The notes under the pieces: model-generated
Told to the model about the DNA's origin: nothing
The model's input: only the letters and a program-made list of their open reading frames with translations
The model's database searches: none
Translations under genes and position numbers: made by a program
Shown: piece after piece, positions 1-64,000 of the stretch
Layout: the number at the start of each line of letters is the position of its first letter
Numbering within the stretch: position 1 is the first letter of the stretch
IMG/VR virus record: IMGVR_UViG_3300034418_012856
Coordinates: 1 to 64,000 of that record
From: a virus
Reading direction: 5' to 3' (one strand)
DNA: 64,000 nt

Positions 1-10650: not shown

Positions 10651-10710
10651 GATATATAGTATTACTACTCGGGGAGCATTCAAAAATGCTCGTTTCGGTT
10701 TAGATATATA
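10651..10710 (+). promoter_or_regulatory. two tandem GATATATA late promoters (10651, 10703) flanking a 7-bp hairpin (10674-10691)
   Basis: GATATATAGT twice; GAGCATT-CAAA-AATGCTC between them; upstream of the sheath gene. Confidence 0.6.
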
Positions 10711-10737
10711 GTAGGCAAAAATATCTCTTGTACAATA

Positions 10738-13700
10738 ATGGCAAAGAAAATCAAACTGGATTTATCCCAATTTAAAGCATCAGGAGTCTATACGCTGGAA
10801 TTTGACGCATCAGAAAATGTAATTCTAACGTCACAGACGATCCGACTGGTGGTGGGATTTTCGAATAAAGGACCTTTTAATGCTCCTGTGTATTTACCAG
10901 ATGTAACTACAGCAGTGGCAGTTTTTGGAGAAATAGACAAAACGTTAGAAGCTAAAGGATCTTATTTCCACAGATCAATATTCGCTTGTTTAAATACCGG
11001 ACCGGTGTTTGCACTGAATCTTTTAAGCTTAAATGATAACCTAGATAGCCCAACAGCTGATGTTGTAAATTACTTTGGGTATTCGATTGATACTGAGCAA
11101 TCTAATGGTGTTTTAACCTCTAGATTGTATTCTTCCTTCTATAATAAAGAGAGATTTTGGTTTGCCGATACTAATTACTTCTTAGCCACACTTTCAGCGG
11201 TTGATACAGGTAGATTATTCAACTTGGTTAACCTTGGAAAAGAAGCTATGAGCGTTATAGTAAGGAAATCCACTGATGCTAACCCGCCATTGCAAGGTTT
11301 TGATGTTTTTGCGCTTGATTGGTATGGAGCTGACAATGTTCCGAGCTTTATGCACCCGTATGATTATATCTCTGATTATTTTATAGACGTTATATCAGTT
11401 TCGGGCGATTGGACTGACTATGAGACACTATCTCTGGATCCAAAATGGAGTTCTTTCTTTACAAGAAATGGATTTATAAAGAGTCAAATTAATAACTTCT
11501 TATCACAGCCGGACGTTAATATTTTAACTTCAACTACCGGATGTTTGATTCCGGATTTTGTGGATCTAAACGGAAATAATCAGTACATCCAAACGCTTAT
11601 AAATAATAACACCCCTTCTACAGGACTATTCTGTGCAGTAGATGAGGATGCTATGGATGACCTTTGTAATAATCCGTATAAGATCGATCTTGTAGGGCAC
11701 CATTTAATTGATGAGCTTACAGCTGATAGAGATATAGTTGATGCAAGATTAAATTTCTTAAGTTATGATCAGAACCTTACTGCTGATTACTTATACACGC
11801 AGAATTTAACAACTATTACCGCTGCTACTGGTGGATCACCAGATTCTATTAATGTCGGTACCTTGTTTACTGTAGGTGCTACTTCAACCTACGGAATCGG
11901 AGCTAGTGCTTTTAACGCATATGATGCTTCTCTTAAATATGGAGGATTACACTACATAGTAACAAACAGTGGTGTAACAGGAGCTTCCCTGACAACCGCA
12001 GAAAAGAACGAGCTTGTTAGTTTCGCAACTCCAAGCGCAACATCTTCCCCGTATATTATAGGTACTGTTACTGGATTATCTGGATTAACTGGATCTGTGA
12101 TTAACCAATTCTCTGAAAATGATTTGGTAAAATTGAAGATTTCCGGTGCAATTCAAACCTCTGGTCAGGTACTACTAACGTGGACACACCCGTTGGATAC
12201 TACGTCTTACGCAGCTCAAGGGGTAAGCGTTGTACCATATACTAATTTAGTTGGTGCAACTTCTGGCAATGTATCTGCTGATTATTATCAAATAGCATCT
12301 TCGGATTACCTAGATATAATTAGTGTTGATCCAGCAACAGGTGCTACCGCTGGTACCCCTAATAACGTATTAACTGGACAGCTTTCAACAAACTTCTACC
12401 AAGATCTTTTGTACGGTGAATTGGAAGACGGTGACCAAATTTGGTTGAATGATACAGGAAGTTCTGTTAATTACCTTTCTTACGAATCTACTGTTGATAG
12501 GGATCAGTTTAAGGTCTCTTACGCCAGAACGTTTAGCAATATATCTAGGCAAAGCCCAGATCAGCTTACTGACTATCCTGCATTCGGATCTGTTTATGCA
12601 TCGGACAATATTGGTGCTTCTGTAAGTGCTGGTAAAACAGACATCATATCTTCCGTTGGATCGATTAATCAGTTTGTTAATATAATAACTCAAATTGACC
12701 CAACTAACTTTACGATATCTTCTACACCTTCTTCTCCTATCTCAGTTGGTGATTTGATAGTATCTACTGATCTTGATATCTGTGAAACTGTTGGAAGTAA
12801 TAGACAAAATAGATTGACTAAGGTAACTGCTGTATCTCAGACCGCTACTGCTAATGTAGTACAGGTCACTACAGCTAGACCAGTTTACTATTACGCTGGA
12901 ACTCCTATACAGGTCCAAAAGTTCAAATCAATACCTCAATTTACAAGGTCTTTTGATTTCACTTACCTACAAGGATTTACCATGAGGGATTCTCACAGAC
13001 CGAATGGAACTGATGCTAGGGTTTCTGAATTACTTGATGTAATGTATAATACAAACATTGCAGCAACTCTTGCCGCTAAGGATGTTATCTCTTTCAGATA
13101 CATTGTAGATACATTTAGCGGTCAGATCTTACCTAACTCGAAATACCAGTTAAGTAAGCTTGCAATGATGAGACAAAAGGCTTTGGCACTTATCAATGCT
13201 CCTTCTATGAGTCAGTTTAGGGCATCGACAGATCCTAGATTTACCGATGCACCTACACAAACGAATCCATACCCATCTCTGAAATCTCAATACATTGCAG
13301 AAGGTGGTAACCTTTCCCTGAATCCTTCCTACACATTCAGTTTACCGACGGAAGATCAGGGTGCTAAGTACGCAGCTTTCTATACCCCTTATTTGACATT
13401 AAGGGAAAATAATAGAAATGTAAACGTACCACCAGCAGCATACATTTCCAACAACTTTGTTAGAAAGTTTGCAAACGGCGAACCTTACAGTATTATTGCA
13501 GGTCAGAAAAGAGGGGTTATTTCGGGGCAAAACTTGGTAGGTCTTGAATATGACTTTACTGATGAAGATAGAGGTTGGTTGGAGCCAGTAGGGCTTAACC
13601 CTATTATTAAGAAAAGAGGCCTTGGTGTGGTTGTGTTTGGAAACCAAACCGCATATCAAACAGTTAACTCAGCATTTAATCTTGTACACGTGAGGGACCT

Positions 13701-14013
13701 TCTCATAAGTGTAGAGAATGATGTTGAAGAAATTATGGCTAACTACCTATTCGACTTTAACGAGGATTCAATTAGACTAGAGATTAAGACTTTGGTTGAT
13801 AACTACCTTGATGGTGTAAGAGCTGGTGGAGGTATTTATGCTTATCAGGTAATTATGGATTCTTCAAATAATCCACCATCAATTATCGATCAGAACATTG
13901 GTATAATTGATGTGATTATCGAACCTGCTAGGGGTATCCAGAAGTTCATTAACAGAATCACTGTTACTAGAACAGGTGGTATCGCAGCTGGAGGATTTAT
14001 TCAGTTTGCTTAA
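10738..14013 (+). CDS. gp18: contractile tail sheath protein with large insertion
   Basis: SGVYTLEFD, GFSNKGPFNAP, VPPAAY, AGQKRG, LNPII, VFGNQT, VRDLL, FDFNE, C-terminal IEPARGIQKF. Confidence 0.92.
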   Translation: MAKKIKLDLSQFKASGVYTLEFDASENVILTSQTIRLVVGFSNKGPFNAPVYLPDVTTAVAVFGEIDKTLEAKGSYFHRSIFACLNTGPVFALNLLSLNDNLDSPTADVVNYFGYSIDTEQSNGVLTSRLYSSFYNKERFWFADTNYFLATLSAVDTGRLFNLVNLGKEAMSVIVRKSTDANPPLQGFDVFALDWYGADNVPSFMHPYDYISDYFIDVISVSGDWTDYETLSLDPKWSSFFTRNGFIKSQINNFLSQPDVNILTSTTGCLIPDFVDLNGNNQYIQTLINNNTPSTGLFCAVDEDAMDDLCNNPYKIDLVGHHLIDELTADRDIVDARLNFLSYDQNLTADYLYTQNLTTITAATGGSPDSINVGTLFTVGATSTYGIGASAFNAYDASLKYGGLHYIVTNSGVTGASLTTAEKNELVSFATPSATSSPYIIGTVTGLSGLTGSVINQFSENDLVKLKISGAIQTSGQVLLTWTHPLDTTSYAAQGVSVVPYTNLVGATSGNVSADYYQIASSDYLDIISVDPATGATAGTPNNVLTGQLSTNFYQDLLYGELEDGDQIWLNDTGSSVNYLSYESTVDRDQFKVSYARTFSNISRQSPDQLTDYPAFGSVYASDNIGASVSAGKTDIISSVGSINQFVNIITQIDPTNFTISSTPSSPISVGDLIVSTDLDICETVGSNRQNRLTKVTAVSQTATANVVQVTTARPVYYYAGTPIQVQKFKSIPQFTRSFDFTYLQGFTMRDSHRPNGTDARVSELLDVMYNTNIAATLAAKDVISFRYIVDTFSGQILPNSKYQLSKLAMMRQKALALINAPSMSQFRASTDPRFTDAPTQTNPYPSLKSQYIAEGGNLSLNPSYTFSLPTEDQGAKYAAFYTPYLTLRENNRNVNVPPAAYISNNFVRKFANGEPYSIIAGQKRGVISGQNLVGLEYDFTDEDRGWLEPVGLNPIIKKRGLGVVVFGNQTAYQTVNSAFNLVHVRDLLISVENDVEEIMANYLFDFNEDSIRLEIKTLVDNYLDGVRAGGGIYAYQVIMDSSNNPPSIIDQNIGIIDVIIEPARGIQKFINRITVTRTGGIAAGGFIQFA

Positions 14014-14034
14014 TTTGACAAAATAGAAAATTTG

Positions 14035-14042
14035 GATAAATA
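14035..14042 (+). promoter_or_regulatory. putative late promoter variant GATAAATA
   Basis: One mismatch to GATATATA; upstream of the tail tube genes. Confidence 0.5.
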
Positions 14043-14063
14043 TAAAAAAAGGATAAGAACTAA

Positions 14064-14618
14064 ATGGCTGGCTTACCACATTATCAAAACTCAATAAACT
14101 CGGTAAACAAATTTGAGCCGGTTTATCTCAATCAGTTTGAGGTAAATGTGATTCCCCCAGCTGCAGTAGCTGGTGGTCCTGTTTTGCTTGAGCATGTTAT
14201 TTCAGTAGATGGTTTAGAGGTTGATAAGAATCCAAGTTTTGTTTCTCAGAAGTATAAATTCGCCAAAAGAAACTATGCTGGTGGTAAGCCAGATACTACT
14301 ACTCTTGATCTGGGGCTTAAATTTACAGTTAACCTGGATGATGCTAATTCCATGTATGTTTTTAAGACACTTAGACAGTGGACAGACCTTATTTATAATC
14401 CTTTGACTGGAGCTCAAGGTATTAAAGCTGATTATACTGGAACTATAGTAGTCTCTGTTTTCAATAAAAATGGAGATGTATTTAGAAGAATTACACTTAA
14501 GGATTGCTTCCCACTCAAAGCGATAGATCCAATGGAACTAGAATATGTAAACGGGAATACCCTTTATGAAATTAGCATGACTTGGGCGGTTGATTATTGG
14601 GACGATCTTTTCTTATAA
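14064..14618 (+). CDS. tail tube protein, paralog 1 (gp19-like)
   Basis: Follows sheath; EPVYLNQFEV, LRQWTDLIYNPLTG, KADYTG, LKDCFP, DYWD. Confidence 0.85.
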   Translation: MAGLPHYQNSINSVNKFEPVYLNQFEVNVIPPAAVAGGPVLLEHVISVDGLEVDKNPSFVSQKYKFAKRNYAGGKPDTTTLDLGLKFTVNLDDANSMYVFKTLRQWTDLIYNPLTGAQGIKADYTGTIVVSVFNKNGDVFRRITLKDCFPLKAIDPMELEYVNGNTLYEISMTWAVDYWDDLFL

Positions 14619-14633
14619 AATAAAAAAAAGTAG

Positions 14634-15212
14634 ATGGCAGGTTTACCACATTTTAATAATTCAAAGGCAGCGAGAAATAATTATGAGCCGGTTTTCTTAA
14701 ACCAGTTTGAGGTTATTATTACCCCGCCTAATGGTATTAATCTATCAAATACTACATTCAGAGGCGAGACAATATTAACTCAGCAGGTAAAGAGTATTTC
14801 AGCATTACAAGTTGATATACAACCCTCTGATGCTGTTACACAATATTACAAGTTTGCTGAAAGAAGATATGCTGGAGGCGAGCCATCAACATCGGATGTT
14901 CAGTTCACTATGGATTTTGAAGTGAATCTTGACGATAATAATTCGATGACACTTTATAAGATATTGAGACAATGGTCTGATCTTATTTACAACCCTCTTA
15001 CAGGAGCAATGGGTTTAAAGAGGGATTATGTTGGATCTATGGTAGTCTCGGTTTTTAATAAGCAAGGTGACGTTTTCAGAAGGATAACCTTAAATAATTG
15101 TTTCTTGGTTGAGCCAATTACACCGATGACATTGTCTTACGATACTGGTGATGCACTTTATACAATTTCCACTACTTGGAAGTCAGATTACTGGAACGAC
15201 CTGTTCTTGTAA
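14634..15212 (+). CDS. tail tube protein, paralog 2 (gp19-like)
   Basis: Shares MAGLPH, EPV.LNQFEV, LRQW.DLIYNPLTGA.G, GDVFRRITL and DYW.DLFL with the preceding gene. Confidence 0.85.
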   Translation: MAGLPHFNNSKAARNNYEPVFLNQFEVIITPPNGINLSNTTFRGETILTQQVKSISALQVDIQPSDAVTQYYKFAERRYAGGEPSTSDVQFTMDFEVNLDDNNSMTLYKILRQWSDLIYNPLTGAMGLKRDYVGSMVVSVFNKQGDVFRRITLNNCFLVEPITPMTLSYDTGDALYTISTTWKSDYWNDLFL

Positions 15213-15214
15213 TT

Positions 15215-15242
15215 GGAACTTAATCACTAATTTTTTCTATAA
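15215..15242 (+). promoter_or_regulatory. putative ECF-type phage promoter GGAACT-N16-CTATAA
   Basis: Member of a recurrent bipartite motif; a GGTATATA late-like element follows at 15265. Confidence 0.55.
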
Positions 15243-15278
15243 TTTTTGATTTTTATACCCTAGTGGTATATAGAGAAA

Positions 15279-16316
15279 ATGACAAATATGTCTGATAAAA
15301 ATCTATCTCCTGAAGAAATCCTAAGAGAAAAAGAAATCTCCGGCGGAATAGTTTATGATGACCCCAATGGTCTAAATCTTGATACTGAGCTTTCCGGCAA
15401 TGTTTATAGTAAGGAATCTTCCCCGAAAACTAATGATTTACCCTCTGAACCTTTGGTTCAGGAAAGTGAGACTAGACCACTAGATCTTGGCTGGAAGAAT
15501 TTACCTATTGGTATGCTACCATCACAGGGACTTTTCTATCCTGAGAGTTCAAGGATAGCTATTAGACCTGCTGAGGTGAAGGAGATACGTCAATTTTCTA
15601 CTATTGATGAGGATGATATGCTTGACATAGACGATAAGCTAAATTATATTCTTGATTCTTGCTGCCGTATAAAATTTGATGAAAGTGGTGTAGTTTCCTA
15701 TAAGGATCTAAAACAAGAGGATAGATTTTTTATAATCATGGCTATTCGTGATTTAACATTTGTCCAGGGTGAAAATAGAATAATTGTAAACCCTGAAGGT
15801 GGGTGTACGACCAAGGGGTGTAATGGAATGGAAGGTATTGAGCTTAGAACAGGGGTTTTAAGCAACTATGATATAAATGAGGACCTAAAGAAGTTCTATT
15901 CGCATAGCGAGAGATGTTTTGTTTTCCCTATTAGAAGAATAGGGAAAACCATTAAGATGATACCACCATCCATTGGTGTTACAAAAGCAATATCCTCATT
16001 TGTAAGAGATGCTGTTAAAAGAGGAGACGAGGTTGACGAGAGTTTTATAAAAATTGCTCCTTTTTATTTAAGCGAGTGGCGGGGTTTGGATTATTTCAAG
16101 ATCAAGGAAGCCATGGTTTCTTCTTCTGAAGAATGGACTAAGGAGGAGTTTTCAGCTTATTTTGAATTAGCCGAAAGAATAAAAATTGGTACTGATCTTA
16201 AAATAAGAGTTAAATGTGACTCGTGCGGTGATGGGGAGGTCACCGCCCCAATTTACTTTCCCTCCGGGTTCAGATCTCTTTTCGTTATTTCAGATATCTT
16301 TAGAGAATTATTTTGA
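15279..16316 (+). CDS. baseplate hub / tail assembly protein (T4 gp26-like)
   Basis: LPSQGLFY, IRPAEVKE, DRFFIIMAIRDLT, Cys pairs (CTTKGC, KCDSCG); follows the tube genes. Confidence 0.65.
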   Translation: MTNMSDKNLSPEEILREKEISGGIVYDDPNGLNLDTELSGNVYSKESSPKTNDLPSEPLVQESETRPLDLGWKNLPIGMLPSQGLFYPESSRIAIRPAEVKEIRQFSTIDEDDMLDIDDKLNYILDSCCRIKFDESGVVSYKDLKQEDRFFIIMAIRDLTFVQGENRIIVNPEGGCTTKGCNGMEGIELRTGVLSNYDINEDLKKFYSHSERCFVFPIRRIGKTIKMIPPSIGVTKAISSFVRDAVKRGDEVDESFIKIAPFYLSEWRGLDYFKIKEAMVSSSEEWTKEEFSAYFELAERIKIGTDLKIRVKCDSCGDGEVTAPIYFPSGFRSLFVISDIFRELF

Positions 16317-16491
16317 TCTCAAATTTAGGCTCTGGAAAGAGCATGGACTAGATCCTTCCTGGGTAGAATCTATACCATTCTACGAATATCAAATTTGGAT
16401 TGATAAGTTGAATGATGCTGTAGAAAGGGAGAATAAGAAAAAACTTGAGGAGAGCGGACAAACTGAGGTGTTTAGCTTTGGTAATAAGTGA
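16231..16491 (+). CDS. gp51-like baseplate hub assembly protein (start uncertain, possibly reached by frameshift)
   Basis: SLENYFDLKFRLWKEHGL....VESIPFYEYQIWIDKL resembles T4-like gp51; overlaps the end of the gp26-like gene in the +1 frame. Confidence 0.6.
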   Translation: MGRSPPQFTFPPGSDLFSLFQISLENYFDLKFRLWKEHGLDPSWVESIPFYEYQIWIDKLNDAVERENKKKLEESGQTEVFSFGNK

Positions 16492-16505
16492 TTTTCTAAT
16501 TAAGT

Positions 16506-16513
16506 GATATATA
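16506..16513 (+). promoter_or_regulatory. putative late promoter GATATATA
   Basis: Intergenic, upstream of GTG at 16536. Confidence 0.6.
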
Positions 16514-16535
16514 ATTAGAAATAAAATCTCCGTTA

Positions 16536-17930
16536 GTGGCTGACTCCAATAAACTTCTCAAAGAACTAAGTAGCCTGAGTAGCAACTTTGATTCACTGTA
16601 CCAGGAACTAAAAGCTTCTGCTAAATCTAACGCTGAGTCATCAGAACAGGTTAAAGACTTGGTGACTGAGATGAAGAAGGGCAAATCCCCTTCGGGGGAA
16701 GATTTGAAAGGCATTTTTGAAAGCTTTACAAAATCCTTTTCGAAAACAATTGCAGATCAGAATGATCAAATACTTAAAGGTTTAACTGATAAAATCTCTC
16801 AATCTTTTACAGGTTCGGTTTCAAACTTTCTCGGGAATGTACCACAGCAAATAGCTCAAGTTAAATCTGGTCAGATGCCGGATTTCAAATCTATTTTAGG
16901 TGGTGATTCCATAAAGGGTATAATATCAAATGCAGCTTCAAAAATTCCAGGATTAGCTGACGGCGGTACTGTTGAAAGCAGTGGTATAGCTGTAGTTGGT
17001 GAGAAAGGTCCAGAACTTGTTGAGCTAAAGTCTGGAGACAAGGTTAGAACTAAAGAGGAGCAACTAATGGAGATGCTACTTGACGAAGAAAGGAGAAAAA
17101 ACGAAAAGCTAGGACGTGTAAGAAGGACTGGACCAACCGAGGAAGAGGTTGAAGCTTACAGAAAAGAACTATTGGCTGAAGATCCTGAATTTTATTCAGA
17201 TCCTGCAGAATTACAGGAGGAACTTGATTACTTTAGATCTGAACAAGGATATGATCTTGAAACCAGAGAGACATTTAGCCTTGAGGATCTTAATAAACTC
17301 AGCCGACCAGTTTCATCATCTGAGGTTTCCAGTACTACAGAGACATTTAGCCTTGAGGATCTTAATAAACTCAGCCGACCAGTTTCACCGTCTGAGGTTT
17401 CCAGTACTACAACCACTGTGAGTGATTCCCAGGAATTAAATAAATCTATAAATGTAAATTCTCCAGATAAGGTAGGATCCCCCGAGGAGAAAAATTCTAA
17501 ATTTAAAGACTTGCTAGGTAAAGCTAAAGAGATGGCTACTGAAAAGCTTAAAGAGGCACAAACAAAAGCTACCTCTACTATTTCTAACAGTGTTGCTGAG
17601 TTAAAAGAAAAGAGTCCTATCGTGCAGGCTAAAAATTCCGCTGAAGATATAAAAGCTCAAGTGGAAGAAAAAGTAGCATCAATTAGAGAGTCCCTAGGTA
17701 AGTCTTCAAATACCTCTGAGACACAATCTTCTAACACTCCGAGTACTCAAGTATCCTCAAGGAGAACGAATCTATCTACAGCGTCTAGTTCAGATTCTAA
17801 TGTTGGTTCAATGTCTTCTGAAGATGTCAAAGAAATGAAATCGCTTCTTGCAGCCATATATCAAACCTTAAGAGGTCCGTTGACGATTGCAAACGATTTA
17901 CCTTTTAGACCTAACTCAAACAATTTCTAA
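16536..17930 (+). CDS. tail-associated protein, tape-measure/hub-like
   Basis: Helical low-complexity protein with GLADGGTV...VVGEKGPELV, a motif common in tape-measure proteins; position after tube and chaperone-like genes. Confidence 0.45.
   Translation: MADSNKLLKELSSLSSNFDSLYQELKASAKSNAESSEQVKDLVTEMKKGKSPSGEDLKGIFESFTKSFSKTIADQNDQILKGLTDKISQSFTGSVSNFLGNVPQQIAQVKSGQMPDFKSILGGDSIKGIISNAASKIPGLADGGTVESSGIAVVGEKGPELVELKSGDKVRTKEEQLMEMLLDEERRKNEKLGRVRRTGPTEEEVEAYRKELLAEDPEFYSDPAELQEELDYFRSEQGYDLETRETFSLEDLNKLSRPVSSSEVSSTTETFSLEDLNKLSRPVSPSEVSSTTTTVSDSQELNKSINVNSPDKVGSPEEKNSKFKDLLGKAKEMATEKLKEAQTKATSTISNSVAELKEKSPIVQAKNSAEDIKAQVEEKVASIRESLGKSSNTSETQSSNTPSTQVSSRRTNLSTASSSDSNVGSMSSEDVKEMKSLLAAIYQTLRGPLTIANDLPFRPNSNNF
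17267..17410 (+). repeat. 72-bp in-frame tandem duplication (2 copies)
   Basis: 17267-17338 and 17339-17410 differ only at TCATCA vs TCACCG; encode ETFSLEDLNKLSRPVS(S/P)SEVSSTT twice. Confidence 0.95.
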
Positions 17931-17972
17931 CAATTGTTTATAAGTTCATTTTTTCCCAACGCAGGGAAATCT

Positions 17973-17980
17973 TATATTTG
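17973..17980 (+). promoter_or_regulatory. Bacteroidota-type -7 promoter element TAnnTTTG (TATATTTG)
   Basis: Intergenic, upstream of the dCMP deaminase / ECF sigma operon. Confidence 0.5.
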
Positions 17981-18013
17981 TTTCACAACTACTTTTTTTA
18001 AACCGAATCGTCC

Positions 18014-18574
18014 ATGGAAGAAACTTTTATTGGTTCTGAAATATTCTTTTCCCAGGAATATTCAGCACAGGGGAATTACTGGATAGCTAGTCCCTCCCTT
18101 GGTAAAGTAATAACCTCAAAAAACAATTTTGATGAAATAAGCGAAACCTTTTATTCTTTGAAGGATAGGAAGATGGACAGGGTCTATCTAGAAATGGCAA
18201 AGGTGTGGGCAACAAATTCTTACTGTGAGCGAATGAAGGTAGGTAGCTTGATAGTTAAGGATAAGTCAATCATCTCAGATGGGTATAATGGATCTCCGAC
18301 AGGATTTCCAAACATTTGTGAAGATGCTTCTCACGTTACACTTCCCCACGTTTTACATGCGGAAGCTAATGCAATTACTAAATTGGCCAAGAGCACTCAA
18401 AGCTCTGATGGAGCTACACTTTATGTTACTGTGTCTCCGTGTTTTGAATGCTCTAAATTGATCATCCAGAGTGGGATAAAAAGATTAGTGTTCAAGGAGT
18501 TATATAGAAAACTTGAATCTCTCAAGTTTTTGTTTGACGCTGGAATTGAGCTTGTTAGATTAAATAATAAATAA
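18014..18574 (+). CDS. dCMP deaminase
   Basis: KVGSLIVKD..IISDGYNG, HAEANAI, PCFECSKLIIQSGI zinc motifs. Confidence 0.92.
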   Translation: MEETFIGSEIFFSQEYSAQGNYWIASPSLGKVITSKNNFDEISETFYSLKDRKMDRVYLEMAKVWATNSYCERMKVGSLIVKDKSIISDGYNGSPTGFPNICEDASHVTLPHVLHAEANAITKLAKSTQSSDGATLYVTVSPCFECSKLIIQSGIKRLVFKELYRKLESLKFLFDAGIELVRLNNK

Positions 18575-18608
18575 GGGGTTAAAAAGGGAATTTACTAAGG
18601 GGAAATAA

Positions 18609-19226
18609 ATGGCAAAAGAAAAAAATATACAGGTTCTGGCTGAGAGTTTCATCCAGACCAGAGGCGAGAGGGAATTTAAACCTCTCTATGAAAGAGTAAA
18701 GCCAGGTGTCTTAAATCACTGTTTTGGCATTCTTAAGGACTTTGAATTAGCTGAGGATGCATTTTTAAATGCAATGTCGAAAGTTTGGCAAAAGATAGAT
18801 CAATACGATAGCGAAAGAGGTAACTTTTCTACTTGGTGTTATAACATTGCTAGGAACGAATCCCTTCTTTTACTGAAAAGCAGAAAAAGATACATTTCAC
18901 AGACTTCCGAAGAGATGGAATATACCTCAGCAAAGCATGAGGAAAAAAATCCATCCTATGATATTGAGGAAGATCCCCTATGGGATTTCTTATGTGGTGG
19001 TAACGATATTGATGACGTTTATGAACAGGTTATCGATGAGATTAAGGAACTTCCAGACATCTACAGGGATATAATGATTGATCGCGAGATTAATGGGATG
19101 AAATACAAAGATATCGCGGACAAGTACAATATTAAAAAGAGATCCATTGCTACCAGAATACGTAGGGCCAGAACCAAAATTCGTAAGAAAATGGAAGATG
19201 CAATGGGAAAATCTGATTTCAAGTAA
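18609..19226 (+). CDS. ECF-like RNA polymerase sigma-70 factor
   Basis: Region 2 (AEDAFLNAMSKVW..FSTWCYNIARNE) and region 4 HTH (LPDIYR..GMKYKDIADKYNI..TRIRRAR). Confidence 0.88.
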   Translation: MAKEKNIQVLAESFIQTRGEREFKPLYERVKPGVLNHCFGILKDFELAEDAFLNAMSKVWQKIDQYDSERGNFSTWCYNIARNESLLLLKSRKRYISQTSEEMEYTSAKHEEKNPSYDIEEDPLWDFLCGGNDIDDVYEQVIDEIKELPDIYRDIMIDREINGMKYKDIADKYNIKKRSIATRIRRARTKIRKKMEDAMGKSDFK

Positions 19227-19687
19227 TGTGGAATATATTAGCAATATTTAGAATTTTCAAGGTTCTTAAGGAACTGAGAATTTATTCGCAGTATAGATCT
19301 ACTGTGAAGGAGGAGAGCATGAATTCTCCCTTTTGGACAAGGCTTAGACTTAGGTACGATTGGCTTAGGAGAATTTACACTGTGATTAATCTACCACCAG
19401 AGGTTACAATGTCTCGAGAGTTTCCTGTGGATGCTAGGCCTGCATATGTTTTTGAAGAACTTAAGGGTGTAAATGATTACCTCACCAAGCTGAATCTCCA
19501 GGAGATAATTACCCCTGTGTTAAAGCCTCTCCCAGAAACAAACGGAGATTCTTATTTAGTAGTATATTATTTCTTTTTCCGTTATCTTTCTTGGATATGG
19601 ATATTTAGGTTTTTGTTAGAAATTACTGGAATTGTATTTTTGATATTGAAGTGGAATTTTTTGATAAGTTATTTTGGATTTGGATAA
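19226..19687 (+). CDS. hypothetical membrane protein
   Basis: Coupled to the sigma gene; hydrophobic C-terminal segment. Confidence 0.6.
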   Translation: MWNILAIFRIFKVLKELRIYSQYRSTVKEESMNSPFWTRLRLRYDWLRRIYTVINLPPEVTMSREFPVDARPAYVFEELKGVNDYLTKLNLQEIITPVLKPLPETNGDSYLVVYYFFFRYLSWIWIFRFLLEITGIVFLILKWNFLISYFGFG

Positions 19688-20486
19688 TATAGGAAAAGTA
19701 AAGGAAGATTACCAGAGAAAGCTAGACATATTCAAGGATCCCAAGTTTATATTTAACGAGTCGGCTCACACGTACCATTTTGAGGGGATCAAATACGATT
19801 CGGTAACCACATTTCTTAAAAGATTTAAAGTCCCTTTCGACAGGGAATATTGGGCAAATAGAAAAGCTCAGGAAAGAGGTGTCGATGTTTCTGTTGTAAA
19901 GGAAGAATGGCAACAAAAGGCAAATGTTGCTAATGTTTTAGGTACAGCGGTCCATAAATGGATAGAGGATTATTGGACTGGATTAAATCCGGAAACACCG
20001 GAAGACCCTGAAGTCAGAAGTAGGGTAGAAAAATTTTTAGCATTGAAGGATGAAAGGTTCCGGGATCTTGTTCCCTTAGAATCTGAGCTTAAGGTTTTTT
20101 CTAAAAAGTGGAGATTAGCTGGAACCGTGGATCAACCCTTTCTTATGTGGGACAAGAAAGAAAATAAGCTTTTGTTCCTCATCGGTGATTGGAAGACCAA
20201 TAAGGAATTTAAGGACGATAAGCATCCAAAGGGTAGATTCAAAAAACTTTTGCATCCTTTCGCGGATCTTTATGAGAATTCTCATAATGAATATTCCATA
20301 CAAATTAGCCTGTATAGGCTAATAATAGAGGAAGAAACTGGATTAGAAACCCATGGAGGTTTCCTTTGCCACATTGGACCTCAAGACAAACCTAAACTAT
20401 ATCCTGTAAAAGACTTACGAGAAAGACTTAAGATATATTTGCAACATAATCGGGAAGAATTCGATGTTTTCGATATCTCCGAGTGA
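19674..20486 (+). CDS. PD-(D/E)XK exonuclease (Cas4/RecB-like fold)
   Basis: SVTTFL, GTAVHKWIE, AGTVD, IGDWKTNK, YSIQISLY. Confidence 0.85.
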   Translation: MDLDNIGKVKEDYQRKLDIFKDPKFIFNESAHTYHFEGIKYDSVTTFLKRFKVPFDREYWANRKAQERGVDVSVVKEEWQQKANVANVLGTAVHKWIEDYWTGLNPETPEDPEVRSRVEKFLALKDERFRDLVPLESELKVFSKKWRLAGTVDQPFLMWDKKENKLLFLIGDWKTNKEFKDDKHPKGRFKKLLHPFADLYENSHNEYSIQISLYRLIIEEETGLETHGGFLCHIGPQDKPKLYPVKDLRERLKIYLQHNREEFDVFDISE

Positions 20487-20511
20487 AACATTACTGTTTA
20501 AATAACTAAAA
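20485..20511 (+). promoter_or_regulatory. putative ECF-type phage promoter GAAACA-N15-CTAAAA
   Basis: Matches the recurrent bipartite motif; upstream of 20528. Confidence 0.45.
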
Positions 20512-20527
20512 AATAAAAAGAAATCAA

Positions 20528-21049
20528 ATGGCAAAGTCAAAAAAACAAACACAGCCAAAAGTAGTAGAACTAGATGCTGACCAACTTGCAGATTCAGTAG
20601 GTGAAGAAGCTCTTTCCCGTTTAAATGAGGGAAGGATTAAAGCTGCTGAGGAAAACCTAGAAAATGCAAAAAAGAGAGTAGCTACCAAAGTTTATGCAGT
20701 CCAGTTTGAATCAATGTATCACATAGATAGATTTATCAGTTTTATGGAAAATGAGGCAGAATGGAAAGAAAAGGAGTCTCTTGGCGTTATTGAAATTTGT
20801 AAGGTTTTGGATAATCTAAAATCTGATGGCATTAAGAACAATATACTTTACCTACAAGCTTTGCCTTTAGAAGCAAGTCACTATTTTATATCTAAGCAAA
20901 GTGGTAAAGGACTTAAAGAAGCTAAGGAATTTATTTCCCTTTTGAAGCCTTTTGAACAAGGCCTGGAATCTGCAAAAGCTGATGCAAGAGAGATTCAGGA
21001 TTTAGAAAAAGAACTCGCCGCAGCTCAACAGGGGCTTGAATTAGCCTAG
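20528..21049 (+). CDS. hypothetical helical protein
   Basis: 173 aa ORF with A-rich leader; followed by a terminator. Confidence 0.65.
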   Translation: MAKSKKQTQPKVVELDADQLADSVGEEALSRLNEGRIKAAEENLENAKKRVATKVYAVQFESMYHIDRFISFMENEAEWKEKESLGVIEICKVLDNLKSDGIKNNILYLQALPLEASHYFISKQSGKGLKEAKEFISLLKPFEQGLESAKADAREIQDLEKELAAAQQGLELA

Positions 21050-21074
21050 AGCACACTATACAAAACCATTATCT

Positions 21075-21108
21075 AAAATAGGCCTTGAGTGATCTAGGCC
21101 TATTTTTT
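21075..21108 (+). terminator. Rho-independent terminator
   Basis: AAAATAGGCCT-loop-AGGCCTATTTT followed by Ts. Confidence 0.8.
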
Positions 21109-21129
21109 AGTGTATATGGATTTAGGTTA

Positions 21130-21137
21130 GATATATA
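21130..21137 (+). promoter_or_regulatory. putative late promoter GATATATA
   Basis: Directly after the terminator, upstream of 21162. Confidence 0.65.
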
Positions 21138-21161
21138 GTAAAACTAAAATTGTAAATAATC

Positions 21162-21455
21162 ATGGTACAAAAGATTAAAGACAACTTCCAATTCATAGTA
21201 TTAGGATTCCTAGTATTGGTTTTTTTCAGACAGTGCGGGGTAAACAGAGACATCGACCGTATTGAAAAGGAGCTCAAAGCATCCAACACAGAATTAAATA
21301 CCAAACTTGACTCGATCAACACCCTTACAAAGGCTGAGATCAGACATGAGATGAATCAGGTAATGTTCCAGTTCCTTATTTATGAGGATGATTTTGATAA
21401 GAAGAGAATATCTCTTTCGGAGATAAAAAATAAGATAGAAGCAAGTGAAGAATAA
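21162..21455 (+). CDS. small membrane-anchored coiled-coil protein
   Basis: N-terminal TM (FQFIVLGFLVLVFF) then Cys and a coiled coil. Confidence 0.6.
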   Translation: MVQKIKDNFQFIVLGFLVLVFFRQCGVNRDIDRIEKELKASNTELNTKLDSINTLTKAEIRHEMNQVMFQFLIYEDDFDKKRISLSEIKNKIEASEE

Positions 21456-22251
21456 ATCAAAACTGGTAAACGGATTTATCATAAGCACCTTCGTGTCTCT
21501 GTATTTGATGGTGTCTGTGATCTCCACTATCCACGTAATTGAATTTTTCGAGCTTTCTAACCCTTCTTGGTTAGCAATTTCTCTTGCAGTAGCTTTTGAA
21601 GTTGGTGCAGCAGCATCCCTGGCTTCCCTAATTGCAATGGAAAAAATGAATAAGTCACTCGTATGGTTTCTATTTATTTTATTAACTGCAATGCAAGCTA
21701 TGGGTAATACTTATTATGCCTTTGTAAATCTTGGTGACTATACCTCTTGGTCCGAGCTCTTCGGTATAATTGAGGAAGAGGAAATATTCCAAAAAAGAAT
21801 ATTATCTATAGTCTCTGGAGCAATCTTACCAATTGTAGCTTTAGGATTTATTAAGTCACTTGTTGACTACATTAAACCTGAAGATGATAAGATAGAAACC
21901 AAAGAGGATGCCGAAGAGGATTTAGAAGAAATCGATTCGTCAGAAAAAGATGAAGAGGAGGATTTAGAGAATCTCGAAGAATATCAGGACATAAGCGAGC
22001 CGCTTATTTACGACTCACATTGGAATGATATTAGTATTCCTGATAAGGATCTTTCCGTGGATAATTTACCAGAACAGGTTGATGAAGGTGATTTAGTAGA
22101 TGCTGGTCAAAGTGATTCTGAAACCTCAGAAGATGAAAAAAAACCAATATCAGAGGATAAAATTGAGATTGTAAACGTCAACTCAAATAAGAATAATCTT
22201 AGGAGAGTAGAAATGCCTACAGACCCTGATATAAATCCAACTAGGCTTTAA
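21445..22251 (+). CDS. multi-pass membrane protein with acidic tail
   Basis: About four hydrophobic segments in the first 145 aa; D/E-rich C-terminus. Confidence 0.65.
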   Translation: MKNKSKLVNGFIISTFVSLYLMVSVISTIHVIEFFELSNPSWLAISLAVAFEVGAAASLASLIAMEKMNKSLVWFLFILLTAMQAMGNTYYAFVNLGDYTSWSELFGIIEEEEIFQKRILSIVSGAILPIVALGFIKSLVDYIKPEDDKIETKEDAEEDLEEIDSSEKDEEEDLENLEEYQDISEPLIYDSHWNDISIPDKDLSVDNLPEQVDEGDLVDAGQSDSETSEDEKKPISEDKIEIVNVNSNKNNLRRVEMPTDPDINPTRL

Positions 22252-22253
22252 TA

Positions 22254-22928
22254 ATGAGCGAAAACACTGGAGATAGCTTTGAAATAATTGGAGGAGGATC
22301 TAGCAACGGCGGAACTGGATCAGGTACTCCTTTTGGGTATGGTAACAGTAACCCGGCTTTAACTACTGGTCAATCTGGACCATGGAATACCGAATATACG
22401 TTAATAGCAAACGACCCAGGATCTTTAAGGAGAGTAAATCTTACTTTTTCAAACTATAACGATCCACACGAGGTTAGGATATTTCAAACCTCTCTTAACG
22501 TCACATACCAGGCTGATATAGAGGAAAAATTAGATTTATCTGAATACTTTCACCCACTCCAGTCTTTTTCAAGCTACCAAAAGCAAACCTTTGTAATTTC
22601 TCCGGACTCCTCGATTAATCTGGACCCAGGTGATTTTGACACAACTTTAGGTGAGGTTAGTTTACTTATGGCAAGAGCACATTATAATGCTGATGCTGTA
22701 GAAGAACAAAGACTACTGTATTGGCATTATAATTCTGGTTTAAGATACATTATGTCAGATATGATGATGCTTACTGGTCAGGTTAAACCTGATGCTTCCT
22801 GGAAAGGATGGCAAACCTTACCAGATTTAGATGTGCAAGTTGGTTACACCGGTGCAGCAACCGGGGGTTTTGTTTTTTCAAATCCAACTGAATATCCGGT
22901 TAAACTAACAATATTAACTGCAAGCTAA
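22254..22928 (+). CDS. hypothetical probable virion protein (paralog of next gene)
   Basis: Ends GGFVFSNPTEYPVKLTILTAS; LLYWHY..MSDMMMLTG. Confidence 0.6.
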   Translation: MSENTGDSFEIIGGGSSNGGTGSGTPFGYGNSNPALTTGQSGPWNTEYTLIANDPGSLRRVNLTFSNYNDPHEVRIFQTSLNVTYQADIEEKLDLSEYFHPLQSFSSYQKQTFVISPDSSINLDPGDFDTTLGEVSLLMARAHYNADAVEEQRLLYWHYNSGLRYIMSDMMMLTGQVKPDASWKGWQTLPDLDVQVGYTGAATGGFVFSNPTEYPVKLTILTAS

Positions 22929-23473
22929 TGGCAACTAGACCTATTATATGTCCACCACAACCTATAGATGGATTTCTTTTTAGAAAGGATAAATTTGTAT
23001 TGGAGGAGGATTACAACATCACAAACTTCTTTGATTTCAGTGATCTCCAGGATGAGGTTATTTCTTATTCGAGATTAAGAGTGACATTGAAAAGAAATAA
23101 GAGCGTGAAAATTAGCCAGACTGATATAGGTGATGAGAATGGGTTTGTTAAATGGGTAGCTGTTAAGGTTAAATACCCAGCACCTAAAAATCCTATACTC
23201 TACGGTTCACAAACACCAATCATACCTGGAGTACCTACTCCTACTAATGGAACACCACAAGTTAAAAAATACATCTATTGGACATACAGGGGAAATACCT
23301 ACAATGTTGGTGAGATGATGATTTTAACTGGTAGTAAATTGGGATCAACTGATTCCGAAAAAACTGGATGGAATCTTAGCGAAGATTTCTTACCTTATGA
23401 AGATGGAGGTATAACCTTCAGCAACCCACACACCGATATTGACGTAAAGCTTGAAATTATAATAGCTAGATAA
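22928..23473 (+). CDS. hypothetical probable virion protein (paralog of previous gene)
   Basis: Ends GGITFSNPHTDIDVKLEIIIAR; YIYWTY..VGEMMILTG. Confidence 0.6.
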   Translation: MATRPIICPPQPIDGFLFRKDKFVLEEDYNITNFFDFSDLQDEVISYSRLRVTLKRNKSVKISQTDIGDENGFVKWVAVKVKYPAPKNPILYGSQTPIIPGVPTPTNGTPQVKKYIYWTYRGNTYNVGEMMILTGSKLGSTDSEKTGWNLSEDFLPYEDGGITFSNPHTDIDVKLEIIIAR

Positions 23474-23536
23474 TTTTTTCTAAAATTTTGACTTTAGTTG
23501 GAATATATAATGGAAAAGTTTCAATATCGCAGGTGT

Positions 23537-23544
23537 GATATATA
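23537..23544 (+). promoter_or_regulatory. putative late promoter GATATATA
   Basis: Upstream of ATG 23568; a second variant GAATATATA lies at 23501. Confidence 0.6.
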
Positions 23545-23567
23545 GAAAGCAAAAAAACACAAGTAGA

Positions 23568-26303
23568 ATGGACTTACTTAATCAATTAAAAACTCTTAGG
23601 GAAACAACCACTAACCCTGAAGTTAAATCTATTTGCGAATCTCATATTAATAAAATACAAAACGGGGAGAACGTAAATGAATCCGCAGTCCTTGAATCTG
23701 TTGATCAGGTTGTGAAGGAAAGCGAAGGCGAAAGCGCTGTGAATCCTATGGAGATGATCAGACAACAAGAAATTGAAAGATCTAAATCTGCAGCTCAGAG
23801 ATTAATGGAATCTTGGGGAGGCATTGGATCATCAACTTCAAGAAATTCCGGATCCTATGTAGATGCTGAAAAGAAAGAGATCGATAACGAAGTTAATAAC
23901 ATCTCCGAAAGCTTAAAAGAAGTTGCTGAGAAAGACCCAGCAGCAAAGGCTTTTGTTGACTCACAAACAGTAAATAACTTAGGAGTTTATGAGTCTATTC
24001 TTTCTCTTAAGGGCACTGGAATTTACGAGCACCCTAACGTTAAGATCCTTTGTGAAAAATATACACACCTACTGAAAAGCAATAACGTCCCTGAATATCT
24101 AGTTGCTGAATCTTTTGTACAGGAACTTCAGAACTTTAACTGGGACAATAAGATTAAGTCTGCAGTAGAATCTATTAGTGAAAAAGTCCAATCACACCTA
24201 CCTGAAATTGAGGTATCTAAAGCTCTTTACTCGATCGAGAAAAGCGCTGGTGCTGATTTCTACTCACCAGTAACTGAGTCTTTGAATAAGTGGTTAATTT
24301 CAGAGAACAAATCAGTTGCTCTACTTTCTAAGGAGCTATCAAGGTGGTCTTTTAACCCAACGGTTAGAAATCTTGTTAATTCACTTTCTTTGATGGAGTC
24401 ATCAGAAAGTAAATTAAGTATTCCAGTTAATAACGGAAATTCTTCAGTTAAGAAAGTTTACTCTCCGGTACATGTAAGTGGCGGTAAAACCGTGTTTACC
24501 ATTGGTAATAATGTCTTTGAAGGAAACTCTGAAGGAATTAAGAGGCTTAATAGAGCAGAATTTGAAGCTCTTCCAGCATCTTTTAGATCTTTATTAGAAT
24601 CTTTCTATTCTCCTATGGTTAAGATTAACGAAAATGGTCTTAGCTTCTATGTTGGAAACAGCAGCTTTAAGCTTGTTGAAGAAAACGATTCAGTTTCTAT
24701 CTACTCGAAAGAAACAAAGATCAACTTCAGTGACCTTAATCAACTTGCTAAGCAAGTAGCTTTGGAGATTTCTGGTAGCTTAGGAGTTAATGAAGCTAAA
24801 GCGGTTTCAGATCTTATTAATTTATATGAGAATTTCGAAAATATCGTTGAGTTGGATTTTGCTAAGAGATTGGAATCAAAGGTATTTGAAGGTGTATCTG
24901 TAAACCTTATTAAATGGAACTCAAACCTTTACCTTAACAGGATAAACGAGGGAATGAATGAGAATTCTCTATTTAAGGTTAACGGATCACAAGCTACCAA
25001 CATGGTTAAGGATTTGATGAAGTACGACATCTCTGAAGGATTAACAGAATTTTTGGATGGCGAGAACAGAATCAAGTCTATTATGCTTAACGATAGAAAG
25101 CAAATCATTGATAACATTTCTATTGTCGAGAATGAAATCAATAAGATTTCACATGCAATGGCTACAAACCCTCTTTACGAAAACTCAAAAGAAATGCACA
25201 GAGCCAAGCACATGCTTGAGCAAGAGCTTTCTTCATTGAGGAAAAAATGGGCGGCTGTTAACGAGGAGATCGAAAAGATTGAGTCAACTGCAACAGAGGT
25301 AAACGACTTAAACGAGGACGAGAAATTTACTGTAGGCGACTACGTGAAAGTAAAAGAGTCTGGTAATACTGGTAAGGTAATTTCAGTCGATAGCACTTCT
25401 GGATCTTATACAGTTCTTATGGACAACGGAAGAACTGGTGATTTCAGAATGGACGAGATCGTTGATATCGAAGAGGCATTAAAATCTGCTGGTGAAGAAA
25501 ACCAAGAAGCAGACGAGACTCAAGAAGAAATCAAGGAGCAAGAAATGGCAGTAGCTCCTGAAAAACAAACTGAATCTGCAAAAGATAAAACTCCTGCTGC
25601 TACACTTAAGGCTAATACTTCTGCAGCTCCTTCTGCTAAGGATCAAGAAGATGCTGGTAAAAAAGACATCGAAAAGGAAGATCATGCTAATTTAGAGGAA
25701 GCTCCAGAAGGTAGCGAGAAGGAAACCAAATATGACATAAAGTTAAAAGATTCTTTGGTTGACAAAATGGGATACAACGTGAATGAAAATTCTGAAGACG
25801 TTGAGTCTACTGAATCTGAAATGGCTGAGGCTCCTGCTGACGGTAACACTGAGTTATCCGAAAGAGACGTTGAAAACACGGATCAAAACCTAGCAGAAGC
25901 ACCAGGTGGAAGAGATCATGCAGATTACGATGTAAAAGCTGCTCATGCAGAGGAGAATAATCCTGACATGGTTAAAACAGACCCTGAAATGGCTTCAGCT
26001 CCTGGTGATGGCACAGATAAAGAAATGCATCACGAGGTTGGTAAAGAAATGGGATACAATCTTGATGAAGCCAACGACGTTGAAAAGACAGATCAACAAC
26101 TTGCAGTAGCACCAGGTGGTGAGCACAAAGCAGAATATGATGTTGAAGTTGCTAAAGCTGAAAAGGCAGTAGCGGATGTCATGAAGACAAACCAAGAATT
26201 GGCTGAAGCTCCTGCAGCAGGAACTGAAGCTGAAACTGATGTTGAGGTAAACCCAGAAATGGGATATAACATTGACGAAAGCGAAGAGTCAAAAAAAAAC
26301 TAA
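23568..26303 (+). CDS. large acidic prohead core / internal head protein with SH3-KOW-like domain and C-terminal repeats
   Basis: Many [LIV]xE sites; FTVGDYVKVKESGNTGKV; repeats (M/L)AxAPxG and MGYN(V/L/I)(N/D)E; ATG 23568 preferred because GTG 23535 overlaps the promoter motif. Confidence 0.55.
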   Translation: MDLLNQLKTLRETTTNPEVKSICESHINKIQNGENVNESAVLESVDQVVKESEGESAVNPMEMIRQQEIERSKSAAQRLMESWGGIGSSTSRNSGSYVDAEKKEIDNEVNNISESLKEVAEKDPAAKAFVDSQTVNNLGVYESILSLKGTGIYEHPNVKILCEKYTHLLKSNNVPEYLVAESFVQELQNFNWDNKIKSAVESISEKVQSHLPEIEVSKALYSIEKSAGADFYSPVTESLNKWLISENKSVALLSKELSRWSFNPTVRNLVNSLSLMESSESKLSIPVNNGNSSVKKVYSPVHVSGGKTVFTIGNNVFEGNSEGIKRLNRAEFEALPASFRSLLESFYSPMVKINENGLSFYVGNSSFKLVEENDSVSIYSKETKINFSDLNQLAKQVALEISGSLGVNEAKAVSDLINLYENFENIVELDFAKRLESKVFEGVSVNLIKWNSNLYLNRINEGMNENSLFKVNGSQATNMVKDLMKYDISEGLTEFLDGENRIKSIMLNDRKQIIDNISIVENEINKISHAMATNPLYENSKEMHRAKHMLEQELSSLRKKWAAVNEEIEKIESTATEVNDLNEDEKFTVGDYVKVKESGNTGKVISVDSTSGSYTVLMDNGRTGDFRMDEIVDIEEALKSAGEENQEADETQEEIKEQEMAVAPEKQTESAKDKTPAATLKANTSAAPSAKDQEDAGKKDIEKEDHANLEEAPEGSEKETKYDIKLKDSLVDKMGYNVNENSEDVESTESEMAEAPADGNTELSERDVENTDQNLAEAPGGRDHADYDVKAAHAEENNPDMVKTDPEMASAPGDGTDKEMHHEVGKEMGYNLDEANDVEKTDQQLAVAPGGEHKAEYDVEVAKAEKAVADVMKTNQELAEAPAAGTEAETDVEVNPEMGYNIDESEESKKN

Positions 26304-26479
26304 GAAAAATACTTAGTAAAGTTTGGGCTTTTGCTCCAACGGGAAAGGATCAGTCTGAAACACCAGAGCCTTTCGTCGATGAGATAAAAGATAAAATGAG
26401 CGTCGCCCCAGATGGAAAAGAACCAACTGGAGACACGCTCATTTCTTCTGAAGATGGATCTGAAGAGGATAAGGTCTAG
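26291..26479 (+). other. A9C slippery site and -1-frame C-terminal extension (59 codons)
   Basis: TCA AAA AAA AAC TAA; -1 frame open 26300-26479 reading LRKILSKVWAFAPTGKDQ...KMSVAPDGKEP...EEDKV*. Confidence 0.65.
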
Positions 26480-26482
26480 GCC

Positions 26483-26510
26483 GAAACTAACCTCGAGGTT
26501 TAAACTAAAA
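26483..26510 (+). promoter_or_regulatory. putative ECF-type phage promoter GAAACT-N16-CTAAAA
   Basis: Directly upstream of the gp55-like late sigma gene. Confidence 0.6.
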
Positions 26511-26533
26511 ATAATATAAGTATTAATAAGGTT

Positions 26534-26893
26534 ATGGCAAAGGCTTATGTAAAAAATAAAGACCTGTTGGCTGCTATTCTAGAGTCAAAGGAAAAAGGTG
26601 AGCTAACACCAGAGACCGTCGAGATGTTTGGTTTAATGGTTCAAGGCATTTCAAAAAAGATGGCTTACCGTGACCCAGACGATAAAGCTGATTGTATGGC
26701 TTTTGCTATGGAAGACCTTTGTAAATATTGGAACAGGTTCAATCCAGAAAAGTCGAATAATCCATTTGCATATTATACACAAATTGCAAAAAATGGGTTT
26801 GCAAAGGGGTGGAAGAAAATACATCCACCAAAGGCACCAAAAACGATTCCATTCTCTTACATAACAGGCGATGACAATACATATAATGTATAA
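26534..26893 (+). CDS. gp55: late-transcription sigma factor (T4 gp55-like, short)
   Basis: YVKNKDLL and RFNPEKSNNPFAYYTQIA match gp55 motifs. Confidence 0.8.
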   Translation: MAKAYVKNKDLLAAILESKEKGELTPETVEMFGLMVQGISKKMAYRDPDDKADCMAFAMEDLCKYWNRFNPEKSNNPFAYYTQIAKNGFAKGWKKIHPPKAPKTIPFSYITGDDNTYNV

Positions 26894-26895
26894 TC

Positions 26896-27381
26896 ATGCC
26901 CGATATAAAGAAAATAAAACCCAATGGGGACTATAAGTCTGGCTTATACGTTCCACAAAACCCGGACAAGTACATTGGTGACGTCCATAACATAATCTGC
27001 AGATCTTCTTGGGAATTCAGGTTTTGTCGTTATTGCGATACTAACGACAAAATACTTAAATGGAGTTCTGAACCAATCTCTATTCCTTATTACAATCCTT
27101 TGGATAAAAAAGAACACCAATATAATGTGGACTTTTATATGCAAGTTCTAAAGGACGATGAGCAAACTCAGGACTGGATAATAGAGGTCAAGCCAGAGAA
27201 GCACTTCAAGAAACCTATCCTTGAAGGAAATTCAACACTCAAGAAACTTAAGTCCTACAACCATAAAATGCAGATTTGGATTACCAACCAAGCCAAGTTC
27301 AAAGCAGCACAAAGATGGGCAGATGCTAGAGGATACAAATTTGGTGTGGTTGATGAGAATTTTTTATTTAAAAGCAAGTGA
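26896..27381 (+). CDS. gp4: head completion nuclease (T4 gp4, TnsA-like)
   Basis: PQNPDKYIGD, RSSWE..FCRYCD, WSSEP..IPY, YNVDF, IEVKP, NQAKFKAA. Confidence 0.88.
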   Translation: MPDIKKIKPNGDYKSGLYVPQNPDKYIGDVHNIICRSSWEFRFCRYCDTNDKILKWSSEPISIPYYNPLDKKEHQYNVDFYMQVLKDDEQTQDWIIEVKPEKHFKKPILEGNSTLKKLKSYNHKMQIWITNQAKFKAAQRWADARGYKFGVVDENFLFKSK

Positions 27382-27983
27382 AACCTTTTGAAGAGCAAAT
27401 TAAGGACCTAAGAAAGGAATCACAGTCGATTTCTAGCATTTCTAAGGAATCGAATGATTTGTTTAAGAAAAAATATGGACCGAATGGTTCTGGGGGAAGA
27501 CTAGAATTCAATGGAGATTTCATACCAGGTAAATTCTATACCTGCGAATATAAAACGAAAACCAAGATTTCTGATAAAGTTCCCTTTATTGATAGGGAGC
27601 CCGTTTTCATCTTTTTGAAAAAAGAGAAGTTCCAATCTGGATCTATAGCGGTATCTGTAGATCTTGGTGTCATCCCTCCTGATTATAGGGGTAATATTAT
27701 GGTTAAGTTGTGGAACCAGTATTATAATATATTTAAGGATAATGAGTCCTTACCATATACTTCCCAAATTCCCATACAAGGGATCAGTAGGGCATTTGAT
27801 GCTTTATTAAACGGTACTGGGTGGAAAACTTCTCTTACCGGATTTAAGCTCGATTTTATGAATAATATAAAGGTTGTGGACTATACTGATCTTGTCAGGA
27901 TCCCATATCTTTCTGATTTTATGATAGAGGGACAATCCATTAATGGGATATATAGTGATTATAGATCGAAATTAAATCTCTAA
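27378..27983 (+). CDS. DNA end protector-like protein (T4 gp2-like)
   Basis: PGKFYTCEY...PFIDREPVFI, DLGVIPP..R; adjacent to gp4. Confidence 0.55.
   Translation: MKPFEEQIKDLRKESQSISSISKESNDLFKKKYGPNGSGGRLEFNGDFIPGKFYTCEYKTKTKISDKVPFIDREPVFIFLKKEKFQSGSIAVSVDLGVIPPDYRGNIMVKLWNQYYNIFKDNESLPYTSQIPIQGISRAFDALLNGTGWKTSLTGFKLDFMNNIKVVDYTDLVRIPYLSDFMIEGQSINGIYSDYRSKLNL
27947..27954 (+). promoter_or_regulatory. putative late promoter GATATATA (within the 3' end of the gp2-like gene)
   Basis: About 65 nt upstream of the first portal gene. Confidence 0.5.
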
Positions 27984-28016
27984 GATAAAGTACAAAAGAC
28001 AGATCTTATTTTATAA

Positions 28017-29645
28017 ATGGCCGGATTTAACGAAACACCAGAAGGGAACCCGATATTCCAAAGGATTAGAGAGTCTGTAAAGTCTCTCAGCAATTTTGGT
28101 ATGAGGTATGGTGATATGGTCATTAAAAATTCACAGGCCATTGGATCGATAGAAGCTGATTTTATGAAAAAGCAATCTATCGATGATGAGAGCTTGCTTT
28201 ATTCCCTCGGTAGACAAGACACGACCACAAGACAATTTATCAGCTACTATGATAAGGATTACGCAGGAAAGAGAGATTATCTTAGGAAGTTTGCTCTGAA
28301 TCCTGAGATAGAGTACATCTTGGATACTGTCTGTGACGAAGCGATAACTTTTGATTCATACAACTTCTTTGCATATCCAGCATTTTTAAATCTTACCGAT
28401 GTAAAGGATAAGATAAAAAACCGTCTGGACGAGAATTATAAGAATTTGTATGACATGTTCGGCTTCGGCGATGATATCAGCGGGTGGCAATACTTTAGAC
28501 AGCTAATGGTCGATGGCTTTCTTGCCTTTGAAATAGTTTATGATGACAAAGGTAAGAAGATTATTGGATTTAAGGAATTAGATGCAACTACTCTAATGCC
28601 ATCTGTTGAAAAGCAGCCTGATGGTACTTATTTGAGTGTTTGGTATCAATACCCAAAGGATATCAATAAGAGGAGGATGCTATATGACTCCCAGGTGATT
28701 TACATATCATTTGCTAAGGGAAACACAGTTTCTAGGATTAGCTATGTCGAAAGACTTATAAGGCCCTACAACATTCTTAGGATAATCGAGTACACTAGGG
28801 TAATATGGTCGGTTATGAACGCATCGTTCAGAATGAAAATGACTGTACCGATTGGATCGAGATCTCCACAGAAGTCTATGCAAACCTTGGGTGAGCTTAT
28901 GAGTATCTATAAGGAAGATATTAGGTTCAATGATGAGAGTGGGGAGTTAACAGTAGATGGCAGACCTAAGATACAGTTTTATAAGAATTATCTAATGCCT
29001 TCTGGTGTTAATGGAACACCAACGATAGAACCTATTAATAATGCTGGCCCAAACTTAAACGATCCCCAGCCTCTTGCTTATTTCTACGATAAGCTAGTTC
29101 AGGAATCTAAAATTCCTTTTTCTAGGTTCCAAGGTCCTGATGGTGGATCTATAGGAAACTATTCGAATGGTGCAGAAGGATTGGATAAAGAGGAAATAAG
29201 GTTTGGTAAGTTTATTAGTAGGCTTAGATCTATCTTCCAGGATCTTTTGGTTAAGCCACTTTGGATTCAAATGTGTAAGGATTTTCCGGAGTTGGAGAAG
29301 GATTACTTATTTAAGAGTCAACTGGGGTTGGAATATGTTTCTGATAATCCATTCAGGGTTAATCAAGAGATAGAAACCATGCTTAAAAAGAAAGAGCAAA
29401 TTGATGGTATGTATGCTCTTACCGATGATAGCGGTGAGCCTTTCTTTTCATTGGCTTATCTAATTGAGTCTCATTTGGGAATGACTGAAGATGATATAAA
29501 GGCAAATAAGGAAGCTATCAAGAAAAGGAAAGAGGAGGAAAAAAAGAAAGCTGACGAAGAGGCTAAATCTTCGGAGGAAGAACCCGCAGAGGAAGCTCCA
29601 GAAGAATCTCCGGAGGAAACCCCGGAAGAACCCCCACAAGAATAA
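28017..29645 (+). CDS. gp20: portal protein, paralog 1
   Basis: PEIEYILDTVCDEAI, FRQLMVDG, SYVERLIRPYNILRIIE, YKNYLMP, SKIPFSRF, EEIRFGKFISRLR. Confidence 0.88.
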   Translation: MAGFNETPEGNPIFQRIRESVKSLSNFGMRYGDMVIKNSQAIGSIEADFMKKQSIDDESLLYSLGRQDTTTRQFISYYDKDYAGKRDYLRKFALNPEIEYILDTVCDEAITFDSYNFFAYPAFLNLTDVKDKIKNRLDENYKNLYDMFGFGDDISGWQYFRQLMVDGFLAFEIVYDDKGKKIIGFKELDATTLMPSVEKQPDGTYLSVWYQYPKDINKRRMLYDSQVIYISFAKGNTVSRISYVERLIRPYNILRIIEYTRVIWSVMNASFRMKMTVPIGSRSPQKSMQTLGELMSIYKEDIRFNDESGELTVDGRPKIQFYKNYLMPSGVNGTPTIEPINNAGPNLNDPQPLAYFYDKLVQESKIPFSRFQGPDGGSIGNYSNGAEGLDKEEIRFGKFISRLRSIFQDLLVKPLWIQMCKDFPELEKDYLFKSQLGLEYVSDNPFRVNQEIETMLKKKEQIDGMYALTDDSGEPFFSLAYLIESHLGMTEDDIKANKEAIKKRKEEEKKKADEEAKSSEEEPAEEAPEESPEETPEEPPQE

Positions 29646-29654
29646 TAATATAGA

Positions 29655-31259
29655 ATGGCAGGTTTTTTAGATTATGTAGCAGAAAGATCCTTCTTGGGTA
29701 ACCTGTATAAGAATTTATCCAAGGTTGGAAGGTTTGGAATGGAATACGAAGATATGGTAATTCGTAATTCCCAAGCTGTTGGTGCTACTGAATCTAACTT
29801 TTTCAACGAACAGGGAAGTGGATTTACTGAAAACAACGCATTTTATTGGACCCTTGGATATCAAGATACGAAGGTTAGAAAATATATTGCCTACTTCGAC
29901 AAGGACTACATGGGTAAAAGAGACTTCCTTAGGAAATTCTCTTTGAATGGCGAAATTGATTTTATCCTGGATACACTTACTGATGATGCTATCAATTACG
30001 ATGACAAAAATTTCTTTAGTTATCCGTCTTTAGCTAACATTGATCTAAAGCCTAATGTGCTTGATAAGGTAAACGAGACATATCAGAATTTGTATATGCT
30101 GTTTGGCTTTCAGCAAAGCATATTAGCTTGGCAATATTTTAAGCAGTTTTTGATTGATGGGTTTTTGGCTTTTGAGATTGTTTATTCTACTGATGGCAAG
30201 AAAATAGTTGGATTTAAAGAATTAGATCCAACCTCCCTTCAACCCGCTACAGAACAGCAGCCAAATGGTGAATTCCAACAGATTTGGATACAATACCCAG
30301 AGGATAATAAAATGACAAGGAAGCTCAGAAGTGAGCAGATCATTTATCTTTCGTATGCTAAAGGAAATACAATTTCTAGGGTAAGCTATGTGGAGAGACT
30401 TATAAGGTCTTATAACATTCTAAGAATCATGGAAAACACCAGGGTTATTTGGAATGTGATGAATGCTTCTTACAGACTTAAGTTTGTAATCCCTGTTGGT
30501 TCACAGTCTCAGCAAAAAGCGATGCAAACCCTTGGACAGCTAATGTCTATCTATAAAGAGGAAATGGAAATTAATGATTCCTCGGGTGAACTAACAGTAA
30601 ACGGTAGACCTAAGGTTCAGTTTTATAAGAATTATCTTTTCCCTGAGAAAGATGGACAATCCCCACAGATTGAAACCCTTGATCCCAATGGACCAGATTT
30701 CAATGTTATGGATAATGTTATTTACTTCTATAACAAGCTTAAACTGGATTCGAAAATACCTTATGCAAGGTTTGCTTTCCGAAATGGTACCCCGGCTAAC
30801 TATCAAATAAGTATAGATCAGCTAGAAAGGGATGAAATTAGGTTTGAGAAATTCTTAACAAGACTAAGATCGATCTTCCAAGAAATATTGGTCAAACCTC
30901 TTTACATACAAATGTGTTTGGACTTCCCAGAATTAGCTAAGGATAGATCATTCAAAGCAAATCTGGGCCTAAGTTATGTAAGAGAAAACCTTTTCGAGGA
31001 GTTTATTCAATTGCAAAACTATACAAAACGCACCCAGTTTATAAATGACCTTGGTGAAATGAAGCAAAAGATTGGCGAGGAAGAGGAATCTTATTTTGAC
31101 AAAGAATTCCTGATTAAAAGGTATCTCGGTTTAACTATGGACGAATATAAGAAGAACGAGAAATATAAGGAAGCTGAAGCTAAGCTTGCTGAGGAAAAAG
31201 CTAAGGAAGCCGGATCTGAGGGCGGAGAGGAAGGCGGAGGCGAGTCATTCACCCTATAA
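29655..31259 (+). CDS. gp20: portal protein, paralog 2
   Basis: Same motifs: EIDFILD, FKQFLIDG, SYVERLIRSYNILRIME, YKNYLFP, SKIPYARF, DEIRFEKFLTRLR. Confidence 0.88.
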   Translation: MAGFLDYVAERSFLGNLYKNLSKVGRFGMEYEDMVIRNSQAVGATESNFFNEQGSGFTENNAFYWTLGYQDTKVRKYIAYFDKDYMGKRDFLRKFSLNGEIDFILDTLTDDAINYDDKNFFSYPSLANIDLKPNVLDKVNETYQNLYMLFGFQQSILAWQYFKQFLIDGFLAFEIVYSTDGKKIVGFKELDPTSLQPATEQQPNGEFQQIWIQYPEDNKMTRKLRSEQIIYLSYAKGNTISRVSYVERLIRSYNILRIMENTRVIWNVMNASYRLKFVIPVGSQSQQKAMQTLGQLMSIYKEEMEINDSSGELTVNGRPKVQFYKNYLFPEKDGQSPQIETLDPNGPDFNVMDNVIYFYNKLKLDSKIPYARFAFRNGTPANYQISIDQLERDEIRFEKFLTRLRSIFQEILVKPLYIQMCLDFPELAKDRSFKANLGLSYVRENLFEEFIQLQNYTKRTQFINDLGEMKQKIGEEEESYFDKEFLIKRYLGLTMDEYKKNEKYKEAEAKLAEEKAKEAGSEGGEEGGGESFTL

Positions 31260-31269
31260 TTTTATATAA

Positions 31270-32277
31270 ATGGATCTAAAGGATCTCCTGTCTTCAAAGA
31301 AAATTCTGGTAGTTGGTGATGTTATATTAGACCATTACATCTATGGTAAGGTTTATCGGGTTTCTCCGGAAGCACCAGTACCTGTAGTGCTAAAATCAAA
31401 TTCAACATATTGTTTGGGTGGATCAGCAAATGTCGCCCAAAACGTTTCTTCTTTCGGGTCTGAATGCTGGCTTCTAGGTGTTTATGGTAATGACCAGGGA
31501 TCTGTAGAGATCGACAATCTTCTCGGTGAGAAGAATATACACTCGCTTATGATAACCGATATCTCTAGACCAACCGTAGAAAAAACCAGGGTTATTGGGA
31601 ATAGTCATCAGATTGTTAGAATAGATTCCGAGACAAGTGACCCGTTGACATCTGATATCCAGGATGAGGTATTGGAATCTTTTAACAACATTATACACCA
31701 GATGGACGGTGTTATTATACAAGACTATGGAAAGGGAATGCTTAGTGGGGAGCTTATAAGTAAGATAACTGATATCTGCACCGAGCTGGAAATCCCTACT
31801 CTGACTGATCCTAAGGATAGAGATTTTTCCAAATATATTGGATCTACCTGGATAAAACCAAATCTTAGTGAGTTTAAGTCATCTCTTAATATTCCACAGC
31901 CTGAAGCAATTGACTTAAAACGTACCACGAAACTCATGGATTCTTTGATGGACTCTTTTGGTTTTAGAGGAGTTTTGCTTACCCTTTCCGAGGATGGTAT
32001 GATGTTAAAGACGAATTCAGATTTTGAACAGGTCGATGGAATCCAAATAGAGGTAACTGACGTTTCTGGAGCGGGTGATACAGTTAGTGCTGTTTTCATG
32101 CTTCTGCTAACAAATAACGTCTCTTATCTCGATTGCTTGAGAATATCAAATCTTGCTGGTTCCCTGGTTTGTCAAGTATCCGGAGCAGTACCGGTAGATT
32201 CCAATAACCTTTATATGACACTTCTTAAAAATTCTTGGGTTATCACAAGCCTTTCTGGAGAGCCCATTTTGATTTAG
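31270..32277 (+). CDS. rfaE: D-glycero-D-manno-heptose-7-phosphate kinase (RfaE/HldE kinase domain, PfkB family)
   Basis: VVGDVILDHY..RVSPEAPVPV, GGSANVA, KTRV, QIVRID, DYGKG, DPK, PNLSE, DVSGAGDTV. Confidence 0.9.
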   Translation: MDLKDLLSSKKILVVGDVILDHYIYGKVYRVSPEAPVPVVLKSNSTYCLGGSANVAQNVSSFGSECWLLGVYGNDQGSVEIDNLLGEKNIHSLMITDISRPTVEKTRVIGNSHQIVRIDSETSDPLTSDIQDEVLESFNNIIHQMDGVIIQDYGKGMLSGELISKITDICTELEIPTLTDPKDRDFSKYIGSTWIKPNLSEFKSSLNIPQPEAIDLKRTTKLMDSLMDSFGFRGVLLTLSEDGMMLKTNSDFEQVDGIQIEVTDVSGAGDTVSAVFMLLLTNNVSYLDCLRISNLAGSLVCQVSGAVPVDSNNLYMTLLKNSWVITSLSGEPILI

Positions 32278-32305
32278 ATCATTTTTTTAGTACGTTTTGG
32301 TTTCT

Positions 32306-32313
32306 TAGATTTG
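32306..32313 (+). promoter_or_regulatory. Bacteroidota-type -7 element TAnnTTTG (TAGATTTG)
   Basis: Intergenic, upstream of DNA ligase. Confidence 0.5.
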
Positions 32314-32330
32314 TATTATAATAAAAGCAT

Positions 32331-33677
32331 ATGAAGAAGGAACTGGAGATATTTATGGAGATAGAAAGCCTTTCTGGTAATGGATCTCAGAAGGTAAAGC
32401 AAACACTCATTTCAGAGAATTTGTCTAATGAAATGGAATACCTTTTGGATGTTTGCTTCAATCCATTTATTACAACAAAGCTCCACAAGCTGAATCTTAA
32501 TACACATACTCCTGGAAGAAAATACCAGAGAGACCCTGAGGAGTTTTGGAACACATTTAAAACCTTGGTGGAAGAGCTTAAAGCTGCACCTGCTGCAAAT
32601 GATTCCCTTAGACAAAGGGCTGAGGATCTTCTTGAACACACTTTTGATCCCGACAGCGATGTTGATCTGGGTATAAGGAAGATGCTCATGAAAGTCCTAA
32701 CTAAAAGGATGAATATCGGGCTAGGTGCTAAGTTGATCAATAAAGCAGTTGGGTCTGAGATTATCCCGGATCCGTCTTTAATGCTTGCAACTGATAAGCA
32801 GGAGGAGATTGAAACCTGGGACAAAATCTATTGTGAAGAGAAGTATGACGGTGTTAGGGTTATAGCTATGATGAATCCTGACAGGTCATTCTCTTTTTAT
32901 ACACGTGCATTCAATGAGCTAGACTCTTCCAAATTAAGCAAGATTGCGAAGGACCTTTCCACAATCTCAGATAAGGCTGGTCACACTAATGTATTTTATG
33001 ATGGTGAGCTAACAGATTTCGATAGAAAGTCAGTTTCTGGAAAGGTAACTCAGATTTTAAAAGGAACAGCCCCTGATAATATAGATGACAATTTCCTTTT
33101 TAATGTGTTTGACTTGGAGGACAATGCAACACTTGAAAAAGGCAAGGGCTCTGTACTGTATACAGAGAGAAGAAGGTCTCTTGCAGAGACGTTGAACTTT
33201 CTACCTGAGGATTCCAACATTAGGCTCGGTCAGATGTGGGAGGTAGATTCTATGGAGGATACCCTGATAATCTATAAGGATATCGTTTCTAAAGGTGGTG
33301 AGGGGGTTATTTGCAAGAATGATCATTTGTATGAGTGCAAAAGAAGCAAAAGCTGGATTAAGCTTAAAGAAGTAAATGATTGCGACTTAGAGGTAGTTGG
33401 ATGGTATCCAGGAGAGGGTAAAAGAGAGGGATTCATAGGAGGACTTATTTGTACTGACCAATCAAAAACACTAAACGTAAAAATTGGTGCAGGATTTACC
33501 GATCTCGATCTTGAGACATTGAGTCAAAATCCAGATGATTTGATCGGTAGAATTGCTGCTGTTCAATACAATGTGCCTATCACGGATAAGCATCAAAATC
33601 GAAGCTTATTCCTGCCAAGATTTATTGAGATTAGAACTGATAAGATGTTCCCCGACGACCTCTCTAACTTGTTCTAA
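32331..33677 (+). CDS. gp30: ATP-dependent DNA ligase
   Basis: EEKYDGVR (KxDG), YDGEL, FNVFD, EGVICK, KRSKSWIKLK, SLFLPRF..IRTDK. Confidence 0.95.
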   Translation: MKKELEIFMEIESLSGNGSQKVKQTLISENLSNEMEYLLDVCFNPFITTKLHKLNLNTHTPGRKYQRDPEEFWNTFKTLVEELKAAPAANDSLRQRAEDLLEHTFDPDSDVDLGIRKMLMKVLTKRMNIGLGAKLINKAVGSEIIPDPSLMLATDKQEEIETWDKIYCEEKYDGVRVIAMMNPDRSFSFYTRAFNELDSSKLSKIAKDLSTISDKAGHTNVFYDGELTDFDRKSVSGKVTQILKGTAPDNIDDNFLFNVFDLEDNATLEKGKGSVLYTERRRSLAETLNFLPEDSNIRLGQMWEVDSMEDTLIIYKDIVSKGGEGVICKNDHLYECKRSKSWIKLKEVNDCDLEVVGWYPGEGKREGFIGGLICTDQSKTLNVKIGAGFTDLDLETLSQNPDDLIGRIAAVQYNVPITDKHQNRSLFLPRFIEIRTDKMFPDDLSNLF

Positions 33678-33681
33678 ATGG

Positions 33682-33709
33682 GAAACTTAAGGCTCTTTTT
33701 TCTGTACAA
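33682..33709 (+). promoter_or_regulatory. putative ECF-type phage promoter GAAACT-N16-GTACAA
   Basis: Upstream of the clamp loader operon. Confidence 0.5.
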
Positions 33710-33726
33710 GAATAAAGAGCTTTTTT

Positions 33727-34674
33727 ATGATAGACCAACTCCTCACAGAGAAGTTAAGACCCAAACAAATCAAGCATATGATCCTTCCAGACAGGATCAG
33801 AAAATTGTTCGACGAAAAGGGGCTTAACCATAATGTTTTATTAGCAGGATCTCCTGGGTGTGGAAAGACAACTTTAGCAAAGATTCTTTCCAACGATCTC
33901 CCACACATTTTTATAAATGTATCTGACGAGAGCTCCGTTGATACCATCAGGACCAAGATAAATGAATTCTGTTCTACCATGAGTATCATGGATGGGAAGT
34001 CATCTAAAAAAGTGGTTGTACTGGATGAGTTTGATGGTGCTTCTGATCAATTCTATAAGGCATTAAGGGGAACAATCGAAAAGTTTGCTTCCAATACTAG
34101 GTTTATTGCAACCTGTAATTGGCTGAATAAAGTACCAGAAGCTATTCAAAGTAGGTTTGAGGTTATCAATTTCGATCCGATAAATCAAGCAGAGGAGGAG
34201 TTTTTACGAAATGAATGGAGAAGTAGGATCAAGCTAATTCTTGGGAAGTTGAGCATCTCTATTGACGATGCATCTCTTGATGAGTTTGAGAAGGAGTACT
34301 TCCCAGATCTTAGATCTTCCCTAAACCGAATCCAATCCTGGGTTATCGAAGGAGTTCAAACAATTGATATTTCTAGGGTAAGGGATTCTGGCTGGTCATA
34401 TGATGATCTCTACAATATGATCTTTTCTTCTAAGGATCCGATTGGTAATTACCAGGTGATAGTTGGTCAATATTCATCTAAGGTCGATGATGTTATGGCT
34501 GCTTTAGGTGAGGAGTTTATACAATGGATCATGAAGAATAAATCTACGTACGCTAAGATTATTCCAGCAGTAGTAGTTGAGGTTGCTCATCACCAGGCAC
34601 AGAGACAACTGGTTATTGATCCAGTAGTGAGTTTGTTGTCTCTGATTTTTAAGATACAAAAACTAGTAGACTGA
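33727..34674 (+). CDS. gp44: clamp loader ATPase subunit (gp44/RFC small-like)
   Basis: TEKLRP, GSPGCGKTT, VVLDEFDG, FIATCN, AIQSRF, PDLR. Confidence 0.92.
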   Translation: MIDQLLTEKLRPKQIKHMILPDRIRKLFDEKGLNHNVLLAGSPGCGKTTLAKILSNDLPHIFINVSDESSVDTIRTKINEFCSTMSIMDGKSSKKVVVLDEFDGASDQFYKALRGTIEKFASNTRFIATCNWLNKVPEAIQSRFEVINFDPINQAEEEFLRNEWRSRIKLILGKLSISIDDASLDEFEKEYFPDLRSSLNRIQSWVIEGVQTIDISRVRDSGWSYDDLYNMIFSSKDPIGNYQVIVGQYSSKVDDVMAALGEEFIQWIMKNKSTYAKIIPAVVVEVAHHQAQRQLVIDPVVSLLSLIFKIQKLVD

Positions 34675-34964
34675 TGGATTTATTACCTGAAGAAATAAGA
34701 AAGAACACTTACCTCTATAAATTTTATAAAAGAGGTGAAAGAGCAATGATGTATGAACAAATAGAGCCAAGCACTGGACAAACAGTAGGGTTTGAGATAT
34801 TTAAGAGAAAGATAGACAAACCAAAGGTAGTATTTGGTATCCAATTGAATGAGAGAGAAATCTTTCCAGGAAACGAGGATTTTGGTAAATGGGCATGGTC
34901 CATTACTGATGAGGGAAGAGCTCTAGAAAGATTTAACCTAATTGAGAGTCAAACCGATGAATAA
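34674..34964 (+). CDS. hypothetical protein
   Basis: Coupled ORF; EIFPGNEDFGKWAWS. Confidence 0.65.
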   Translation: MDLLPEEIRKNTYLYKFYKRGERAMMYEQIEPSTGQTVGFEIFKRKIDKPKVVFGIQLNEREIFPGNEDFGKWAWSITDEGRALERFNLIESQTDE

Positions 34965-35301
34965 GCAGGGACTAGTATTTTTCTTAATTATAGCCCTTGC
35001 ACAATCCGGTGCATGGTTCCAGCAGTTTTCCCAAGTGAGATGGGAATGGTTTAAAAACAACAACTGGTTTAATATTGGTATCCTTGGAATTCTCCTTTCT
35101 ATACTTTTTGTGTATGGTGCAAGAATTGGGTACACTGCCTGGGAAAGTGTTTGGAAAGTTCGATTGATACAATTTTCGATTGGAGCATTTGTCGTATCCT
35201 TTTGGAGTTGGATAATACTAGGAGAGGGTGTGAATTTAAAGACTTTTGTTTGTTTGATCCTAGCATTGATGATTATCCTTATTCAGGTTTTTTGGAAATA
35301 G
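34957..35301 (+). CDS. small 4-TM membrane protein (DMT/SMR-like)
   Basis: Four hydrophobic segments, LGEGVNLK turn; ATG 34957 overlaps the upstream stop region. Confidence 0.6.
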   Translation: MNKQGLVFFLIIALAQSGAWFQQFSQVRWEWFKNNNWFNIGILGILLSILFVYGARIGYTAWESVWKVRLIQFSIGAFVVSFWSWIILGEGVNLKTFVCLILALMIILIQVFWK

Positions 35302-35304
35302 AAT

Positions 35305-35826
35305 ATGAAAAGGCTTATTATAGTAGGTAAAGGTGGTTCAGGTAAAGATCATCTTAGGAAAAAACTAGAAGACAGAGGATTTAAATATTGTGTATCTCAC
35401 ACAAGCAGGCCACCGCGCCACGGAGAAATTGACGGGAAGGATTATCACTTTATATCCCTGGATACTGCAATCCATGAATTTATTGAAACCAATAGATTCT
35501 ATGAGCATGTTATTTTCAATGGCTGGGTTTACGGTACTTCTCTTGACGAATTTAACTCGAGTAATCTTTTTATTATGACACCCTCTGGTTTGTCTTCTAT
35601 GAAACCCAGAGATAGGGAAGAGTCTTTTGTGGTTTATTTGGATATAGCCGAGGATGTAAGAAGGTCTCGATTATCTAAAAGAAACGATGCTGATAAGCTT
35701 GAAAGAAGGCTTCAAGCAGACTATGATGACTTTAAGAACTTTTTTGATTATGACGAGAGGATTACTGATCCTTTATTTGACAGTGTAGGTGATTGGGGAA
35801 ATTTAAAATTTTATAGCAATGATTAA
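35305..35826 (+). CDS. gmk: guanylate kinase
   Basis: GKGGSGKD, SHTSRPPRHGEIDGKDYHF, WVYGT. Confidence 0.88.
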   Translation: MKRLIIVGKGGSGKDHLRKKLEDRGFKYCVSHTSRPPRHGEIDGKDYHFISLDTAIHEFIETNRFYEHVIFNGWVYGTSLDEFNSSNLFIMTPSGLSSMKPRDREESFVVYLDIAEDVRRSRLSKRNDADKLERRLQADYDDFKNFFDYDERITDPLFDSVGDWGNLKFYSND

Positions 35827-36955
35827 CGTACTTATTGACGGAAACTACATATTTCATAAAACATTTGGTGTTTTTGGTGGATATGGGAATAAAAACCCTG
35901 GCGATATCTTAGGAACCCAAAATGAGCAGTCAATGTTTATTAGAAAAATATCGACTGACCTAACATCATCCCTCAGATCTATTCCTATTGGGGGAAAGCT
36001 AGTTTTTACTGTTGACAGTAGAAGTTGGAGAAAGGATGTTGAAATTGAAGGTGGAGGTTATAAATCCAACAGGGTGAAGGACGAGGAAGTTGATTGGAGT
36101 GTTTTCTTTAACCTCCTTACTTCTTACGGGGAACACCTTGAAAAAATGGGATTTATATTTTCCAAAGTAAATGGAGCTGAAGGTGATGATTTGCTTTATT
36201 TCTGGGCTGATTACCTAAATACCAAGGGTGAAAATTGTATCATCATTTCGGGGGATAAGGATTTACATCAGCTGGCTAGATGGAAAAAAGATAATTGGAC
36301 CATAGTTTGGAACGCAAATTCTAAAAACAATATTCTCTCTGTGCCCGAAGGCTGGGAGGATAACTGGCTTAATAAAAACACAGAGGCAAGTGTATTTGAT
36401 ATGGGCAGTGTAATGGACCCAGATAAAGATAAGCTTAAGGAATTTATTAAGAAGGTTGAAGTAAATGAAATTAATCCTAGGGATTTCGTTTTCATTAAAA
36501 TGCTTGTTGGTGATAAGGGAGATGCTGTCCCAGGTATATGGGAGGTACAAGCAGGATCAAAAACCCAAAGAGTTACCCCCAAGAAAGCTGAGACTGTTAT
36601 GGAATCCTTGCAATCAACACAATGGGCTAAACTTCCCTTTGCTGAACTTATTGAAGACGACCAATTCCTGGAGTGGACTGCAGGCTATTGTATTAGACTT
36701 CTCAAGGATATAGACAGCAAGGATAATCGGGAAAAAGCTGCTGAGAATCTAAAAAGAAATTATAAACTCATGTGGTTGGACAAGACCGTAATCCCACAGG
36801 AGGTAATTCAAGGAACCGTAGAGGAATTAAAAAGAGGAATATCCTTGCCTAAAAAATCTATTACCCTTGATAGGGTGAAGATTCTTGAGGGAACAAGCTG
36901 GATAAGCTCACAAAATGCTCCTAGCCAATTTGACCCCTTTAAAAACTTTGGATAA
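35819..36955 (+). CDS. rnh: 5'-3' exonuclease / T4 RNase H-like
   Basis: LIDGN, SWRK, YKSNR, AEGDD, ISGDKDLHQL, LVGDKGDAVPG. Confidence 0.88.
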   Translation: MINVLIDGNYIFHKTFGVFGGYGNKNPGDILGTQNEQSMFIRKISTDLTSSLRSIPIGGKLVFTVDSRSWRKDVEIEGGGYKSNRVKDEEVDWSVFFNLLTSYGEHLEKMGFIFSKVNGAEGDDLLYFWADYLNTKGENCIIISGDKDLHQLARWKKDNWTIVWNANSKNNILSVPEGWEDNWLNKNTEASVFDMGSVMDPDKDKLKEFIKKVEVNEINPRDFVFIKMLVGDKGDAVPGIWEVQAGSKTQRVTPKKAETVMESLQSTQWAKLPFAELIEDDQFLEWTAGYCIRLLKDIDSKDNREKAAENLKRNYKLMWLDKTVIPQEVIQGTVEELKRGISLPKKSITLDRVKILEGTSWISSQNAPSQFDPFKNFG

Positions 36956-37380
36956 TGGAATTATTTGATGTAGTTAAAACAATTTTCAAGAAGGATAAAG
37001 ACTGGGATAAGGTTTCCAGGAACGATAAGGTTAGAAATTTCTTTATGATTAATCGGATAATGTCCATCCAATTTCCTATCCAGGCGGATCAGTTCAACCA
37101 CACAAAGATTTTACCAAGGCCTGTTGTGGATTGGTGGCACGACACGCTGAGCAAGCATTATACCAGAATGCCTGGTTGGATCTTCACCAAAACCAAAAAA
37201 TCCAAAAATAAGACAGCCCCAACCTCCGATATTGAGATCGATAAATCTATCGAGGAGTTTGTAGCAAACAAGTACGAGGTATCATTAAGAGACCTTTCTG
37301 ATCTGAAAAGATTCTATCCGGAAAAATATGAGAATTGGATGAGATCTATAGGGGAACAAGTCACTATGATGAAAAAGTGA
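36955..37380 (+). CDS. clamp loader small subunit-like (gp62-like)
   Basis: ELFDVV..., FFMINRIMS, ..W..K and YEVS segments resemble gp62; same operon as gp44. Confidence 0.5.
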   Translation: MELFDVVKTIFKKDKDWDKVSRNDKVRNFFMINRIMSIQFPIQADQFNHTKILPRPVVDWWHDTLSKHYTRMPGWIFTKTKKSKNKTAPTSDIEIDKSIEEFVANKYEVSLRDLSDLKRFYPEKYENWMRSIGEQVTMMKK

Positions 37381-37386
37381 TTGTGT

Positions 37387-37394
37387 GATATATA
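37387..37394 (+). promoter_or_regulatory. putative late promoter GATATATA
   Basis: Intergenic, upstream of 37419. Confidence 0.6.
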
Positions 37395-37418
37395 AGATGT
37401 TCCCTAATTAGATTTTTT

Positions 37419-37958
37419 ATGAGAAATGATTTCAGGAAATTAATAGAAAAGGTATTGTCTAGTTTAGATTGGGATACCATTTTTGAAATACACAAAGTTT
37501 TTAAATTCGGAGTTGGTGAGGGTAGCGAAGTAATTCCTGGACTGAAAAGAAAGATCTATAGCGAGGATCTTACTAAGAATGATGTTAAAAACGAACTCAA
37601 GTCCCTACTTAGATTTGTAATCAATAACGACGTTTCTAAATTTGGATATGGACCGTGGATGATTACCTGGTTTAATCAGGATTGGGATATTATTTTCAAC
37701 AATGAGTCTGAGGAGGATTTTGGTGATGACGAGTTGGATGATATTCAATTCGATTCAAGACTAGAGGTTGTTTATGCTCCACAGCGTATTTGTCTCACTG
37801 TTAATGCCGCTCCTGATGCTAAGGAAGAGATTTCTTCGGAGGAAAGTGTGCTAAATAAAATGCTCAAAAAAGCTCTTAAGTCCGAAAATTATGAACTTGC
37901 TGGAAAAATCCAGGAAATCTTAGATGAAAAGAAATCTAAGGAGAGTTCAGATAAATAG
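37419..37958 (+). CDS. hypothetical protein with C-terminal UVR (UvrB/C) motif
   Basis: LKKALKSENYELAGKIQEIL. Confidence 0.6.
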   Translation: MRNDFRKLIEKVLSSLDWDTIFEIHKVFKFGVGEGSEVIPGLKRKIYSEDLTKNDVKNELKSLLRFVINNDVSKFGYGPWMITWFNQDWDIIFNNESEEDFGDDELDDIQFDSRLEVVYAPQRICLTVNAAPDAKEEISSEESVLNKMLKKALKSENYELAGKIQEILDEKKSKESSDK

Positions 37959-37966
37959 TATAAATA
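37950..37966 (+). promoter_or_regulatory. late-promoter-like GATAAATA and TATAAATA
   Basis: GATAAATA at 37950 and canonical T4 late TATAAATA at 37959, upstream of 37976. Confidence 0.5.
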
Positions 37967-37975
37967 AATTTATCC

Positions 37976-38458
37976 TTGAGGTACATTAAAACCATAAATG
38001 AATTTTTTGACGTTGGTGTTTTTGGAGACACCTACGGATATGGTGGGGCAAATGGTATATTCAAGGTTCAATATAAGCCTTATAAGGATCTTTCCGTTTC
38101 TGTTGGTCCTGATCCAAATGTAAAGAGGAATGTAAGAGGATCACAATTTCAGGTTGGTGATATTGTTATTGGACAGCCTGTAGATTCTGAGAAGAAAGTT
38201 GCTGGAATGATCGTTAGAGCTGAAAGAGCCCCTGACAACAAATCCTATAAGTATTTCGTTCAGGTTCACACTAAAGGAAAGGACACAGAGGAGGTATTAG
38301 AGCTTATCCCGGATTCGGTTGAATTCGTTGACAATGGCGATAAAGGGCATAAGCAAATTATCTCTCACTTTAAGCTGGATACCATGCCGGGTGGGGTTTA
38401 CAATTCTCCTACTGTTTACAACAACACAAAACTTGGCATCGAGGCTATAGGAAGTTAG
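37976..38458 (+). CDS. probable internal head protein with KOW/SH3-like domain
   Basis: N-terminal MRYIKTINE; FQVGDIVIG; TTG start. Confidence 0.5.
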   Translation: MRYIKTINEFFDVGVFGDTYGYGGANGIFKVQYKPYKDLSVSVGPDPNVKRNVRGSQFQVGDIVIGQPVDSEKKVAGMIVRAERAPDNKSYKYFVQVHTKGKDTEEVLELIPDSVEFVDNGDKGHKQIISHFKLDTMPGGVYNSPTVYNNTKLGIEAIGS

Positions 38459-38485
38459 AAACTTTCATTCTTTTTACTGCTAAGA
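38458..38485 (+). promoter_or_regulatory. putative ECF-type phage promoter GAAACT-N16-CTAAGA
   Basis: Upstream of the UvsE-like gene. Confidence 0.5.
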
Positions 38486-38489
38486 TGTA

Positions 38490-39371
38490 TTGATGATTCT
38501 AAGCAGGAACTTAAACAAAATAGGCTACATTAACAGGGAGATACCTCAATCCCTGGAAGGTGTTTCGCAGTTCCTATCTTTGATCCTAGATAACCTAAAA
38601 CTTGATAGTGATAGAGGTATTCCTGTATCGTGCTTTGAGGTTCCTCAGGGATTCCAAGTTTTGGATTTTTCATCTATTGAAGAAGGGTCTGACGAGTCCT
38701 CTAAGGTGTGGGAGATTTTCCAATTCCTTAAAAGTAGTAAGCAAAGGATTTTCTTTTACTTGCCTAATTACTATTTCTTAGGTAGCCAAATACCAGAAGT
38801 GGTTGAAACTACCAGAGGAATGATTTCATCCCTTTGCTCTTTTTTGGAGCAGGTTGGTGTCAGGGAAACCTCGGTTGTTATTAGAATTGGTAGTGCTTAT
38901 GGTGCAAGAAAAGCTACCATGGATAGATTTTGTAGCGAGATTAGATCCTTCGATAAAACAACAATTGCAAAGCTTTCTGTTTGTAATGATGAAAAACCAA
39001 GTCTCTTCTCGGTAACAGACCTTTTAAGTGGAGTCTTCTATCAGGTTGGAATACCTATCGCCTTTAGATTTCTACCGCATCAGTTTAATAATGGTGGACT
39101 TTCGGTTAGGGAAGCTTATTTTCTTGCTGTCTCGACGTGGGATAAAAACCAAGTCCCCGTTTTCTTTCACTCAGAGTCCGAAGAAGTTGATGAGAATGGT
39201 TACTCATTATCACCTTCACCCTCGTTAAAACTGAGACACCGAATACCCACTTTTGGACTTGAGATTGATGTTATCTTGGATTCTTCTGACGGCCTTTCCA
39301 CTTGTGCAAATTACCTAGGTAATTATCTTTCCCTTAAGCCTATGGTAATTAATAAAGTTAGTAAGAAATAA
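38490..39371 (+). CDS. UV-damage endonuclease UvsE-like protein, apparently degenerate
   Basis: IRIGSAYG.RKATMDRF, LSVCNDEKPSLFSV.DL, GIPIAF, A.STW, FHSES follow the UvsE layout but metal ligands are altered. Confidence 0.65.
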   Translation: MMILSRNLNKIGYINREIPQSLEGVSQFLSLILDNLKLDSDRGIPVSCFEVPQGFQVLDFSSIEEGSDESSKVWEIFQFLKSSKQRIFFYLPNYYFLGSQIPEVVETTRGMISSLCSFLEQVGVRETSVVIRIGSAYGARKATMDRFCSEIRSFDKTTIAKLSVCNDEKPSLFSVTDLLSGVFYQVGIPIAFRFLPHQFNNGGLSVREAYFLAVSTWDKNQVPVFFHSESEEVDENGYSLSPSPSLKLRHRIPTFGLEIDVILDSSDGLSTCANYLGNYLSLKPMVINKVSKK

Positions 39372-39394
39372 TTTTTATTAGCGTTTGTTTTCCT

Positions 39395-39402
39395 TAGTTT
39401 TG
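39395..39402 (+). promoter_or_regulatory. Bacteroidota-type -7 element TAnnTTTG (TAGTTTTG)
   Basis: Intergenic, upstream of the Nei-like glycosylase. Confidence 0.5.
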
Positions 39403-39416
39403 TGTAAAACAAGAAT

Positions 39417-40196
39417 ATGCCTGAGTTAGCGGAGCTTAAACTTACTTCTGATTTTGTCAATGGAGTTGTAAAGGATAAGGTGTTTACACACATATCTAAA
39501 AATCCAGAGCACAAATGGATTGAGGTTGATTTTGGTGAACCCTTTGCTTTGAGGTCTTTCAGCAGGGGTAAAGAGATTAAACTGGTTCTTGAATCTGCAG
39601 AAACTGACAAGGTCGATAATCTTATGATGACCATGGGCATGGGAGGTCATTTCCAATGGGCTTCTCGAGGGGAGACTATAAAACATACCCACCTTTTCTT
39701 TCACTGTAATGACGGTGGACATTTGGCCTTTGTTGATGTGAGGAGATTTGGTAAATGGAAGTGGGGAGATTGGAATAAAGATAGAGGTCCAGATCCAACC
39801 ACCGAATATTTCCTTTTCTGTAATAACATTTTACAAAATCTGCACAAAAGAGCCTTTGATAAACCCATATATGAGGTGCTAATGAACCAGAGGTACTTCA
39901 ATGGAATTGGAAATTATCTGAGAGCAGAGATTTTAATCAGAATTCCTGATGAGGATCCTTTCCAATCTGCCAGAGAATTTATCAGTAAAAGGAAATGGGA
40001 ACTATTTGAATTGTGTAAGGATATACCAATTCTTGTTTATGAAATAGGAGGGGGGACACTAAAAGATTGGAAGAATCCCTTTGGTGAAGTATCCTCAGTT
40101 CGGGCCTTTATGAAGTGTTACGGAAATCCAGTGATGGAAAAAATAGAAGATCGTGGCGGAAGAATGTTCTGGTACGACCCAAAATGGAAAAATTAA
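39417..40196 (+). CDS. nei: Fpg/Nei DNA glycosylase/AP lyase, zincless-finger (NEIL1-like)
   Basis: N-terminal PEL, RGKE, MGMGG, FVDVRRFG, H2TH NQRYFNGIGNYLRAEIL, DRGGRMFWY without a Cys4 finger. Confidence 0.88.
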   Translation: MPELAELKLTSDFVNGVVKDKVFTHISKNPEHKWIEVDFGEPFALRSFSRGKEIKLVLESAETDKVDNLMMTMGMGGHFQWASRGETIKHTHLFFHCNDGGHLAFVDVRRFGKWKWGDWNKDRGPDPTTEYFLFCNNILQNLHKRAFDKPIYEVLMNQRYFNGIGNYLRAEILIRIPDEDPFQSAREFISKRKWELFELCKDIPILVYEIGGGTLKDWKNPFGEVSSVRAFMKCYGNPVMEKIEDRGGRMFWYDPKWKN

Positions 40197-40200
40197 AAAT

Positions 40201-40908
40201 ATGGTAGATAAAAGAATTTTAGAAAATTGTCTCTTCCTTGACGTTGAAACAGCTACGGGATACAGATCCTTTGAAGATCTGGAGACTGAAAATCCAAGAC
40301 TAGCAGATCTTTGGTCAAAAAGAGCAAAGTACTACAGAACAGTATATGAAGACATGAATGGTCTTTCGGATTCTGAGATCTATAAGGAAAAAGCTACACT
40401 CGAACCTGAATTTTCTAGAGTTGTATGTGTATCCTTTGGTGTACTACAAGAAAGTGGACAAGTGAGAATGACCTCTTTTTATGGAGACGATGAGGAAGAA
40501 ATATTAACCAAGTGTGCTAAGGTCTTTAATAATGCACACGTAAAGAGTATGAAGCTTGCTGGTCATAATATTAAGGGATTTGATATTCCATGCTTGGGTA
40601 AAAGCATGATCTATAAGTTAAGCTCACCAGAATTACCTCCAAATTTGGTTATCTGGGATAAGAAACCTTGGGAAATACCTTACCTAGATACCTCCGAGGT
40701 TTTTTCTTTTGGTAGCTGGTCTCACCAAAAATATCTTTCTCTTGACCTATTAGCATGCTCGCTTGGTATCCAGTCTCCTAAGGATGATATGGATGGATCG
40801 AAAGTGAGTGAATACTTTTGGTCAACCGGAGATTGCGAGAAAATTAAAGAGTACTGTGAGAGAGACGTACAAACGGTAATTGATGTTTTGCTAAAGGTGG
40901 CTAAATAA
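40201..40908 (+). CDS. DEDD 3'-5' exonuclease (PolB-related, stand-alone)
   Basis: FLDVET, GHNIKGFDIP, KPWE..LDT, SPKDDMDGSKV, YCERDV. Confidence 0.85.
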   Translation: MVDKRILENCLFLDVETATGYRSFEDLETENPRLADLWSKRAKYYRTVYEDMNGLSDSEIYKEKATLEPEFSRVVCVSFGVLQESGQVRMTSFYGDDEEEILTKCAKVFNNAHVKSMKLAGHNIKGFDIPCLGKSMIYKLSSPELPPNLVIWDKKPWEIPYLDTSEVFSFGSWSHQKYLSLDLLACSLGIQSPKDDMDGSKVSEYFWSTGDCEKIKEYCERDVQTVIDVLLKVAK

Positions 40909-40944
40909 GATTTCCCTTTATTTAAATCCTCCTGGGATTGTTTG

Positions 40945-40952
40945 GATATATA
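40945..40952 (+). promoter_or_regulatory. putative late promoter GATATATA
   Basis: Intergenic, upstream of 40975. Confidence 0.65.
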
Positions 40953-40974
40953 AGATTCAAATAATCCCTTTTTT

Positions 40975-41766
40975 GTGAGCGTAGTTAAAGGCTTTAGTGA
41001 TTTTGTTCTAAACGAAGACAAGGTAGGTTCCTTTTATAACGATGAGCTTAATCCCAAGTTTTGGGATAAGTACAAAACTAAAGACGGAAAGGAAGAATGG
41101 GTATTTGATAGAATAGTAAGGAAAAAACTTCTTAAGATTGCTGAAGACTTCTATGAAAAGTATGAGGATCTTCTGGGAGATCTCCCTATATCAGATATAC
41201 AGCTCACTGGATCCTTAGCTAATTTTAACTACACCGATAAATCGGACCTTGATGTACACGTCTTGGTAGATTTTAATAAGATAAAATCCAAAAGGGATAT
41301 TGTTAAAGCTGCAGTGGATGGAGTAAGGTTCGTTTGGAACCTCAGACATGATGTTATCATTAGAGGCCATGACGTAGAACTTTATCTTCAGGATGTTCAC
41401 GAACCACATACAGCTTCTGGTTTATATTCTCTTATGGATGATAAGTGGATACGTAAACCAAAGTTTGATCCACCAGAAGTTGACGAGCATGATGTTAGGA
41501 AGAAGTTCGATGGATTTGCTTCTGAAATCAACCAAATGGAATCTAAACTTGTTACATCCTCTGCTTTGCCTGACAATGCAAAAGAGATGTACAAGCGTCT
41601 CTTGAGGATCAAGGAGAAGATTCAAAAGATGAGAAAAGATGATCTTGCCAAGGATGGTGAGTTCTCTGTGGGTAACCTAGCCTTTAAAATGCTCAGGAAT
41701 GAGGGATATATAGGTAAAATAATAGATCTTATTTCTAAAGCTTACTCTAGGATCTATTCAGAATAA
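40975..41766 (+). CDS. Pol-beta superfamily nucleotidyltransferase
   Basis: LTGSLANFNY...SDLDVHV (hGS..DxD) and third acidic residue in DVELY. Confidence 0.8.
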   Translation: MSVVKGFSDFVLNEDKVGSFYNDELNPKFWDKYKTKDGKEEWVFDRIVRKKLLKIAEDFYEKYEDLLGDLPISDIQLTGSLANFNYTDKSDLDVHVLVDFNKIKSKRDIVKAAVDGVRFVWNLRHDVIIRGHDVELYLQDVHEPHTASGLYSLMDDKWIRKPKFDPPEVDEHDVRKKFDGFASEINQMESKLVTSSALPDNAKEMYKRLLRIKEKIQKMRKDDLAKDGEFSVGNLAFKMLRNEGYIGKIIDLISKAYSRIYSE

Positions 41767-41780
41767 TAAAAAGAAAGACA

Positions 41781-44492
41781 ATGTTATTAGTATTCAGAAA
41801 AGGGTTGGAATATGATGGTAGCATGAACGGCGAACCGTCGGACAAAGAAGCCAATATATTTCCACTAATGTCTTTGCCTCTAGATATGGAGGGAGAAGAA
41901 ACGGATTTAAATGATTTCCAGTGGTGGGCATATTCCGATAAATGGAAAGAGTGGCTAGAAGATAATCCTAGAGAATGGCAAGCAGAATCCAAAACGTCAG
42001 ACTTTGATAAAGCTGAAGCTGTTCTTGAAAACATGGTTACCTCTAAGGGTGCTATTTCTGAATATGTCTCAAGTCAAGCTAAAAATATTTGGAACAACGG
42101 TAAAGTATCTTCTTTCAGCGATTATGTAAAGCTTTTGGAAGCTGAAGATGAATCCGGATCTTCCGAATCATTCAAGAAATTTGTAAAGTTAGGGTTTGCT
42201 CTTGAAAAACTTGCTAAAGACGGCAAATTGAAAGACAAACTAAAAATAGAAGATCTTGAGGAAGACAAGGAATATTCCATTGTTATAGATCCTATGAACG
42301 AGGCTGGCGAACCCATACAGGAAGCCAGGCAAGCTATTAGAATTAAAAAGCTGGACGAATCAGCAGGTTTTATCCTTGCTAATTTCGATTATAGTATTCC
42401 GGTAGGTAAAGTTAAGGATACTGAAAACTTTCTTGATAAGGTTTCTGATTTTGCAAAAGATGTTGCTATAGCAGGTGCAGGATTTGCAGGCCTTTATGCT
42501 GTTGCTTACGTCGGCGGCGGTCTGTTATCATCTTGGGTTCTAATGAAGTCAGCTCGTGGAATTTATAGAACCTTCTCAAGGGGTAGAAGAATATATGGTG
42601 CAGTTCAAGCAGCAAGAGGTTCTAGTAGTGCTATTAGAGGTGGATTTGCAACTGTAAAAAACTTTGCAACTAGAGCCTTTGGTAGAAGAGCAGCTCAAGG
42701 AGCTTTAACTAATGCCGCAAGAATAACTTTACCCTCTGGTGCTTTTGTCGAGGGTGGACTTGCTTACTCAACAAGAGCTACTGGTAATGTTCTTCTAAAA
42801 GGAGCAGCAGAGCAATCGGTTAAAGCTGCAGCATCAAGAGCAGTTGCACAAGGTGGTGCCCGTGCAGCAACCGCTATCGGGGCAAGAGCAGCAGCCGGTG
42901 CAGGAGCAGGTGCTCTTGCTGCAGAAGCATCTAATCCTGTAGGATGGATAATGTTAGCAGTTCAAGCTGTAGGTTCTGGAATAAATCAGATTTGGAATTG
43001 GTACAGCGATAAGCAGGCACCTAGATATAGTGAGGTTGAAGATTTTGCTTATGGTACATTTAAGCCTAAAAATATTCCTATCGGAAAATCAATCACTGTT
43101 TGTTGGACAAGCGATGGAGGAGCAGGCTGGGGTGAATACATCTTGGATATAATAACAATGAGCAAGGATGACACAAGGACTACTATGGAGATAGTTAAGA
43201 TTGGTGAACTTGAAGGTAGATCTATTTTCATGGTTTTGCAGATCAATTCGGAAATGTTCCAGAAAGCTTTGCAAGATAACGATCTAATGCTTATGTCATT
43301 TAGCAATAGTGATGTATTTGAAAGGGGATATCTAGATAATGATGATTTGGAGTTCCAAACAATCCTTATACCAGATATTACTGAGCTTACAATCGCTACT
43401 TCATTTGTTGGTTACTCAACCTGGGACGAAATGGAGGAGGCTTATAATAAAGCCCCAGACAATCCAGTATATGTTCCAAAGGATGCTAAGAAAACTTACG
43501 AATTCCATTATGTGGATTCTGAGGGCAGGGATGTAAACGTAACCGGTACACTAGTTAGTGAAAGTGAACTTGAAGGAAGTGTATTGAAAGAGCTTATACC
43601 TGGTGAAGCGGATGTTGTTGAAGAATCTTTTGACGGTGCAAGAGAATTTGAGGATCTCTTAAACGAAAGTAAAGTGGTTTCATTCTCTGATTTTTCTATG
43701 AGAACCTCTAATTTAATAAAAGAGGAAGAAAACGAAGATCCTGCACAAGCAGAAGAAAAACCAGCAGAACAGACAGAAGAAACCCCAACTGAAGATGAAA
43801 ACAAGGAACTTGAAGGATATGAGGCTGAACTTGATGATGTAATCAATTCTGGAGTTGGCTTAAAGAAAACAACATATTCTAGAATTCCAATTGTTTCTTA
43901 TGCGGTAAATACAATCAGTTTTGTAGATCCTAATATCAATGAATCCCCTGGGGAATTTTCATACTTCTTAGTTGGTGATCAAAGTGTAGATCCCAAACCA
44001 AACCAACCTATTTTGGTAGAGTCTGCTTCTGATGATCTAATCGGAGAACCAAGATTCGGTTTGAAAAAATACGTACCACCCACTGAGGAAGATGATGAAG
44101 GTACTATTGTAGAACCAGACGAGGAAGTAATTGATATAGAAGATGTTGATAAAAAGAGAACTAAAATTTCTACAGATCGTGCTGATGTGCAGATAAAAAG
44201 TGGTTCTAGATCACTCTCTATTAAAGATCGTGATATAGAAGGTGGAATAAGTATCCTTGCCGAGTTTGGGACTGATGACCTTAAGAGAAAGCTTAATATC
44301 GAAGACTGGGAAGAAATTTCTAGCGTCAAGGTTAGAGAAAATAGTGATGGTGAGCCAATCAAAGTAGTACTTAAGAATAGGTTTGCAAAAATGGGTGATA
44401 GAAGAAGGGTTCTTAGAAAAGGAGAACAAGGATTCAACACTGCACTGAAATTTGCTAACTCAGTTGAGGATGGTATATCTTTCTCTGGATAA
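41781..44492 (+). CDS. large probable virion/ejection protein with Ala/Gly-rich hydrophobic core
   Basis: Acidic flanks; central A/G/R-rich region bounded by two TM-like segments (IAGAGFAGLYAVAYVGGGLL; SNPVGWIMLAVQAVG). Confidence 0.5.
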   Translation: MLLVFRKGLEYDGSMNGEPSDKEANIFPLMSLPLDMEGEETDLNDFQWWAYSDKWKEWLEDNPREWQAESKTSDFDKAEAVLENMVTSKGAISEYVSSQAKNIWNNGKVSSFSDYVKLLEAEDESGSSESFKKFVKLGFALEKLAKDGKLKDKLKIEDLEEDKEYSIVIDPMNEAGEPIQEARQAIRIKKLDESAGFILANFDYSIPVGKVKDTENFLDKVSDFAKDVAIAGAGFAGLYAVAYVGGGLLSSWVLMKSARGIYRTFSRGRRIYGAVQAARGSSSAIRGGFATVKNFATRAFGRRAAQGALTNAARITLPSGAFVEGGLAYSTRATGNVLLKGAAEQSVKAAASRAVAQGGARAATAIGARAAAGAGAGALAAEASNPVGWIMLAVQAVGSGINQIWNWYSDKQAPRYSEVEDFAYGTFKPKNIPIGKSITVCWTSDGGAGWGEYILDIITMSKDDTRTTMEIVKIGELEGRSIFMVLQINSEMFQKALQDNDLMLMSFSNSDVFERGYLDNDDLEFQTILIPDITELTIATSFVGYSTWDEMEEAYNKAPDNPVYVPKDAKKTYEFHYVDSEGRDVNVTGTLVSESELEGSVLKELIPGEADVVEESFDGAREFEDLLNESKVVSFSDFSMRTSNLIKEEENEDPAQAEEKPAEQTEETPTEDENKELEGYEAELDDVINSGVGLKKTTYSRIPIVSYAVNTISFVDPNINESPGEFSYFLVGDQSVDPKPNQPILVESASDDLIGEPRFGLKKYVPPTEEDDEGTIVEPDEEVIDIEDVDKKRTKISTDRADVQIKSGSRSLSIKDRDIEGGISILAEFGTDDLKRKLNIEDWEEISSVKVRENSDGEPIKVVLKNRFAKMGDRRRVLRKGEQGFNTALKFANSVEDGISFSG

Positions 44493-44523
44493 AAAAACGT
44501 CAATTTTTCTGAGAAAGAAAATC

Positions 44524-44531
44524 GATATATA
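44524..44531 (+). promoter_or_regulatory. putative late promoter GATATATA
   Basis: Upstream of the protease-capsid operon. Confidence 0.7.
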
Positions 44532-44557
44532 AAGTTAAATAATAGTAAAGTCAAGAA

Positions 44558-46564
44558 ATGAACGAGTCTTTATTGAATGAAAACCTCCTTTTTATTCTTG
44601 AAAAACAAGATAATAATCTTGATGTTTCAAAGGATGGTGCTGAAAATGGCTATGTACTGAAAGGTATAGCAGCTCAATTTGGCAAGGAGAACAATAACAA
44701 TAGAATATACGAGGAAGGTGAATACCTGCCTCACCTTGAATATCTAAAGGATAAGATAGGACAGAAGAGATTGGTTGGTGAATTAGATCACCCCGAAAAA
44801 TTCGATGTCTCTCTTAAAAACATTTCTCACGTTGTTGAGGATCTAGTTTATGATAAAGACGGAAGAGTATTAAACATTAAAGTTCGTTTGCTTGACACTC
44901 CAGCAGGACAAATTGCTAAAAAGCTTGTTGATGCTGGTATACCTCTTTCTATTTCATCTAGAGCAGCTGGAAATGTTGGTCCGGATAAGAAAGTCCAGAT
45001 CAAAAAAATCTTTACATATGATCTAGTAGCTGATCCTGGTTTTCAGGACGCACAGCTCGAGAGGGTTTACGAAAGCGCTGGTTTTGATGCTTTTGAATTT
45101 GAAGAAAGATCAAAAAAGTCTGTAGTAAACAACTTAGAGTGTGTAAACGAATCGCTAGGGCTAGAAAATGAATCTAGTGTAAAGATATATAAAGTTGAAA
45201 ATAGCGAAGAATTCGAAAAAATCCTTAATCAAGACAAAAATAAATCCAACATTATGGAGGCCAACAAAGAATATGTTACTGCTGACGAGCTTAACAAGTA
45301 TTCTATCTTTTTGAAAAATAAGATGGATGAGCTGGAAACGCAGATTTCTGAAATGAAACAACAAGAAGCTCAGGTATCTGAGAGTGAAACTGACAGTGTA
45401 GACTGTAAAGCTCTGGAAGAAAGAGTTGCTAAACTTGAAAAGTATTCAGAATATCTTGCTGAAAACCTAGAGAGTGCTATTAAGTACGGTGAGTACCTAG
45501 CAGAAAATCTAGATAGCAGCATTACTTATTCGAAGTATTTAGCTGAAAACCTAGATAAGACTATTTCTTATTCTAAGTATTTGGCTGAAAATGTTGATAA
45601 GGGTATTTCATATTCAGAGTACGTGGCTGAAAATGTTGATAAGGCAATCGATTATTCTAAGTATCTTGCTGAAAAGCTAGATGATGGAATTCAATACACA
45701 GAGTATGTTGCTGAGAATCTTGATAAGAACATCGCTTATTCAGAATATCTAGCAGAGAATGTTGATAAGAACATTGCTTACTCTGAATATTTGGCTGAGA
45801 ATCTTGATAAAGGAATTTCTTATTCTGAATACCTTGCAGAAAACCTTGATAAAGGTATTGCTTATTCTGAGTACATCGCAGAAAAGCTTGATCAAGGTAT
45901 CAACTATACAGAGTACCTTGCAGAAAACCTAAACAAAGGAATTGCTTACTCTGACTATTTGGCTGAAAAGCTAAATGGAAACATAGCTCAAACTGAAGCT
46001 ATTCACGAAAGTGCTAAAACTCAAGTTTCTCCTTCTCTAAATGAGAACGCAAGAGAAACTGCTGAAAGCGCTTCACAAACTGAATTGGTCGAATCAGGAT
46101 TTGCTGGAGATTACGAAAATCTCGGAAGCAAGATTGATTCTCTAATTGAATCGGTCAAGACACAAAAGACTGAGGAAAACATAAACGAGGCTAATACGAA
46201 AGTACAGCCAACTGCTCAAACACAAAAAGCAGATGAGGCAATCAACGAAGCCGAAGAAACTGTGGTAGAATCATCAGGTCACAAATTTATTGATGAAATG
46301 CCAGAAGATTATGCTCCGATTTGGGAGTCACTAAATGAAAGTCAAAAGCAATCAATCATTGCACAATCAGCTTTCTATAATTTAGAGACAAACTATCAGA
46401 TCAAGAATTTCTGGTCAACTCGTCAGCTTGGTGCTAAGCCAGTAGGTTTACAGAAACTTCAAGAAAGCCAAGAAACACCAGAGCCTAAGACGGCTTCAAA
46501 CCCCCAGGGGTACTCAAATGATTACCTTAATTGGGTCGCTAAGTCGCTCGAAGGTAAGTTTTAA
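44558..46564 (+). CDS. prohead protease (gp21-like) fused to a scaffold-like repeat region
   Basis: ENNNNRIY, GELDHP, SHVV, LLDTPAG, ISSRAAG, YDLVADPGF; long coiled-coil C-terminus; immediately precedes the major capsid gene. Confidence 0.88.
   Translation: MNESLLNENLLFILEKQDNNLDVSKDGAENGYVLKGIAAQFGKENNNNRIYEEGEYLPHLEYLKDKIGQKRLVGELDHPEKFDVSLKNISHVVEDLVYDKDGRVLNIKVRLLDTPAGQIAKKLVDAGIPLSISSRAAGNVGPDKKVQIKKIFTYDLVADPGFQDAQLERVYESAGFDAFEFEERSKKSVVNNLECVNESLGLENESSVKIYKVENSEEFEKILNQDKNKSNIMEANKEYVTADELNKYSIFLKNKMDELETQISEMKQQEAQVSESETDSVDCKALEERVAKLEKYSEYLAENLESAIKYGEYLAENLDSSITYSKYLAENLDKTISYSKYLAENVDKGISYSEYVAENVDKAIDYSKYLAEKLDDGIQYTEYVAENLDKNIAYSEYLAENVDKNIAYSEYLAENLDKGISYSEYLAENLDKGIAYSEYIAEKLDQGINYTEYLAENLNKGIAYSDYLAEKLNGNIAQTEAIHESAKTQVSPSLNENARETAESASQTELVESGFAGDYENLGSKIDSLIESVKTQKTEENINEANTKVQPTAQTQKADEAINEAEETVVESSGHKFIDEMPEDYAPIWESLNESQKQSIIAQSAFYNLETNYQIKNFWSTRQLGAKPVGLQKLQESQETPEPKTASNPQGYSNDYLNWVAKSLEGKF
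45434..45979 (+). repeat. 13 x 42-bp (14 aa) coding tandem repeat
   Basis: Unit xIxY(S/T)(E/K)Y(L/V/I)AE(N/K)(L/V)Dx, codon-degenerate at the DNA level. Confidence 0.92.
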
Positions 46565-46587
46565 AATCTAAAAAATATCTAAAAAAG

Positions 46588-48309
46588 ATGAAACTAATCA
46601 ACGAAGCAGAAATCTTCGAAACCTGGTCTCCTATCATCGAGCAGAAGGCTGGAATTCAAGATGCTGAGAAAAAGGGATGGTTGAGCAAGTACTGCCACTA
46701 CCATTCATTAAACGAGTCTGCTGGAGCTTACCAGTCTCTAGCAACTGTAAACGGTATGGGTGCCGTACAACCACCCGCATACCCAGGTGGGTATAACTCA
46801 ACTGGTGCAGCAGTAGGTACGCAAGCTAACTCAGCTTTCTATAACTCTGCTAACCAAGGTTCAGGAGATAAGTTTCCTTCACTTCTTCCTTTGGCAATTC
46901 AGGTTGCTGCGAAGACTGTTGGATTCGATATCGTTCCTGTAATTCCTATGTCAGGTCCTACTGGCGTACTTTCTTACCTAGATTACGTATACTCAGGTGG
47001 TAAAATCAGCCCTAACGCTGCTGGTTCTACTGCTGCAGATGCTCTTGCAACTGCTCCATCGATGATCAAAGTACAGATCACTTCTTACACCGCAGGATAT
47101 CCTGATAGTTTTGCAGTAGGTACTACTTACTACATCACTAAGGCTACTTCAGCTGGTGCTTACATCACCACTGAATTCGTTGGTCTATCAAGAATTGATG
47201 GTTACCCAATCTTCAGAATCACAGGCCTAACCGCAGGTGAAACTGTCTCTGACGTTCTTGATGGTGGTGCAGCTAAAGTTGGTACTACAGTAAACGGTAC
47301 TGAAGCTGGTACTACAACTGCAAGAGCAGAATTGGTTAAAGCTCTTGAGGATCACATCCAAGGATTCTCTGGTGCTGGTTTCAACAACGACCAAGACTGG
47401 CAAGGACCATTCGTAGATGGTACTAAGACTTACAACCCAATGCTAAGAGGTGTTGGTGAGAGCACTTACTACCAATCAATGGGTCTTTCAACGTTCACTA
47501 AGTTCGTTGAAGCTGATACTTTCCAAGTAGCTGCTTCAGTAACTACTGAGCAAATCCAAGACTTGAACAAGCAGTTTGGTATCGACGTTATCTCAATGAT
47601 CGAAAATGCATTGGTTAATGAAGTATCACAAGCTATTAACAAGCACATCCTTTCTAGAGCATTCGCACTTGGTTGGTCTAACCACAGCGAGTTCTTAACT
47701 ACAGAAGGTCAGAACTTGAACCTAAACCTCGTTATCGGTGGTACTGCAGGTTCTTACACTATTCCTTCTTACGTAGGTAAGTCTGACTCGGGTATCGCTA
47801 TTGCTTCTGTTGCAGGCCCTGCATCAGGAACTTACGAGAACTTGTCAACTCTACAGAGAAGACTATTCTCTAGAATCTTAGCTTCTGCTAACGTAGTAGC
47901 TAACAGAGGAAGAAGAGGTCCTGCTAACTTCATCGTTACTAACGCTAACGTTGCAAGTGCATTGCAAGACATCTCTCAGTTCACTTTTGCTCCTTTCTCT
48001 AACACTCTTACTCAAAACAACGGAACACTTTACCCAGTAGGTTCGCTTGCAGGTATGACCGTTTATGTTGATCAGAACATGAAGTTCGGTGATAACAGAG
48101 TACTAGTTGGAAGAAAAGGTGGTGACGACGAACCAGGACTTAAGTTCATGCCTTACATGATGGCTGAGTCTATCCAAACAATCTCTGAAGGTACAATGTC
48201 ACCTAAGATTGCGGTTAAATCTCGTTACGCTCTAGTAGAAGCTGGTTTCCACCCAGAAACTATGTACTTCTGTTTCCACGTGAACGTTCCTGCTGGAGGT
48301 CTATCCTAA
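46588..48309 (+). CDS. gp23: major capsid protein
   Basis: WSPIIE, GFDIVPVIPMSGPTG, TEQIQDL, NEVSQAINK, RRGPANFIV, GSLAGMTVYVD, FMPY, PKIAVKSRYAL. Confidence 0.95.
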   Translation: MKLINEAEIFETWSPIIEQKAGIQDAEKKGWLSKYCHYHSLNESAGAYQSLATVNGMGAVQPPAYPGGYNSTGAAVGTQANSAFYNSANQGSGDKFPSLLPLAIQVAAKTVGFDIVPVIPMSGPTGVLSYLDYVYSGGKISPNAAGSTAADALATAPSMIKVQITSYTAGYPDSFAVGTTYYITKATSAGAYITTEFVGLSRIDGYPIFRITGLTAGETVSDVLDGGAAKVGTTVNGTEAGTTTARAELVKALEDHIQGFSGAGFNNDQDWQGPFVDGTKTYNPMLRGVGESTYYQSMGLSTFTKFVEADTFQVAASVTTEQIQDLNKQFGIDVISMIENALVNEVSQAINKHILSRAFALGWSNHSEFLTTEGQNLNLNLVIGGTAGSYTIPSYVGKSDSGIAIASVAGPASGTYENLSTLQRRLFSRILASANVVANRGRRGPANFIVTNANVASALQDISQFTFAPFSNTLTQNNGTLYPVGSLAGMTVYVDQNMKFGDNRVLVGRKGGDDEPGLKFMPYMMAESIQTISEGTMSPKIAVKSRYALVEAGFHPETMYFCFHVNVPAGGLS

Positions 48310-48334
48310 TCAGTAGTTAGTACACACTAATACT

Positions 48335-48364
48335 AAACCCCAGGTTTTTGCCTGGGGTTTTTTT
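48335..48364 (+). terminator. Rho-independent terminator after the major capsid gene
   Basis: AAACCCCAGG-TTTTTG-CCTGGGGTTT followed by Ts. Confidence 0.9.
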
Positions 48365-48374
48365 ATTGCCAGGG

Positions 48375-48382
48375 GATATATA
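48375..48382 (+). promoter_or_regulatory. putative late promoter GATATATA
   Basis: Directly after the terminator, upstream of 48405. Confidence 0.7.
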
Positions 48383-48404
48383 GTATAAATGTGGTCGTTG
48401 CATA

Positions 48405-49505
48405 ATGAGTAGAATTAAATCACATAAGCAATTTTTAATAGAGAGAGATCTTTCACAAGAGGTTGATCAGGTTATTCTTGCTGAGATGTTCTTAGAATAT
48501 TACAATATTAATGAGGGTAAGGCTTTGGATACCCTCAAAAATAGTGTATCTAAAGCTCTATTAGGACCTTTCTCAAGATTGTCTGTTATTGATACAATTA
48601 GGAAGGGAAATTTAGATATTCAAAAAGAAATCATAACTAAGCAATATGATGTTGAGGATGAAGTTCTTGATCTAGAAGGTAAAATAGATGACCTAAGGAG
48701 CAAAGGAGCTTCAAGAAATGATATTGCTAGAATACGTACCCAAATCGAGAGGAAGAACAAGGAATTCCGATCTTTCGTTAAGATGAAAAGGGAACAGATG
48801 AATAAAGGAATGAAACTCCTGGAAAAAACCGTTGGTAAAAATCCTAGAAGAAAGGAATATTACGAGGCAGGTTTTATCGATGATAAGTATGACCTTGCTA
48901 AATTTGAATATGAGTTAGCTCAAAAGAAATCCAGTGACCAAGATAGTATTAAAAAGCTTAAATCCGATTTAGATTCAGCTTCAAAGAAAGCCGAATCTTT
49001 TGTCTCTAAAACAAAGGATTCCTCCAAGAGGGAAGCAACTATAAAGGATTCTGATCTTGGAGATCTTGCAAAGATTAGAAAAAATGTTGGATCTAAGGAC
49101 CTTAATGTCGTTGTTTCCTTGAGAGAGAAATCAAGGGAAAAGATAAAGGATTTAAAATCTAGCATGCAAAAGGTACTTTCGGATCTTAAGTCTTTTATGT
49201 CGAAGTCTCCTTCCTACGATGAGGTTCAGAAGTCTGGAAAAATATCTAAGGGAATTAAAGATCTAGAGGAAAGTGCTAACGAGCTAGACTCTTTGGAAAA
49301 TTTAGCATCTATTTATAGCAATGTAATTAGTAATAAGGGAAAGGATCTTTCCAATGAATCTTCTTTGACCTCCCTTTTTTCTAAAATTAATAATGCAATT
49401 AATGACGGAAACGATGCAGGGTCTGGAATAACCAAGGAGGTAATTGATCTTAAATCTGATATAACCCTTAAAAAGGTTGGTAATCTAATAAAAAAATTAG
49501 CCTAA
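48405..49505 (+). CDS. Lys-rich coiled-coil protein, probable internal head protein
   Basis: MSRIKSHKQFLIE...INE N-terminus; helical. Confidence 0.5.
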   Translation: MSRIKSHKQFLIERDLSQEVDQVILAEMFLEYYNINEGKALDTLKNSVSKALLGPFSRLSVIDTIRKGNLDIQKEIITKQYDVEDEVLDLEGKIDDLRSKGASRNDIARIRTQIERKNKEFRSFVKMKREQMNKGMKLLEKTVGKNPRRKEYYEAGFIDDKYDLAKFEYELAQKKSSDQDSIKKLKSDLDSASKKAESFVSKTKDSSKREATIKDSDLGDLAKIRKNVGSKDLNVVVSLREKSREKIKDLKSSMQKVLSDLKSFMSKSPSYDEVQKSGKISKGIKDLEESANELDSLENLASIYSNVISNKGKDLSNESSLTSLFSKINNAINDGNDAGSGITKEVIDLKSDITLKKVGNLIKKLA

Positions 49506-49506
49506 C

Positions 49507-50400
49507 ATGTTGTTAAGTTTTAAACAGTGGGAATCACAAAACATAAATGAGAAAGACGGTGGTCTAGATAAGATCATGAATTGGCTTAGCTCCAACTTTG
49601 GTGGCACTATTTCTAAGATTGATTCATTACTTTCCGATATTAATTCTATTGAAACCAAGTATTCAAAAGAATGGAATGATATACAAACTGATATAGATGC
49701 TTTGGAGGTTAAAAAAGCACAAACCAAAAGTGATCCTGCTGAAGCTAAAAAATTGGAAAGAATGATAGATAGGAATCAAAAACTCCTTTCAGCTTTAGGT
49801 AAAAAGAGAAAAGCTGATATTGATAAGATTGATTCCAAGGTTGAAAAACTTACCAAAGGAAAGCAAAGACTTATCTCCTACTGGAATTTGAAAAAATCTG
49901 AGCTCGAAGCTGATCTAGCCGAAAAACTTTATAAAATGGCAAAAGACCTTACAGACGAGTCGATAGCTGACGATCTCTATGATAAGTATAAAAAAGCAGC
50001 CTTAGATGCTAAAAAGAAAGACGAAAGATTTAGAGAGAAGTTTGGAAAGCTTGACCTTGCAAAACCTTCTACCCTAAAGTCTGATGTGGAGGCTAGAGCT
50101 ATTTCTGGTGCTAATTTTTCAATGGATCCTATATTTTCTATGAATGCACCTCAATTTACTAAATTTGTACAGGATCTGGAAAAAAGTCAAGTTGGTGCAT
50201 TAATAAAAGCTATGCAATCTGAAAGAAATGAGAGGTATGCTACTCTAGATACTGAAAGGGATAGATTGGAAGCTCAAGCTAAAAAGAAAGGTTTATCTGC
50301 AGAGAGCGTTAAAAAAGATATGTCAGATTTAAGAGAAACCCTTATGAGACAGATAAGAGACCTAAGAACCAAAATAACAATTGCAAGAAGATATGCCTAA
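49507..50400 (+). CDS. Lys-rich coiled-coil protein, probable internal head protein
   Basis: MLLSFKQWESQNINE N-terminus; layout similar to the previous gene. Confidence 0.5.
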   Translation: MLLSFKQWESQNINEKDGGLDKIMNWLSSNFGGTISKIDSLLSDINSIETKYSKEWNDIQTDIDALEVKKAQTKSDPAEAKKLERMIDRNQKLLSALGKKRKADIDKIDSKVEKLTKGKQRLISYWNLKKSELEADLAEKLYKMAKDLTDESIADDLYDKYKKAALDAKKKDERFREKFGKLDLAKPSTLKSDVEARAISGANFSMDPIFSMNAPQFTKFVQDLEKSQVGALIKAMQSERNERYATLDTERDRLEAQAKKKGLSAESVKKDMSDLRETLMRQIRDLRTKITIARRYA

Positions 50401-50662
50401 ACACATTAAGAAGCTTGACGAATTCCCAATTTTTGAGGGGGTTAATGAGGATCTGGTTAAGGCCAAAGCAGATGTTAATGCTAAGCAAGCTGAGATAGCT
50501 GAGGAAATAGCTAAACAGAAGGAAACCACAGACCTTAAGGAAAAAGCAGCAAGCATAAGAAACCAATCAAGATTGGTGGGTCAAATGCCAGCACTTTTAA
50601 ATGCTTTAGCTAATGCAATGGATGCAAAAGCTGATTCAGGAGATACAACAAATATTTACTAA
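50393..50662 (+). CDS. small probable internal head protein
   Basis: MPKHIKKLDEFPIFEGVNE; ATG 50393 overlaps the upstream stop. Confidence 0.5.
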   Translation: MPKHIKKLDEFPIFEGVNEDLVKAKADVNAKQAEIAEEIAKQKETTDLKEKAASIRNQSRLVGQMPALLNALANAMDAKADSGDTTNIY

Positions 50663-50665
50663 AAG

Positions 50666-53050
50666 ATGTCAAACAATTATCTTAGAAATAACCCGGTAGC
50701 TAACCAATTGTCCATAGATGCTTTTAAGCTCTATGAGAATAAAGATGTTGACGATGCTTTAAGAATATCAATCGACACGCTTTTAGCAGCATGTAAGAAG
50801 ATTATATTCGATTTTGCTTCGGATCGAAATAGGACCTACGAGTCTTTTGCAAAAAAGATAGAATCCATTGGCGATACTTCTACTGTTAAGGGCTTGATTG
50901 CAAATATCAAGGATGTTTGTGAGGATACTGAATTACATGATTCTGTTCTTGCACCACTCAAAAAAGCTTACCTTGACTCTATCGATATGATAGGTGATGC
51001 AGTAAAGAGAATGATAGAGCTAGATCCTTCTCTTGAATCAAAAGCTATCCAAAATTTTAAATCTGCTGGTAAAAAACTTGTTGAGAGTGTAAAAAGAACA
51101 GCGGACGAGTATCAGGAAAAGCTAAACGAGTCTAGTGAAATAGGGGTACCTGGTAGAGTTCATCGGTTAAAGAAAATATTGATTAACCACATTGTTGATT
51201 CTAAAGGAAAGGATGCAAAATCTGGATATGGGAGAGATTGGCAAAGGTTGTTTACGACACTTGCACAAAAACTTTCTTCAATAAATAGCGATAAAGCTAC
51301 TTTCTCTGATAACGATAGAAAAAACCTTGCAGAGCTTGAAAAAAAAGCTGATAATCTATCCCAGGAGTATGCTCAGTATAAAGTAAGAGCCGTAGAATCC
51401 TTGATGGGTAAACTGATGAAGGATGAAGATTTGGAATCTAAATTTGGCGACTTCTTTGAGATTATGACCAATGCTTTGGATAAAGTAACGAAAGCAAATA
51501 CCGAGGAAGGACTTATAGAGGTCAAAGTAAGGGAGGATTTGGATGACAAGGAAACGAAAATGAATGATAGAGTGTTTCCACTAAAAATCGGTGACAAGGA
51601 TAATGACACTAAGTTAAAGGGGTCAGGTCTTATTTCTTCTATCCAAAAAGCCCTTATCGATGCTTTTGTACCTATTAAGAATTTAATGGATCCTAGAGGT
51701 GGTGCTAATGGTAAGTATGAATCCGCTACAGAAGTTGCTGTGAAATCAATACAATCTACATTAGGAAATAAGGATGTGAATGGTAAGCTGGATAAACCTT
51801 TGCTTGATATAATTTTAAAGTTAGATCAGGTATCTAAAGAAAACAAAGAGGCCATTAAGGATTCTATTAGTCAACTAAGGGGATCTTATTCTTCGGTTAG
51901 AGAATCTAGTAATGCATTATCAGCTGCTGACTTTATGAGATTAATGGAGGCTATGACTTACATAGATCCAAACGAGATTGAGGTAAATATCAAAAATTAT
52001 AGTCAGGAATTGGACGAGGATAACGATTCTGTATCAGAACCTACGACTTCCGATTACTCATTAGCAGAATCTCTAGCTAAACTTTTAAGGACCAAAGACT
52101 ATAATAAGAATGCTGAAGCCGAAGATTTCCTGAAGGAAGACGGAACTCTGAAGGGATCTTGTCCCCATGATTATGTTGATTGTTGGACAAAGGCTGTTTC
52201 TGGAGATAAACCAGTTTCTTTTTTTGTAATGGTTGACGATAATGATAATTGCTCGCTTTTCCCAACAAAGAGGATTTCTGGTAGTGTAAACAAGCCTTGT
52301 AATTGGAAAAGATATAAAGCCATTACTGGTGATGATATTGATGATGTCCACAAATTTGGAAATTGGTACACTTCATATTGGAAAAATTTCGGCGGTGTTG
52401 GTTCAGATATAAAGGCTAAAGTTTTGGACGAAGTAATGTCGTCCAATTGTAAATTGGCAAAAGAGGAAGGATTGAACGATGTTGCTTCTATCTACGAAGA
52501 ATTGGAAAGTGCATTTATACCCAACAAGGAAGAAGTTTCAGGGGGGTATATTAGGCCAAATTCTATGAGATCTTTGGTATCAAGCATCAAAGGTATGATT
52601 GGAAATGATGGTATATCTAATCTTAGTCCTGGGGAACTCAGATCCCTTTATAATACTGTAATTGTTTGTTCACCCTTGATTACTTATAATAGAGAAAAAG
52701 ATGAATGGGTCCCTGCAATAAAAATGCTATGTAACTCTCTGGATATTACTGAGGATGACCTTGTTTCTGAAATTAGGAAGAATTCTTCTCTTGGAAAAAG
52801 AGGTAAAATGTCAACTGAGAAGGTAGCTTTATTCGACACTAATTCTGGTGATAATGAAATTCTTAAGTCTACTATTATCGGGAGCACAGAGGATGCTGAG
52901 AAAGTTAATAATATGAAGCAAAGTCTTGGTAAGATTAAACCAATTCTAAAGAGCCTTTCTAAACACTGTAAAAGAATAGGTGTGAATGTAATTGATGACA
53001 TTACTCCTGATATCTCAGACTCCATGGTCGTTATTACTAAGGAGGGATAA
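50666..53050 (+). CDS. large helical protein with peptidoglycan-binding-like domain
   Basis: FPLKIGD...ISSIQKAL...ANGKYESATEVAVKSIQ...VNGKLD resembles PG_binding_1; LYE/LNE/LME sites. Confidence 0.5.
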   Translation: MSNNYLRNNPVANQLSIDAFKLYENKDVDDALRISIDTLLAACKKIIFDFASDRNRTYESFAKKIESIGDTSTVKGLIANIKDVCEDTELHDSVLAPLKKAYLDSIDMIGDAVKRMIELDPSLESKAIQNFKSAGKKLVESVKRTADEYQEKLNESSEIGVPGRVHRLKKILINHIVDSKGKDAKSGYGRDWQRLFTTLAQKLSSINSDKATFSDNDRKNLAELEKKADNLSQEYAQYKVRAVESLMGKLMKDEDLESKFGDFFEIMTNALDKVTKANTEEGLIEVKVREDLDDKETKMNDRVFPLKIGDKDNDTKLKGSGLISSIQKALIDAFVPIKNLMDPRGGANGKYESATEVAVKSIQSTLGNKDVNGKLDKPLLDIILKLDQVSKENKEAIKDSISQLRGSYSSVRESSNALSAADFMRLMEAMTYIDPNEIEVNIKNYSQELDEDNDSVSEPTTSDYSLAESLAKLLRTKDYNKNAEAEDFLKEDGTLKGSCPHDYVDCWTKAVSGDKPVSFFVMVDDNDNCSLFPTKRISGSVNKPCNWKRYKAITGDDIDDVHKFGNWYTSYWKNFGGVGSDIKAKVLDEVMSSNCKLAKEEGLNDVASIYEELESAFIPNKEEVSGGYIRPNSMRSLVSSIKGMIGNDGISNLSPGELRSLYNTVIVCSPLITYNREKDEWVPAIKMLCNSLDITEDDLVSEIRKNSSLGKRGKMSTEKVALFDTNSGDNEILKSTIIGSTEDAEKVNNMKQSLGKIKPILKSLSKHCKRIGVNVIDDITPDISDSMVVITKEG

Positions 53051-53054
53051 TCTA

Positions 53055-53082
53055 GAAACTTATCCCTTCCTTTTTCCTATAA
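53055..53082 (+). promoter_or_regulatory. putative ECF-type phage promoter GAAACT-N16-CTATAA
   Basis: Upstream of the GT-like/kinase/AsnB operon. Confidence 0.6.
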
Positions 53083-53102
53083 TTCACTGAAATATAACTT
53101 GG

Positions 53103-54038
53103 GTGGATCAAAGTGCTAAATTTTATTTTTTGACCTTTTGTAGTCTGGGTGCTCCCCACGACTCTGGACGTGATTTGAGTAGCAATATTTCCAATCTTAA
53201 ATCATTACTTTCCTCTTATTTTGATGAAATAATTGTTTATAGCCCTTCATCCCTAAAGGAATGTGAGGGAAGTGAGGATTTCTGTAATGTGCTTGAAGGT
53301 GTGTTTCCTCTAAATCCTGGGATAAATGCTAACGGATGTGGTGATTTTAAGTCATTTATTATAAATAAGACCTTGTCTGAGATGTCCGATGGAGATATTC
53401 TTTTCTACCATGATTGTAACTTTGAAAAATATCCTCAGTACTGGCAGACTGATTGGGGATTTCTAAGAGATTCGGTAGAGCTTTTGCTGCGTGAAAATAA
53501 TTCAGATATATTCATTCCTTTTGAAAGCGAAGCCTTTGGTAAAATCCCGAAGGTTAGAATGCATGGAAAGAGATATACAACCGATGCAATTATAAAAGAT
53601 CCAGTCGAATCTGATATAGTCTCTAGATGTTGGGAGATAGCTTCTAACCGAATGATGATACGGAATAGTCAATTTTCAAGAGATTTCTTTGCTGAATACA
53701 AGGAATTGTGTGGGAGAAAAGATTTGCTTATGAAGTACCCAAACCCTAACCCGTATCCACAATTTACACACAGCTGTCCAGAACAGCACGTTCTAAATTG
53801 CCTTATTTATAAGTACATCTTAGATGGAAAGTTAGATCCAAGATTTCCAAGATTTTCTTTCCCGAACAGAAAATTTGTCTTAAATTCTGATGTTGAAGTA
53901 AGAGTTAACTCTGAATTGTCGAAATATATGCAAACCAAGTCGATAAAAGAGTTTGAAAGAAGAAAAGCATTTAATGGGATCAAAGATCAAGATATTCGAG
54001 GGACCAAGGAATTCAGGCAAGACCTTTTTAGCACGTAA
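53103..54038 (+). CDS. glycosyltransferase-like (GT-A) hypothetical protein
   Basis: FKSFIINKTL..GDILFYHDCN; HSCPEQHVLN at a position equivalent to the DQ motif. Confidence 0.45.
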   Translation: MDQSAKFYFLTFCSLGAPHDSGRDLSSNISNLKSLLSSYFDEIIVYSPSSLKECEGSEDFCNVLEGVFPLNPGINANGCGDFKSFIINKTLSEMSDGDILFYHDCNFEKYPQYWQTDWGFLRDSVELLLRENNSDIFIPFESEAFGKIPKVRMHGKRYTTDAIIKDPVESDIVSRCWEIASNRMMIRNSQFSRDFFAEYKELCGRKDLLMKYPNPNPYPQFTHSCPEQHVLNCLIYKYILDGKLDPRFPRFSFPNRKFVLNSDVEVRVNSELSKYMQTKSIKEFERRKAFNGIKDQDIRGTKEFRQDLFST

Positions 54039-54522
54039 ATATTCTGAGGTACACAACATTCCGATATTTAAGTTTGATTTTGTTGGTTGGTTCAACAGGC
54101 TTTCCTTGGATGACCAATCTCACGAGACACATAGCTTTGCTCTAGGTAAAGAGCTAATGTTATTGCAATTGTGTCGGGACGGGTTACTACCTCCTTTTAT
54201 ATTAGATCGTGGATTTCTAACAGTTCTTACTTGGGGAATACTTTCTGGTCGTATTACCGAAGATGAAGCAATAAATCAATTAAAGATGATTGCTGAAGAG
54301 GGATTGCTTAAAGATTGTGAAATCTATTTTGTTACCGGTGATAATCCGAACAAAGAAGATAGAAACAAGGATAACTGGGATTTTCGGGATGGAGATTCAA
54401 AGGAACAAGAGATCATGGAAAATCTGAGGGATTATGTTATGAATCAGCCATATAATGTTTATGTCCATCGGATATTCAACAGCTTTAATAATAAAACAGT
54501 AAACGACTTAAGACATATCTAA
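53974..54522 (+). CDS. P-loop nucleotide-monophosphate kinase-like protein
   Basis: IFEGPRNSGKT Walker A, ILDRGFLT (thymidylate-kinase-like DR). Confidence 0.7.
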   Translation: MGSKIKIFEGPRNSGKTFLARKYSEVHNIPIFKFDFVGWFNRLSLDDQSHETHSFALGKELMLLQLCRDGLLPPFILDRGFLTVLTWGILSGRITEDEAINQLKMIAEEGLLKDCEIYFVTGDNPNKEDRNKDNWDFRDGDSKEQEIMENLRDYVMNQPYNVYVHRIFNSFNNKTVNDLRHI

Positions 54523-55923
54523 ATGTGCGGGATAGTAATCACAAAAACACCAGGTGAAGAAATACTGGATACCATAAAACATCGTGGTATTGAAAAAACC
54601 GTTGTTGAAAAAAACGGGCTTAGTATTTGTCACCACAGGCTTCCAATCCAGACAGTTGATGGTGATGATTGGAATCAACCAATAGAGATAGCAGATGGCA
54701 TCTATTTGCTTTTTAACGGGGAGATTTTTAATTATGACCGTGAAAGATTCGATTCCGACGTAGAATATCTCACTAATATTTTTGGTAGGTATCGAGGTGG
54801 GAGCTTTGAAATGTTTTGTTCTTTGTTTATACCAGAAATCCAAACTTGGGATGGATTTTGGGCTATTACAATATATGATGCAAACACTAATGATGTTATT
54901 GCTTTTACGGACCCTCTGGGACGTAAATGTCTTTATTATAATTCCCTTGGTGATATTGCTTCAGAGATAAAACCTCTTGTGTATGAAAATTCCCAGATAG
55001 ATGAGACTTTTATCAGCACGGTAAGAAAATGGGGATATAACACAGATGAAAGGACACCATATAGTGATATTAAAAGAATACTCCCAAATAACATATACAG
55101 TTTTAATTTAGATGCACCTGAATTTAAGAATGTGTATAGCACCTATTATAAAGGCTTCGATTTCCCAATCCAGGAATTAGTTGGTAAAAGTTACGAAGAG
55201 CATATGGAGTGGCTTTGGTCTAAAATGTTCGAATCTGTGAGAAACCGATTGGTTTCTAAGGATTATCCTATTTCTCTTCTTATTTCCGGGGGACTGGACT
55301 CATCTATTATTGCATCAGTTTTGAATGAAATTGGAGTTGATGTTAGATGGTTTAGCATTGAAAATGGTGAAAAAGAGTTTGTAGATATTCTCTCTGAAAG
55401 ACTTGGTAAGGAGGTTTCCTTTTTGGACTATAACATGGATGAATCTATGAATGAGGAGATTTACAAAAAATGGAACGAATCTCCAATAGACCTTGGATCT
55501 GTTATACCCCAGTATCATTTGTTTGATGCTGTTAAGAGGTTTGGGGGTTATAGGATAGTTCTTTCTGGCGATGGTGCGGATGAGCTTTTTGGTGGATATA
55601 AAAGAATCCACGAATATGATTCACAAAAGTCGGATGTATTTGATGAGCTAACTTACTATCATTTACCAAGATTGGATAAGATGTCTATGGCTCACACTTT
55701 GGAACTTAGGAGTCCTTTTTTGAATTTGGATCTTGTAAGATTTGCTTTGCATTTGCCTAAAGAATGGAGAACTGATAAGAAAATACTTAAGGACACTTTT
55801 TCACCACTGCTTCCTGAAGAAATAGTTAACAGAAAAAAAGCTCCTCTTAAAAACCCTAAGATCAAGCAGGATAAAATTGCTTACCGTTATAAGGCAGTGG
55901 ATCTTTTCTTAAGGAATAGATAA
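54523..55923 (+). CDS. asnB: asparagine synthetase B-like glutamine amidotransferase
   Basis: MCGI, HHRLPI, FNGEIFNY, SGGLDSS, SGDGADELFGGY, RLDKMSMAH.LELRSPFL. Confidence 0.9.
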   Translation: MCGIVITKTPGEEILDTIKHRGIEKTVVEKNGLSICHHRLPIQTVDGDDWNQPIEIADGIYLLFNGEIFNYDRERFDSDVEYLTNIFGRYRGGSFEMFCSLFIPEIQTWDGFWAITIYDANTNDVIAFTDPLGRKCLYYNSLGDIASEIKPLVYENSQIDETFISTVRKWGYNTDERTPYSDIKRILPNNIYSFNLDAPEFKNVYSTYYKGFDFPIQELVGKSYEEHMEWLWSKMFESVRNRLVSKDYPISLLISGGLDSSIIASVLNEIGVDVRWFSIENGEKEFVDILSERLGKEVSFLDYNMDESMNEEIYKKWNESPIDLGSVIPQYHLFDAVKRFGGYRIVLSGDGADELFGGYKRIHEYDSQKSDVFDELTYYHLPRLDKMSMAHTLELRSPFLNLDLVRFALHLPKEWRTDKKILKDTFSPLLPEEIVNRKKAPLKNPKIKQDKIAYRYKAVDLFLRNR

Positions 55924-55938
55924 ACTAGTCCAAGGAGC

Positions 55939-55946
55939 GATATATA
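55939..55946 (+). promoter_or_regulatory. putative late promoter GATATATA
   Basis: Upstream of 55964. Confidence 0.65.
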
Positions 55947-55963
55947 AAGAAAAAAAGCTCCGA

Positions 55964-56644
55964 ATGGCAAATAATATTAAGTCCTTTGAGGATTTCAAAT
56001 CAGAATCAGTAAATGAGAATTGGTTCAGTGACGGATTGAGTGGATTACTCGGTTATGCTGGTAATGCTTTCTCTGATGTTCTTAAAGGTAAAGCCTCTGC
56101 ATACCTTTTAAGCTTTTTTGGAATTGGTGAACAATCTATATTCAGCAAGCTTGTACAAAACTTTGTTGAACAAATACCAGTTGCTGATTTAACTAAAATT
56201 ATTTTTGCTGGAAAGGCTAATTCAGCCTACCTTGCACCCAAGATGGCGGATGCAACAATTGAATTCCTGACAGAAAAAGGATTGGATGGTATTGCTCAGG
56301 ATCTTGGTATTGAGCAGGACGGGTGGATTTATAGAACAATCTCTGAAATGCTTGCAAACCAGGCTAGAAGGGAGGACTTTAGAAATTCTTTAGAATCATT
56401 CTACTTACAGGCTTTCAATGGATTTGAGGGTGCTGCTGATAAGGATGATTTCATGAAGTCCCTTTCATCTACAGAAGAAAGAACTCTAAAGAGTGGAATT
56501 GATAGAGTGATAGATGTTAGAGACAAAGAGGTAGATATGAATAAACCAGCAGGTGATCTAGTATCTGATTTTCTATCTGGTTTAGCCGGAAATGGACAAT
56601 CCTTACAATCTTTGGGATTAAGCTCAGGAGGAACTATACAATAA
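55964..56644 (+). CDS. probable internal head protein
   Basis: MANNIKSFEDFKSESVNE N-terminus. Confidence 0.5.
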   Translation: MANNIKSFEDFKSESVNENWFSDGLSGLLGYAGNAFSDVLKGKASAYLLSFFGIGEQSIFSKLVQNFVEQIPVADLTKIIFAGKANSAYLAPKMADATIEFLTEKGLDGIAQDLGIEQDGWIYRTISEMLANQARREDFRNSLESFYLQAFNGFEGAADKDDFMKSLSSTEERTLKSGIDRVIDVRDKEVDMNKPAGDLVSDFLSGLAGNGQSLQSLGLSSGGTIQ

Positions 56645-56656
56645 AAACTTTAGATC

Positions 56657-57022
56657 ATGAATATAAATGACGTTTCAAAGAGGGAAGTTTTAGACTTCGA
56701 TCAATTTAAGAAAAAGGTGCACGACGAGACATTTAAGCCTTTTGCTGCCGAAAATCAGGAAGGTGGTGAGGGTAAAACTGGTTTGCACAAAATAAAGAGA
56801 GAACCTGCTTATGATTGGGTAGGTTATGCAGATGCAGTATTTAGTCCAGAGAAAGCTGGTATCGAGGTACCTGGATACAATGCTGATGGTGATAGGGAAT
56901 ATACTATAGCAAATGCTGGACCCTCTATAGTTAATGCACCTAATTCATCTATTTCAGGGTTAGGAGAATCCGAAAAAGCTGTAAATGAATCTTTCTCAAT
57001 AAAGAGATTGGGAGATTTCTAA
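56657..57022 (+). CDS. small probable internal head protein
   Basis: VLDFDQF near the N-terminus; VNESFSIKRLGDF at the C-terminus. Confidence 0.45.
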   Translation: MNINDVSKREVLDFDQFKKKVHDETFKPFAAENQEGGEGKTGLHKIKREPAYDWVGYADAVFSPEKAGIEVPGYNADGDREYTIANAGPSIVNAPNSSISGLGESEKAVNESFSIKRLGDF

Positions 57023-57047
57023 TAATTATCAAATTAACTAATTCTTT

Positions 57048-57079
57048 AAGACAGGTTTCTAACGAAACTTGTCTTTTTT
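57048..57079 (+). terminator. Rho-independent terminator
   Basis: AAGACAGGTTTC-TAAC-GAAACTTGTCTT followed by Ts. Confidence 0.8.
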
Positions 57080-57090
57080 GTGTACTATAA
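57064..57090 (+). promoter_or_regulatory. putative ECF-type phage promoter GAAACT-N15-CTATAA, overlapping the terminator
   Basis: The -35 box lies in the 3' arm of the hairpin; upstream of 57114. Confidence 0.5.
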
Positions 57091-57113
57091 AAAGAAAAGA
57101 TTAGAATAGCATA

Positions 57114-57782
57114 ATGAATATCAAACTAGTCCATATACTCACAGAACCCGAAACAAGAAGGGAGCAAGCATCGATAGATTCTTTATCTCCCCTAGGTGAA
57201 ATGGGATTGACTTACTATCAGCAGGTAAATGAGAGATACAAAGGTGAAGCTTGGAGGGAAGTTCCTGCTCTATCACAATCTCCTGCAACTAATCACGGTC
57301 CTGGTCATTACGGTGCCTTCCAGTCTTTCAAAAAAGCAATGCTTGAGAATTTTACCGACGATCTTGATGCTTTGGTTCTTTGTGAATGTGATTGTGTGTT
57401 GGAAACTTCCCATGAGGATTTTATGAAAACCCTTGAGAGGGGTATTGAATTTTGCAATGAAAACGATCTTAAATACCTTTCATTGGGATCTAGGTTTGTA
57501 AAGGGGGTTTTACAGTCCCCAGAGACTGGCAGTGACCCAAAATTCCCTGAATTTTATATTACAAACAAGGTAATATTGGCACATTGTGTTGTTCTCCCTG
57601 CTTTGTCTAGGGATGTCATTTTAGATTGTATCGATAAATTTAGCTGGGATAGCCCAGATATTTGGTTTAATGAGGTACTTTGGAGAAGTGGGCTAAACCA
57701 ATTCGCAATTGTAAAGGAAAGACTTGCAAGACAACACGAAGGTGTTTCCCTTATTGATAATGTTTGGAAAGAATCTCAATAA
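57114..57782 (+). CDS. GT25-like glycosyltransferase
   Basis: ETRR, GHYGAFQSFKKA, LVLCECDCV (EDD-equivalent), LAHCVVL, PDIW. Confidence 0.55.
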   Translation: MNIKLVHILTEPETRREQASIDSLSPLGEMGLTYYQQVNERYKGEAWREVPALSQSPATNHGPGHYGAFQSFKKAMLENFTDDLDALVLCECDCVLETSHEDFMKTLERGIEFCNENDLKYLSLGSRFVKGVLQSPETGSDPKFPEFYITNKVILAHCVVLPALSRDVILDCIDKFSWDSPDIWFNEVLWRSGLNQFAIVKERLARQHEGVSLIDNVWKESQ

Positions 57783-58511
57783 CTATCTCTTTTCTTTTTG
57801 TTCTTTAGAAACTTCTCTTATAAATAATTCCTTAGCTATCTTAAGAATAACTGAATCCTCATTAAAGTCTTCGTAGATCTCCATAATATTGATATCCGGA
57901 TCTACGTCTTTTTTTATTTCCAACGATTCAATTGCCTCGTGTGCGATGAATTCGTAAGACATTGAAAAATAAGGGTTTCTTAGAGGTATTTTTTTGAGCA
58001 TTGTTGCATCTGATCCCTTGTTGGTTCTTCCGCATTGCCACCAATATACAAAAACGTTGTCGGTGGACATGTTTCTAAATATTAGGATCCCACAATCTCT
58101 ATTTTCTTTTGTGGTGAATCTTTCCAAACTAAAAGCCCTAATCCTGTTCTCTAAATTTTTCCAAAGGCTCATTCCCATGTCCGCGTATTTATAGAGAATG
58201 TTTAGCGAATTATCAATTATAGACAGAATCTCTTCCACCTCATCATCGCTAAAATCGCATCCTCGGAAATAAGTTATAAGATCGTGGATATTTGAAGGTA
58301 GTTCTTCTGATACCTCCTTGAATTCGTTTTCGATCCAAACCTTAACGGAGGTCAATTCTTTGATCATGGAGAAAATTCTCTTGATCGGATAATATATGTC
58401 TTCGTCTTCTATGTCTTTATTGACCGTAGATAGGAAGTCTAATAAAATGTATTGTTTGTATTCTTGATCGATTGGATATTCGATGAACCATGTGGGTTTA
58501 ATGTCTTTCAT
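57783..58511 (-). CDS. hypothetical protein, only credible minus-strand gene
   Basis: 242 aa ORF filling a gap; TWFIEYPIDQEYKQYILLDFL; late-like AATATATA on the minus strand at 58538-58545. Confidence 0.75.
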   Translation of the reverse strand: MKDIKPTWFIEYPIDQEYKQYILLDFLSTVNKDIEDEDIYYPIKRIFSMIKELTSVKVWIENEFKEVSEELPSNIHDLITYFRGCDFSDDEVEEILSIIDNSLNILYKYADMGMSLWKNLENRIRAFSLERFTTKENRDCGILIFRNMSTDNVFVYWWQCGRTNKGSDATMLKKIPLRNPYFSMSYEFIAHEAIESLEIKKDVDPDINIMEIYEDFNEDSVILKIAKELFIREVSKEQKEKR

Positions 58512-58593
58512 GGTGGGAAGAATTATGTTTGTTACTCTATATATTAACCCCCCGCCATTCTTCTAGACTTTTAAAGAACACGTTTTGAATCTT

Positions 58594-58601
58594 GATATAT
58601 A
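58594..58601 (+). promoter_or_regulatory. putative late promoter GATATATA
   Basis: Upstream of 58626. Confidence 0.65.
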
Positions 58602-58625
58602 ATACATAAAAAAAGTGGTTTCCCA

Positions 58626-59063
58626 ATGCCAAGAATAGACGATTATATTTCTTTTAGTTCTAATAAGAAAAACAATATTTCCAACGAGTTTTCATTTTCA
58701 GCTGAACTCGGGTTACTTGATGTCCAGGTAGTTAATAGGCCACCTGAAATTAGTGATGTTGATTCTCTTGAGTGTGAGATTGAATACAAAGCTGGAATAG
58801 AGAGGAAAAAAGGGGGAATCCAAGATATTAGCTTTTTTGTAGAAAGTATTGAACTCGAAATTAAGGTTGATGATTACCCTAACGAACAAAAAGAATTTGA
58901 GTTTGATATTGTCCCCGATGCAACTATCCCTATTCCTTCCGTGGTAATTCAGAAGGGAACAAGGTTAGTTCCAACAGATCCAACTTTTCTAAGGATTGAT
59001 ATGAGAAAATCAATGAATCCGAAGGACTTTAAAGTGCAAATCCTTTTTGGAACAAATGAATAA
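58626..59063 (+). CDS. hypothetical protein
   Basis: 145 aa, beta-rich ORF after a late motif. Confidence 0.6.
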   Translation: MPRIDDYISFSSNKKNNISNEFSFSAELGLLDVQVVNRPPEISDVDSLECEIEYKAGIERKKGGIQDISFFVESIELEIKVDDYPNEQKEFEFDIVPDATIPIPSVVIQKGTRLVPTDPTFLRIDMRKSMNPKDFKVQILFGTNE

Positions 59064-59967
59064 AGCCTTAAGTTTTAAACTATTTGGTAAACTCCACGAG
59101 TCTAAGTCCGTATCCAAAAGTGACATTGGTTTGATAGGACCTAACCTTAATGGAGAGATCAAATTAAAATTAGAGAATCCTGGACTAGTCCTAAAAAGGG
59201 TCGAGGAGGGAGATGACTATGTTTTCAGCATTGGAGAAAAGTCCTGCTCTATTCCAAAAAAGTACGTGGGTCTTAGTACCCAACCTGGTTTTGAAGTTGT
59301 TACTTTTGATACCAATATGAATTGGTTTAAGGATGAGAAAAACAGAAATGCCTTTGACGATATAGTGGAAGAATTCGTTTCGTCGAAATTTTCAAAAATG
59401 GGAAAATCTTTTAATAAGATTGAGGAGGATGCAAACGTTATCTTAGACATGCTAGGAATAGAAGATGATATTAAATCATGTAATCATTCTTCTGATTTAT
59501 CTTTGGATGCAGAGATCTCGAACGGTATGGAAATAGAGCTGGTTAAAGAAAATCACGATGACCTCTTTAAGAAGATATTCATTTATAGAGATTCTGATGC
59601 AATACATCCATTCCTTGCAATTAAAAGGAACGGGAATAGGTTCAGCTGTGAATACCGTACACCACGGGGAATGTTTGAGTGTAAACACGATTCAATTGCT
59701 GAAATGCTAGAGAATCCCGTTGATAAATATCTTCTTACTGTATGCACTGGAAGTGAAACAGAGGGTTCGCAAAGGGAACTAGTCGATCATCTAATGAAGC
59801 TTTTTAAATATCATTCTTGGTCTAATCCGGACCAAAAAAATCCTAAAAGTATCCAGGAGAGAAAAGAGATAAAAAGGGTAATGAGTATTTTAAAAAATTC
59901 AATACCCGACGATCACATCGAGGAAATGTACTCTGATGCTAGATCAAAATTTCTATCGAAAGGATAA
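59056..59967 (+). CDS. hypothetical protein, possible internal head protein
   Basis: MNKALSFKLFGKLHES N-terminus; ATG 59056 overlaps the upstream stop. Confidence 0.55.
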   Translation: MNKALSFKLFGKLHESKSVSKSDIGLIGPNLNGEIKLKLENPGLVLKRVEEGDDYVFSIGEKSCSIPKKYVGLSTQPGFEVVTFDTNMNWFKDEKNRNAFDDIVEEFVSSKFSKMGKSFNKIEEDANVILDMLGIEDDIKSCNHSSDLSLDAEISNGMEIELVKENHDDLFKKIFIYRDSDAIHPFLAIKRNGNRFSCEYRTPRGMFECKHDSIAEMLENPVDKYLLTVCTGSETEGSQRELVDHLMKLFKYHSWSNPDQKNPKSIQERKEIKRVMSILKNSIPDDHIEEMYSDARSKFLSKG

Positions 59968-59972
59968 AAAGC

Positions 59973-60000
59973 GGAACACTTTACAACATTCACCATATAA
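59973..60000 (+). promoter_or_regulatory. putative ECF-type phage promoter GGAACA-N16-ATATAA
   Basis: Weaker match to the bipartite motif; upstream of 60087. Confidence 0.4.
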
Positions 60001-60086
60001 TTCTTAAATCCAGCAATGCTGTCCGGTGAATTGTTATTTTGCATATCTCTTCGAGTTCCAATTAAACTCTTAACATTTGAAGAAAA

Positions 60087-60761
60087 ATGGGATGGCTGAG
60101 TCGAATATTCAAGAAAAAGAAAATGGATCTTAAGGAAAAAACTTTAACAGAATTAAAGGAAGAATTATCCCAGGTTGACTTCCAGTGGATTAAAGGGGAT
60201 AAGATGGGTAACGTTGAGAAGTTCAACGGGGTTACTCAGGACGAAGCTACTGGAATGACTTTTGTACAGTTTATTGGTGGTGGAAGGATTAACATTGAGC
60301 TTTTGGAGGAGTATTTAGAAACATTCCCTGCTTCTAAGGTTGATTATAATAATACCTCTGGCAATATTGATTTGACTCAACCGGATGTTCAGATGCAAAA
60401 GCAACAGGTTATTCAGGAGCCCACCGTTTCTAAGCCTGTTAGAAATACTGTTTCTGCCATTGAGCTTGAAGAATCACCGATATATAAACTATTGAAACAG
60501 CAGAATGAAAATTGGGTGAATGTGAACATTACTCTTAAGTTAAATCTGCCTTCAAAAAATTTATACAATGTTTTAATTAGCTCCTTTGATGGTGCTAATG
60601 AGGAGATAATTAATTATGTGACCGAAGGAGTTGATATTGATGATATTAGAGGTGCTTTGGCAGAATCGATTACTTCTTATTATGGTGGAACTCAAAAATC
60701 AACTAGCCAAAGGATAAAGAAAAAGCAAGAAACCAAAACGGCGGAAGAAGATGACGAATAA
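60087..60761 (+). CDS. hypothetical protein
   Basis: 224 aa ORF; FQWIKGDKMGNVE. Confidence 0.65.
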   Translation: MGWLSRIFKKKKMDLKEKTLTELKEELSQVDFQWIKGDKMGNVEKFNGVTQDEATGMTFVQFIGGGRINIELLEEYLETFPASKVDYNNTSGNIDLTQPDVQMQKQQVIQEPTVSKPVRNTVSAIELEESPIYKLLKQQNENWVNVNITLKLNLPSKNLYNVLISSFDGANEEIINYVTEGVDIDDIRGALAESITSYYGGTQKSTSQRIKKKQETKTAEEDDE

Positions 60762-61326
60762 AATACTTTTTGAAACTAAGGGATTAAACCTTGTTGAGAG
60801 AGACGGTAGGGTTGGAGTAGTTCCAACTTTTATGAATGTTGTAGTAATGCCATTCGTTTCTGATGAACAAGGACTTCCTCTTGCTATTGGTGTCCTAAAG
60901 GAATCAAATCCCTTTAGAGAAGGTGGAATGACAGTTTCACTTATAACTGGCACAAGTGATGATGAGGATCCAGATCTTTTGACCACAGCAAAGAGAGAAT
61001 TGCTAGAAGAGAGTGGATTTGATGCACCAGAAAATGATAGGTGGTATTATTTGGGGTCAGTTACCTCCTCAAAGTTTGTAGACCATGAGCAGCCCTGCTT
61101 TGCTGTTGACGTAACAGGATTGCAAAAGGGAGAGGCTTTGACAGATGGAACAAAGGAGGAGCAAGAAATGGAATTTAAATTTATTCCAGCTAACGATGTT
61201 GTTAAAGCTAAAGATATCTTCATTCCTGGGCTTTTCCTTAAATTGTTCAAGTATGTTTTGGGAATTGACATACAAGGTTCCTCTCAAACTCCCGATGATG
61301 AAGTTTTTAAATTTTCTGCAGAATGA
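60751..61326 (+). CDS. Nudix hydrolase
   Basis: Nudix box GTSDDEDPDLLTTAKRELLEESG. Confidence 0.85.
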   Translation: MTNKILFETKGLNLVERDGRVGVVPTFMNVVVMPFVSDEQGLPLAIGVLKESNPFREGGMTVSLITGTSDDEDPDLLTTAKRELLEESGFDAPENDRWYYLGSVTSSKFVDHEQPCFAVDVTGLQKGEALTDGTKEEQEMEFKFIPANDVVKAKDIFIPGLFLKLFKYVLGIDIQGSSQTPDDEVFKFSAE

Positions 61327-61661
61327 GTCAATCAAGAAGACAAAGAAGACAAATGGCTAAACAGTTTGGCCTTTTAGGTAAAAAGGAATCTTTTTCTGAT
61401 ATGAGAGAAAGGATCAGGAGAGCACAACAGATGGGTAAACAAATACATCTGAAAAACCTTGAAAATAATCGCAATAACCAAATCGAGGCTGATTTGGATA
61501 AAGAAAGGAAGTCCCAAGATTCTTTAATCAAAGAGGTTGTTAATAGAGAAGATCGGGAGGAATCCGATATTCAATTAAATCCCGGGTCCTTTGACTTTTT
61601 AAATGATGTTAAAGATGGTCCGCAGGCTGCTAGTGAAAATGTGAGTGAGGATAATGCCTAA
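61323..61661 (+). CDS. hypothetical protein with basic N-terminus
   Basis: MSQSRRQRRQMAKQFG; coupled ORF. Confidence 0.6.
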   Translation: MSQSRRQRRQMAKQFGLLGKKESFSDMRERIRRAQQMGKQIHLKNLENNRNNQIEADLDKERKSQDSLIKEVVNREDREESDIQLNPGSFDFLNDVKDGPQAASENVSEDNA

Positions 61662-61989
61662 AGAAATTCCAAATACAACATTTTTACTTACCTCTCGGTC
61701 TTTAAAAGAGGCCAAAAGAAAATATTGCTCCGGTAAAACTTATTACATAGTTGATATAGGTAAAATAATTAGGGAGCTCGGATATGACATGGATGAATTA
61801 ACACCAGAGTCAGAATTCGTCATCAATTACGCTGTTCAGAAGAAAATTACACAAGGAATATATAGTACAAGATGCAATGACATCTTGGTGGTTTACAAAA
61901 ACATCTCACAGAGATTCGCAGAAAATTTAGAACATTTTCTAGCTGAGGACATGGAGGAGGAGTTTGAGTTTACCATCACGGTTGAATAA
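61654..61989 (+). CDS. hypothetical protein
   Basis: ATG 61654 overlaps the upstream stop. Confidence 0.6.
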   Translation: MPKEIPNTTFLLTSRSLKEAKRKYCSGKTYYIVDIGKIIRELGYDMDELTPESEFVINYAVQKKITQGIYSTRCNDILVVYKNISQRFAENLEHFLAEDMEEEFEFTITVE

Positions 61990-62008
61990 AAAAATCTTGA
62001 CTATATAA

Positions 62009-63958
62009 ATGTCAACTTCCAATAACAGGAACTCACAAACTGGATCTGTCTCTCAAACCGAAGGGTTTTCTAATAGGGTGTTAGGATTTGATTATGGAGC
62101 AACTAATGCTGCCAATAGTTCAATCTACGGATCAAAAGAAGCTCAGAGAGATGCTGCCTCATCACAGTTAACTGGCAGGATGTCCAATCTGGGATCTGTG
62201 AATCCCAACAAGGGTCCAACTGCAAGGACTCTTTTTTATAACGGGGGTTTCTATAGCTCAGATAATGCCAAATACGGGCAGTTTCTGCTTTATTCGTTTG
62301 GTAATAACCAAAATGACTTCATTCAGGAATACTACAAATCAGAAAACCGGGATTTCAACTCCAGGATTTCTTCTGTTTTAAGTGTTACTGGGAGAGGCGG
62401 TAGCAAGAACCCGTCTGCTGGCCAATTGGTAAATATTACCCAGACTACCCTTAACCAAATAGACTCAAACCCTGAAACAAGTGAGGAAAGGGAAAGCTTA
62501 AGTACAAGGGGTAATAAGTCTTTGATTGTTGGTGGCGCTTCCGCTCCTTATTATTGGAAGGATTTCCTTTATTGTAAATATTACGGATCAATCCCTAATA
62601 ATTATATGATTACCCTTAGAAGATTCCCAGCTCCGATGAGGGATAATCTTTCTATTCCAGATCAGCTCTTAGCAAGTGATCTTTATGGCAAGCAGGGAGC
62701 AGGAAGACCTGTTGCCCAAGCGGTAACGTGGTGGGGCGGTGACACAAACAATTCATTAAAAGACGTTATTGGATTTCAAGCCGGACTAAAATGGGATCCA
62801 AAAACACAGGATGATGTTAAGTACCAAAAAGGATTTGATCAAGGATTTTTCAAAAGTGTTCTTGGTCGAGCTTTTGCTGGTGCAGCTGCTGGTGCTGGAG
62901 CAGGTGACCTTTTAGCCAGAGCTGGTGATGTTGCCAACTTAGCTGTTGCAGCTACCGACGGAGGTAGAGATGAGGTCACTATACCTAAGATTAACTTTGC
63001 GTTGCGTGATAAGATGCTGACCGAGGGAGGTCCACTATCGGATTTTATATTTGTTTCTGTAGATACCGTCGATAAAACCTGGGTTAGAGATAGAGGTTTA
63101 ACTTTCTCAGAAGAACCCTTCCAGCTTGATTTTCATTATGAGCTTACCTCAGTTGGTGAGGTAAACACTAAAGCTGCAATGATCGATATATTAGGTAATT
63201 TGCTTGCTATTGGTACCAATTATGGAAATTTTTTAACCCCAGATATTAGATACGATAATACCTTCCCTGCTATCGGATTTCCTGGTGGTGAGGAGGGTCT
63301 CAAAGCATTTTATTCAGATCCTATTGGCTGGACAAAAACTGCAATTAAATTTTTGGCCAATCCTGATGCTGAAACCATGAACGATCCACAGGCTCAGGCT
63401 TTTAAAGAGTCTGCTGCCACTGTTGAAAAATCAATAGCTGAGCTACAAAGTGTGATTAAGCAGCTTGATAGCAACGATTTAGCTGAGCTCATTGAAAAAG
63501 ATGCAGCTATCGGTAATATTCTTGCTTTCGCATTGGCTGATGACTTTATACAAAATATACAGTTGCCTGTTGCTATCCAAACCGGAGCACCTACTGGAGA
63601 ATGGCACTTAGTAGTTGGCAATCCCATGAACCCAATAGCTATGATTGGTAATGTTATTTGTGAAGGTGTAGATATCCAATTTAGTGAAGTTTTAGGCCCT
63701 GATGATTTTCCAACAGAACTTGTTGCTACTTTTACATTAAGACACGGTAGGAATAGAGAAAGAGGTGAGATTGAAAGCATGTTCAATAGAGGTGATGGAA
63801 GGCTTTATCAGAGCACAATTCCGACATATGCTAGTAATCAATCTAGCTTTAACCAAGGTCTCTCCGATGGATCTACTGTTAGTACTTTCAGAGGAGGAAC
63901 AATTACTACAGATTCACCAAACGATATTTCAACTAGGAACGGAGGAACCCCTCAGTAA
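62009..63958 (+). CDS. probable baseplate/tail structural protein
   Basis: 649 aa; DFLYCKYYG.IPNNYMITLRRF.., TGEWHLVVGNPMNPIAMIGN, LGPDDFPTEL; GACTATATA late-like element upstream. Confidence 0.5.
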   Translation: MSTSNNRNSQTGSVSQTEGFSNRVLGFDYGATNAANSSIYGSKEAQRDAASSQLTGRMSNLGSVNPNKGPTARTLFYNGGFYSSDNAKYGQFLLYSFGNNQNDFIQEYYKSENRDFNSRISSVLSVTGRGGSKNPSAGQLVNITQTTLNQIDSNPETSEERESLSTRGNKSLIVGGASAPYYWKDFLYCKYYGSIPNNYMITLRRFPAPMRDNLSIPDQLLASDLYGKQGAGRPVAQAVTWWGGDTNNSLKDVIGFQAGLKWDPKTQDDVKYQKGFDQGFFKSVLGRAFAGAAAGAGAGDLLARAGDVANLAVAATDGGRDEVTIPKINFALRDKMLTEGGPLSDFIFVSVDTVDKTWVRDRGLTFSEEPFQLDFHYELTSVGEVNTKAAMIDILGNLLAIGTNYGNFLTPDIRYDNTFPAIGFPGGEEGLKAFYSDPIGWTKTAIKFLANPDAETMNDPQAQAFKESAATVEKSIAELQSVIKQLDSNDLAELIEKDAAIGNILAFALADDFIQNIQLPVAIQTGAPTGEWHLVVGNPMNPIAMIGNVICEGVDIQFSEVLGPDDFPTELVATFTLRHGRNRERGEIESMFNRGDGRLYQSTIPTYASNQSSFNQGLSDGSTVSTFRGGTITTDSPNDISTRNGGTPQ

Positions 63959-64000
63959 AAAACAATATTTAGCATATGTTGCAGATTGATATACTTAATA

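Follow-up and report, generated by a model that had tools for sequence, protein, structure and literature searches.

The window analysed here, a 64,000-nucleotide stretch of a viral contig, encodes two putative sigma factors, an ECF-type sigma and a short gp55-like late sigma, among genes that are preceded by three classes of promoter-like motif (Table 1). The contig is 83.8 kb (~84 kb) long, and the window probably represents roughly a third of the genome of a T4-related, uncultured jumbo phage whose host belongs to the Bacteroidota. The window carries homologues of the T4-type virion and replication proteins gp23, gp20, gp18, gp19, gp4, gp2 and gp44, and the phages nearest to it infect Prevotella, Tenacibaculum, Flavobacterium and Chryseobacterium. 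A scan for E. coli-type TTGACA/TATAAT sigma-70 promoters returned fewer sites than chance. The clade is large, abundant and uncultured with predicted Bacteroidota hosts; IMG/VR alone contains hundreds of its contigs, sampled from freshwater and salt marsh, and genome sizes range from 230 to 373 kb. Three of the relatives used here are complete (G001, G002 and G006, of 373, 290 and 349 kb, respectively) and three are incomplete (G003, G004 and G005).

The ECF-type sigma is a 205 aa protein in which Pfam recognises Sigma70_r2 (E 5.7e-13, residues 26-94) and Sigma70_r4_2 (E 1.5e-10, residues 139-191) and neither region 3 nor region 1, which is the two-domain architecture of ECF sigmas. The solved structures that align over both domains are the ECF sigmas SigW (5wuq) and sigma-H (6in7), with B. 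subtilis SigW as the best full-length PDB match, and RpoE (2q1z) aligns to region 2 only. The top NCBIfam models, Sig70_bacteroi1, sigma_PG0214 and SigW, all remain below their curated cut-offs (83.3 bits versus 126.4 for TIGR02985, 75.5 versus 130 for sigma_PG0214 and 64 versus 209 for SigW). The sole model passed is the broad TIGR02937, which is not ECF-specific since it is also passed by an RpoD-like sigma of the relatives (see below). The protein is assigned to the ECF type outside the named ECF subfamilies, with the 'Bacteroides expansion' family as the most similar one. More than 200 homologues in IMG/VR share 69-97% identity with it, and a search for cellular homologues returned as its best 120 matches (66-96% identity) metagenome-derived proteins that look like those of phages of the same clade. 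The gene for a 153 aa protein directly follows, and a homologue occupies this position in 131 of 132 loci; profile searches against Pfam, PHROG and NCBIfam gave it no family match, anti-sigma families included, and an ESM Atlas look-up returned unnamed clusters only.

The best PDB match of the gp55-like protein is T4 gp55 (7d7c_F, E 2.6e-4), with residues 5-106 aligned to residues 10-123 of gp55 and an NP.AY.TQ block common to both. The homology covers gp55 segments 1-2, the sigma region-2-like part responsible for core and DNA binding. The Pfam region 2 score of 21.4 bits is under the 24-bit cut-off, and tblastn leads to cyanophage genes annotated as late sigma. These matches, together with PHROG 234, confirm the gp55-like sigma that a sequence-only reading of the window had placed at 26534, just as the Pfam r2 and r4_2 domains confirm the ECF-like sigma that it had placed at 18609-19226. 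The protein ends 60 residues before the end of T4 gp55, and its C-terminal tail, IPFS[YH]ITG[DE][DE]N[ST]YN[VI], is strongly conserved, hydrophobic and acidic. In T4 gp55 the sliding-clamp-binding epitope is a hydrophobic and acidic C-terminus (PMC2988020). Neither gp33 nor gp45 is among the PHROG matches of the ~60 scanned window ORFs, in a contig that is a fragment and whose small ORFs lack matches. The gp4-like and gp2-like genes lie gap-free and directly 3' of the gp55-like gene.

Table 1. Predicted promoter elements and selected genes of the window; promoter classes are putative.
Feature	Position	Strand	Remarks
Middle-type element, ORF 15279	15215..15242	+	GGAACT-N16-CTATAA, then late-like GGTATATAG; relatives: bipartite 23/35, late 32/35
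Early (host sigma-A-type) promoter	17949..17980	+	T-run, CG, N11, TATATTTG; heads operon 18014-20486
dCMP deaminase, gene 1 of early operon	18014..18574	+	Pfam PF00383 E 3.5e-24; PHROG 174 E 1.3e-53
ECF-type sigma factor, 205 aa	18609..19226	+	sigma-2 + sigma-4 (Pfam r2 + r4_2)
Conserved protein, 153 aa, hydrophobic C-terminus	19226..19687	+	start overlaps sigma stop codon
PD-(D/E)XK exonuclease, last gene of early operon	19674..20486	+	PHROG 298 E 5.9e-35
Middle-type element, ORF 20528-21049	20485..20511	+	GAAACA-N15-CTAAAA; 17/24 orthologous upstreams (shuffle 0.3), at protein identities as low as 40%
Late promoter, ORF 21162-23473	21130..21137	+	GATATATA; 3' of terminator-like hairpin; late motif in 27/27 orthologous upstreams
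Two late-type elements, 922-aa gene	23502..23544	+	AATATATA at 23502, GATATATA at 23537; late motif in 51/51 orthologous upstreams
Middle-type bipartite promoter, gp55-like gene	26483..26510	+	GAAACT-N16-CTAAAA; 23 nt upstream of ATG 26534
Short gp55-like late sigma, 119 aa	26534..26893	+	PHROG 234 'late sigma transcription factor' E 1e-14
gp4-like head-completion gene and gp2-like DNA-end-protector gene	26896..27983	+	PHROG 218 E 2.1e-45; PHROG 429 E 2.9e-6
Dual promoter, portal gene 28017	27947..27995	+	late GATATATA, 13 nt later GAAATT-N16-GTACAA; relatives: late 42/42, bipartite 22/42
Early-type promoter, DNA ligase 32331	32282..32313	+	T-run, CG, N11, TAGATTTG; gene PHROG 114
Middle-type element, clamp-loader operon 33727-37380	33682..33709	+	GAAACT-N16-GTACAA; motif in 15/35 relatives (shuffle 0.2); gene PHROG 168
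Weak middle-type element, UvdE-like gene	38458..38485	+	GAAACT-N16-CTAAGA; -10 box just 4 nt from called start
Early-type promoter, Fpg/Nei-like glycosylase and 3'-5' exonuclease	39372..39402	+	TAGTTTTG
Middle-type element, ORF 53103 and AsnB-like gene	53055..53082	+	GAAACT-N16-CTATAA
Middle-type element, ORF 57114	57064..57090	+	GAAACT-N15-CTATAA

Motif statistics were taken over the whole contig against a background of 60 dinucleotide shuffles, with sites 20-100 nt upstream of a start counted as a separate band. The late motif GATATATA occurs 19 times on the plus strand and never on the minus strand, and 15 of its sites fall within the band (shuffles: 2.8 in total, 0.23 in the band). The bipartite pattern RAACW-N15/16-CTAWAA, which was set post hoc, has six sites on the plus strand and none on the minus strand, five of them in the band (shuffles: 1.3 and 0.12); in the window its strict form yields only 4-6 sites. 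The bare octamer TAnnTTTG, found 45 times on the plus strand where ~50 are expected, is not above chance. Its extended form, TTTTT-N3-8-CG-N11-TAnnTTTG, is confined to 17949-17980, 32282-32313 and 39372-39402, all of them intergenic and on the gene strand, with no site on the opposite strand and 0-2 sites for alternative spacings.

Primary-sigma promoters of the Bacteroidota consist of a -7 box TAnnTTTG and a -33 box TTTG. The early-type sites have a conserved -7 box, whose upstream partner is the T-run plus CG-N11, not TTTG. The bipartite motif joins an AAC-containing -35 box to a 16-nt spacer, as is typical of ECF sigmas, and B. subtilis SigW reads TGAAAC-N16-CGTA. A CGT/GTC core is common in the promoters of ECF sigmas; the bipartite -10 box, CTAwAA and in many cases cTATAAt, lacks it and is AT-only. 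Information profiles of the 15 own late sites and of 46 sites in G002 reveal a single block without a -35 partner, as expected of the gp55 type; T4 late promoters read by gp55 have no -35 element either (PMC2988020).

Several sites deserve comment. TATATTTG at 17973-17980, located 33 nt upstream of the ATG at 18014, does head the ECF sigma operon as the sequence-only reading had noted, and the bipartite element that it described directly before the gp55-like gene was found as well, with a palindrome, AACCTCGAGGTT, in its spacer. The same reading had placed GATATATA at the head of the structural operons, which holds for most of its sites; the motif is not restricted to structural genes, and ORF 15279 and the portal gene carry both late and bipartite elements. 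Since late-type elements lie at 23502 and 23537, the GTG start called at 23535 for the 922-aa gene is probably too early. Either the called start of the UvdE-like gene or the site in front of it is doubtful because of the 4 nt that separate them, and the element ahead of the clamp-loader operon overlaps a terminator-like hairpin. In the orthologous upstream regions of the ligase gene TAnnTTTG is present in 26/37 and CG-N11 in 32/37.

Conservation was assessed in more than 100 relatives from IMG/VR, with counts referring to unique upstream regions of orthologues. Upstream of the dCMP deaminase/ECF sigma operon, TAnnTTTG is kept in 18 of 23 regions (shuffle 1.9) and CG-N11 in 14 of 23. The bipartite motif, which would mark an autoregulatory promoter of the ECF-type sigma, is absent here from the window and from all 23 relatives; positive autoregulation from an own cognate promoter is common but not universal in ECF sigmas. 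The reverse is seen upstream of the gp55-like gene, where the bipartite motif is found in 30 of 49 regions (shuffle 0.5), or 41 of 49 with a looser pattern, and the host type never. In these regions GAAAY-N16-[CG]TA[AG]AA recurs at exact spacing in at least three contexts that cannot be aligned with each other. The late motif is present in all virion-gene upstream regions counted (27/27, 51/51 and 42/42). One promoter class is thereby kept per gene across relatives, and spacers and flanks turn over.

In 2.4 Mb of loci from the relatives, 174 matches to the strict bipartite pattern lie on the gene strand and two on the opposite one. A histogram of spacings after the 5-mer peaks at N16/17 only, and on the gene strand only, with 45 and 84 unique strings versus a background of ~17; the corresponding figures for G002 are 17 and ~4. 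In G002, ORFs are preceded by 46 late sites, against 3.1 in the control, by 16 bipartite sites that concentrate at 20-60 and 100-175 kb (control 1.5), and by 13 early sites (control 1.3), mostly in the 180-290 kb region of small mixed-strand ORFs. A search of the G002 gaps for a fourth enriched motif class turned up nothing but the leader conserved at the early promoters. Outside the clade, the upstream regions of the gp55 homologues of Lak-B5 and Lak-A1 contain an AAAAC(A/T) box and a hairpin with no clear bipartite match, and those of LR756500 and Chryseobacterium phage MA9V-2 have no bipartite match. The pattern is not enriched genome-wide in the Lak phages, LR756500 or MA9V-2 and is therefore clade-specific. 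The Lak phages and LR756500 carry distant homologues of the ECF-type sigma, whereas MA9V-2, a phage of Bacteroidota, does not.

The three motif classes, their orientation, spacing and conservation, and the wiring of class to gene are real features of these genomes. From them we infer that the motifs act as promoters, that the classes follow one another in time and that each is paired with a sigma. It is proposed that three promoter classes are read by successive sigmas on the host RNA polymerase core, a reading to which we give a probability of roughly 0.55 and which makes a sigma relay plausible for this phage. Early promoters of the sigma-A type (T-run, CG, N11, TAnnTTTG) would be read by the host primary sigma, and possibly also by the phage RpoD-like sigma known from the complete relatives, and would express nucleotide and repair genes together with the ECF-type sigma. 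The ECF-type sigma in turn would read (T)GAAAC(T/A)-N16-CTAwAA, and these middle promoters would drive genes for replication and repair as well as the short gp55-like sigma, which would then read the single-block GATATATA(R) upstream of the virion genes. The pattern expected of an SPO1-type cascade is found in the window and in relatives alike, in that only early-class elements precede the ECF sigma operon and only bipartite ones the gp55-like gene. The set of genes that the bipartite motif precedes (clamp loader, RNase H-like exonuclease, UvdE-like and gp55) is similar to the middle set of T4.

The RpoD-like sigma, of ~300 aa, has to be taken seriously as an alternative reader of the middle promoters. 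It is encoded by all three complete relatives, in G001 behind an early-type promoter, and has more than 500 metagenome homologues; a search with it returned only metagenome proteins that resemble the phage clade. A true absence of the gene from the three incomplete relatives was considered and dropped, as in G002 it lies near the genome end. Its presence in all complete relatives means that the ~84-kb fragment probably lacks part of the sigma system, and that there are probably more players than the host sigma, the ECF-type sigma and gp55, with four candidate sigmas for three motif classes. The SPO1-style cascade of the sequence-only reading, with the ECF sigma as middle factor, thus agrees with the conserved wiring but had not reckoned with this third sigma. 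Were the RpoD-like protein, encoded outside the contig, to read GAAAC-N16/17-TAwAA, the ECF-type sigma would have another job, such as acting at a small number of promoters that went unrecognised, on host genes or in a switch linked to stress. Read one base later, several sites (15215, 53055) have a TATAAT-like -10 and a 17-nt spacer, the classical group-1 geometry. Moreover, the sole non-gp55 phage sigma of phage CBB has regions 2-3-4, and the middle class of that phage, with a -35 TGAAACG and a -10 TATA, precedes a gp55-like gene (PMC5259590). Against this, the base after the bipartite -10 hexamer, where a group-1 box has a near-invariant -7 T, is split about evenly between A and T, evidence against a -10 of the group-1 type, and a conserved C/G precedes the TA as in the SigW-type CGTA boxes. 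The universally conserved ECF-type sigma would also be left without a target, there being no fourth motif class in G002, and the primary-sigma-like length and domain set of the RpoD-like protein more simply match the early class. The comparison with Lak phages, LR756500 and MA9V-2 did not separate the two proteins as bipartite reader. Taken together, a middle class read by the RpoD-like sigma appears unlikely.

The reader could also come from the host, either as an ECF or other alternative sigma or as sigma-A that a phage activator and co-activator redirect, as MotA/AsiA do in T4, with the phage ECF-type sigma uninvolved. Bacteroidota encode many ECF sigmas, and the phage protein is nearest to the 'Bacteroides expansion' family, which could give a paralogue in the host the same specificity; sigma appropriation has a precedent in T4 (PMC6024815). 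The motif is kept at 40-99% protein identity, presumably in different hosts, and always together with the phage sigma, which makes a phage-borne reader simpler. In addition, MA9V-2, without the ECF-type sigma, lacks the motif as an enriched class, and no MotA/AsiA homologue was found among the ~60 scanned ORFs of the window, which belongs to an incomplete contig. A host reader is considered very improbable. Lastly, the bipartite element may be a gene-boundary signal other than a promoter, for example a regulator binding site or an RNA processing or translation signal. The palindrome in the gp55-like spacer is conserved, with symmetric variants, and several sites overlap terminator-like hairpins (33682 and upstream regions of sub-clade C and Lak). 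The palindrome is limited to one site and one sub-clade, though, and two short boxes at a fixed 16-nt distance with a free spacer, on a strict strand and 10-40 nt before start codons, are the signature of -35 and -10 elements, which leaves this explanation scarcely credible.

An extended form of the sigma relay would give the phage a full private set, with the RpoD-like sigma serving early, the ECF-type sigma middle and the gp55-like sigma late promoters. The ECF-type sigma would here be restrained by the conserved membrane protein encoded directly downstream, the 153 aa protein, which on gene position is a speculative candidate for a phage anti-sigma. The combination is rather improbable; if true, the switch from middle to late expression would be gated by a signal and not by simple accumulation.

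The logic of the relay is not new. The sequence-only reading set an SPO1-style cascade against the MotA/AsiA system of T4, a contrast that overlooks a close parallel published for the Rak2-like phages vB_PcaM_CBB and GAP32, namely an in-silico transcription scheme in which three classes of promoter are predicted (Buttimer et al. 2017; PMC5259590). These phages are also T4-related jumbo phages, with host-type early promoters in a region of small ORFs where a phage sigma is encoded, a -35 TGAAACG class before DNA-synthesis genes and directly before the gp55-like gene, and a T4-like single-block late motif before structural genes (PMC5259590); both schemes are in silico. They differ in infecting Enterobacteria, in having TTGACA/TATAAT-like early promoters instead of TAnnTTTG, and in a late motif ATAAATA instead of GATATATA. 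Their early-encoded sigma has regions 2-3-4, is not ECF-type and has no BLAST similarity to the ECF-type sigma of the window, whereas the present clade combines an ECF-type sigma with an RpoD-like one, the latter seen in complete genomes.

With T4, which employs sigma-70, MotA/AsiA and gp55-gp33-gp45, the phage shares the T4-type virion and replication genes, a gp55 homologue, a single -10-like late block without a -35, and the (here predicted) expression of the late sigma gene from the preceding class. Unlike T4, it has no detected MotA/AsiA in the scanned ORFs and a dedicated middle sigma is proposed; its gp55-like protein has 119 aa versus 185 and is without T4 segment 3 and a T4-type C-terminus, and its late motif is GATATATA where T4 has TATAAATA. 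The SPO1 cascade passes from host sigma-A to gp28 and then to gp33/gp34. As in the proposed relay, the sigma gene of each tier lies behind the class of the previous tier and the host core is handed on (PMC13401047). Proteins and phage lineage are both unrelated to the present ones; a gp55 homologue is lacking in SPO1, whose late sigma has two parts (gp33/34). In phiEco32, gp36 is a phage sigma annotated as ECF that is expressed from a host-type promoter and redirects the host core to phage promoters of the middle and late classes (PMC4281155). This phage, a podovirus, encodes one sigma, uses one motif (tAATGTATA) and lacks a gp55 tier.

The worth of the finding lies in comparison and annotation. 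The clade would be a second lineage besides the Rak2-like phages to couple a T4-type late system to a dedicated middle sigma in place of MotA/AsiA, which bears on the evolution of T4-type transcription programmes. The promoter code may assign a temporal class to hundreds of genes without an assigned function and could provide orthogonal sigma/promoter pairs as possible genetic tools in Bacteroidota.

Nine freshwater metatranscriptome runs contain 23-48% of the sampled words of the phage. These data are assembled contigs without 5' ends, strand or timing and were not used as start-site support. Four of the freshwater metatranscriptomes contain 99%-identical contigs with uneven cover, which is highest at 23.6-26.3 kb and 20.3-21.0 kb and deepest over the 922-aa gene.

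Three oriented, conserved and gene-proximal motif classes occur in this phage: an early type (TAnnTTTG) before the ECF-type sigma gene, a bipartite type (GAAAC(T/A)-N16-CTAwAA) ahead of replication genes and of the gp55-like gene, and a late type (GATATATA) before virion genes. The sequence-only reading had proposed all three motifs, and each was found where it had placed them. In the proposed relay the motif classes would act as promoters, the ECF-type sigma would read the bipartite class and the gp55-like protein, by analogy with T4 (PMC2988020), would read GATATATA. The full relay, including its promoters and sigma pairings, is considered somewhat better than an even bet (about 0.55). It follows the same logic as that of SPO1, and its late tier resembles that of T4.

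The window covers the first 64 kb of a single virus contig of 83,837 bp with a G+C content of 37% and about 78 ORFs, nearly all on the plus strand. PHROG and Pfam scans of the window identified T4-type genes, with virion functions (large terminase, sheath, two tube and two portal proteins, prohead protease, gp23-type capsid, gp4-like and gp2-like proteins) and replication or repair functions (clamp loader, ligase, RNase H-like exonuclease, UvdE-like and Fpg-like proteins, dCMP deaminase). The tube and portal genes are tandem diverged duplicates (184 and 192 aa, and 542 and 534 aa, respectively), and both portal copies match PHROG 213 at ~1e-57. Judged by capsid protein, the nearest database phages comprise LR756500, which is uncultured (46%), and Prevotella Lak megaphages (39-44%), followed by Tenacibaculum PTm1 and Flavobacterium MaF61 (both ~31%). 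A Bacteroidota host is most likely, and E. coli-type promoters are rarer than chance. More than 200 relatives in IMG/VR carry both sigma genes, some on contigs of 230-373 kb; since CheckV puts a close relative of 107 kb at 39% completeness, the contig represents about one-third of a jumbo-phage genome. Its end falls within a Thr/Pro-rich tandem repeat that probably broke the assembly. An open frame of 191 codons, measured from stop to stop, lies in a 484-nt ORF-less stretch between ORF 53103 and an AsnB-like gene.

Both sigma genes claimed from the sequence are real. The ECF-type sigma is a two-domain protein (r2 and r4_2, without r3) whose best full-length solved-structure match is SigW; the Bacteroides-expansion ECF family is nearest, yet the protein falls under all curated subfamily cut-offs. 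The gp55-like protein is a short gp55 homologue (PHROG 234 at 1e-14), and its best PDB match is T4 gp55, the alignment covering residues 10-123 only. The start of a 153-aa ORF overlaps the stop codon of the ECF-type sigma gene; the ORF has no family match and a hydrophobic C-terminal segment at about residues 120-150, and in 131 of 132 loci a homologue (46-95% identity) comes after the sigma gene. Its placement is that expected of an anti-sigma factor, for which it is a candidate only.

The gene strand of the whole contig carries 19 copies of GATATATA and the opposite strand none, and 15 of these copies are 20-100 nt upstream of starts versus 0.23 in shuffles; the motif has no -35 partner. RAACW-N15/16-CTAWAA has six copies, all on the gene strand, of which five are 42-63 nt upstream of starts versus 0.12 in shuffles; this pattern was set post hoc from its own sites, and the relatives serve as the hold-out set. 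Additional bipartite sites have a degenerate second box (GTACAA or CTAAGA). Bare TAnnTTTG is not enriched on the contig (45 observed versus ~50 expected); its three intergenic copies share a longer form, T-run-N3-8-CG-N11-TAnnTTTG, which is absent elsewhere on both strands and at other spacings. As the called GTG start of the 922-aa ORF falls within a copy of GATATATA, translation probably begins at a later codon. At the UvdE-like gene the second bipartite box ends 4 nt ahead of the called TTG start; possible explanations are a gene start further downstream, a leaderless mRNA, or a site that is no promoter.

Conservation in relatives is the main evidence for the proposed motif layout. For ten window genes, the 120 nt preceding each orthologue were collected from IMG/VR loci, and motifs in unique sequences were counted against shuffles (see table). 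With a looser pattern the bipartite type is found in 41 of 49 upstream regions of the gp55-like gene. These flanks comprise at least three unalignable contexts (an ORF tail, a terminator and a hairpin enclosing the second box), throughout which the distance between the two boxes stays at exactly 16 nt. In relatives' loci totalling 2.4 Mb, the strict bipartite pattern is distributed 174:2 between gene and opposite strand, and its spacing histogram peaks at N16/17 only. Bipartite and late motifs stand in tandem before ORF 15279 and the first portal gene, an arrangement kept in relatives, which suggests that both genes may be expressed in two phases.

Window positions of features (contig position where stated) and motif-bearing upstream regions among orthologues (shuffle counts in brackets)
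Feature	Position	Early	Bipartite	Late
Tube gene duplicates	14064-15212			
Tandem motifs before ORF 15279	15215-15278			
ORF 15279			23/35	32/35
Early-type element	17949-17980			
dCMP-deaminase/ECF-sigma operon	18014-20486	18/23 (1.9)	0	3 (4.2, not enriched)
ECF-type sigma gene	18609-19226			
153-aa ORF	19226-19687			
ORF 20528			17/24	
21162 operon				27/27
GATATATA at called start of 922-aa ORF	23535-23544			
922-aa gene				51/51
Gap before gp55-like gene	26304-26533			
Spacer holding the palindrome	26489-26504			
gp55-like gene	26534-26893	0	30/49 (0.5)	9 (7.7, not enriched)
Tandem motifs before first portal gene	27947-27995			
Portal gene			22/42	42/42
Portal gene duplicates	28017-31259			
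Bipartite sites, degenerate second box	27968, 33682, 38458			
Bipartite site and called start of UvdE-like gene	38458-38493			
191-codon open frame	53947-54522			
Repeat at contig end	83346-83837 (contig, outside window)			
Ligase gene		26/37		
Clamp loader gene			15/35	

In G002, a complete relative of 290 kb, late, bipartite and early sites just upstream of ORFs number 46, 16 and 13 versus 3.1, 1.5 and 1.3 in controls; the three classes differ in genomic distribution, and no fourth was detected. The early type predominates among the 50-150-aa ORFs at 253-269 kb (loci L184-L185), which are probably the immediate-early region. Sixteen small ORFs here (51-147 aa) each follow a stereotyped TTTTTT(A)TCCYG-N10-12-TTAYWTTTR, and a conserved leader, TAACCAATTAAAA, comes after the early-type element.

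A third sigma of ~300 aa is encoded by all three complete relatives, at ~311 kb in G001 (locus L164, 1595-2491), ~280 kb in G002 and ~70 kb in G006. It is RpoD/RpoS-like, containing regions 1.2, 2 and 4 (Pfam) and aligning over its full length to RpoD/RpoS models, and has over 500 homologues in metagenomes. In incomplete relatives one or two sigma genes are seen, and therefore the absence of the RpoD-like gene from the present contig is not informative on the phage as a whole. There are four candidate readers for three classes, and the simplest arrangement pairs the RpoD-like sigma with the early, primary-sigma-type class; in G001 its gene is preceded by an early-type promoter-like TTTTTTTT-N16-TACCTTTG. 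That it instead reads the bipartite class, in which some sites have a TATAAT-like second box, is considered unlikely. The ECF-type sigma would be the reader of the bipartite class because this has a -35 box with AAC, a spacer of 16 nt and a SigW-type C/G before TA, and lacks a conserved T at -7.

Phage phiEco32 is already known to encode an ECF-family sigma (PMC4281155). An in silico promoter scheme for the T4-related Rak2-like phages CBB and GAP32 places host-type early promoters in a small-ORF region with a phage sigma gene, a second class (-35 TGAAACG) ahead of DNA-synthesis genes and a gp55-like gene, and an ATAAATA class ahead of structural genes (Buttimer et al. 2017, PMC5259590). Iyer et al. 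2021 (PMC7824862) describe a minimal and a fuller sigma in group-2 jumbo phages, among them Lak. Publications on related Bacteroidota jumbo phages from aquatic habitats give a sigma gene or expression data without promoter analysis (PMC12619734, PMC9723584). Distinct here is the combination of an ECF-type middle candidate, Bacteroidota-type early promoters, the GATATATA late box and a 119-aa gp55, probably together with the further RpoD-like sigma.

The spacer of the bipartite element before the gp55-like gene contains a palindrome, AACCTCGAGGTT, kept across the window's sub-clade (loci L023, L119, L099 and L077); its variants show symmetric double changes (CCCCGGGG) or one-sided changes compatible with G-T pairing, and spacers at other bipartite sites are not conserved. 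The palindrome could serve a dimeric regulator as its operator, or form a small hairpin. In one sub-clade (L073, L121, L130, L146, L154) and in Lak (L161, L162), gp55 homologues are preceded by a -35-like box followed by a long hairpin and T-run, with a -10-like box (GATATAA or TAAAAT) in the hairpin loop, such that terminator and promoter appear superimposed. The 230-nt gap that separates the 922-aa gene from the gp55-like gene holds no called ORF and no evident terminator. Late read-through into the gp55-like gene would mean positive feedback; the metatranscriptome runs take the form of contigs, and these extend beyond the stop codon of the 922-aa gene to ~26408.

Follow-up and report, generated by a model that had tools for sequence, protein, structure and literature searches.

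A run of nine adenines (A9) near the 3' end of a late gene appears, from its pattern of conservation among related loci, to be a well-supported and deeply conserved recoding site in an uncultured, Lak-related, T4-like phage. We estimate the probability of recoding of some kind at this run at about 90%. The run would act as a programmed slippage site that lets a single late phage gene yield its protein in two isoforms. Under standard decoding, translation would halt at the TAA that follows the run and yield a 911-aa short form ending in ...SKKN, and in a fraction of expression events a -1 shift within the run would add 59 codons. The kind of recoding is already known, and we regard the A9 site as a well-supported further example of it and not as a sequencing error. 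The analyzed DNA, referred to as the window, is a stretch of 64,000 nucleotides.

Results

The A9 run and its reading frames

The codons TCA AAA AAA AAC TAA (26289–26303, + strand) form the end of the 911-aa gene (23568–26303, + strand), whose product ends in ...ESEESKKN and has more than 150 homologues, all ending in KKN or KKK. The candidate slip site is the A9 run at 26291–26299 on the + strand. It contains two in-phase heptamers, A_AAA_AAA (26291–26297) and A_AAA_AAC (26294–26300), and the 0-frame stop TAA (26301–26303, + strand) directly abuts it. Past the run the +1 frame is closed after 4 codons. The -1 frame reads ...SKKK|LRKILSKVWAFAPTGKDQSETPEPFVDEIKDKMSVAPDGKEPTGDTLISSEDGSEEDKV and, counted from the end of the run, has 59 codons before a TAG stop at 26477–26479, giving a predicted long isoform of approximately 970 aa. 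Re-reading of the sequence thus bore out the layout given in the preliminary description, which had listed the A9 run, the A-AAA-AAC heptamer, and the 59-codon -1 ORF.

Elsewhere in this genome, long A/T runs have been purged. The A9 site is the only A/T run of nine or more in the 83.8-kb contig, where a first-order Markov model predicts approximately seven, and none of the 12 other KKK triplets in the window is written AAA AAA AAA. Given the kinship with Lak phages, an alternative genetic code was considered and rejected: TAG serves as the stop of 5 of 57 ORFs, and table 11 leaves every ORF intact. Readthrough of the TAG would add just 7 codons to the extension.

Conservation of the run

All 186 related loci, with main proteins 40–98% identical, carry the run, as A9 in 184 loci and as A10 in two. 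These phages are kin of the Lak megaphages and come from freshwater, estuarine, and marine samples. The preliminary description had proposed a search for homologues with a KKN-stop followed by a -1 ORF, and such homologues are common: 173 of the loci have the layout of the window, with a TAA or TGA 1 nt past the run and a -1 ORF of 49–62 codons. Three loci truncated at their edge (L110, L123, and L124) match the standard A9-CTRA pattern. The codon ahead of the run is TCA, CTA, TTA, or GTA and always ends in A, and the base after the run is C, T, or G. The third base of this Ser, Leu, or Val codon is synonymous, yet it is A throughout, whereas 27–38% of such codons in the gene end in A; AAA and AAG are used at a ratio of 55:45. 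In L187 and L192 the run even survives a changed 0-frame phase (GAA AAA AAA ACC).

RNA data were available as assembled contigs from three metatranscriptome runs, all of which read A9, though such contigs hide a minority of A10 transcripts and the libraries may contain DNA. These contigs end at differing points between 26380 and 26464.

The -1 frame extension

The extension (26300–26479, + strand; 59 codons plus TAG) reads LRKILSKVWAFAPTG...MSVAPDG...SEEDKV and occupies an apparent gap of approximately 230 nt before the next gene. Its A-P...A-P-x-G pattern is invariant across relatives. In alignments of 43–53 distinct sequences, dN/dS was 0.28–0.46 in the -1 frame versus 1.1–1.3 in the other two frames, and entropies at the three codon positions of the -1 ORF were 0.86, 0.71, and 1.31. 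Both halves of the ORF are constrained, with a dN/dS of 0.33 in the first half. No terminator-like site was seen inside the extension, and a tblastn search of the phage collection with it gave no match.

The preliminary description had also noted that the extension continues the protein's own repeat, and two results agree with this. A census of the motif [LMFIVW][ASE]xAP found seven copies in the tail of the main protein, two in the extension, and two in the other approximately 19,000 residues of the window. The extension profile aligns to residues 679–721 of the main protein (hhalign E = 6.4e-5, probability 64%; BLASTP E = 0.08), an internal double-AP unit (TLKANTSAAPSAKDQ...LEEAPEGSE; 25602–25730, + strand) that resembles the extension.

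In-frame and stand-alone versions of the peptide

One small deep clade (L188–L191 and L193) has the peptide in frame, fused to the main ORF, and another lineage (L132, L181, and L182) has it as a 74-aa stand-alone gene. These in-frame versions show that the peptide is genuinely made. A9 is kept in both, and in-phase A_AAA_AAA is present in every architecture. In-frame fusions lacking the slippery run had been named beforehand as a pattern that would speak against recoding; the in-frame clade shows the opposite. Three further sequences are singletons, each on a short contig: P0123 (2480 nt), P0122 (988 nt), and P0125 (1821 nt). Judged by its protein sequence, P0123 (79 aa) seems to be a small in-frame ORF from a different clade. 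The P0122 sequence, ..TTQKK-LSRNF, might reflect C followed by A8; its closest loci have A9, and no locus matching its own N-terminus was found among the related loci. The layout of P0125 is backed by the related loci L132, L181, and L182.

The main protein

The true start is probably the ATG at 23568 rather than the listed GTG at 23535; the GTG overlaps a late-promoter-like motif, GATATATA (23537–23544, + strand), located 24 nt 5' of the ATG. This motif occurs in 16 copies, all on the + strand, versus 3.6 expected, and most copies sit just 5' of structural genes (neck, sheath, tape measure, portal, and protease).

AlphaFold2 confidence by region delimits a folded part at approximately residues 110–640, helical and beta-rich, with a coiled coil and an SH3/Tudor-like domain. 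A disordered, acidic C-terminal tail follows (25500–26300, + strand; pLDDT <50 from residue 645), holding seven hydrophobic-A/S/E-x-A-P motifs and three GYN[LIV]xE motifs. The whole protein has no Pfam or PHROG family match and no PDB sequence match; a sub-threshold SH3-like match is the sole Pfam signal. Foldseek against the PDB returned Tudor/SH3-like matches alone, at approximately residues 590–640. Matches in BFVD were uncharacterised myovirus proteins alone, one of them from Tenacibaculum phage PTm1, and a literature search on PTm1 structural proteins yielded nothing usable. ESM Atlas matches were solely of the main protein's own kind.

The next gene (26534–26893, + strand) encodes a gp55-like late sigma factor, and the order homologue, gp55-like, gp4-like, gp2-like recurs in the distant phage LR756500. 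Within the 83.8 kb of genome covered, gp55-like and ECF-like sigma factors are encoded, which points to use of the host core polymerase. An ORF at 44558–46564, adjoining a Gp23-family capsid gene, matches Peptidase_S77 (31.2 bits; cut-off 27), so that the genome has an S77 (gp21-like) prohead protease. The T4 prohead protease cleaves after the rule L/I-x-E. The GYN[LIV]xE and LAE-AP motifs of the tail fit this rule, yet acidic sequence makes such matches cheap. Searches of Pfam, PHROG, and the PDB gave no match, and so none to the known T4 core proteins gp22, IPI-III, Alt, gp67, and gp68. We consider the main protein to be probably a late virion or prohead protein, and we have not filed it in the T4-type prohead core/internal protein family.

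Explanations other than recoding

The preliminary description had offered a homopolymer error as its alternative: the true sequence would be A10 and the gene one continuous ORF. Homopolymers are error-prone in principle, but this explanation is excluded for practical purposes and we give it next to no weight. The 184 A9 loci were assembled independently, in many studies and from many habitats. An exact scan of metagenome contigs gave 34 matches to A9 and none to A10, and no indel was present in Logan contigs of four runs (three RNA libraries and one DNA run). An extension-bearing protein of more than 105 aa is absent from 5.8 billion clusters, and the full-length fusion is absent among 1.84 billion representatives. 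Even the two A10 loci still need a -1 shift. The lineage of the window could also have no programmed recoding, the -1 ORF being either a relic of an in-frame tail cut by a 1-nt deletion or expressed at noise level. The in-frame fused and stand-alone versions in deep lineages make an origin by frameshift mutation plausible, but a relic would decay, whereas this ORF is open and under purifying selection in at least 86 distinct sequences spanning 40–98% identity, and the run is never interrupted; we regard this explanation as improbable. Still less probable, in our judgment, is separate translation of the extension as a small protein, by internal initiation or by re-initiation after the TAA. Such a protein has a precedent in the 74-aa stand-alone gene, and most sequences have an internal Met ahead of the second AP motif. 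In contrast, none of the 53 distinct -1 ORF sequences has an ATG, GTG, or TTG ahead of the first AP motif, so that the conserved first half, itself under selection, would be left without a start, and in several lineages Leu or Phe replaces the internal Met. The conserved, startless -1 ORF thus supports the original reading of the site as one of frameshifting or slippage that gives two isoforms.

RNA polymerase or ribosome

We consider RNA-polymerase slippage and ribosomal -1 frameshifting as the mechanism of recoding, and favor the polymerase at roughly even odds. A purely ribosomal mechanism, to which we assign a smaller but substantial likelihood, would consist of tandem tRNA slippage on A_AAA_AAA or A_AAA_AAY, to which the neighboring stop codon might contribute, with a small fixed fraction of long form made from unedited A9 mRNA. 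Sequence alone leaves room for this mechanism, because any A9 run contains an in-phase A_AAA_AAA, and in-phase slippery heptamers are indeed present in all architectures. A conserved -1 ORF with a coding signature and no start of its own abuts the site, as is expected of ribosomal frameshifting. A stop directly follows the run in 173 loci; polymerase slippage has no need of it, and it could make ribosomes pause. A9 is the consensus in the contigs from RNA libraries. In IS1, frameshifting takes place on A_AAA_AAC although no stimulator is known there, and among IS elements no heptamers are commoner than A_AAA_AAA/G (PMC4066793). On the other hand, A_AAA_AAC is inefficient in E. coli, and motifs lacking a stimulator reach only a few times background (PMC4066793). 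Neither a hairpin or pseudoknot downstream nor an SD-like element upstream of the site is conserved, such stimulators being usual, though not universal. RNAalifold predicted 0 pairs around the site on 22 diverse sequences, a small AU hairpin of the window is not conserved in relatives, and GAGGAG occurs upstream of the site in one clade only. A 12-bp stem in the window (26270–26281 with 26362–26373; fold z = -3.3) was rejected as a stimulator, as it is conserved only where the IDES/PFVD residues are. Ribosomal frameshifting also leaves unexplained two extra A's, one of them synonymous, that are invariant in 184 loci and survive the phase change.

Bacterial RNA polymerase slips efficiently on A or T runs of nine, and such runs serve the Thermus thermophilus dnaX gene and Shigella type III secretion genes (PMC5009743). 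The run keeps its nine adenines though seven suffice for an in-phase heptamer, and the purging of other long A/T runs from the genome likewise favors the polymerase. Its length reaches the approximately nine or more set for slippage-prone A/T runs (PMC5009743), and its conservation at the nucleotide level goes beyond coding needs, including the synonymous position and the lineage with changed phase. Against the polymerase, one study reports that the E. coli enzyme slips more readily when the coding strand carries a run of T than when it carries a run of A (PMC6260861).

Discussion

We propose that the host RNA polymerase, directed by the phage gp55-like late sigma factor, may add an extra A on the T9 template. 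The resulting A10 transcripts would then be read normally as ...SKKKLRK..., and -1 slippage by the ribosome on either in-phase heptamer, A_AAA_AAA or A_AAA_AAC, may play a part. The long form would gain two more hydrophobic-x-x-A-P motifs and an acidic end on a tail that already has seven. From these patterns we infer the slippage itself, the machinery behind it, the proportion of the two isoforms, and what the tail does. As a guess, the extension would tune how many short linear motifs a virion or prohead protein carries. More tentatively than the choice of the polymerase, we suggest that the run is a two-way switch, worked by the host polymerase and the late sigma factor, that adds the tail in most lineages and removes it in the in-frame clade. 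If so, a homopolymer of fixed length would be kept across very different gene architectures and would fix the proportion of short to long forms of a virion-associated protein. To our knowledge, this programmed transcriptional slippage would be the first described for a gene in the structural module of any tailed phage.

The closest parallel to polymerase slippage at the A9 run is Thermus thermophilus dnaX (tau/gamma), which shares a nine-A run in the mRNA sense, a multi-subunit bacterial RNA polymerase, and two isoforms per gene with stops placed in the alternative frames (PMC5009743). Slippage in dnaX gives the shorter product, whereas here it would give the longer one in most lineages and a truncation only in the small in-frame clade; moreover, the gene studied here is a phage late gene with slippage predicted from sequence. 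In Shigella spa13, spa33, mxiA, and mxiE, slippage on A/T runs likewise gives a fraction of product with a functional C-terminal extension, 25–30% for spa13 (PMC5009743). Those proteins are unrelated and come from cellular or plasmid genes, whereas the tail added here is short and disordered and bears motifs. IS1 insA-insB' shares the A_AAA_AAC heptamer and the lack of a known stimulatory structure, and makes its fusion product at a low level (PMC4066793), but A6C is enough in that transposase gene, whereas the full A9 is invariant in this late phage gene. The lambda G/GT tail chaperone is a late phage gene with short and C-terminally extended isoforms, presumably at a set ratio (PMC5009743). 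These isoforms differ from ours in slip site (G_GGA_AAG and others), in protein family, and in having a ribosomal mechanism that has been shown.

The T7 capsid gene, with its 10A and 10B proteins, is another late phage gene with short and C-terminally extended isoforms, and the same differences apply to it. A further contrast with lambda and T7 is that the extension described here carries additional copies of a motif already present in the tail of the main protein.

The long isoform escapes gene callers in all these phages, and collections of billions of predicted proteins contain no full-length version of it; the gene family, along with the 180–230 nt "gap", is therefore mis-annotated group-wide. 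The group also provides a natural experiment in which three routes lead to one peptide, namely a -1 shift, an in-frame fusion, and a separate gene, each with an A9 run. It is a good system in which to ask whether phages set isoform ratios by polymerase slippage, and it would show what changes, in assembly or infection, when a disordered tail carries more or fewer short linear motifs.

Proposed slip site and conservation of the A9 run

The main gene closes with TCA AAA AAA AAC TAA (26289-26303), in which the A9 run occupies 26291-26299. As claimed in the preliminary description, the -1 frame is open here. It is open from 8 codons 5' of the run to a TAG at 26477-26479, and the extension sequence 3' of the run is LRKILSKVWAFAPTGKDQSETPEPFVDEIKDKMSVAPDGKEPTGDTLISSEDGSEEDKV. 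The +1 frame is closed within 4 codons after the run. The ORF as listed begins at GTG 23535. Because homologues begin at ATG 23568 (911 aa) and a copy of GATATATA occupies 23537-23544, overlapping the region of the listed start, ATG 23568 was taken as the start of the main gene. The run is the longest A/T homopolymer and the sole one of at least 9 in the 83.8-kb contig (~7 expected). Lys-Lys-Lys is written AAA AAA AAA nowhere else in the window, where 12 of 12 triplets include AAG. The A9 site is not due to chance. Long A/T homopolymers were generally depleted in the 83,837-nt contig, with no T runs of at least 8, four A8 and one A9.

A C-terminal KKN or KKK was present in all 120 homologous proteins listed (41-96% identical), among which the residues just preceding it are highly variable. 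At the DNA level, 186 loci with the extension motif (92 distinct local sequences) were compared; 184 carried A9 and two A10. When metagenome contigs were scanned for exact copies of the clade-1 site, 34 matches had A9 and none had A10. A9 without indel was also present in Logan contigs from four runs, three of them metatranscriptomes and the fourth an independent DNA run. These data exclude an assembly error at a true A10, the alternative offered initially.

The -1 ORF as a coding sequence

The layout of the window, NNA AAA AAA AA[C/T/G] T[A/G]A and then 49-62 codons of -1 ORF, was present in 173 loci; the stop next to the run and the -1 ORF, which the preliminary description proposed to look for in homologues, are both conserved. 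The extension peptides align in the order L-K/R-x-x-L-S-K/R-V-W-x-F-A-P, P-F-V-D, K-M-S-V-A-P-D-G-K and an acidic end, with A-P...A-P-x-G invariant. Entropy at codon positions 1, 2 and 3 of the -1 frame was 0.86, 0.71 and 1.31, and median dN/dS over the whole ORF was 0.28 (first half 0.33, second half 0.46) vs. 1.13 and 1.34 in the other two frames. In none of 53 distinct sequences did the -1 frame contain an ATG, GTG or TTG in the stretch leading from its upstream stop to the first AP motif ([LMFIVW][ASE]xAP), and no terminator-like site was found within the -1 ORF. Among 5.8 billion clusters the extension was absent from proteins >105 aa, and when 1.84 billion representatives were searched with its profile, the matches were confined to short ORF calls. 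On these comparative grounds the -1 ORF is coding and conserved, and its predicted expression requires a frameshift.

AlphaFold2 predicted a folded body at ~residues 110-640, followed by a tail that is disordered from residue 645 onwards. The AP motif occurs seven times in the tail, twice in the extension and twice in the remaining window proteome, and an internal unit at residues 679-721 (TLKANTSAAPSAKDQ...LEEAPEGSE) aligns with the extension profile (hhalign E = 6e-5). The extension therefore continues the protein's own repeat, as first suggested.

Alternative architectures

Four site variants were found, all from a deep clade in which the main protein ends in ...HGYNSTMNE(E). In loci L188-L191 and L193 the site is an in-frame fusion (TCA AAA AAA AAC CCC AGT); the long form is the default, and a -1 slip would terminate after KKKPQS. 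In L132, L181 and L182 a 74-aa stand-alone gene (GTA AAA AAA AAT CTT AGT) has a short helix, KKN and the extension in one frame, and the main gene stops 11 nt upstream. A -1 shift is still required in the A10 version (L184 and L186, TCA AAA AAA AAA GCT TAA), as it is in L187 and L192, where the phase is changed (GAA AAA AAA ACC) and the 0-frame stop lies 35 nt 3' of the run. The variants show the extension as a predicted genuine translated product, and the homopolymer as retained with or without the need of a shift to reach it. That fused, stand-alone and shifted variants all keep the homopolymer suggests that the run itself serves for making two forms. In-frame fusions lacking the slippery run had been named as evidence against recoding; the fusions do exist, the loss of A9 does not.

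A more distant homologue in LR756500 (L081, LR756500.1 230160-238461) has 617 aa, without acidic tail or extension, and the order homologue, gp55-like, gp4-like, gp2-like is preserved. A TnpB/OrfB-like 411-aa ORF lies immediately 5' of this homologue, and the gp55-like and gp4-like genes are separated by an inserted ORF of 537 aa.

Mechanism of the proposed recoding

The originally proposed programmed -1 frameshifting or transcriptional slippage is supported by strong comparative evidence, namely the conserved A9, the dN/dS of the -1 ORF and its lack of an own start. Slippage by RNA polymerase at the A9 run is the favoured mechanism, with a probability of roughly one half, because all nine A's are invariant. 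These include a synonymous third position, where A is otherwise used in just 27-38% of such codons, and the invariance persists through the change of phase in L187 and L192, which also counts against ribosomal -1 frameshifting at the run. Runs of nine A or T give efficient slippage of bacterial RNA polymerase, their length matching the RNA-DNA hybrid, and T. thermophilus dnaX and Shigella secretion genes exploit it (PMC5009743). Against polymerase slippage, E. coli polymerase favours T runs over A runs according to one study (PMC6260861), and the assembled RNA contigs show A9 only.

The ribosomal route is considered possible, if the less probable of the two. Also against polymerase slippage, an in-phase A_AAA_AAA heptamer is always contained in the A9 run, and the adjacent stop could pause ribosomes. 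IS1 employs precisely A_AAA_AAC, identical to the heptamer in the window; it is inefficient in E. coli, where heptamers without stimulators reach only a few times background (PMC4066793). Around the slip site, neither a conserved RNA structure nor an SD-like element was found. The absence of recoding, or other explanations, appears unlikely. Events of this kind are already known; what is new is the gene family, the exact A9 conservation and the fact that frameshifted, fused and split forms occur side by side.

A 12-bp perfect complementarity, 26270-26281 (CATTGACGAAAG) with 26362-26373 (CTTTCGTCGATG), brackets the slip site, and the 161-nt fold that includes it has z = -3.3. This stem is probably coincidental, because its conservation is limited to close relatives, in which the residues encoded by both arms are themselves conserved.

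Genome context and protein identity

The window carries structural and replication genes of a T4-like phage, among them those for a terminase, the sheath, two tube proteins, a tape measure protein, gp4-like and gp2-like proteins, an S77 prohead protease and a Gp23-family capsid protein; immediately 3' of the main gene lies that for a gp55-like late sigma factor. For capsid and main protein the closest database phages are LR756500 (uncultured, 462 kb) and the Prevotella Lak megaphages, and runs containing the stretch were freshwater, estuarine, salt-marsh and marine. GATATATA occurs 16 times in the window, on the + strand only (e.g. 5442, 10651, 10703, 16506, 23537, 27947, 44524 and 48375), vs. 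3.6 expected, and as many as 16 copies were seen in 0 of 100 shuffles. The majority are located 25-70 nt 5' of structural genes. The motif is probably the late promoter element, with the gp55-like sigma taking part in its recognition, and since it precedes structural genes and the main gene alike, the latter is placed in the late class.

No family or solved-structure match to the main protein was found, and its structural neighbours are uncharacterised myovirus proteins. Leads come from the late-promoter-like motif upstream and from conserved linkage to gp55, gp4, gp2 and portal genes. T4-type S77 proteases follow an L/I-x-E rule; the GYN[LIV]xE and LAE-AP motifs of the acidic disordered tail are compatible with it, and the genome encodes an S77 protease. 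The main protein is likely a late virion or prohead-associated protein; the label of core-like gene, given to it initially, is putative. Two PG_binding_1 domains (E = 2e-26) are inserted in the L132 orthologue (1194-3989, IMGVR_UViG_3300010885_086412) at a point that is a low-confidence loop in the window protein, which by analogy with ejected virion proteins hints at cell-wall contact.

Two intact, diverged T4-type gp20 portal genes lie in tandem, 9 nt apart (28017-29645 and 29655-31259; Portal_T4, E ~1e-59 and ~1e-61). The 903-aa ORF at 41781-44492, directly 5' of the protease, had no family match besides a weak one to tape measure, and its Gly/Ala/Arg-rich central segment is probably membrane- or fibre-like. 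In the protease ORF (44558-46564), the first ~190 residues are protease and the C-terminal ~470 contain ~14 tandem copies of a 14-residue YSEYLAENLDKGI-like unit, probably a built-in scaffold.

Follow-up and report, generated by a model that had tools for sequence, protein, structure and literature searches.

Two tandem genes of the gp20 family, referred to here as portals A and B, were found in an uncultured aquatic jumbo phage, and the evidence favours action of their products within one structure. With a probability of about 0.5, A and B co-assemble into a single portal ring mixed from two kinds of subunits. Each gene would then code for a functional portal subunit, and the phages would have been unable to dispense with either since a single ancient tandem duplication. 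The pair lies in the window of 64,000 nucleotides that was analysed as a whole (positions 1 to 64,000 of IMG/VR virus record IMGVR_UViG_3300034418_012856); the record itself is a metagenomic fragment of 83.8 kb, estimated to be 30% complete. The clade to which it belongs is widespread in the environment, comprises hundreds of contigs and was collected from freshwater, estuarine, marine and salt-marsh samples; its members probably infect Bacteroidota.

Portal A (542 aa) is encoded at positions 28017..29645 of the + strand and portal B (534 aa) at positions 29655..31259 of the same strand. Both open reading frames are full-length and start with MAGF, as the original prediction had it, which was confirmed by direct reading and by the match to the Pfam family Portal_T4 (PF07230). 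At a cut-off of 22.9 bits this profile scored 200.5 bits with A (E 5e-59, profile positions 7-432 of 433) and 206.2 bits with B (E 1e-60, positions 9-432 of 433), and there were no other matches to it in the 83.8-kb record. Portal family PHROG 213 was matched by A and B with E values of 1e-57 and 2e-57, respectively. Sequence alignment of the two proteins gave 50% identity and 71% similarity over 525 residues (E = 0). The rule of one gene per genome does not hold for the gp20 family in this clade: two genes are present in our record and in all 160 related loci.

The stop codon of A and the start codon of B are separated by only 9 nt (29646..29654, +), composed of a second in-frame TAA and the hexanucleotide TATAGA; such a spacer is too short for a promoter. 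The two genes share one reading frame here (the junction reads TAA TAA TAT AGA ATG). In 68 related loci the gap ranges from 2 to 23 nt and B may stand in any frame, so that the frame is not conserved and in most relatives the two genes are not in the same one. Programmed readthrough or A-B fusion is ruled out by the two consecutive TAA codons and by these gaps of variable frame. Among relatives of 950-2710 aa retrieved at E <= 1e-10 from the searched protein collection, where the portals have more than 1,600 homologues, no fused A-B protein was registered, which is weak evidence in itself; the 1059 aa long P0267 is a portal with an intein rather than a fusion of this kind.

Co-transcription of A and B is likely, judging from the arrangement of upstream signals. 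A late-promoter-like motif GATATATA is located at positions 27947..27954 (+), 70 nt upstream of portal A, and probably marks the transcript start for both genes; no copy of it was found between 28017 and 31259. Within the window there are 16 copies versus 3.6 expected; all belong to the + strand, and most immediately precede structural genes. RNA-library contigs from 4 runs cover both A and B and one of them bridges the junction, which lends weak support, as such contigs can neither rank genes nor prove transcription, and the stretches that they leave uncovered (32.1-33.2 kb, three runs) are not evidence either. Directly upstream of the portals there are homologues of the gp55-like late sigma factor, the gp4 head completion protein and the gp2-like end protector, and the genes of large terminase, sheath, tube, prohead protease and major capsid protein are found within the window, which gives the pair a T4-like morphogenetic context. 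Capsid protein, prohead protease and large terminase are each encoded by a single gene, and all-against-all searches for structural paralogues beyond the portal pair yielded only a pair of tube genes. Since capsid, protease and terminase genes are single and the tube pair is the only other set of structural paralogues, one can assume that there is one head type, with one portal vertex for two portals.

A single duplication, older than the split of two deep subclades, is strongly supported by the phylogeny. The A proteins of both subclades group together (A1 and A2, support 99), as do the B proteins (B1 and B2, support 98), so that A and B are reciprocally monophyletic, and all four groups are joined at support 98 versus single-copy outgroups. 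In an earlier tree the topologies within A and within B mirrored each other. The order A-then-B is preserved in 160 of 160 related viral contigs, which are independent and originate from many samples and studies. About 135 of these roughly 160 loci contain both genes complete and intact, some 20 are truncated where the contig ends, and in 3 a single disrupting change (stop or frameshift) affects one copy. In-frame TAG codons are present in loci L081 and L130. Recoding of TAG as their cause is unsupported: the window is devoid of tRNA genes, and TAG ends 5 of the 78 long frames of our own record. Divergence of orthologues reaches 55% identity without loss of either copy, which implies that the copies are not redundant. 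The nearest outgroups and the huge phages LR756500 and LR756501 have a single full-length portal gene, and portals of the nearest isolates are at most 31% identical to A and B. The expectation of an old, maintained duplication is therefore borne out by one event that pre-dates both subclades, by the presence of both copies in every locus with enough sequence and by equal purifying selection on them. Both clades persist among the relatives (160 loci); close relatives always carry two copies, and the single copy appears only in more distant outgroups. An artefact, such as two collapsed strains, a chimeric contig or an annotation error, might be suspected in a metagenomic fragment with 30% estimated completeness. 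This explanation is effectively refuted by the same arrangement in 160 independent contigs of diverse origin, by the reciprocal monophyly of two proteins that are only 50% identical and by the recovery of the same stretch from DNA libraries, 14 runs of which contain at least half of the sampled words.

Selective constraint is strong and practically the same for both genes. The dN/dS ratio is 0.014-0.05 for A and 0.010-0.035 for B, and dN values of the two correlate with r = 0.96 and a slope of 1.07. Conserved columns make up 42% in A and 39% in B, derived states number 2 in each, and neither protein has lost a domain. Relaxed selection on one copy, which would have spoken against the maintenance of both, was thus observed for neither of them. 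Values of dN/dS about 0.02 also rule out immune evasion or diversifying selection. In A and B alike the highest conservation falls on the stem and the clip, as expected if both proteins meet the same neighbours, terminase and neck. Within this region paralogues of one genome are as similar to each other as orthologues from different subclades. Gene conversion may have taken place here; branching in the 100-column tree lacks resolution, and the AU test was non-significant (p = 0.44).

Models of A and B obtained with AF2 have moderate confidence (pLDDT 73.5 for each, pTM 0.65-0.67), and the best PDB matches of both are chains of T4 gp20 (for A 9mkb, 6uzc and 3ja7 at E 1e-18; for B E 1e-19; TM 0.50-0.70). 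Clip, stem, wing, tunnel loop and crown are predicted in the order typical for portals in both proteins. In both subclades A and B alike retain the clip tip P-x-G-S/T-x-S-x-Q-K and the anchors of the tunnel loop, K-I-P-[FY]-x-R-F and L-[DE]-[KR]-[ED]-E; the interiors of the loops differ between A and B. The suggestion that all recognisable gp20 motifs are kept proved true in substance, given the conservation of the clip-tip motif, stem helices and tunnel-loop anchors and the same order of predicted secondary-structure elements.

Divergence between the paralogues is unevenly distributed. In gp20 only three channel-lining loops contact DNA (PMC4493910). The corresponding segment of A (aa 327-392; 28995..29192, +) includes the inner clip loop, the channel loop with the start of stem 2 and the tunnel loop, and maps to T4 residues 336-399, on which the HMMER alignment and the secondary structure of the model agree; in B the inner clip, channel and tunnel loops occupy aa 329-393 (30639..30833, +). 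The inner clip loop of A is uncharged (S-G-V-N-G-T), while that of B is charged and keeps an outgroup-like glycine (E-K-D-G-Q-S). The three loops span 52 of 520 columns and contain 22 of the 42 columns in which residues of A and B are disjoint (Fisher p = 1e-13), a count inflated by the rank of these loops among the faster-evolving parts of the protein. Fixed differences between A and B that hold in both subclades are limited to 10 positions, and 5 of these strictly paralogue-specific sites fall into the same loops (p = 0.002) in a test that controls for rate. Differences between the loops of A and B are conserved and form two fixed types instead of drifting. Charge-swap sites such as K178 of A and D180 of B were noticed; these and the pair D176/S178 may belong to the lateral interface of the subunits. 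Concentration of the divergence chiefly in the DNA-channel loops suggests a DNA-entry ring made of two kinds of subunits.

The C-terminal tails differ as well. In A the tail is acidic, proline-rich and has no hydrophobic end motif, while in B it is rich in Gly and Glu and ends in hydrophobic F-T-L (31248..31256, +). Among 94 non-redundant pairs, all 48 from our subclade carry the end motif on B alone and 43 of the 46 from the sister subclade on A alone, and essentially never do both copies or neither possess it. A hydrophobic end after an acidic tail is also present in most single-copy outgroups and in T4 gp20 (...QEQEDF). A swap of the whole C-terminal domain was rejected as the cause of this pattern, as crown positions 443-502 and the tree of positions 342-500 keep normal orthology; a micro-swap of the low-complexity tail is possible. 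In locus L166 the tails of A and B are identical. As the carrier of the motif changes from B to A between the subclades while orthology of the crown is normal, either copy can apparently supply its function. Such a reciprocal distribution is easier to reconcile with one common structure than with two whose roles are separate and fixed.

The other duplicated structural gene encodes the tail tube. Its tandem copies at 14064..14618 (+, 184 aa, PHROG 45 tail tube) and 14634..15212 (+, 192 aa) are 56% identical. Two tube copies were found in five of five two-portal genomes, while each of five single-portal outgroups has one (two copies in 0 of 5). The tube tree of 191 columns does not resolve the deep branching that bears on the age of this duplication. 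The parallel duplication of the tube suggests that the change concerns the whole DNA channel.

The original prediction offered a 6+6 hetero-dodecamer, separate vertices for packaging and ejection or a second special vertex, and the evidence leans towards a common structure for A and B. Several other scenarios may be considered for the same set of data. The two genes may form separate homo-dodecameric rings, each essential and with its own job: one would be the true portal of the packaging vertex, while the other would resemble a portal but sit elsewhere, perhaps stacked within the head to anchor DNA or internal proteins, perhaps at a second special vertex. Extra internal structures are common in heads of jumbo phages, and two essential rings would account for the universal retention, equal constraint and two distinct, conserved sets of channel loops; retention of both genes and their co-transcription are expected from this scheme equally well. 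It is awkward for it, however, that the end motif switches between A and B from one subclade to the other if the roles were fixed at duplication, that both proteins keep the clip-tip motif, which in T4 docks terminase and neck, and that partner genes were not duplicated (one terminase, one capsid gene, one protease). To our knowledge, a second ring of this kind has not been described in any tailed phage, and we consider this scenario unlikely.

Interchangeable portals seem still less probable. In this case a virion would receive a ring of A, a ring of B or a random unordered mix, which may be a form of bet-hedging against portal-sensing hosts or defences or an adjustment to different conditions. 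Full competence of both proteins, as far as it can be judged from their appearance, and the ability of the end motif to sit on either copy are in line with this idea. Some lineages should then have lost one gene, but 0 of 160 loci lack a copy despite orthologues diverged down to 55%; there is no diversifying selection, and the loop differences are conserved rather than drifting. An equally doubtful scheme removes one copy from the virion portal and makes it a decoy or an assembly factor, which might nucleate or chaperone either the other copy or the scaffold. It is known that assembly of the T4 portal requires helper functions. Initiation of T4 head assembly by gp20 together with gp22 (PMC4493910) and the lack of the end motif in one of the copies might be taken in its favour. 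Yet neither gene evolves in a relaxed or asymmetric way, both proteins keep channel, clip and crown elements that would be needless outside a portal, and the copy without the end motif is not the same in the two subclades.

The mixed ring agrees with what is expected for paralogues assembled into one hetero-oligomer: both are retained, divided by a short gap under a shared upstream motif and subjected to purifying selection. According to this model, A and B would be placed in the same dodecameric ring at the sole portal vertex of the capsid, and an alternating 6+6 order would be the simplest of the conceivable ratios and arrangements. Similarity of A and B would have been preserved where the ring is built and where terminase and neck dock (stem, wing core, clip tip), the three DNA-channel loops would have turned into two fixed types, and the acidic tail with its hydrophobic end would be contributed by one kind of subunit only. 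In a more tentative extension, which we regard as possible but less probable than the mixed ring as such, the whole DNA conduit was rebuilt from paired paralogues: a strictly alternating A6B6 portal and a two-protein tail tube that arose on the same branch. The channel of an A6B6 portal would expose two kinds of DNA-contacting loops in six-fold, not twelve-fold, order. If so, this would be the first lineage of tailed viruses with a genetically encoded hetero-oligomeric portal. Dependence of a whole clade on two portal genes ever since an ancient duplication would amount to a natural experiment in which the 12-fold symmetry of the portal was broken. It would make testable the roles of the channel loops and the C-terminal tail, the number of copies of each type needed among the twelve and the handling of symmetry mismatches along the head-neck-tail axis. 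Members of this clade will be miscounted in marker-gene or gene-count surveys based on the assumption of a single portal per genome.

The head is nucleated by the portal, which also serves as the dock of the packaging motor, the sensor of a full head and the gate for DNA. As far as we know, the portal of all tailed phages and herpesviruses is considered to be a homododecamer encoded by one gene, T4 and every characterised tailed phage making this ring of one protein, and we know of no phage in which positions of the portal ring alternate between two genes. No report of duplicated or heteromeric portals was found in the literature searched, most subscription journals being beyond the reach of this search. 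Both A and B resemble T4 gp20 (PF07230; PDB 3JA7, 6UZC, 9MKB, 9LU6/9LU7) in the end-to-end profile match, in the best fold match (TM 0.5-0.7), in the order of clip, stem, wing, tunnel loop and crown, in the clip-tip motif and, for B, in the acidic tail with a hydrophobic end. In structural alignments, however, they are only 16-21% identical to gp20, and they differ from the T4 system by two portal genes instead of one, by two fixed types of loops and by the end motif present on one copy only. The nearest relatives by sequence are single-portal huge phages with T4-like jumbo or huge genomes: LR756500 (462 kb), LR756501-4 and LR745206 (635-735 kb), Lak phages of Prevotella and the IMG/VR contigs behind loci L170-L182. 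Their portals are 34-48% identical to A and B and also start with MAGF, but in each of these phages the full-length portal gene is single, as is the tail-tube gene; an additional portal fragment in LR756501 covers only 58 positions. By description, our phage is similar to the aquatic "Moraphages" in habitats (freshwater, estuary, salt marsh), size range and relatedness to Lak and T4 phages. Moraphages have genomes of 200-307 kb (25 are published), predicted Bacteroidota hosts and both portal and gp19 tube among their core genes (PMC12619734, 2025); duplication of these two genes is not mentioned in that paper, where "duplicat", "paralog" and "two copies" have 0 occurrences each. In the T4 neck a gp13 dodecamer sits on a gp14 hexamer, so that the 12-to-6 step is made in the head-tail connector (PMC12929587, PMC12929629). 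The subunits of the T4 portal are 12 in number and all identical; gp13 binds them 12:12, and symmetry is reduced below the portal. A precedent for paralogues that share one structure is provided by T4 itself, where the capsid paralogue gp24 takes a special position in the same shell as gp23.

The two portal ORFs lie on the plus strand at positions 28017-29645 (A, 542 aa) and 29655-31259 (B, 534 aa), start with the same MAGF and both match PHROG 213 (portal protein). Their scores with Portal_T4 (PF07230) are 200 and 206 bits for A and B, respectively, at a cut-off of 22.9 bits, and essentially the entire 433-position profile is covered. Over 525 residues A and B share 50% identity and 71% similarity, so that the original prediction of two full-length diverged portal genes in tandem was borne out. 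The 83.8-kb IMG/VR record containing the window has no further portal match, and its estimated completeness (30%) points to a jumbo phage. On the 5′ side the pair is preceded by homologues of T4 gp55 (late sigma), gp4 (head completion) and gp2 (DNA end protector), on the 3′ side it is followed by genes of a PfkB-type kinase and DNA ligase, and elsewhere in the window large terminase, sheath, prohead protease and major capsid genes are present in one copy each. Directly upstream of the late sigma gene there is an acidic repeat-rich ORF of 922 aa (23535-26303) with a weak match to SH3-like MSSS and no match in PHROG; in all four RNA-library runs it has the most continuous contig cover (up to 2.6 kb per contig).

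AlphaFold2 models built from 66-row alignments (mean pLDDT 73.5 for each, pTM 0.65–0.67) contain helices and strands in identical succession, with disorder in the tunnel loop and at the two termini. Top Foldseek matches of both models are T4 gp20 structures (9MKB, 6UZC, 9LU6/7 and 3JA7; E 1e-18 to 1e-19, TM 0.50–0.70). Both subclades keep the clip-tip motif and tunnel-loop anchors in each copy; the predicted retention of portal motifs holds in substance along with essentially full profile coverage, and both proteins are complete portal subunits.

No close relative of A or B was found in the collection of isolate and GenBank phages, where the best matches belong to metagenomic huge phages LR756500 (44.5%), LR7565xx and LR745206 (34–37%), to Lak phages of Prevotella (about 36%) and to phages of other Bacteroidota. 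LR756500 has one portal and LR756501 has one portal plus a portal fragment of 58 positions. Relatives of A are encoded on 207 IMG/VR contigs, and in all 80 fetched ones, as far as the contig reaches, a B-like gene comes directly after an A-like one. Within this subclade orthologues of A are 72–100% and those of B 67–100% identical, while A and B remain near 50%. The same tandem pair was found in a deeper sister group of 184 contigs (80 fetched), reached through representative P0121, with the first gene 54–58% identical to A and the second 51–58% identical to B. In the next outgroups, which comprise relatives of P0122 and of P0123 (loci L170-L182), there is a single portal with about 5 kb of flank on either side, about 45% identical to A and to B alike. 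In the full-length tree A orthologues of the two subclades group together with support of 99 and B orthologues with 98, and all four groups are separated from the outgroups with 98. An earlier tree of 86 rows gave the same grouping with mirrored internal topologies of A and B; trees of alignment positions 1–240 and 342–500 also recovered the orthology, which the short stem/clip block leaves unresolved. The groupings thus support a single event, long ago, in which the portal gene was duplicated in tandem.

Both copies are complete and intact in about 135 of the 160 loci fetched for the two subclades, the pair is cut by the contig end in about 20, a single disrupting change is present in three (L051, L081 and L130), and not one locus lacks A or B. 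The expectation of an old, maintained duplication is therefore strongly supported: both lineages persist in two subclades, and relatives with a single portal were met only among outgroups. The sole disrupted B carries a frameshift (L051:8243-8282, on a 24-kb contig). In two unrelated contigs, genes of which otherwise terminate almost only with TAA, a lone in-frame TAG interrupts the A-like gene (L081:6601-6603 and L130:2523-2525), in one of them within the inner clip loop. These could be sequencing errors, real nonsense mutations or amber suppression; the window contains no tRNA genes, and TAG serves as a stop in its own record. A distant gp20 relative of 1059 aa (P0267) has intein PF14890 between two halves of PF07230.

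Selection on the two copies was compared by the Nei-Gojobori method for 51 non-identical genome pairs. In every dS bin dN/dS was low (0.014–0.05 for A and 0.010–0.035 for B), and dN of A correlated with dN of B (r = 0.96, slope 1.07), so that relaxed selection is seen in neither of them. Alignment of 94 non-redundant pairs from both subclades with 56 single-copy outgroup proteins gave 42% and 39% of conserved columns for A and B, derived states relative to the outgroup split 2 versus 2, and per-site entropy profiles correlated with Spearman 0.59; no domain is lost or degraded in either copy of these pairs. In a large clade neither gene has ever been lost; the two stay side by side and intact, under constraint that is strong and equal.

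With domain boundaries of T4 gp20 (PMC4493910), identity of A and B in the window is 40% in the N-terminus, 56% in wing 1, 83% in stem 1, 59% in the clip, 40% in stem 2, 35% in the tunnel loop, 71% in wing 2 and 28% in the crown. Strict A/B-specific fixed differences across both subclades occupy only 10 positions, and residue sets of A and B never overlap in 42 of 520 columns. Three short elements, namely T4 residues 336-343 (inner clip loop), 349-363 (channel loop plus the beginning of stem 2) and 374-399 (tunnel loop), together 52 columns, hold 22 of these 42 (Fisher p = 1e-13), a count inflated by location of the loops among faster-evolving parts of the portal, and 5 of the 10 strict sites (binomial p = 0.002), a test which is unaffected by it. 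Tails and channel-lining parts are where divergence is concentrated, and the three loops are the sole contacts of gp20 subunits with channel DNA (PMC4493910). The inner clip loop of A is uncharged (S-G-V-N-G-T), while B of the window's subclade has E-K-D-G-Q-S, retaining an outgroup-like glycine. Two adjacent strict sites in wing 1 change charge (D176/K178 in A versus S178/D180 in B) and are candidates for a hetero-specific contact.

An acidic tail followed by a terminal hydrophobic or aromatic residue ends most single-copy outgroup portals and T4 gp20 (…QEQEDF). In the window's subclade the F-T-L end is on B and not on A (48/48 pairs), in the sister subclade F-[KT]-L is on A and not on B (43 of 46 pairs, three exceptions being borderline), while the crown immediately upstream follows normal orthology. 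The pattern is due either to reciprocal loss or to a small exchange confined to the tail. Both portal genes of locus L166 share an identical tail ...AEAGGDMGTI (last ~10 codons), hence local exchange between low-complexity C-terminal tails of A and B can occur. The rule is that one copy has the end motif and the other has not, no matter which of them is the carrier, and this agrees better with a function supplied to a common structure than with separately fixed roles in two structures. In papers on T4 (PMC4493910, PMC12929629) no role of the gp20 C-terminal end was found.

The portal is accompanied by another tandem pair, tail-tube genes at 14064-14618 (184 aa) and 14634-15212 (192 aa), both starting with MAGLPH and 56% identical. 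An all-against-all search found no paralogue pairs other than portal and tube in the window's record, and no other full-length structural ones in an 85%-complete relative of 230 kb (G005); outgroup genome G003 had neither of the two pairs. The tube pair is present in five of five long two-portal contigs sampled from both subclades, and five of five single-portal outgroup genomes have a single tube gene. The tube tree leaves deep order unresolved, including the age of duplication relative to the subclade split, and co-duplication is no more than suggestive, since the two events co-occur just once, on a single long branch. Portal and tube proteins alike line the conduit for DNA, and in T4 virions the end of the genome reaches from the crown of the portal into the upper end of the gp19 tube (PMC12929629).

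The window contains 16 copies of motif GATATATA versus 3.6 expected, always on the plus strand and mostly 30–70 nt upstream of structural genes (e.g. 5442, 10703, 27947 and 44524); it may be the late promoter used by the gp55-like sigma. One copy (27947) lies 70 nt ahead of A and none is inside A or B, which are separated by 9 nt in the window and by 2–23 nt in relatives. In four metatranscriptome runs contigs of ≥ 99% identity cover parts of A and B, one of them (29514-29754) spanning their junction, though contigs of this kind are no proof of transcription and give no ranking of genes. No Shine-Dalgarno-like sequence precedes A (27990-28016) or B (29640-29654), leaders of which are AT-rich. 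Together with nearest cultured relatives infecting Bacteroidota and one homologue labelled as coming from a Chitinophagia MAG, this points to a Bacteroidota host.

An artefact was excluded, and we infer that A and B work in one structure. Most economically they would form a dodecamer of mixed composition at the one portal vertex, an alternating 6+6 ring being its simplest form; we give this reading a probability of about one half. Two separate rings, each of them essential, are its main rival and a rather unlikely one, given the reciprocal end motif, the clip tip docking terminase and neck that is kept in both proteins, and partner genes that are not duplicated. It is still harder to believe that A and B are interchangeable, as copy loss is completely absent and the differences between them are conserved. 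Equally doubtful is a role outside the virion for one copy, against which symmetrical constraint argues.

The portal family is known, but its conserved two-gene state is new: a full-text literature search brought up no paper on portal genes that are duplicated or heteromeric. Portal duplication is not mentioned in the description of “moraphages” (2025), aquatic phages of 200–307 kb with predicted Bacteroidota hosts (PMC12619734), which may be the window's lineage or a neighbouring one. Positions alternating in a connector have an analogy in the neck of T4, where the step from 12 to 6 takes place between dodecameric gp13 and hexameric gp14; gp20 and gp13 are matched there 12:12 (PMC12929587), and the T4 neck therefore demonstrates no such alternation for the portal itself.
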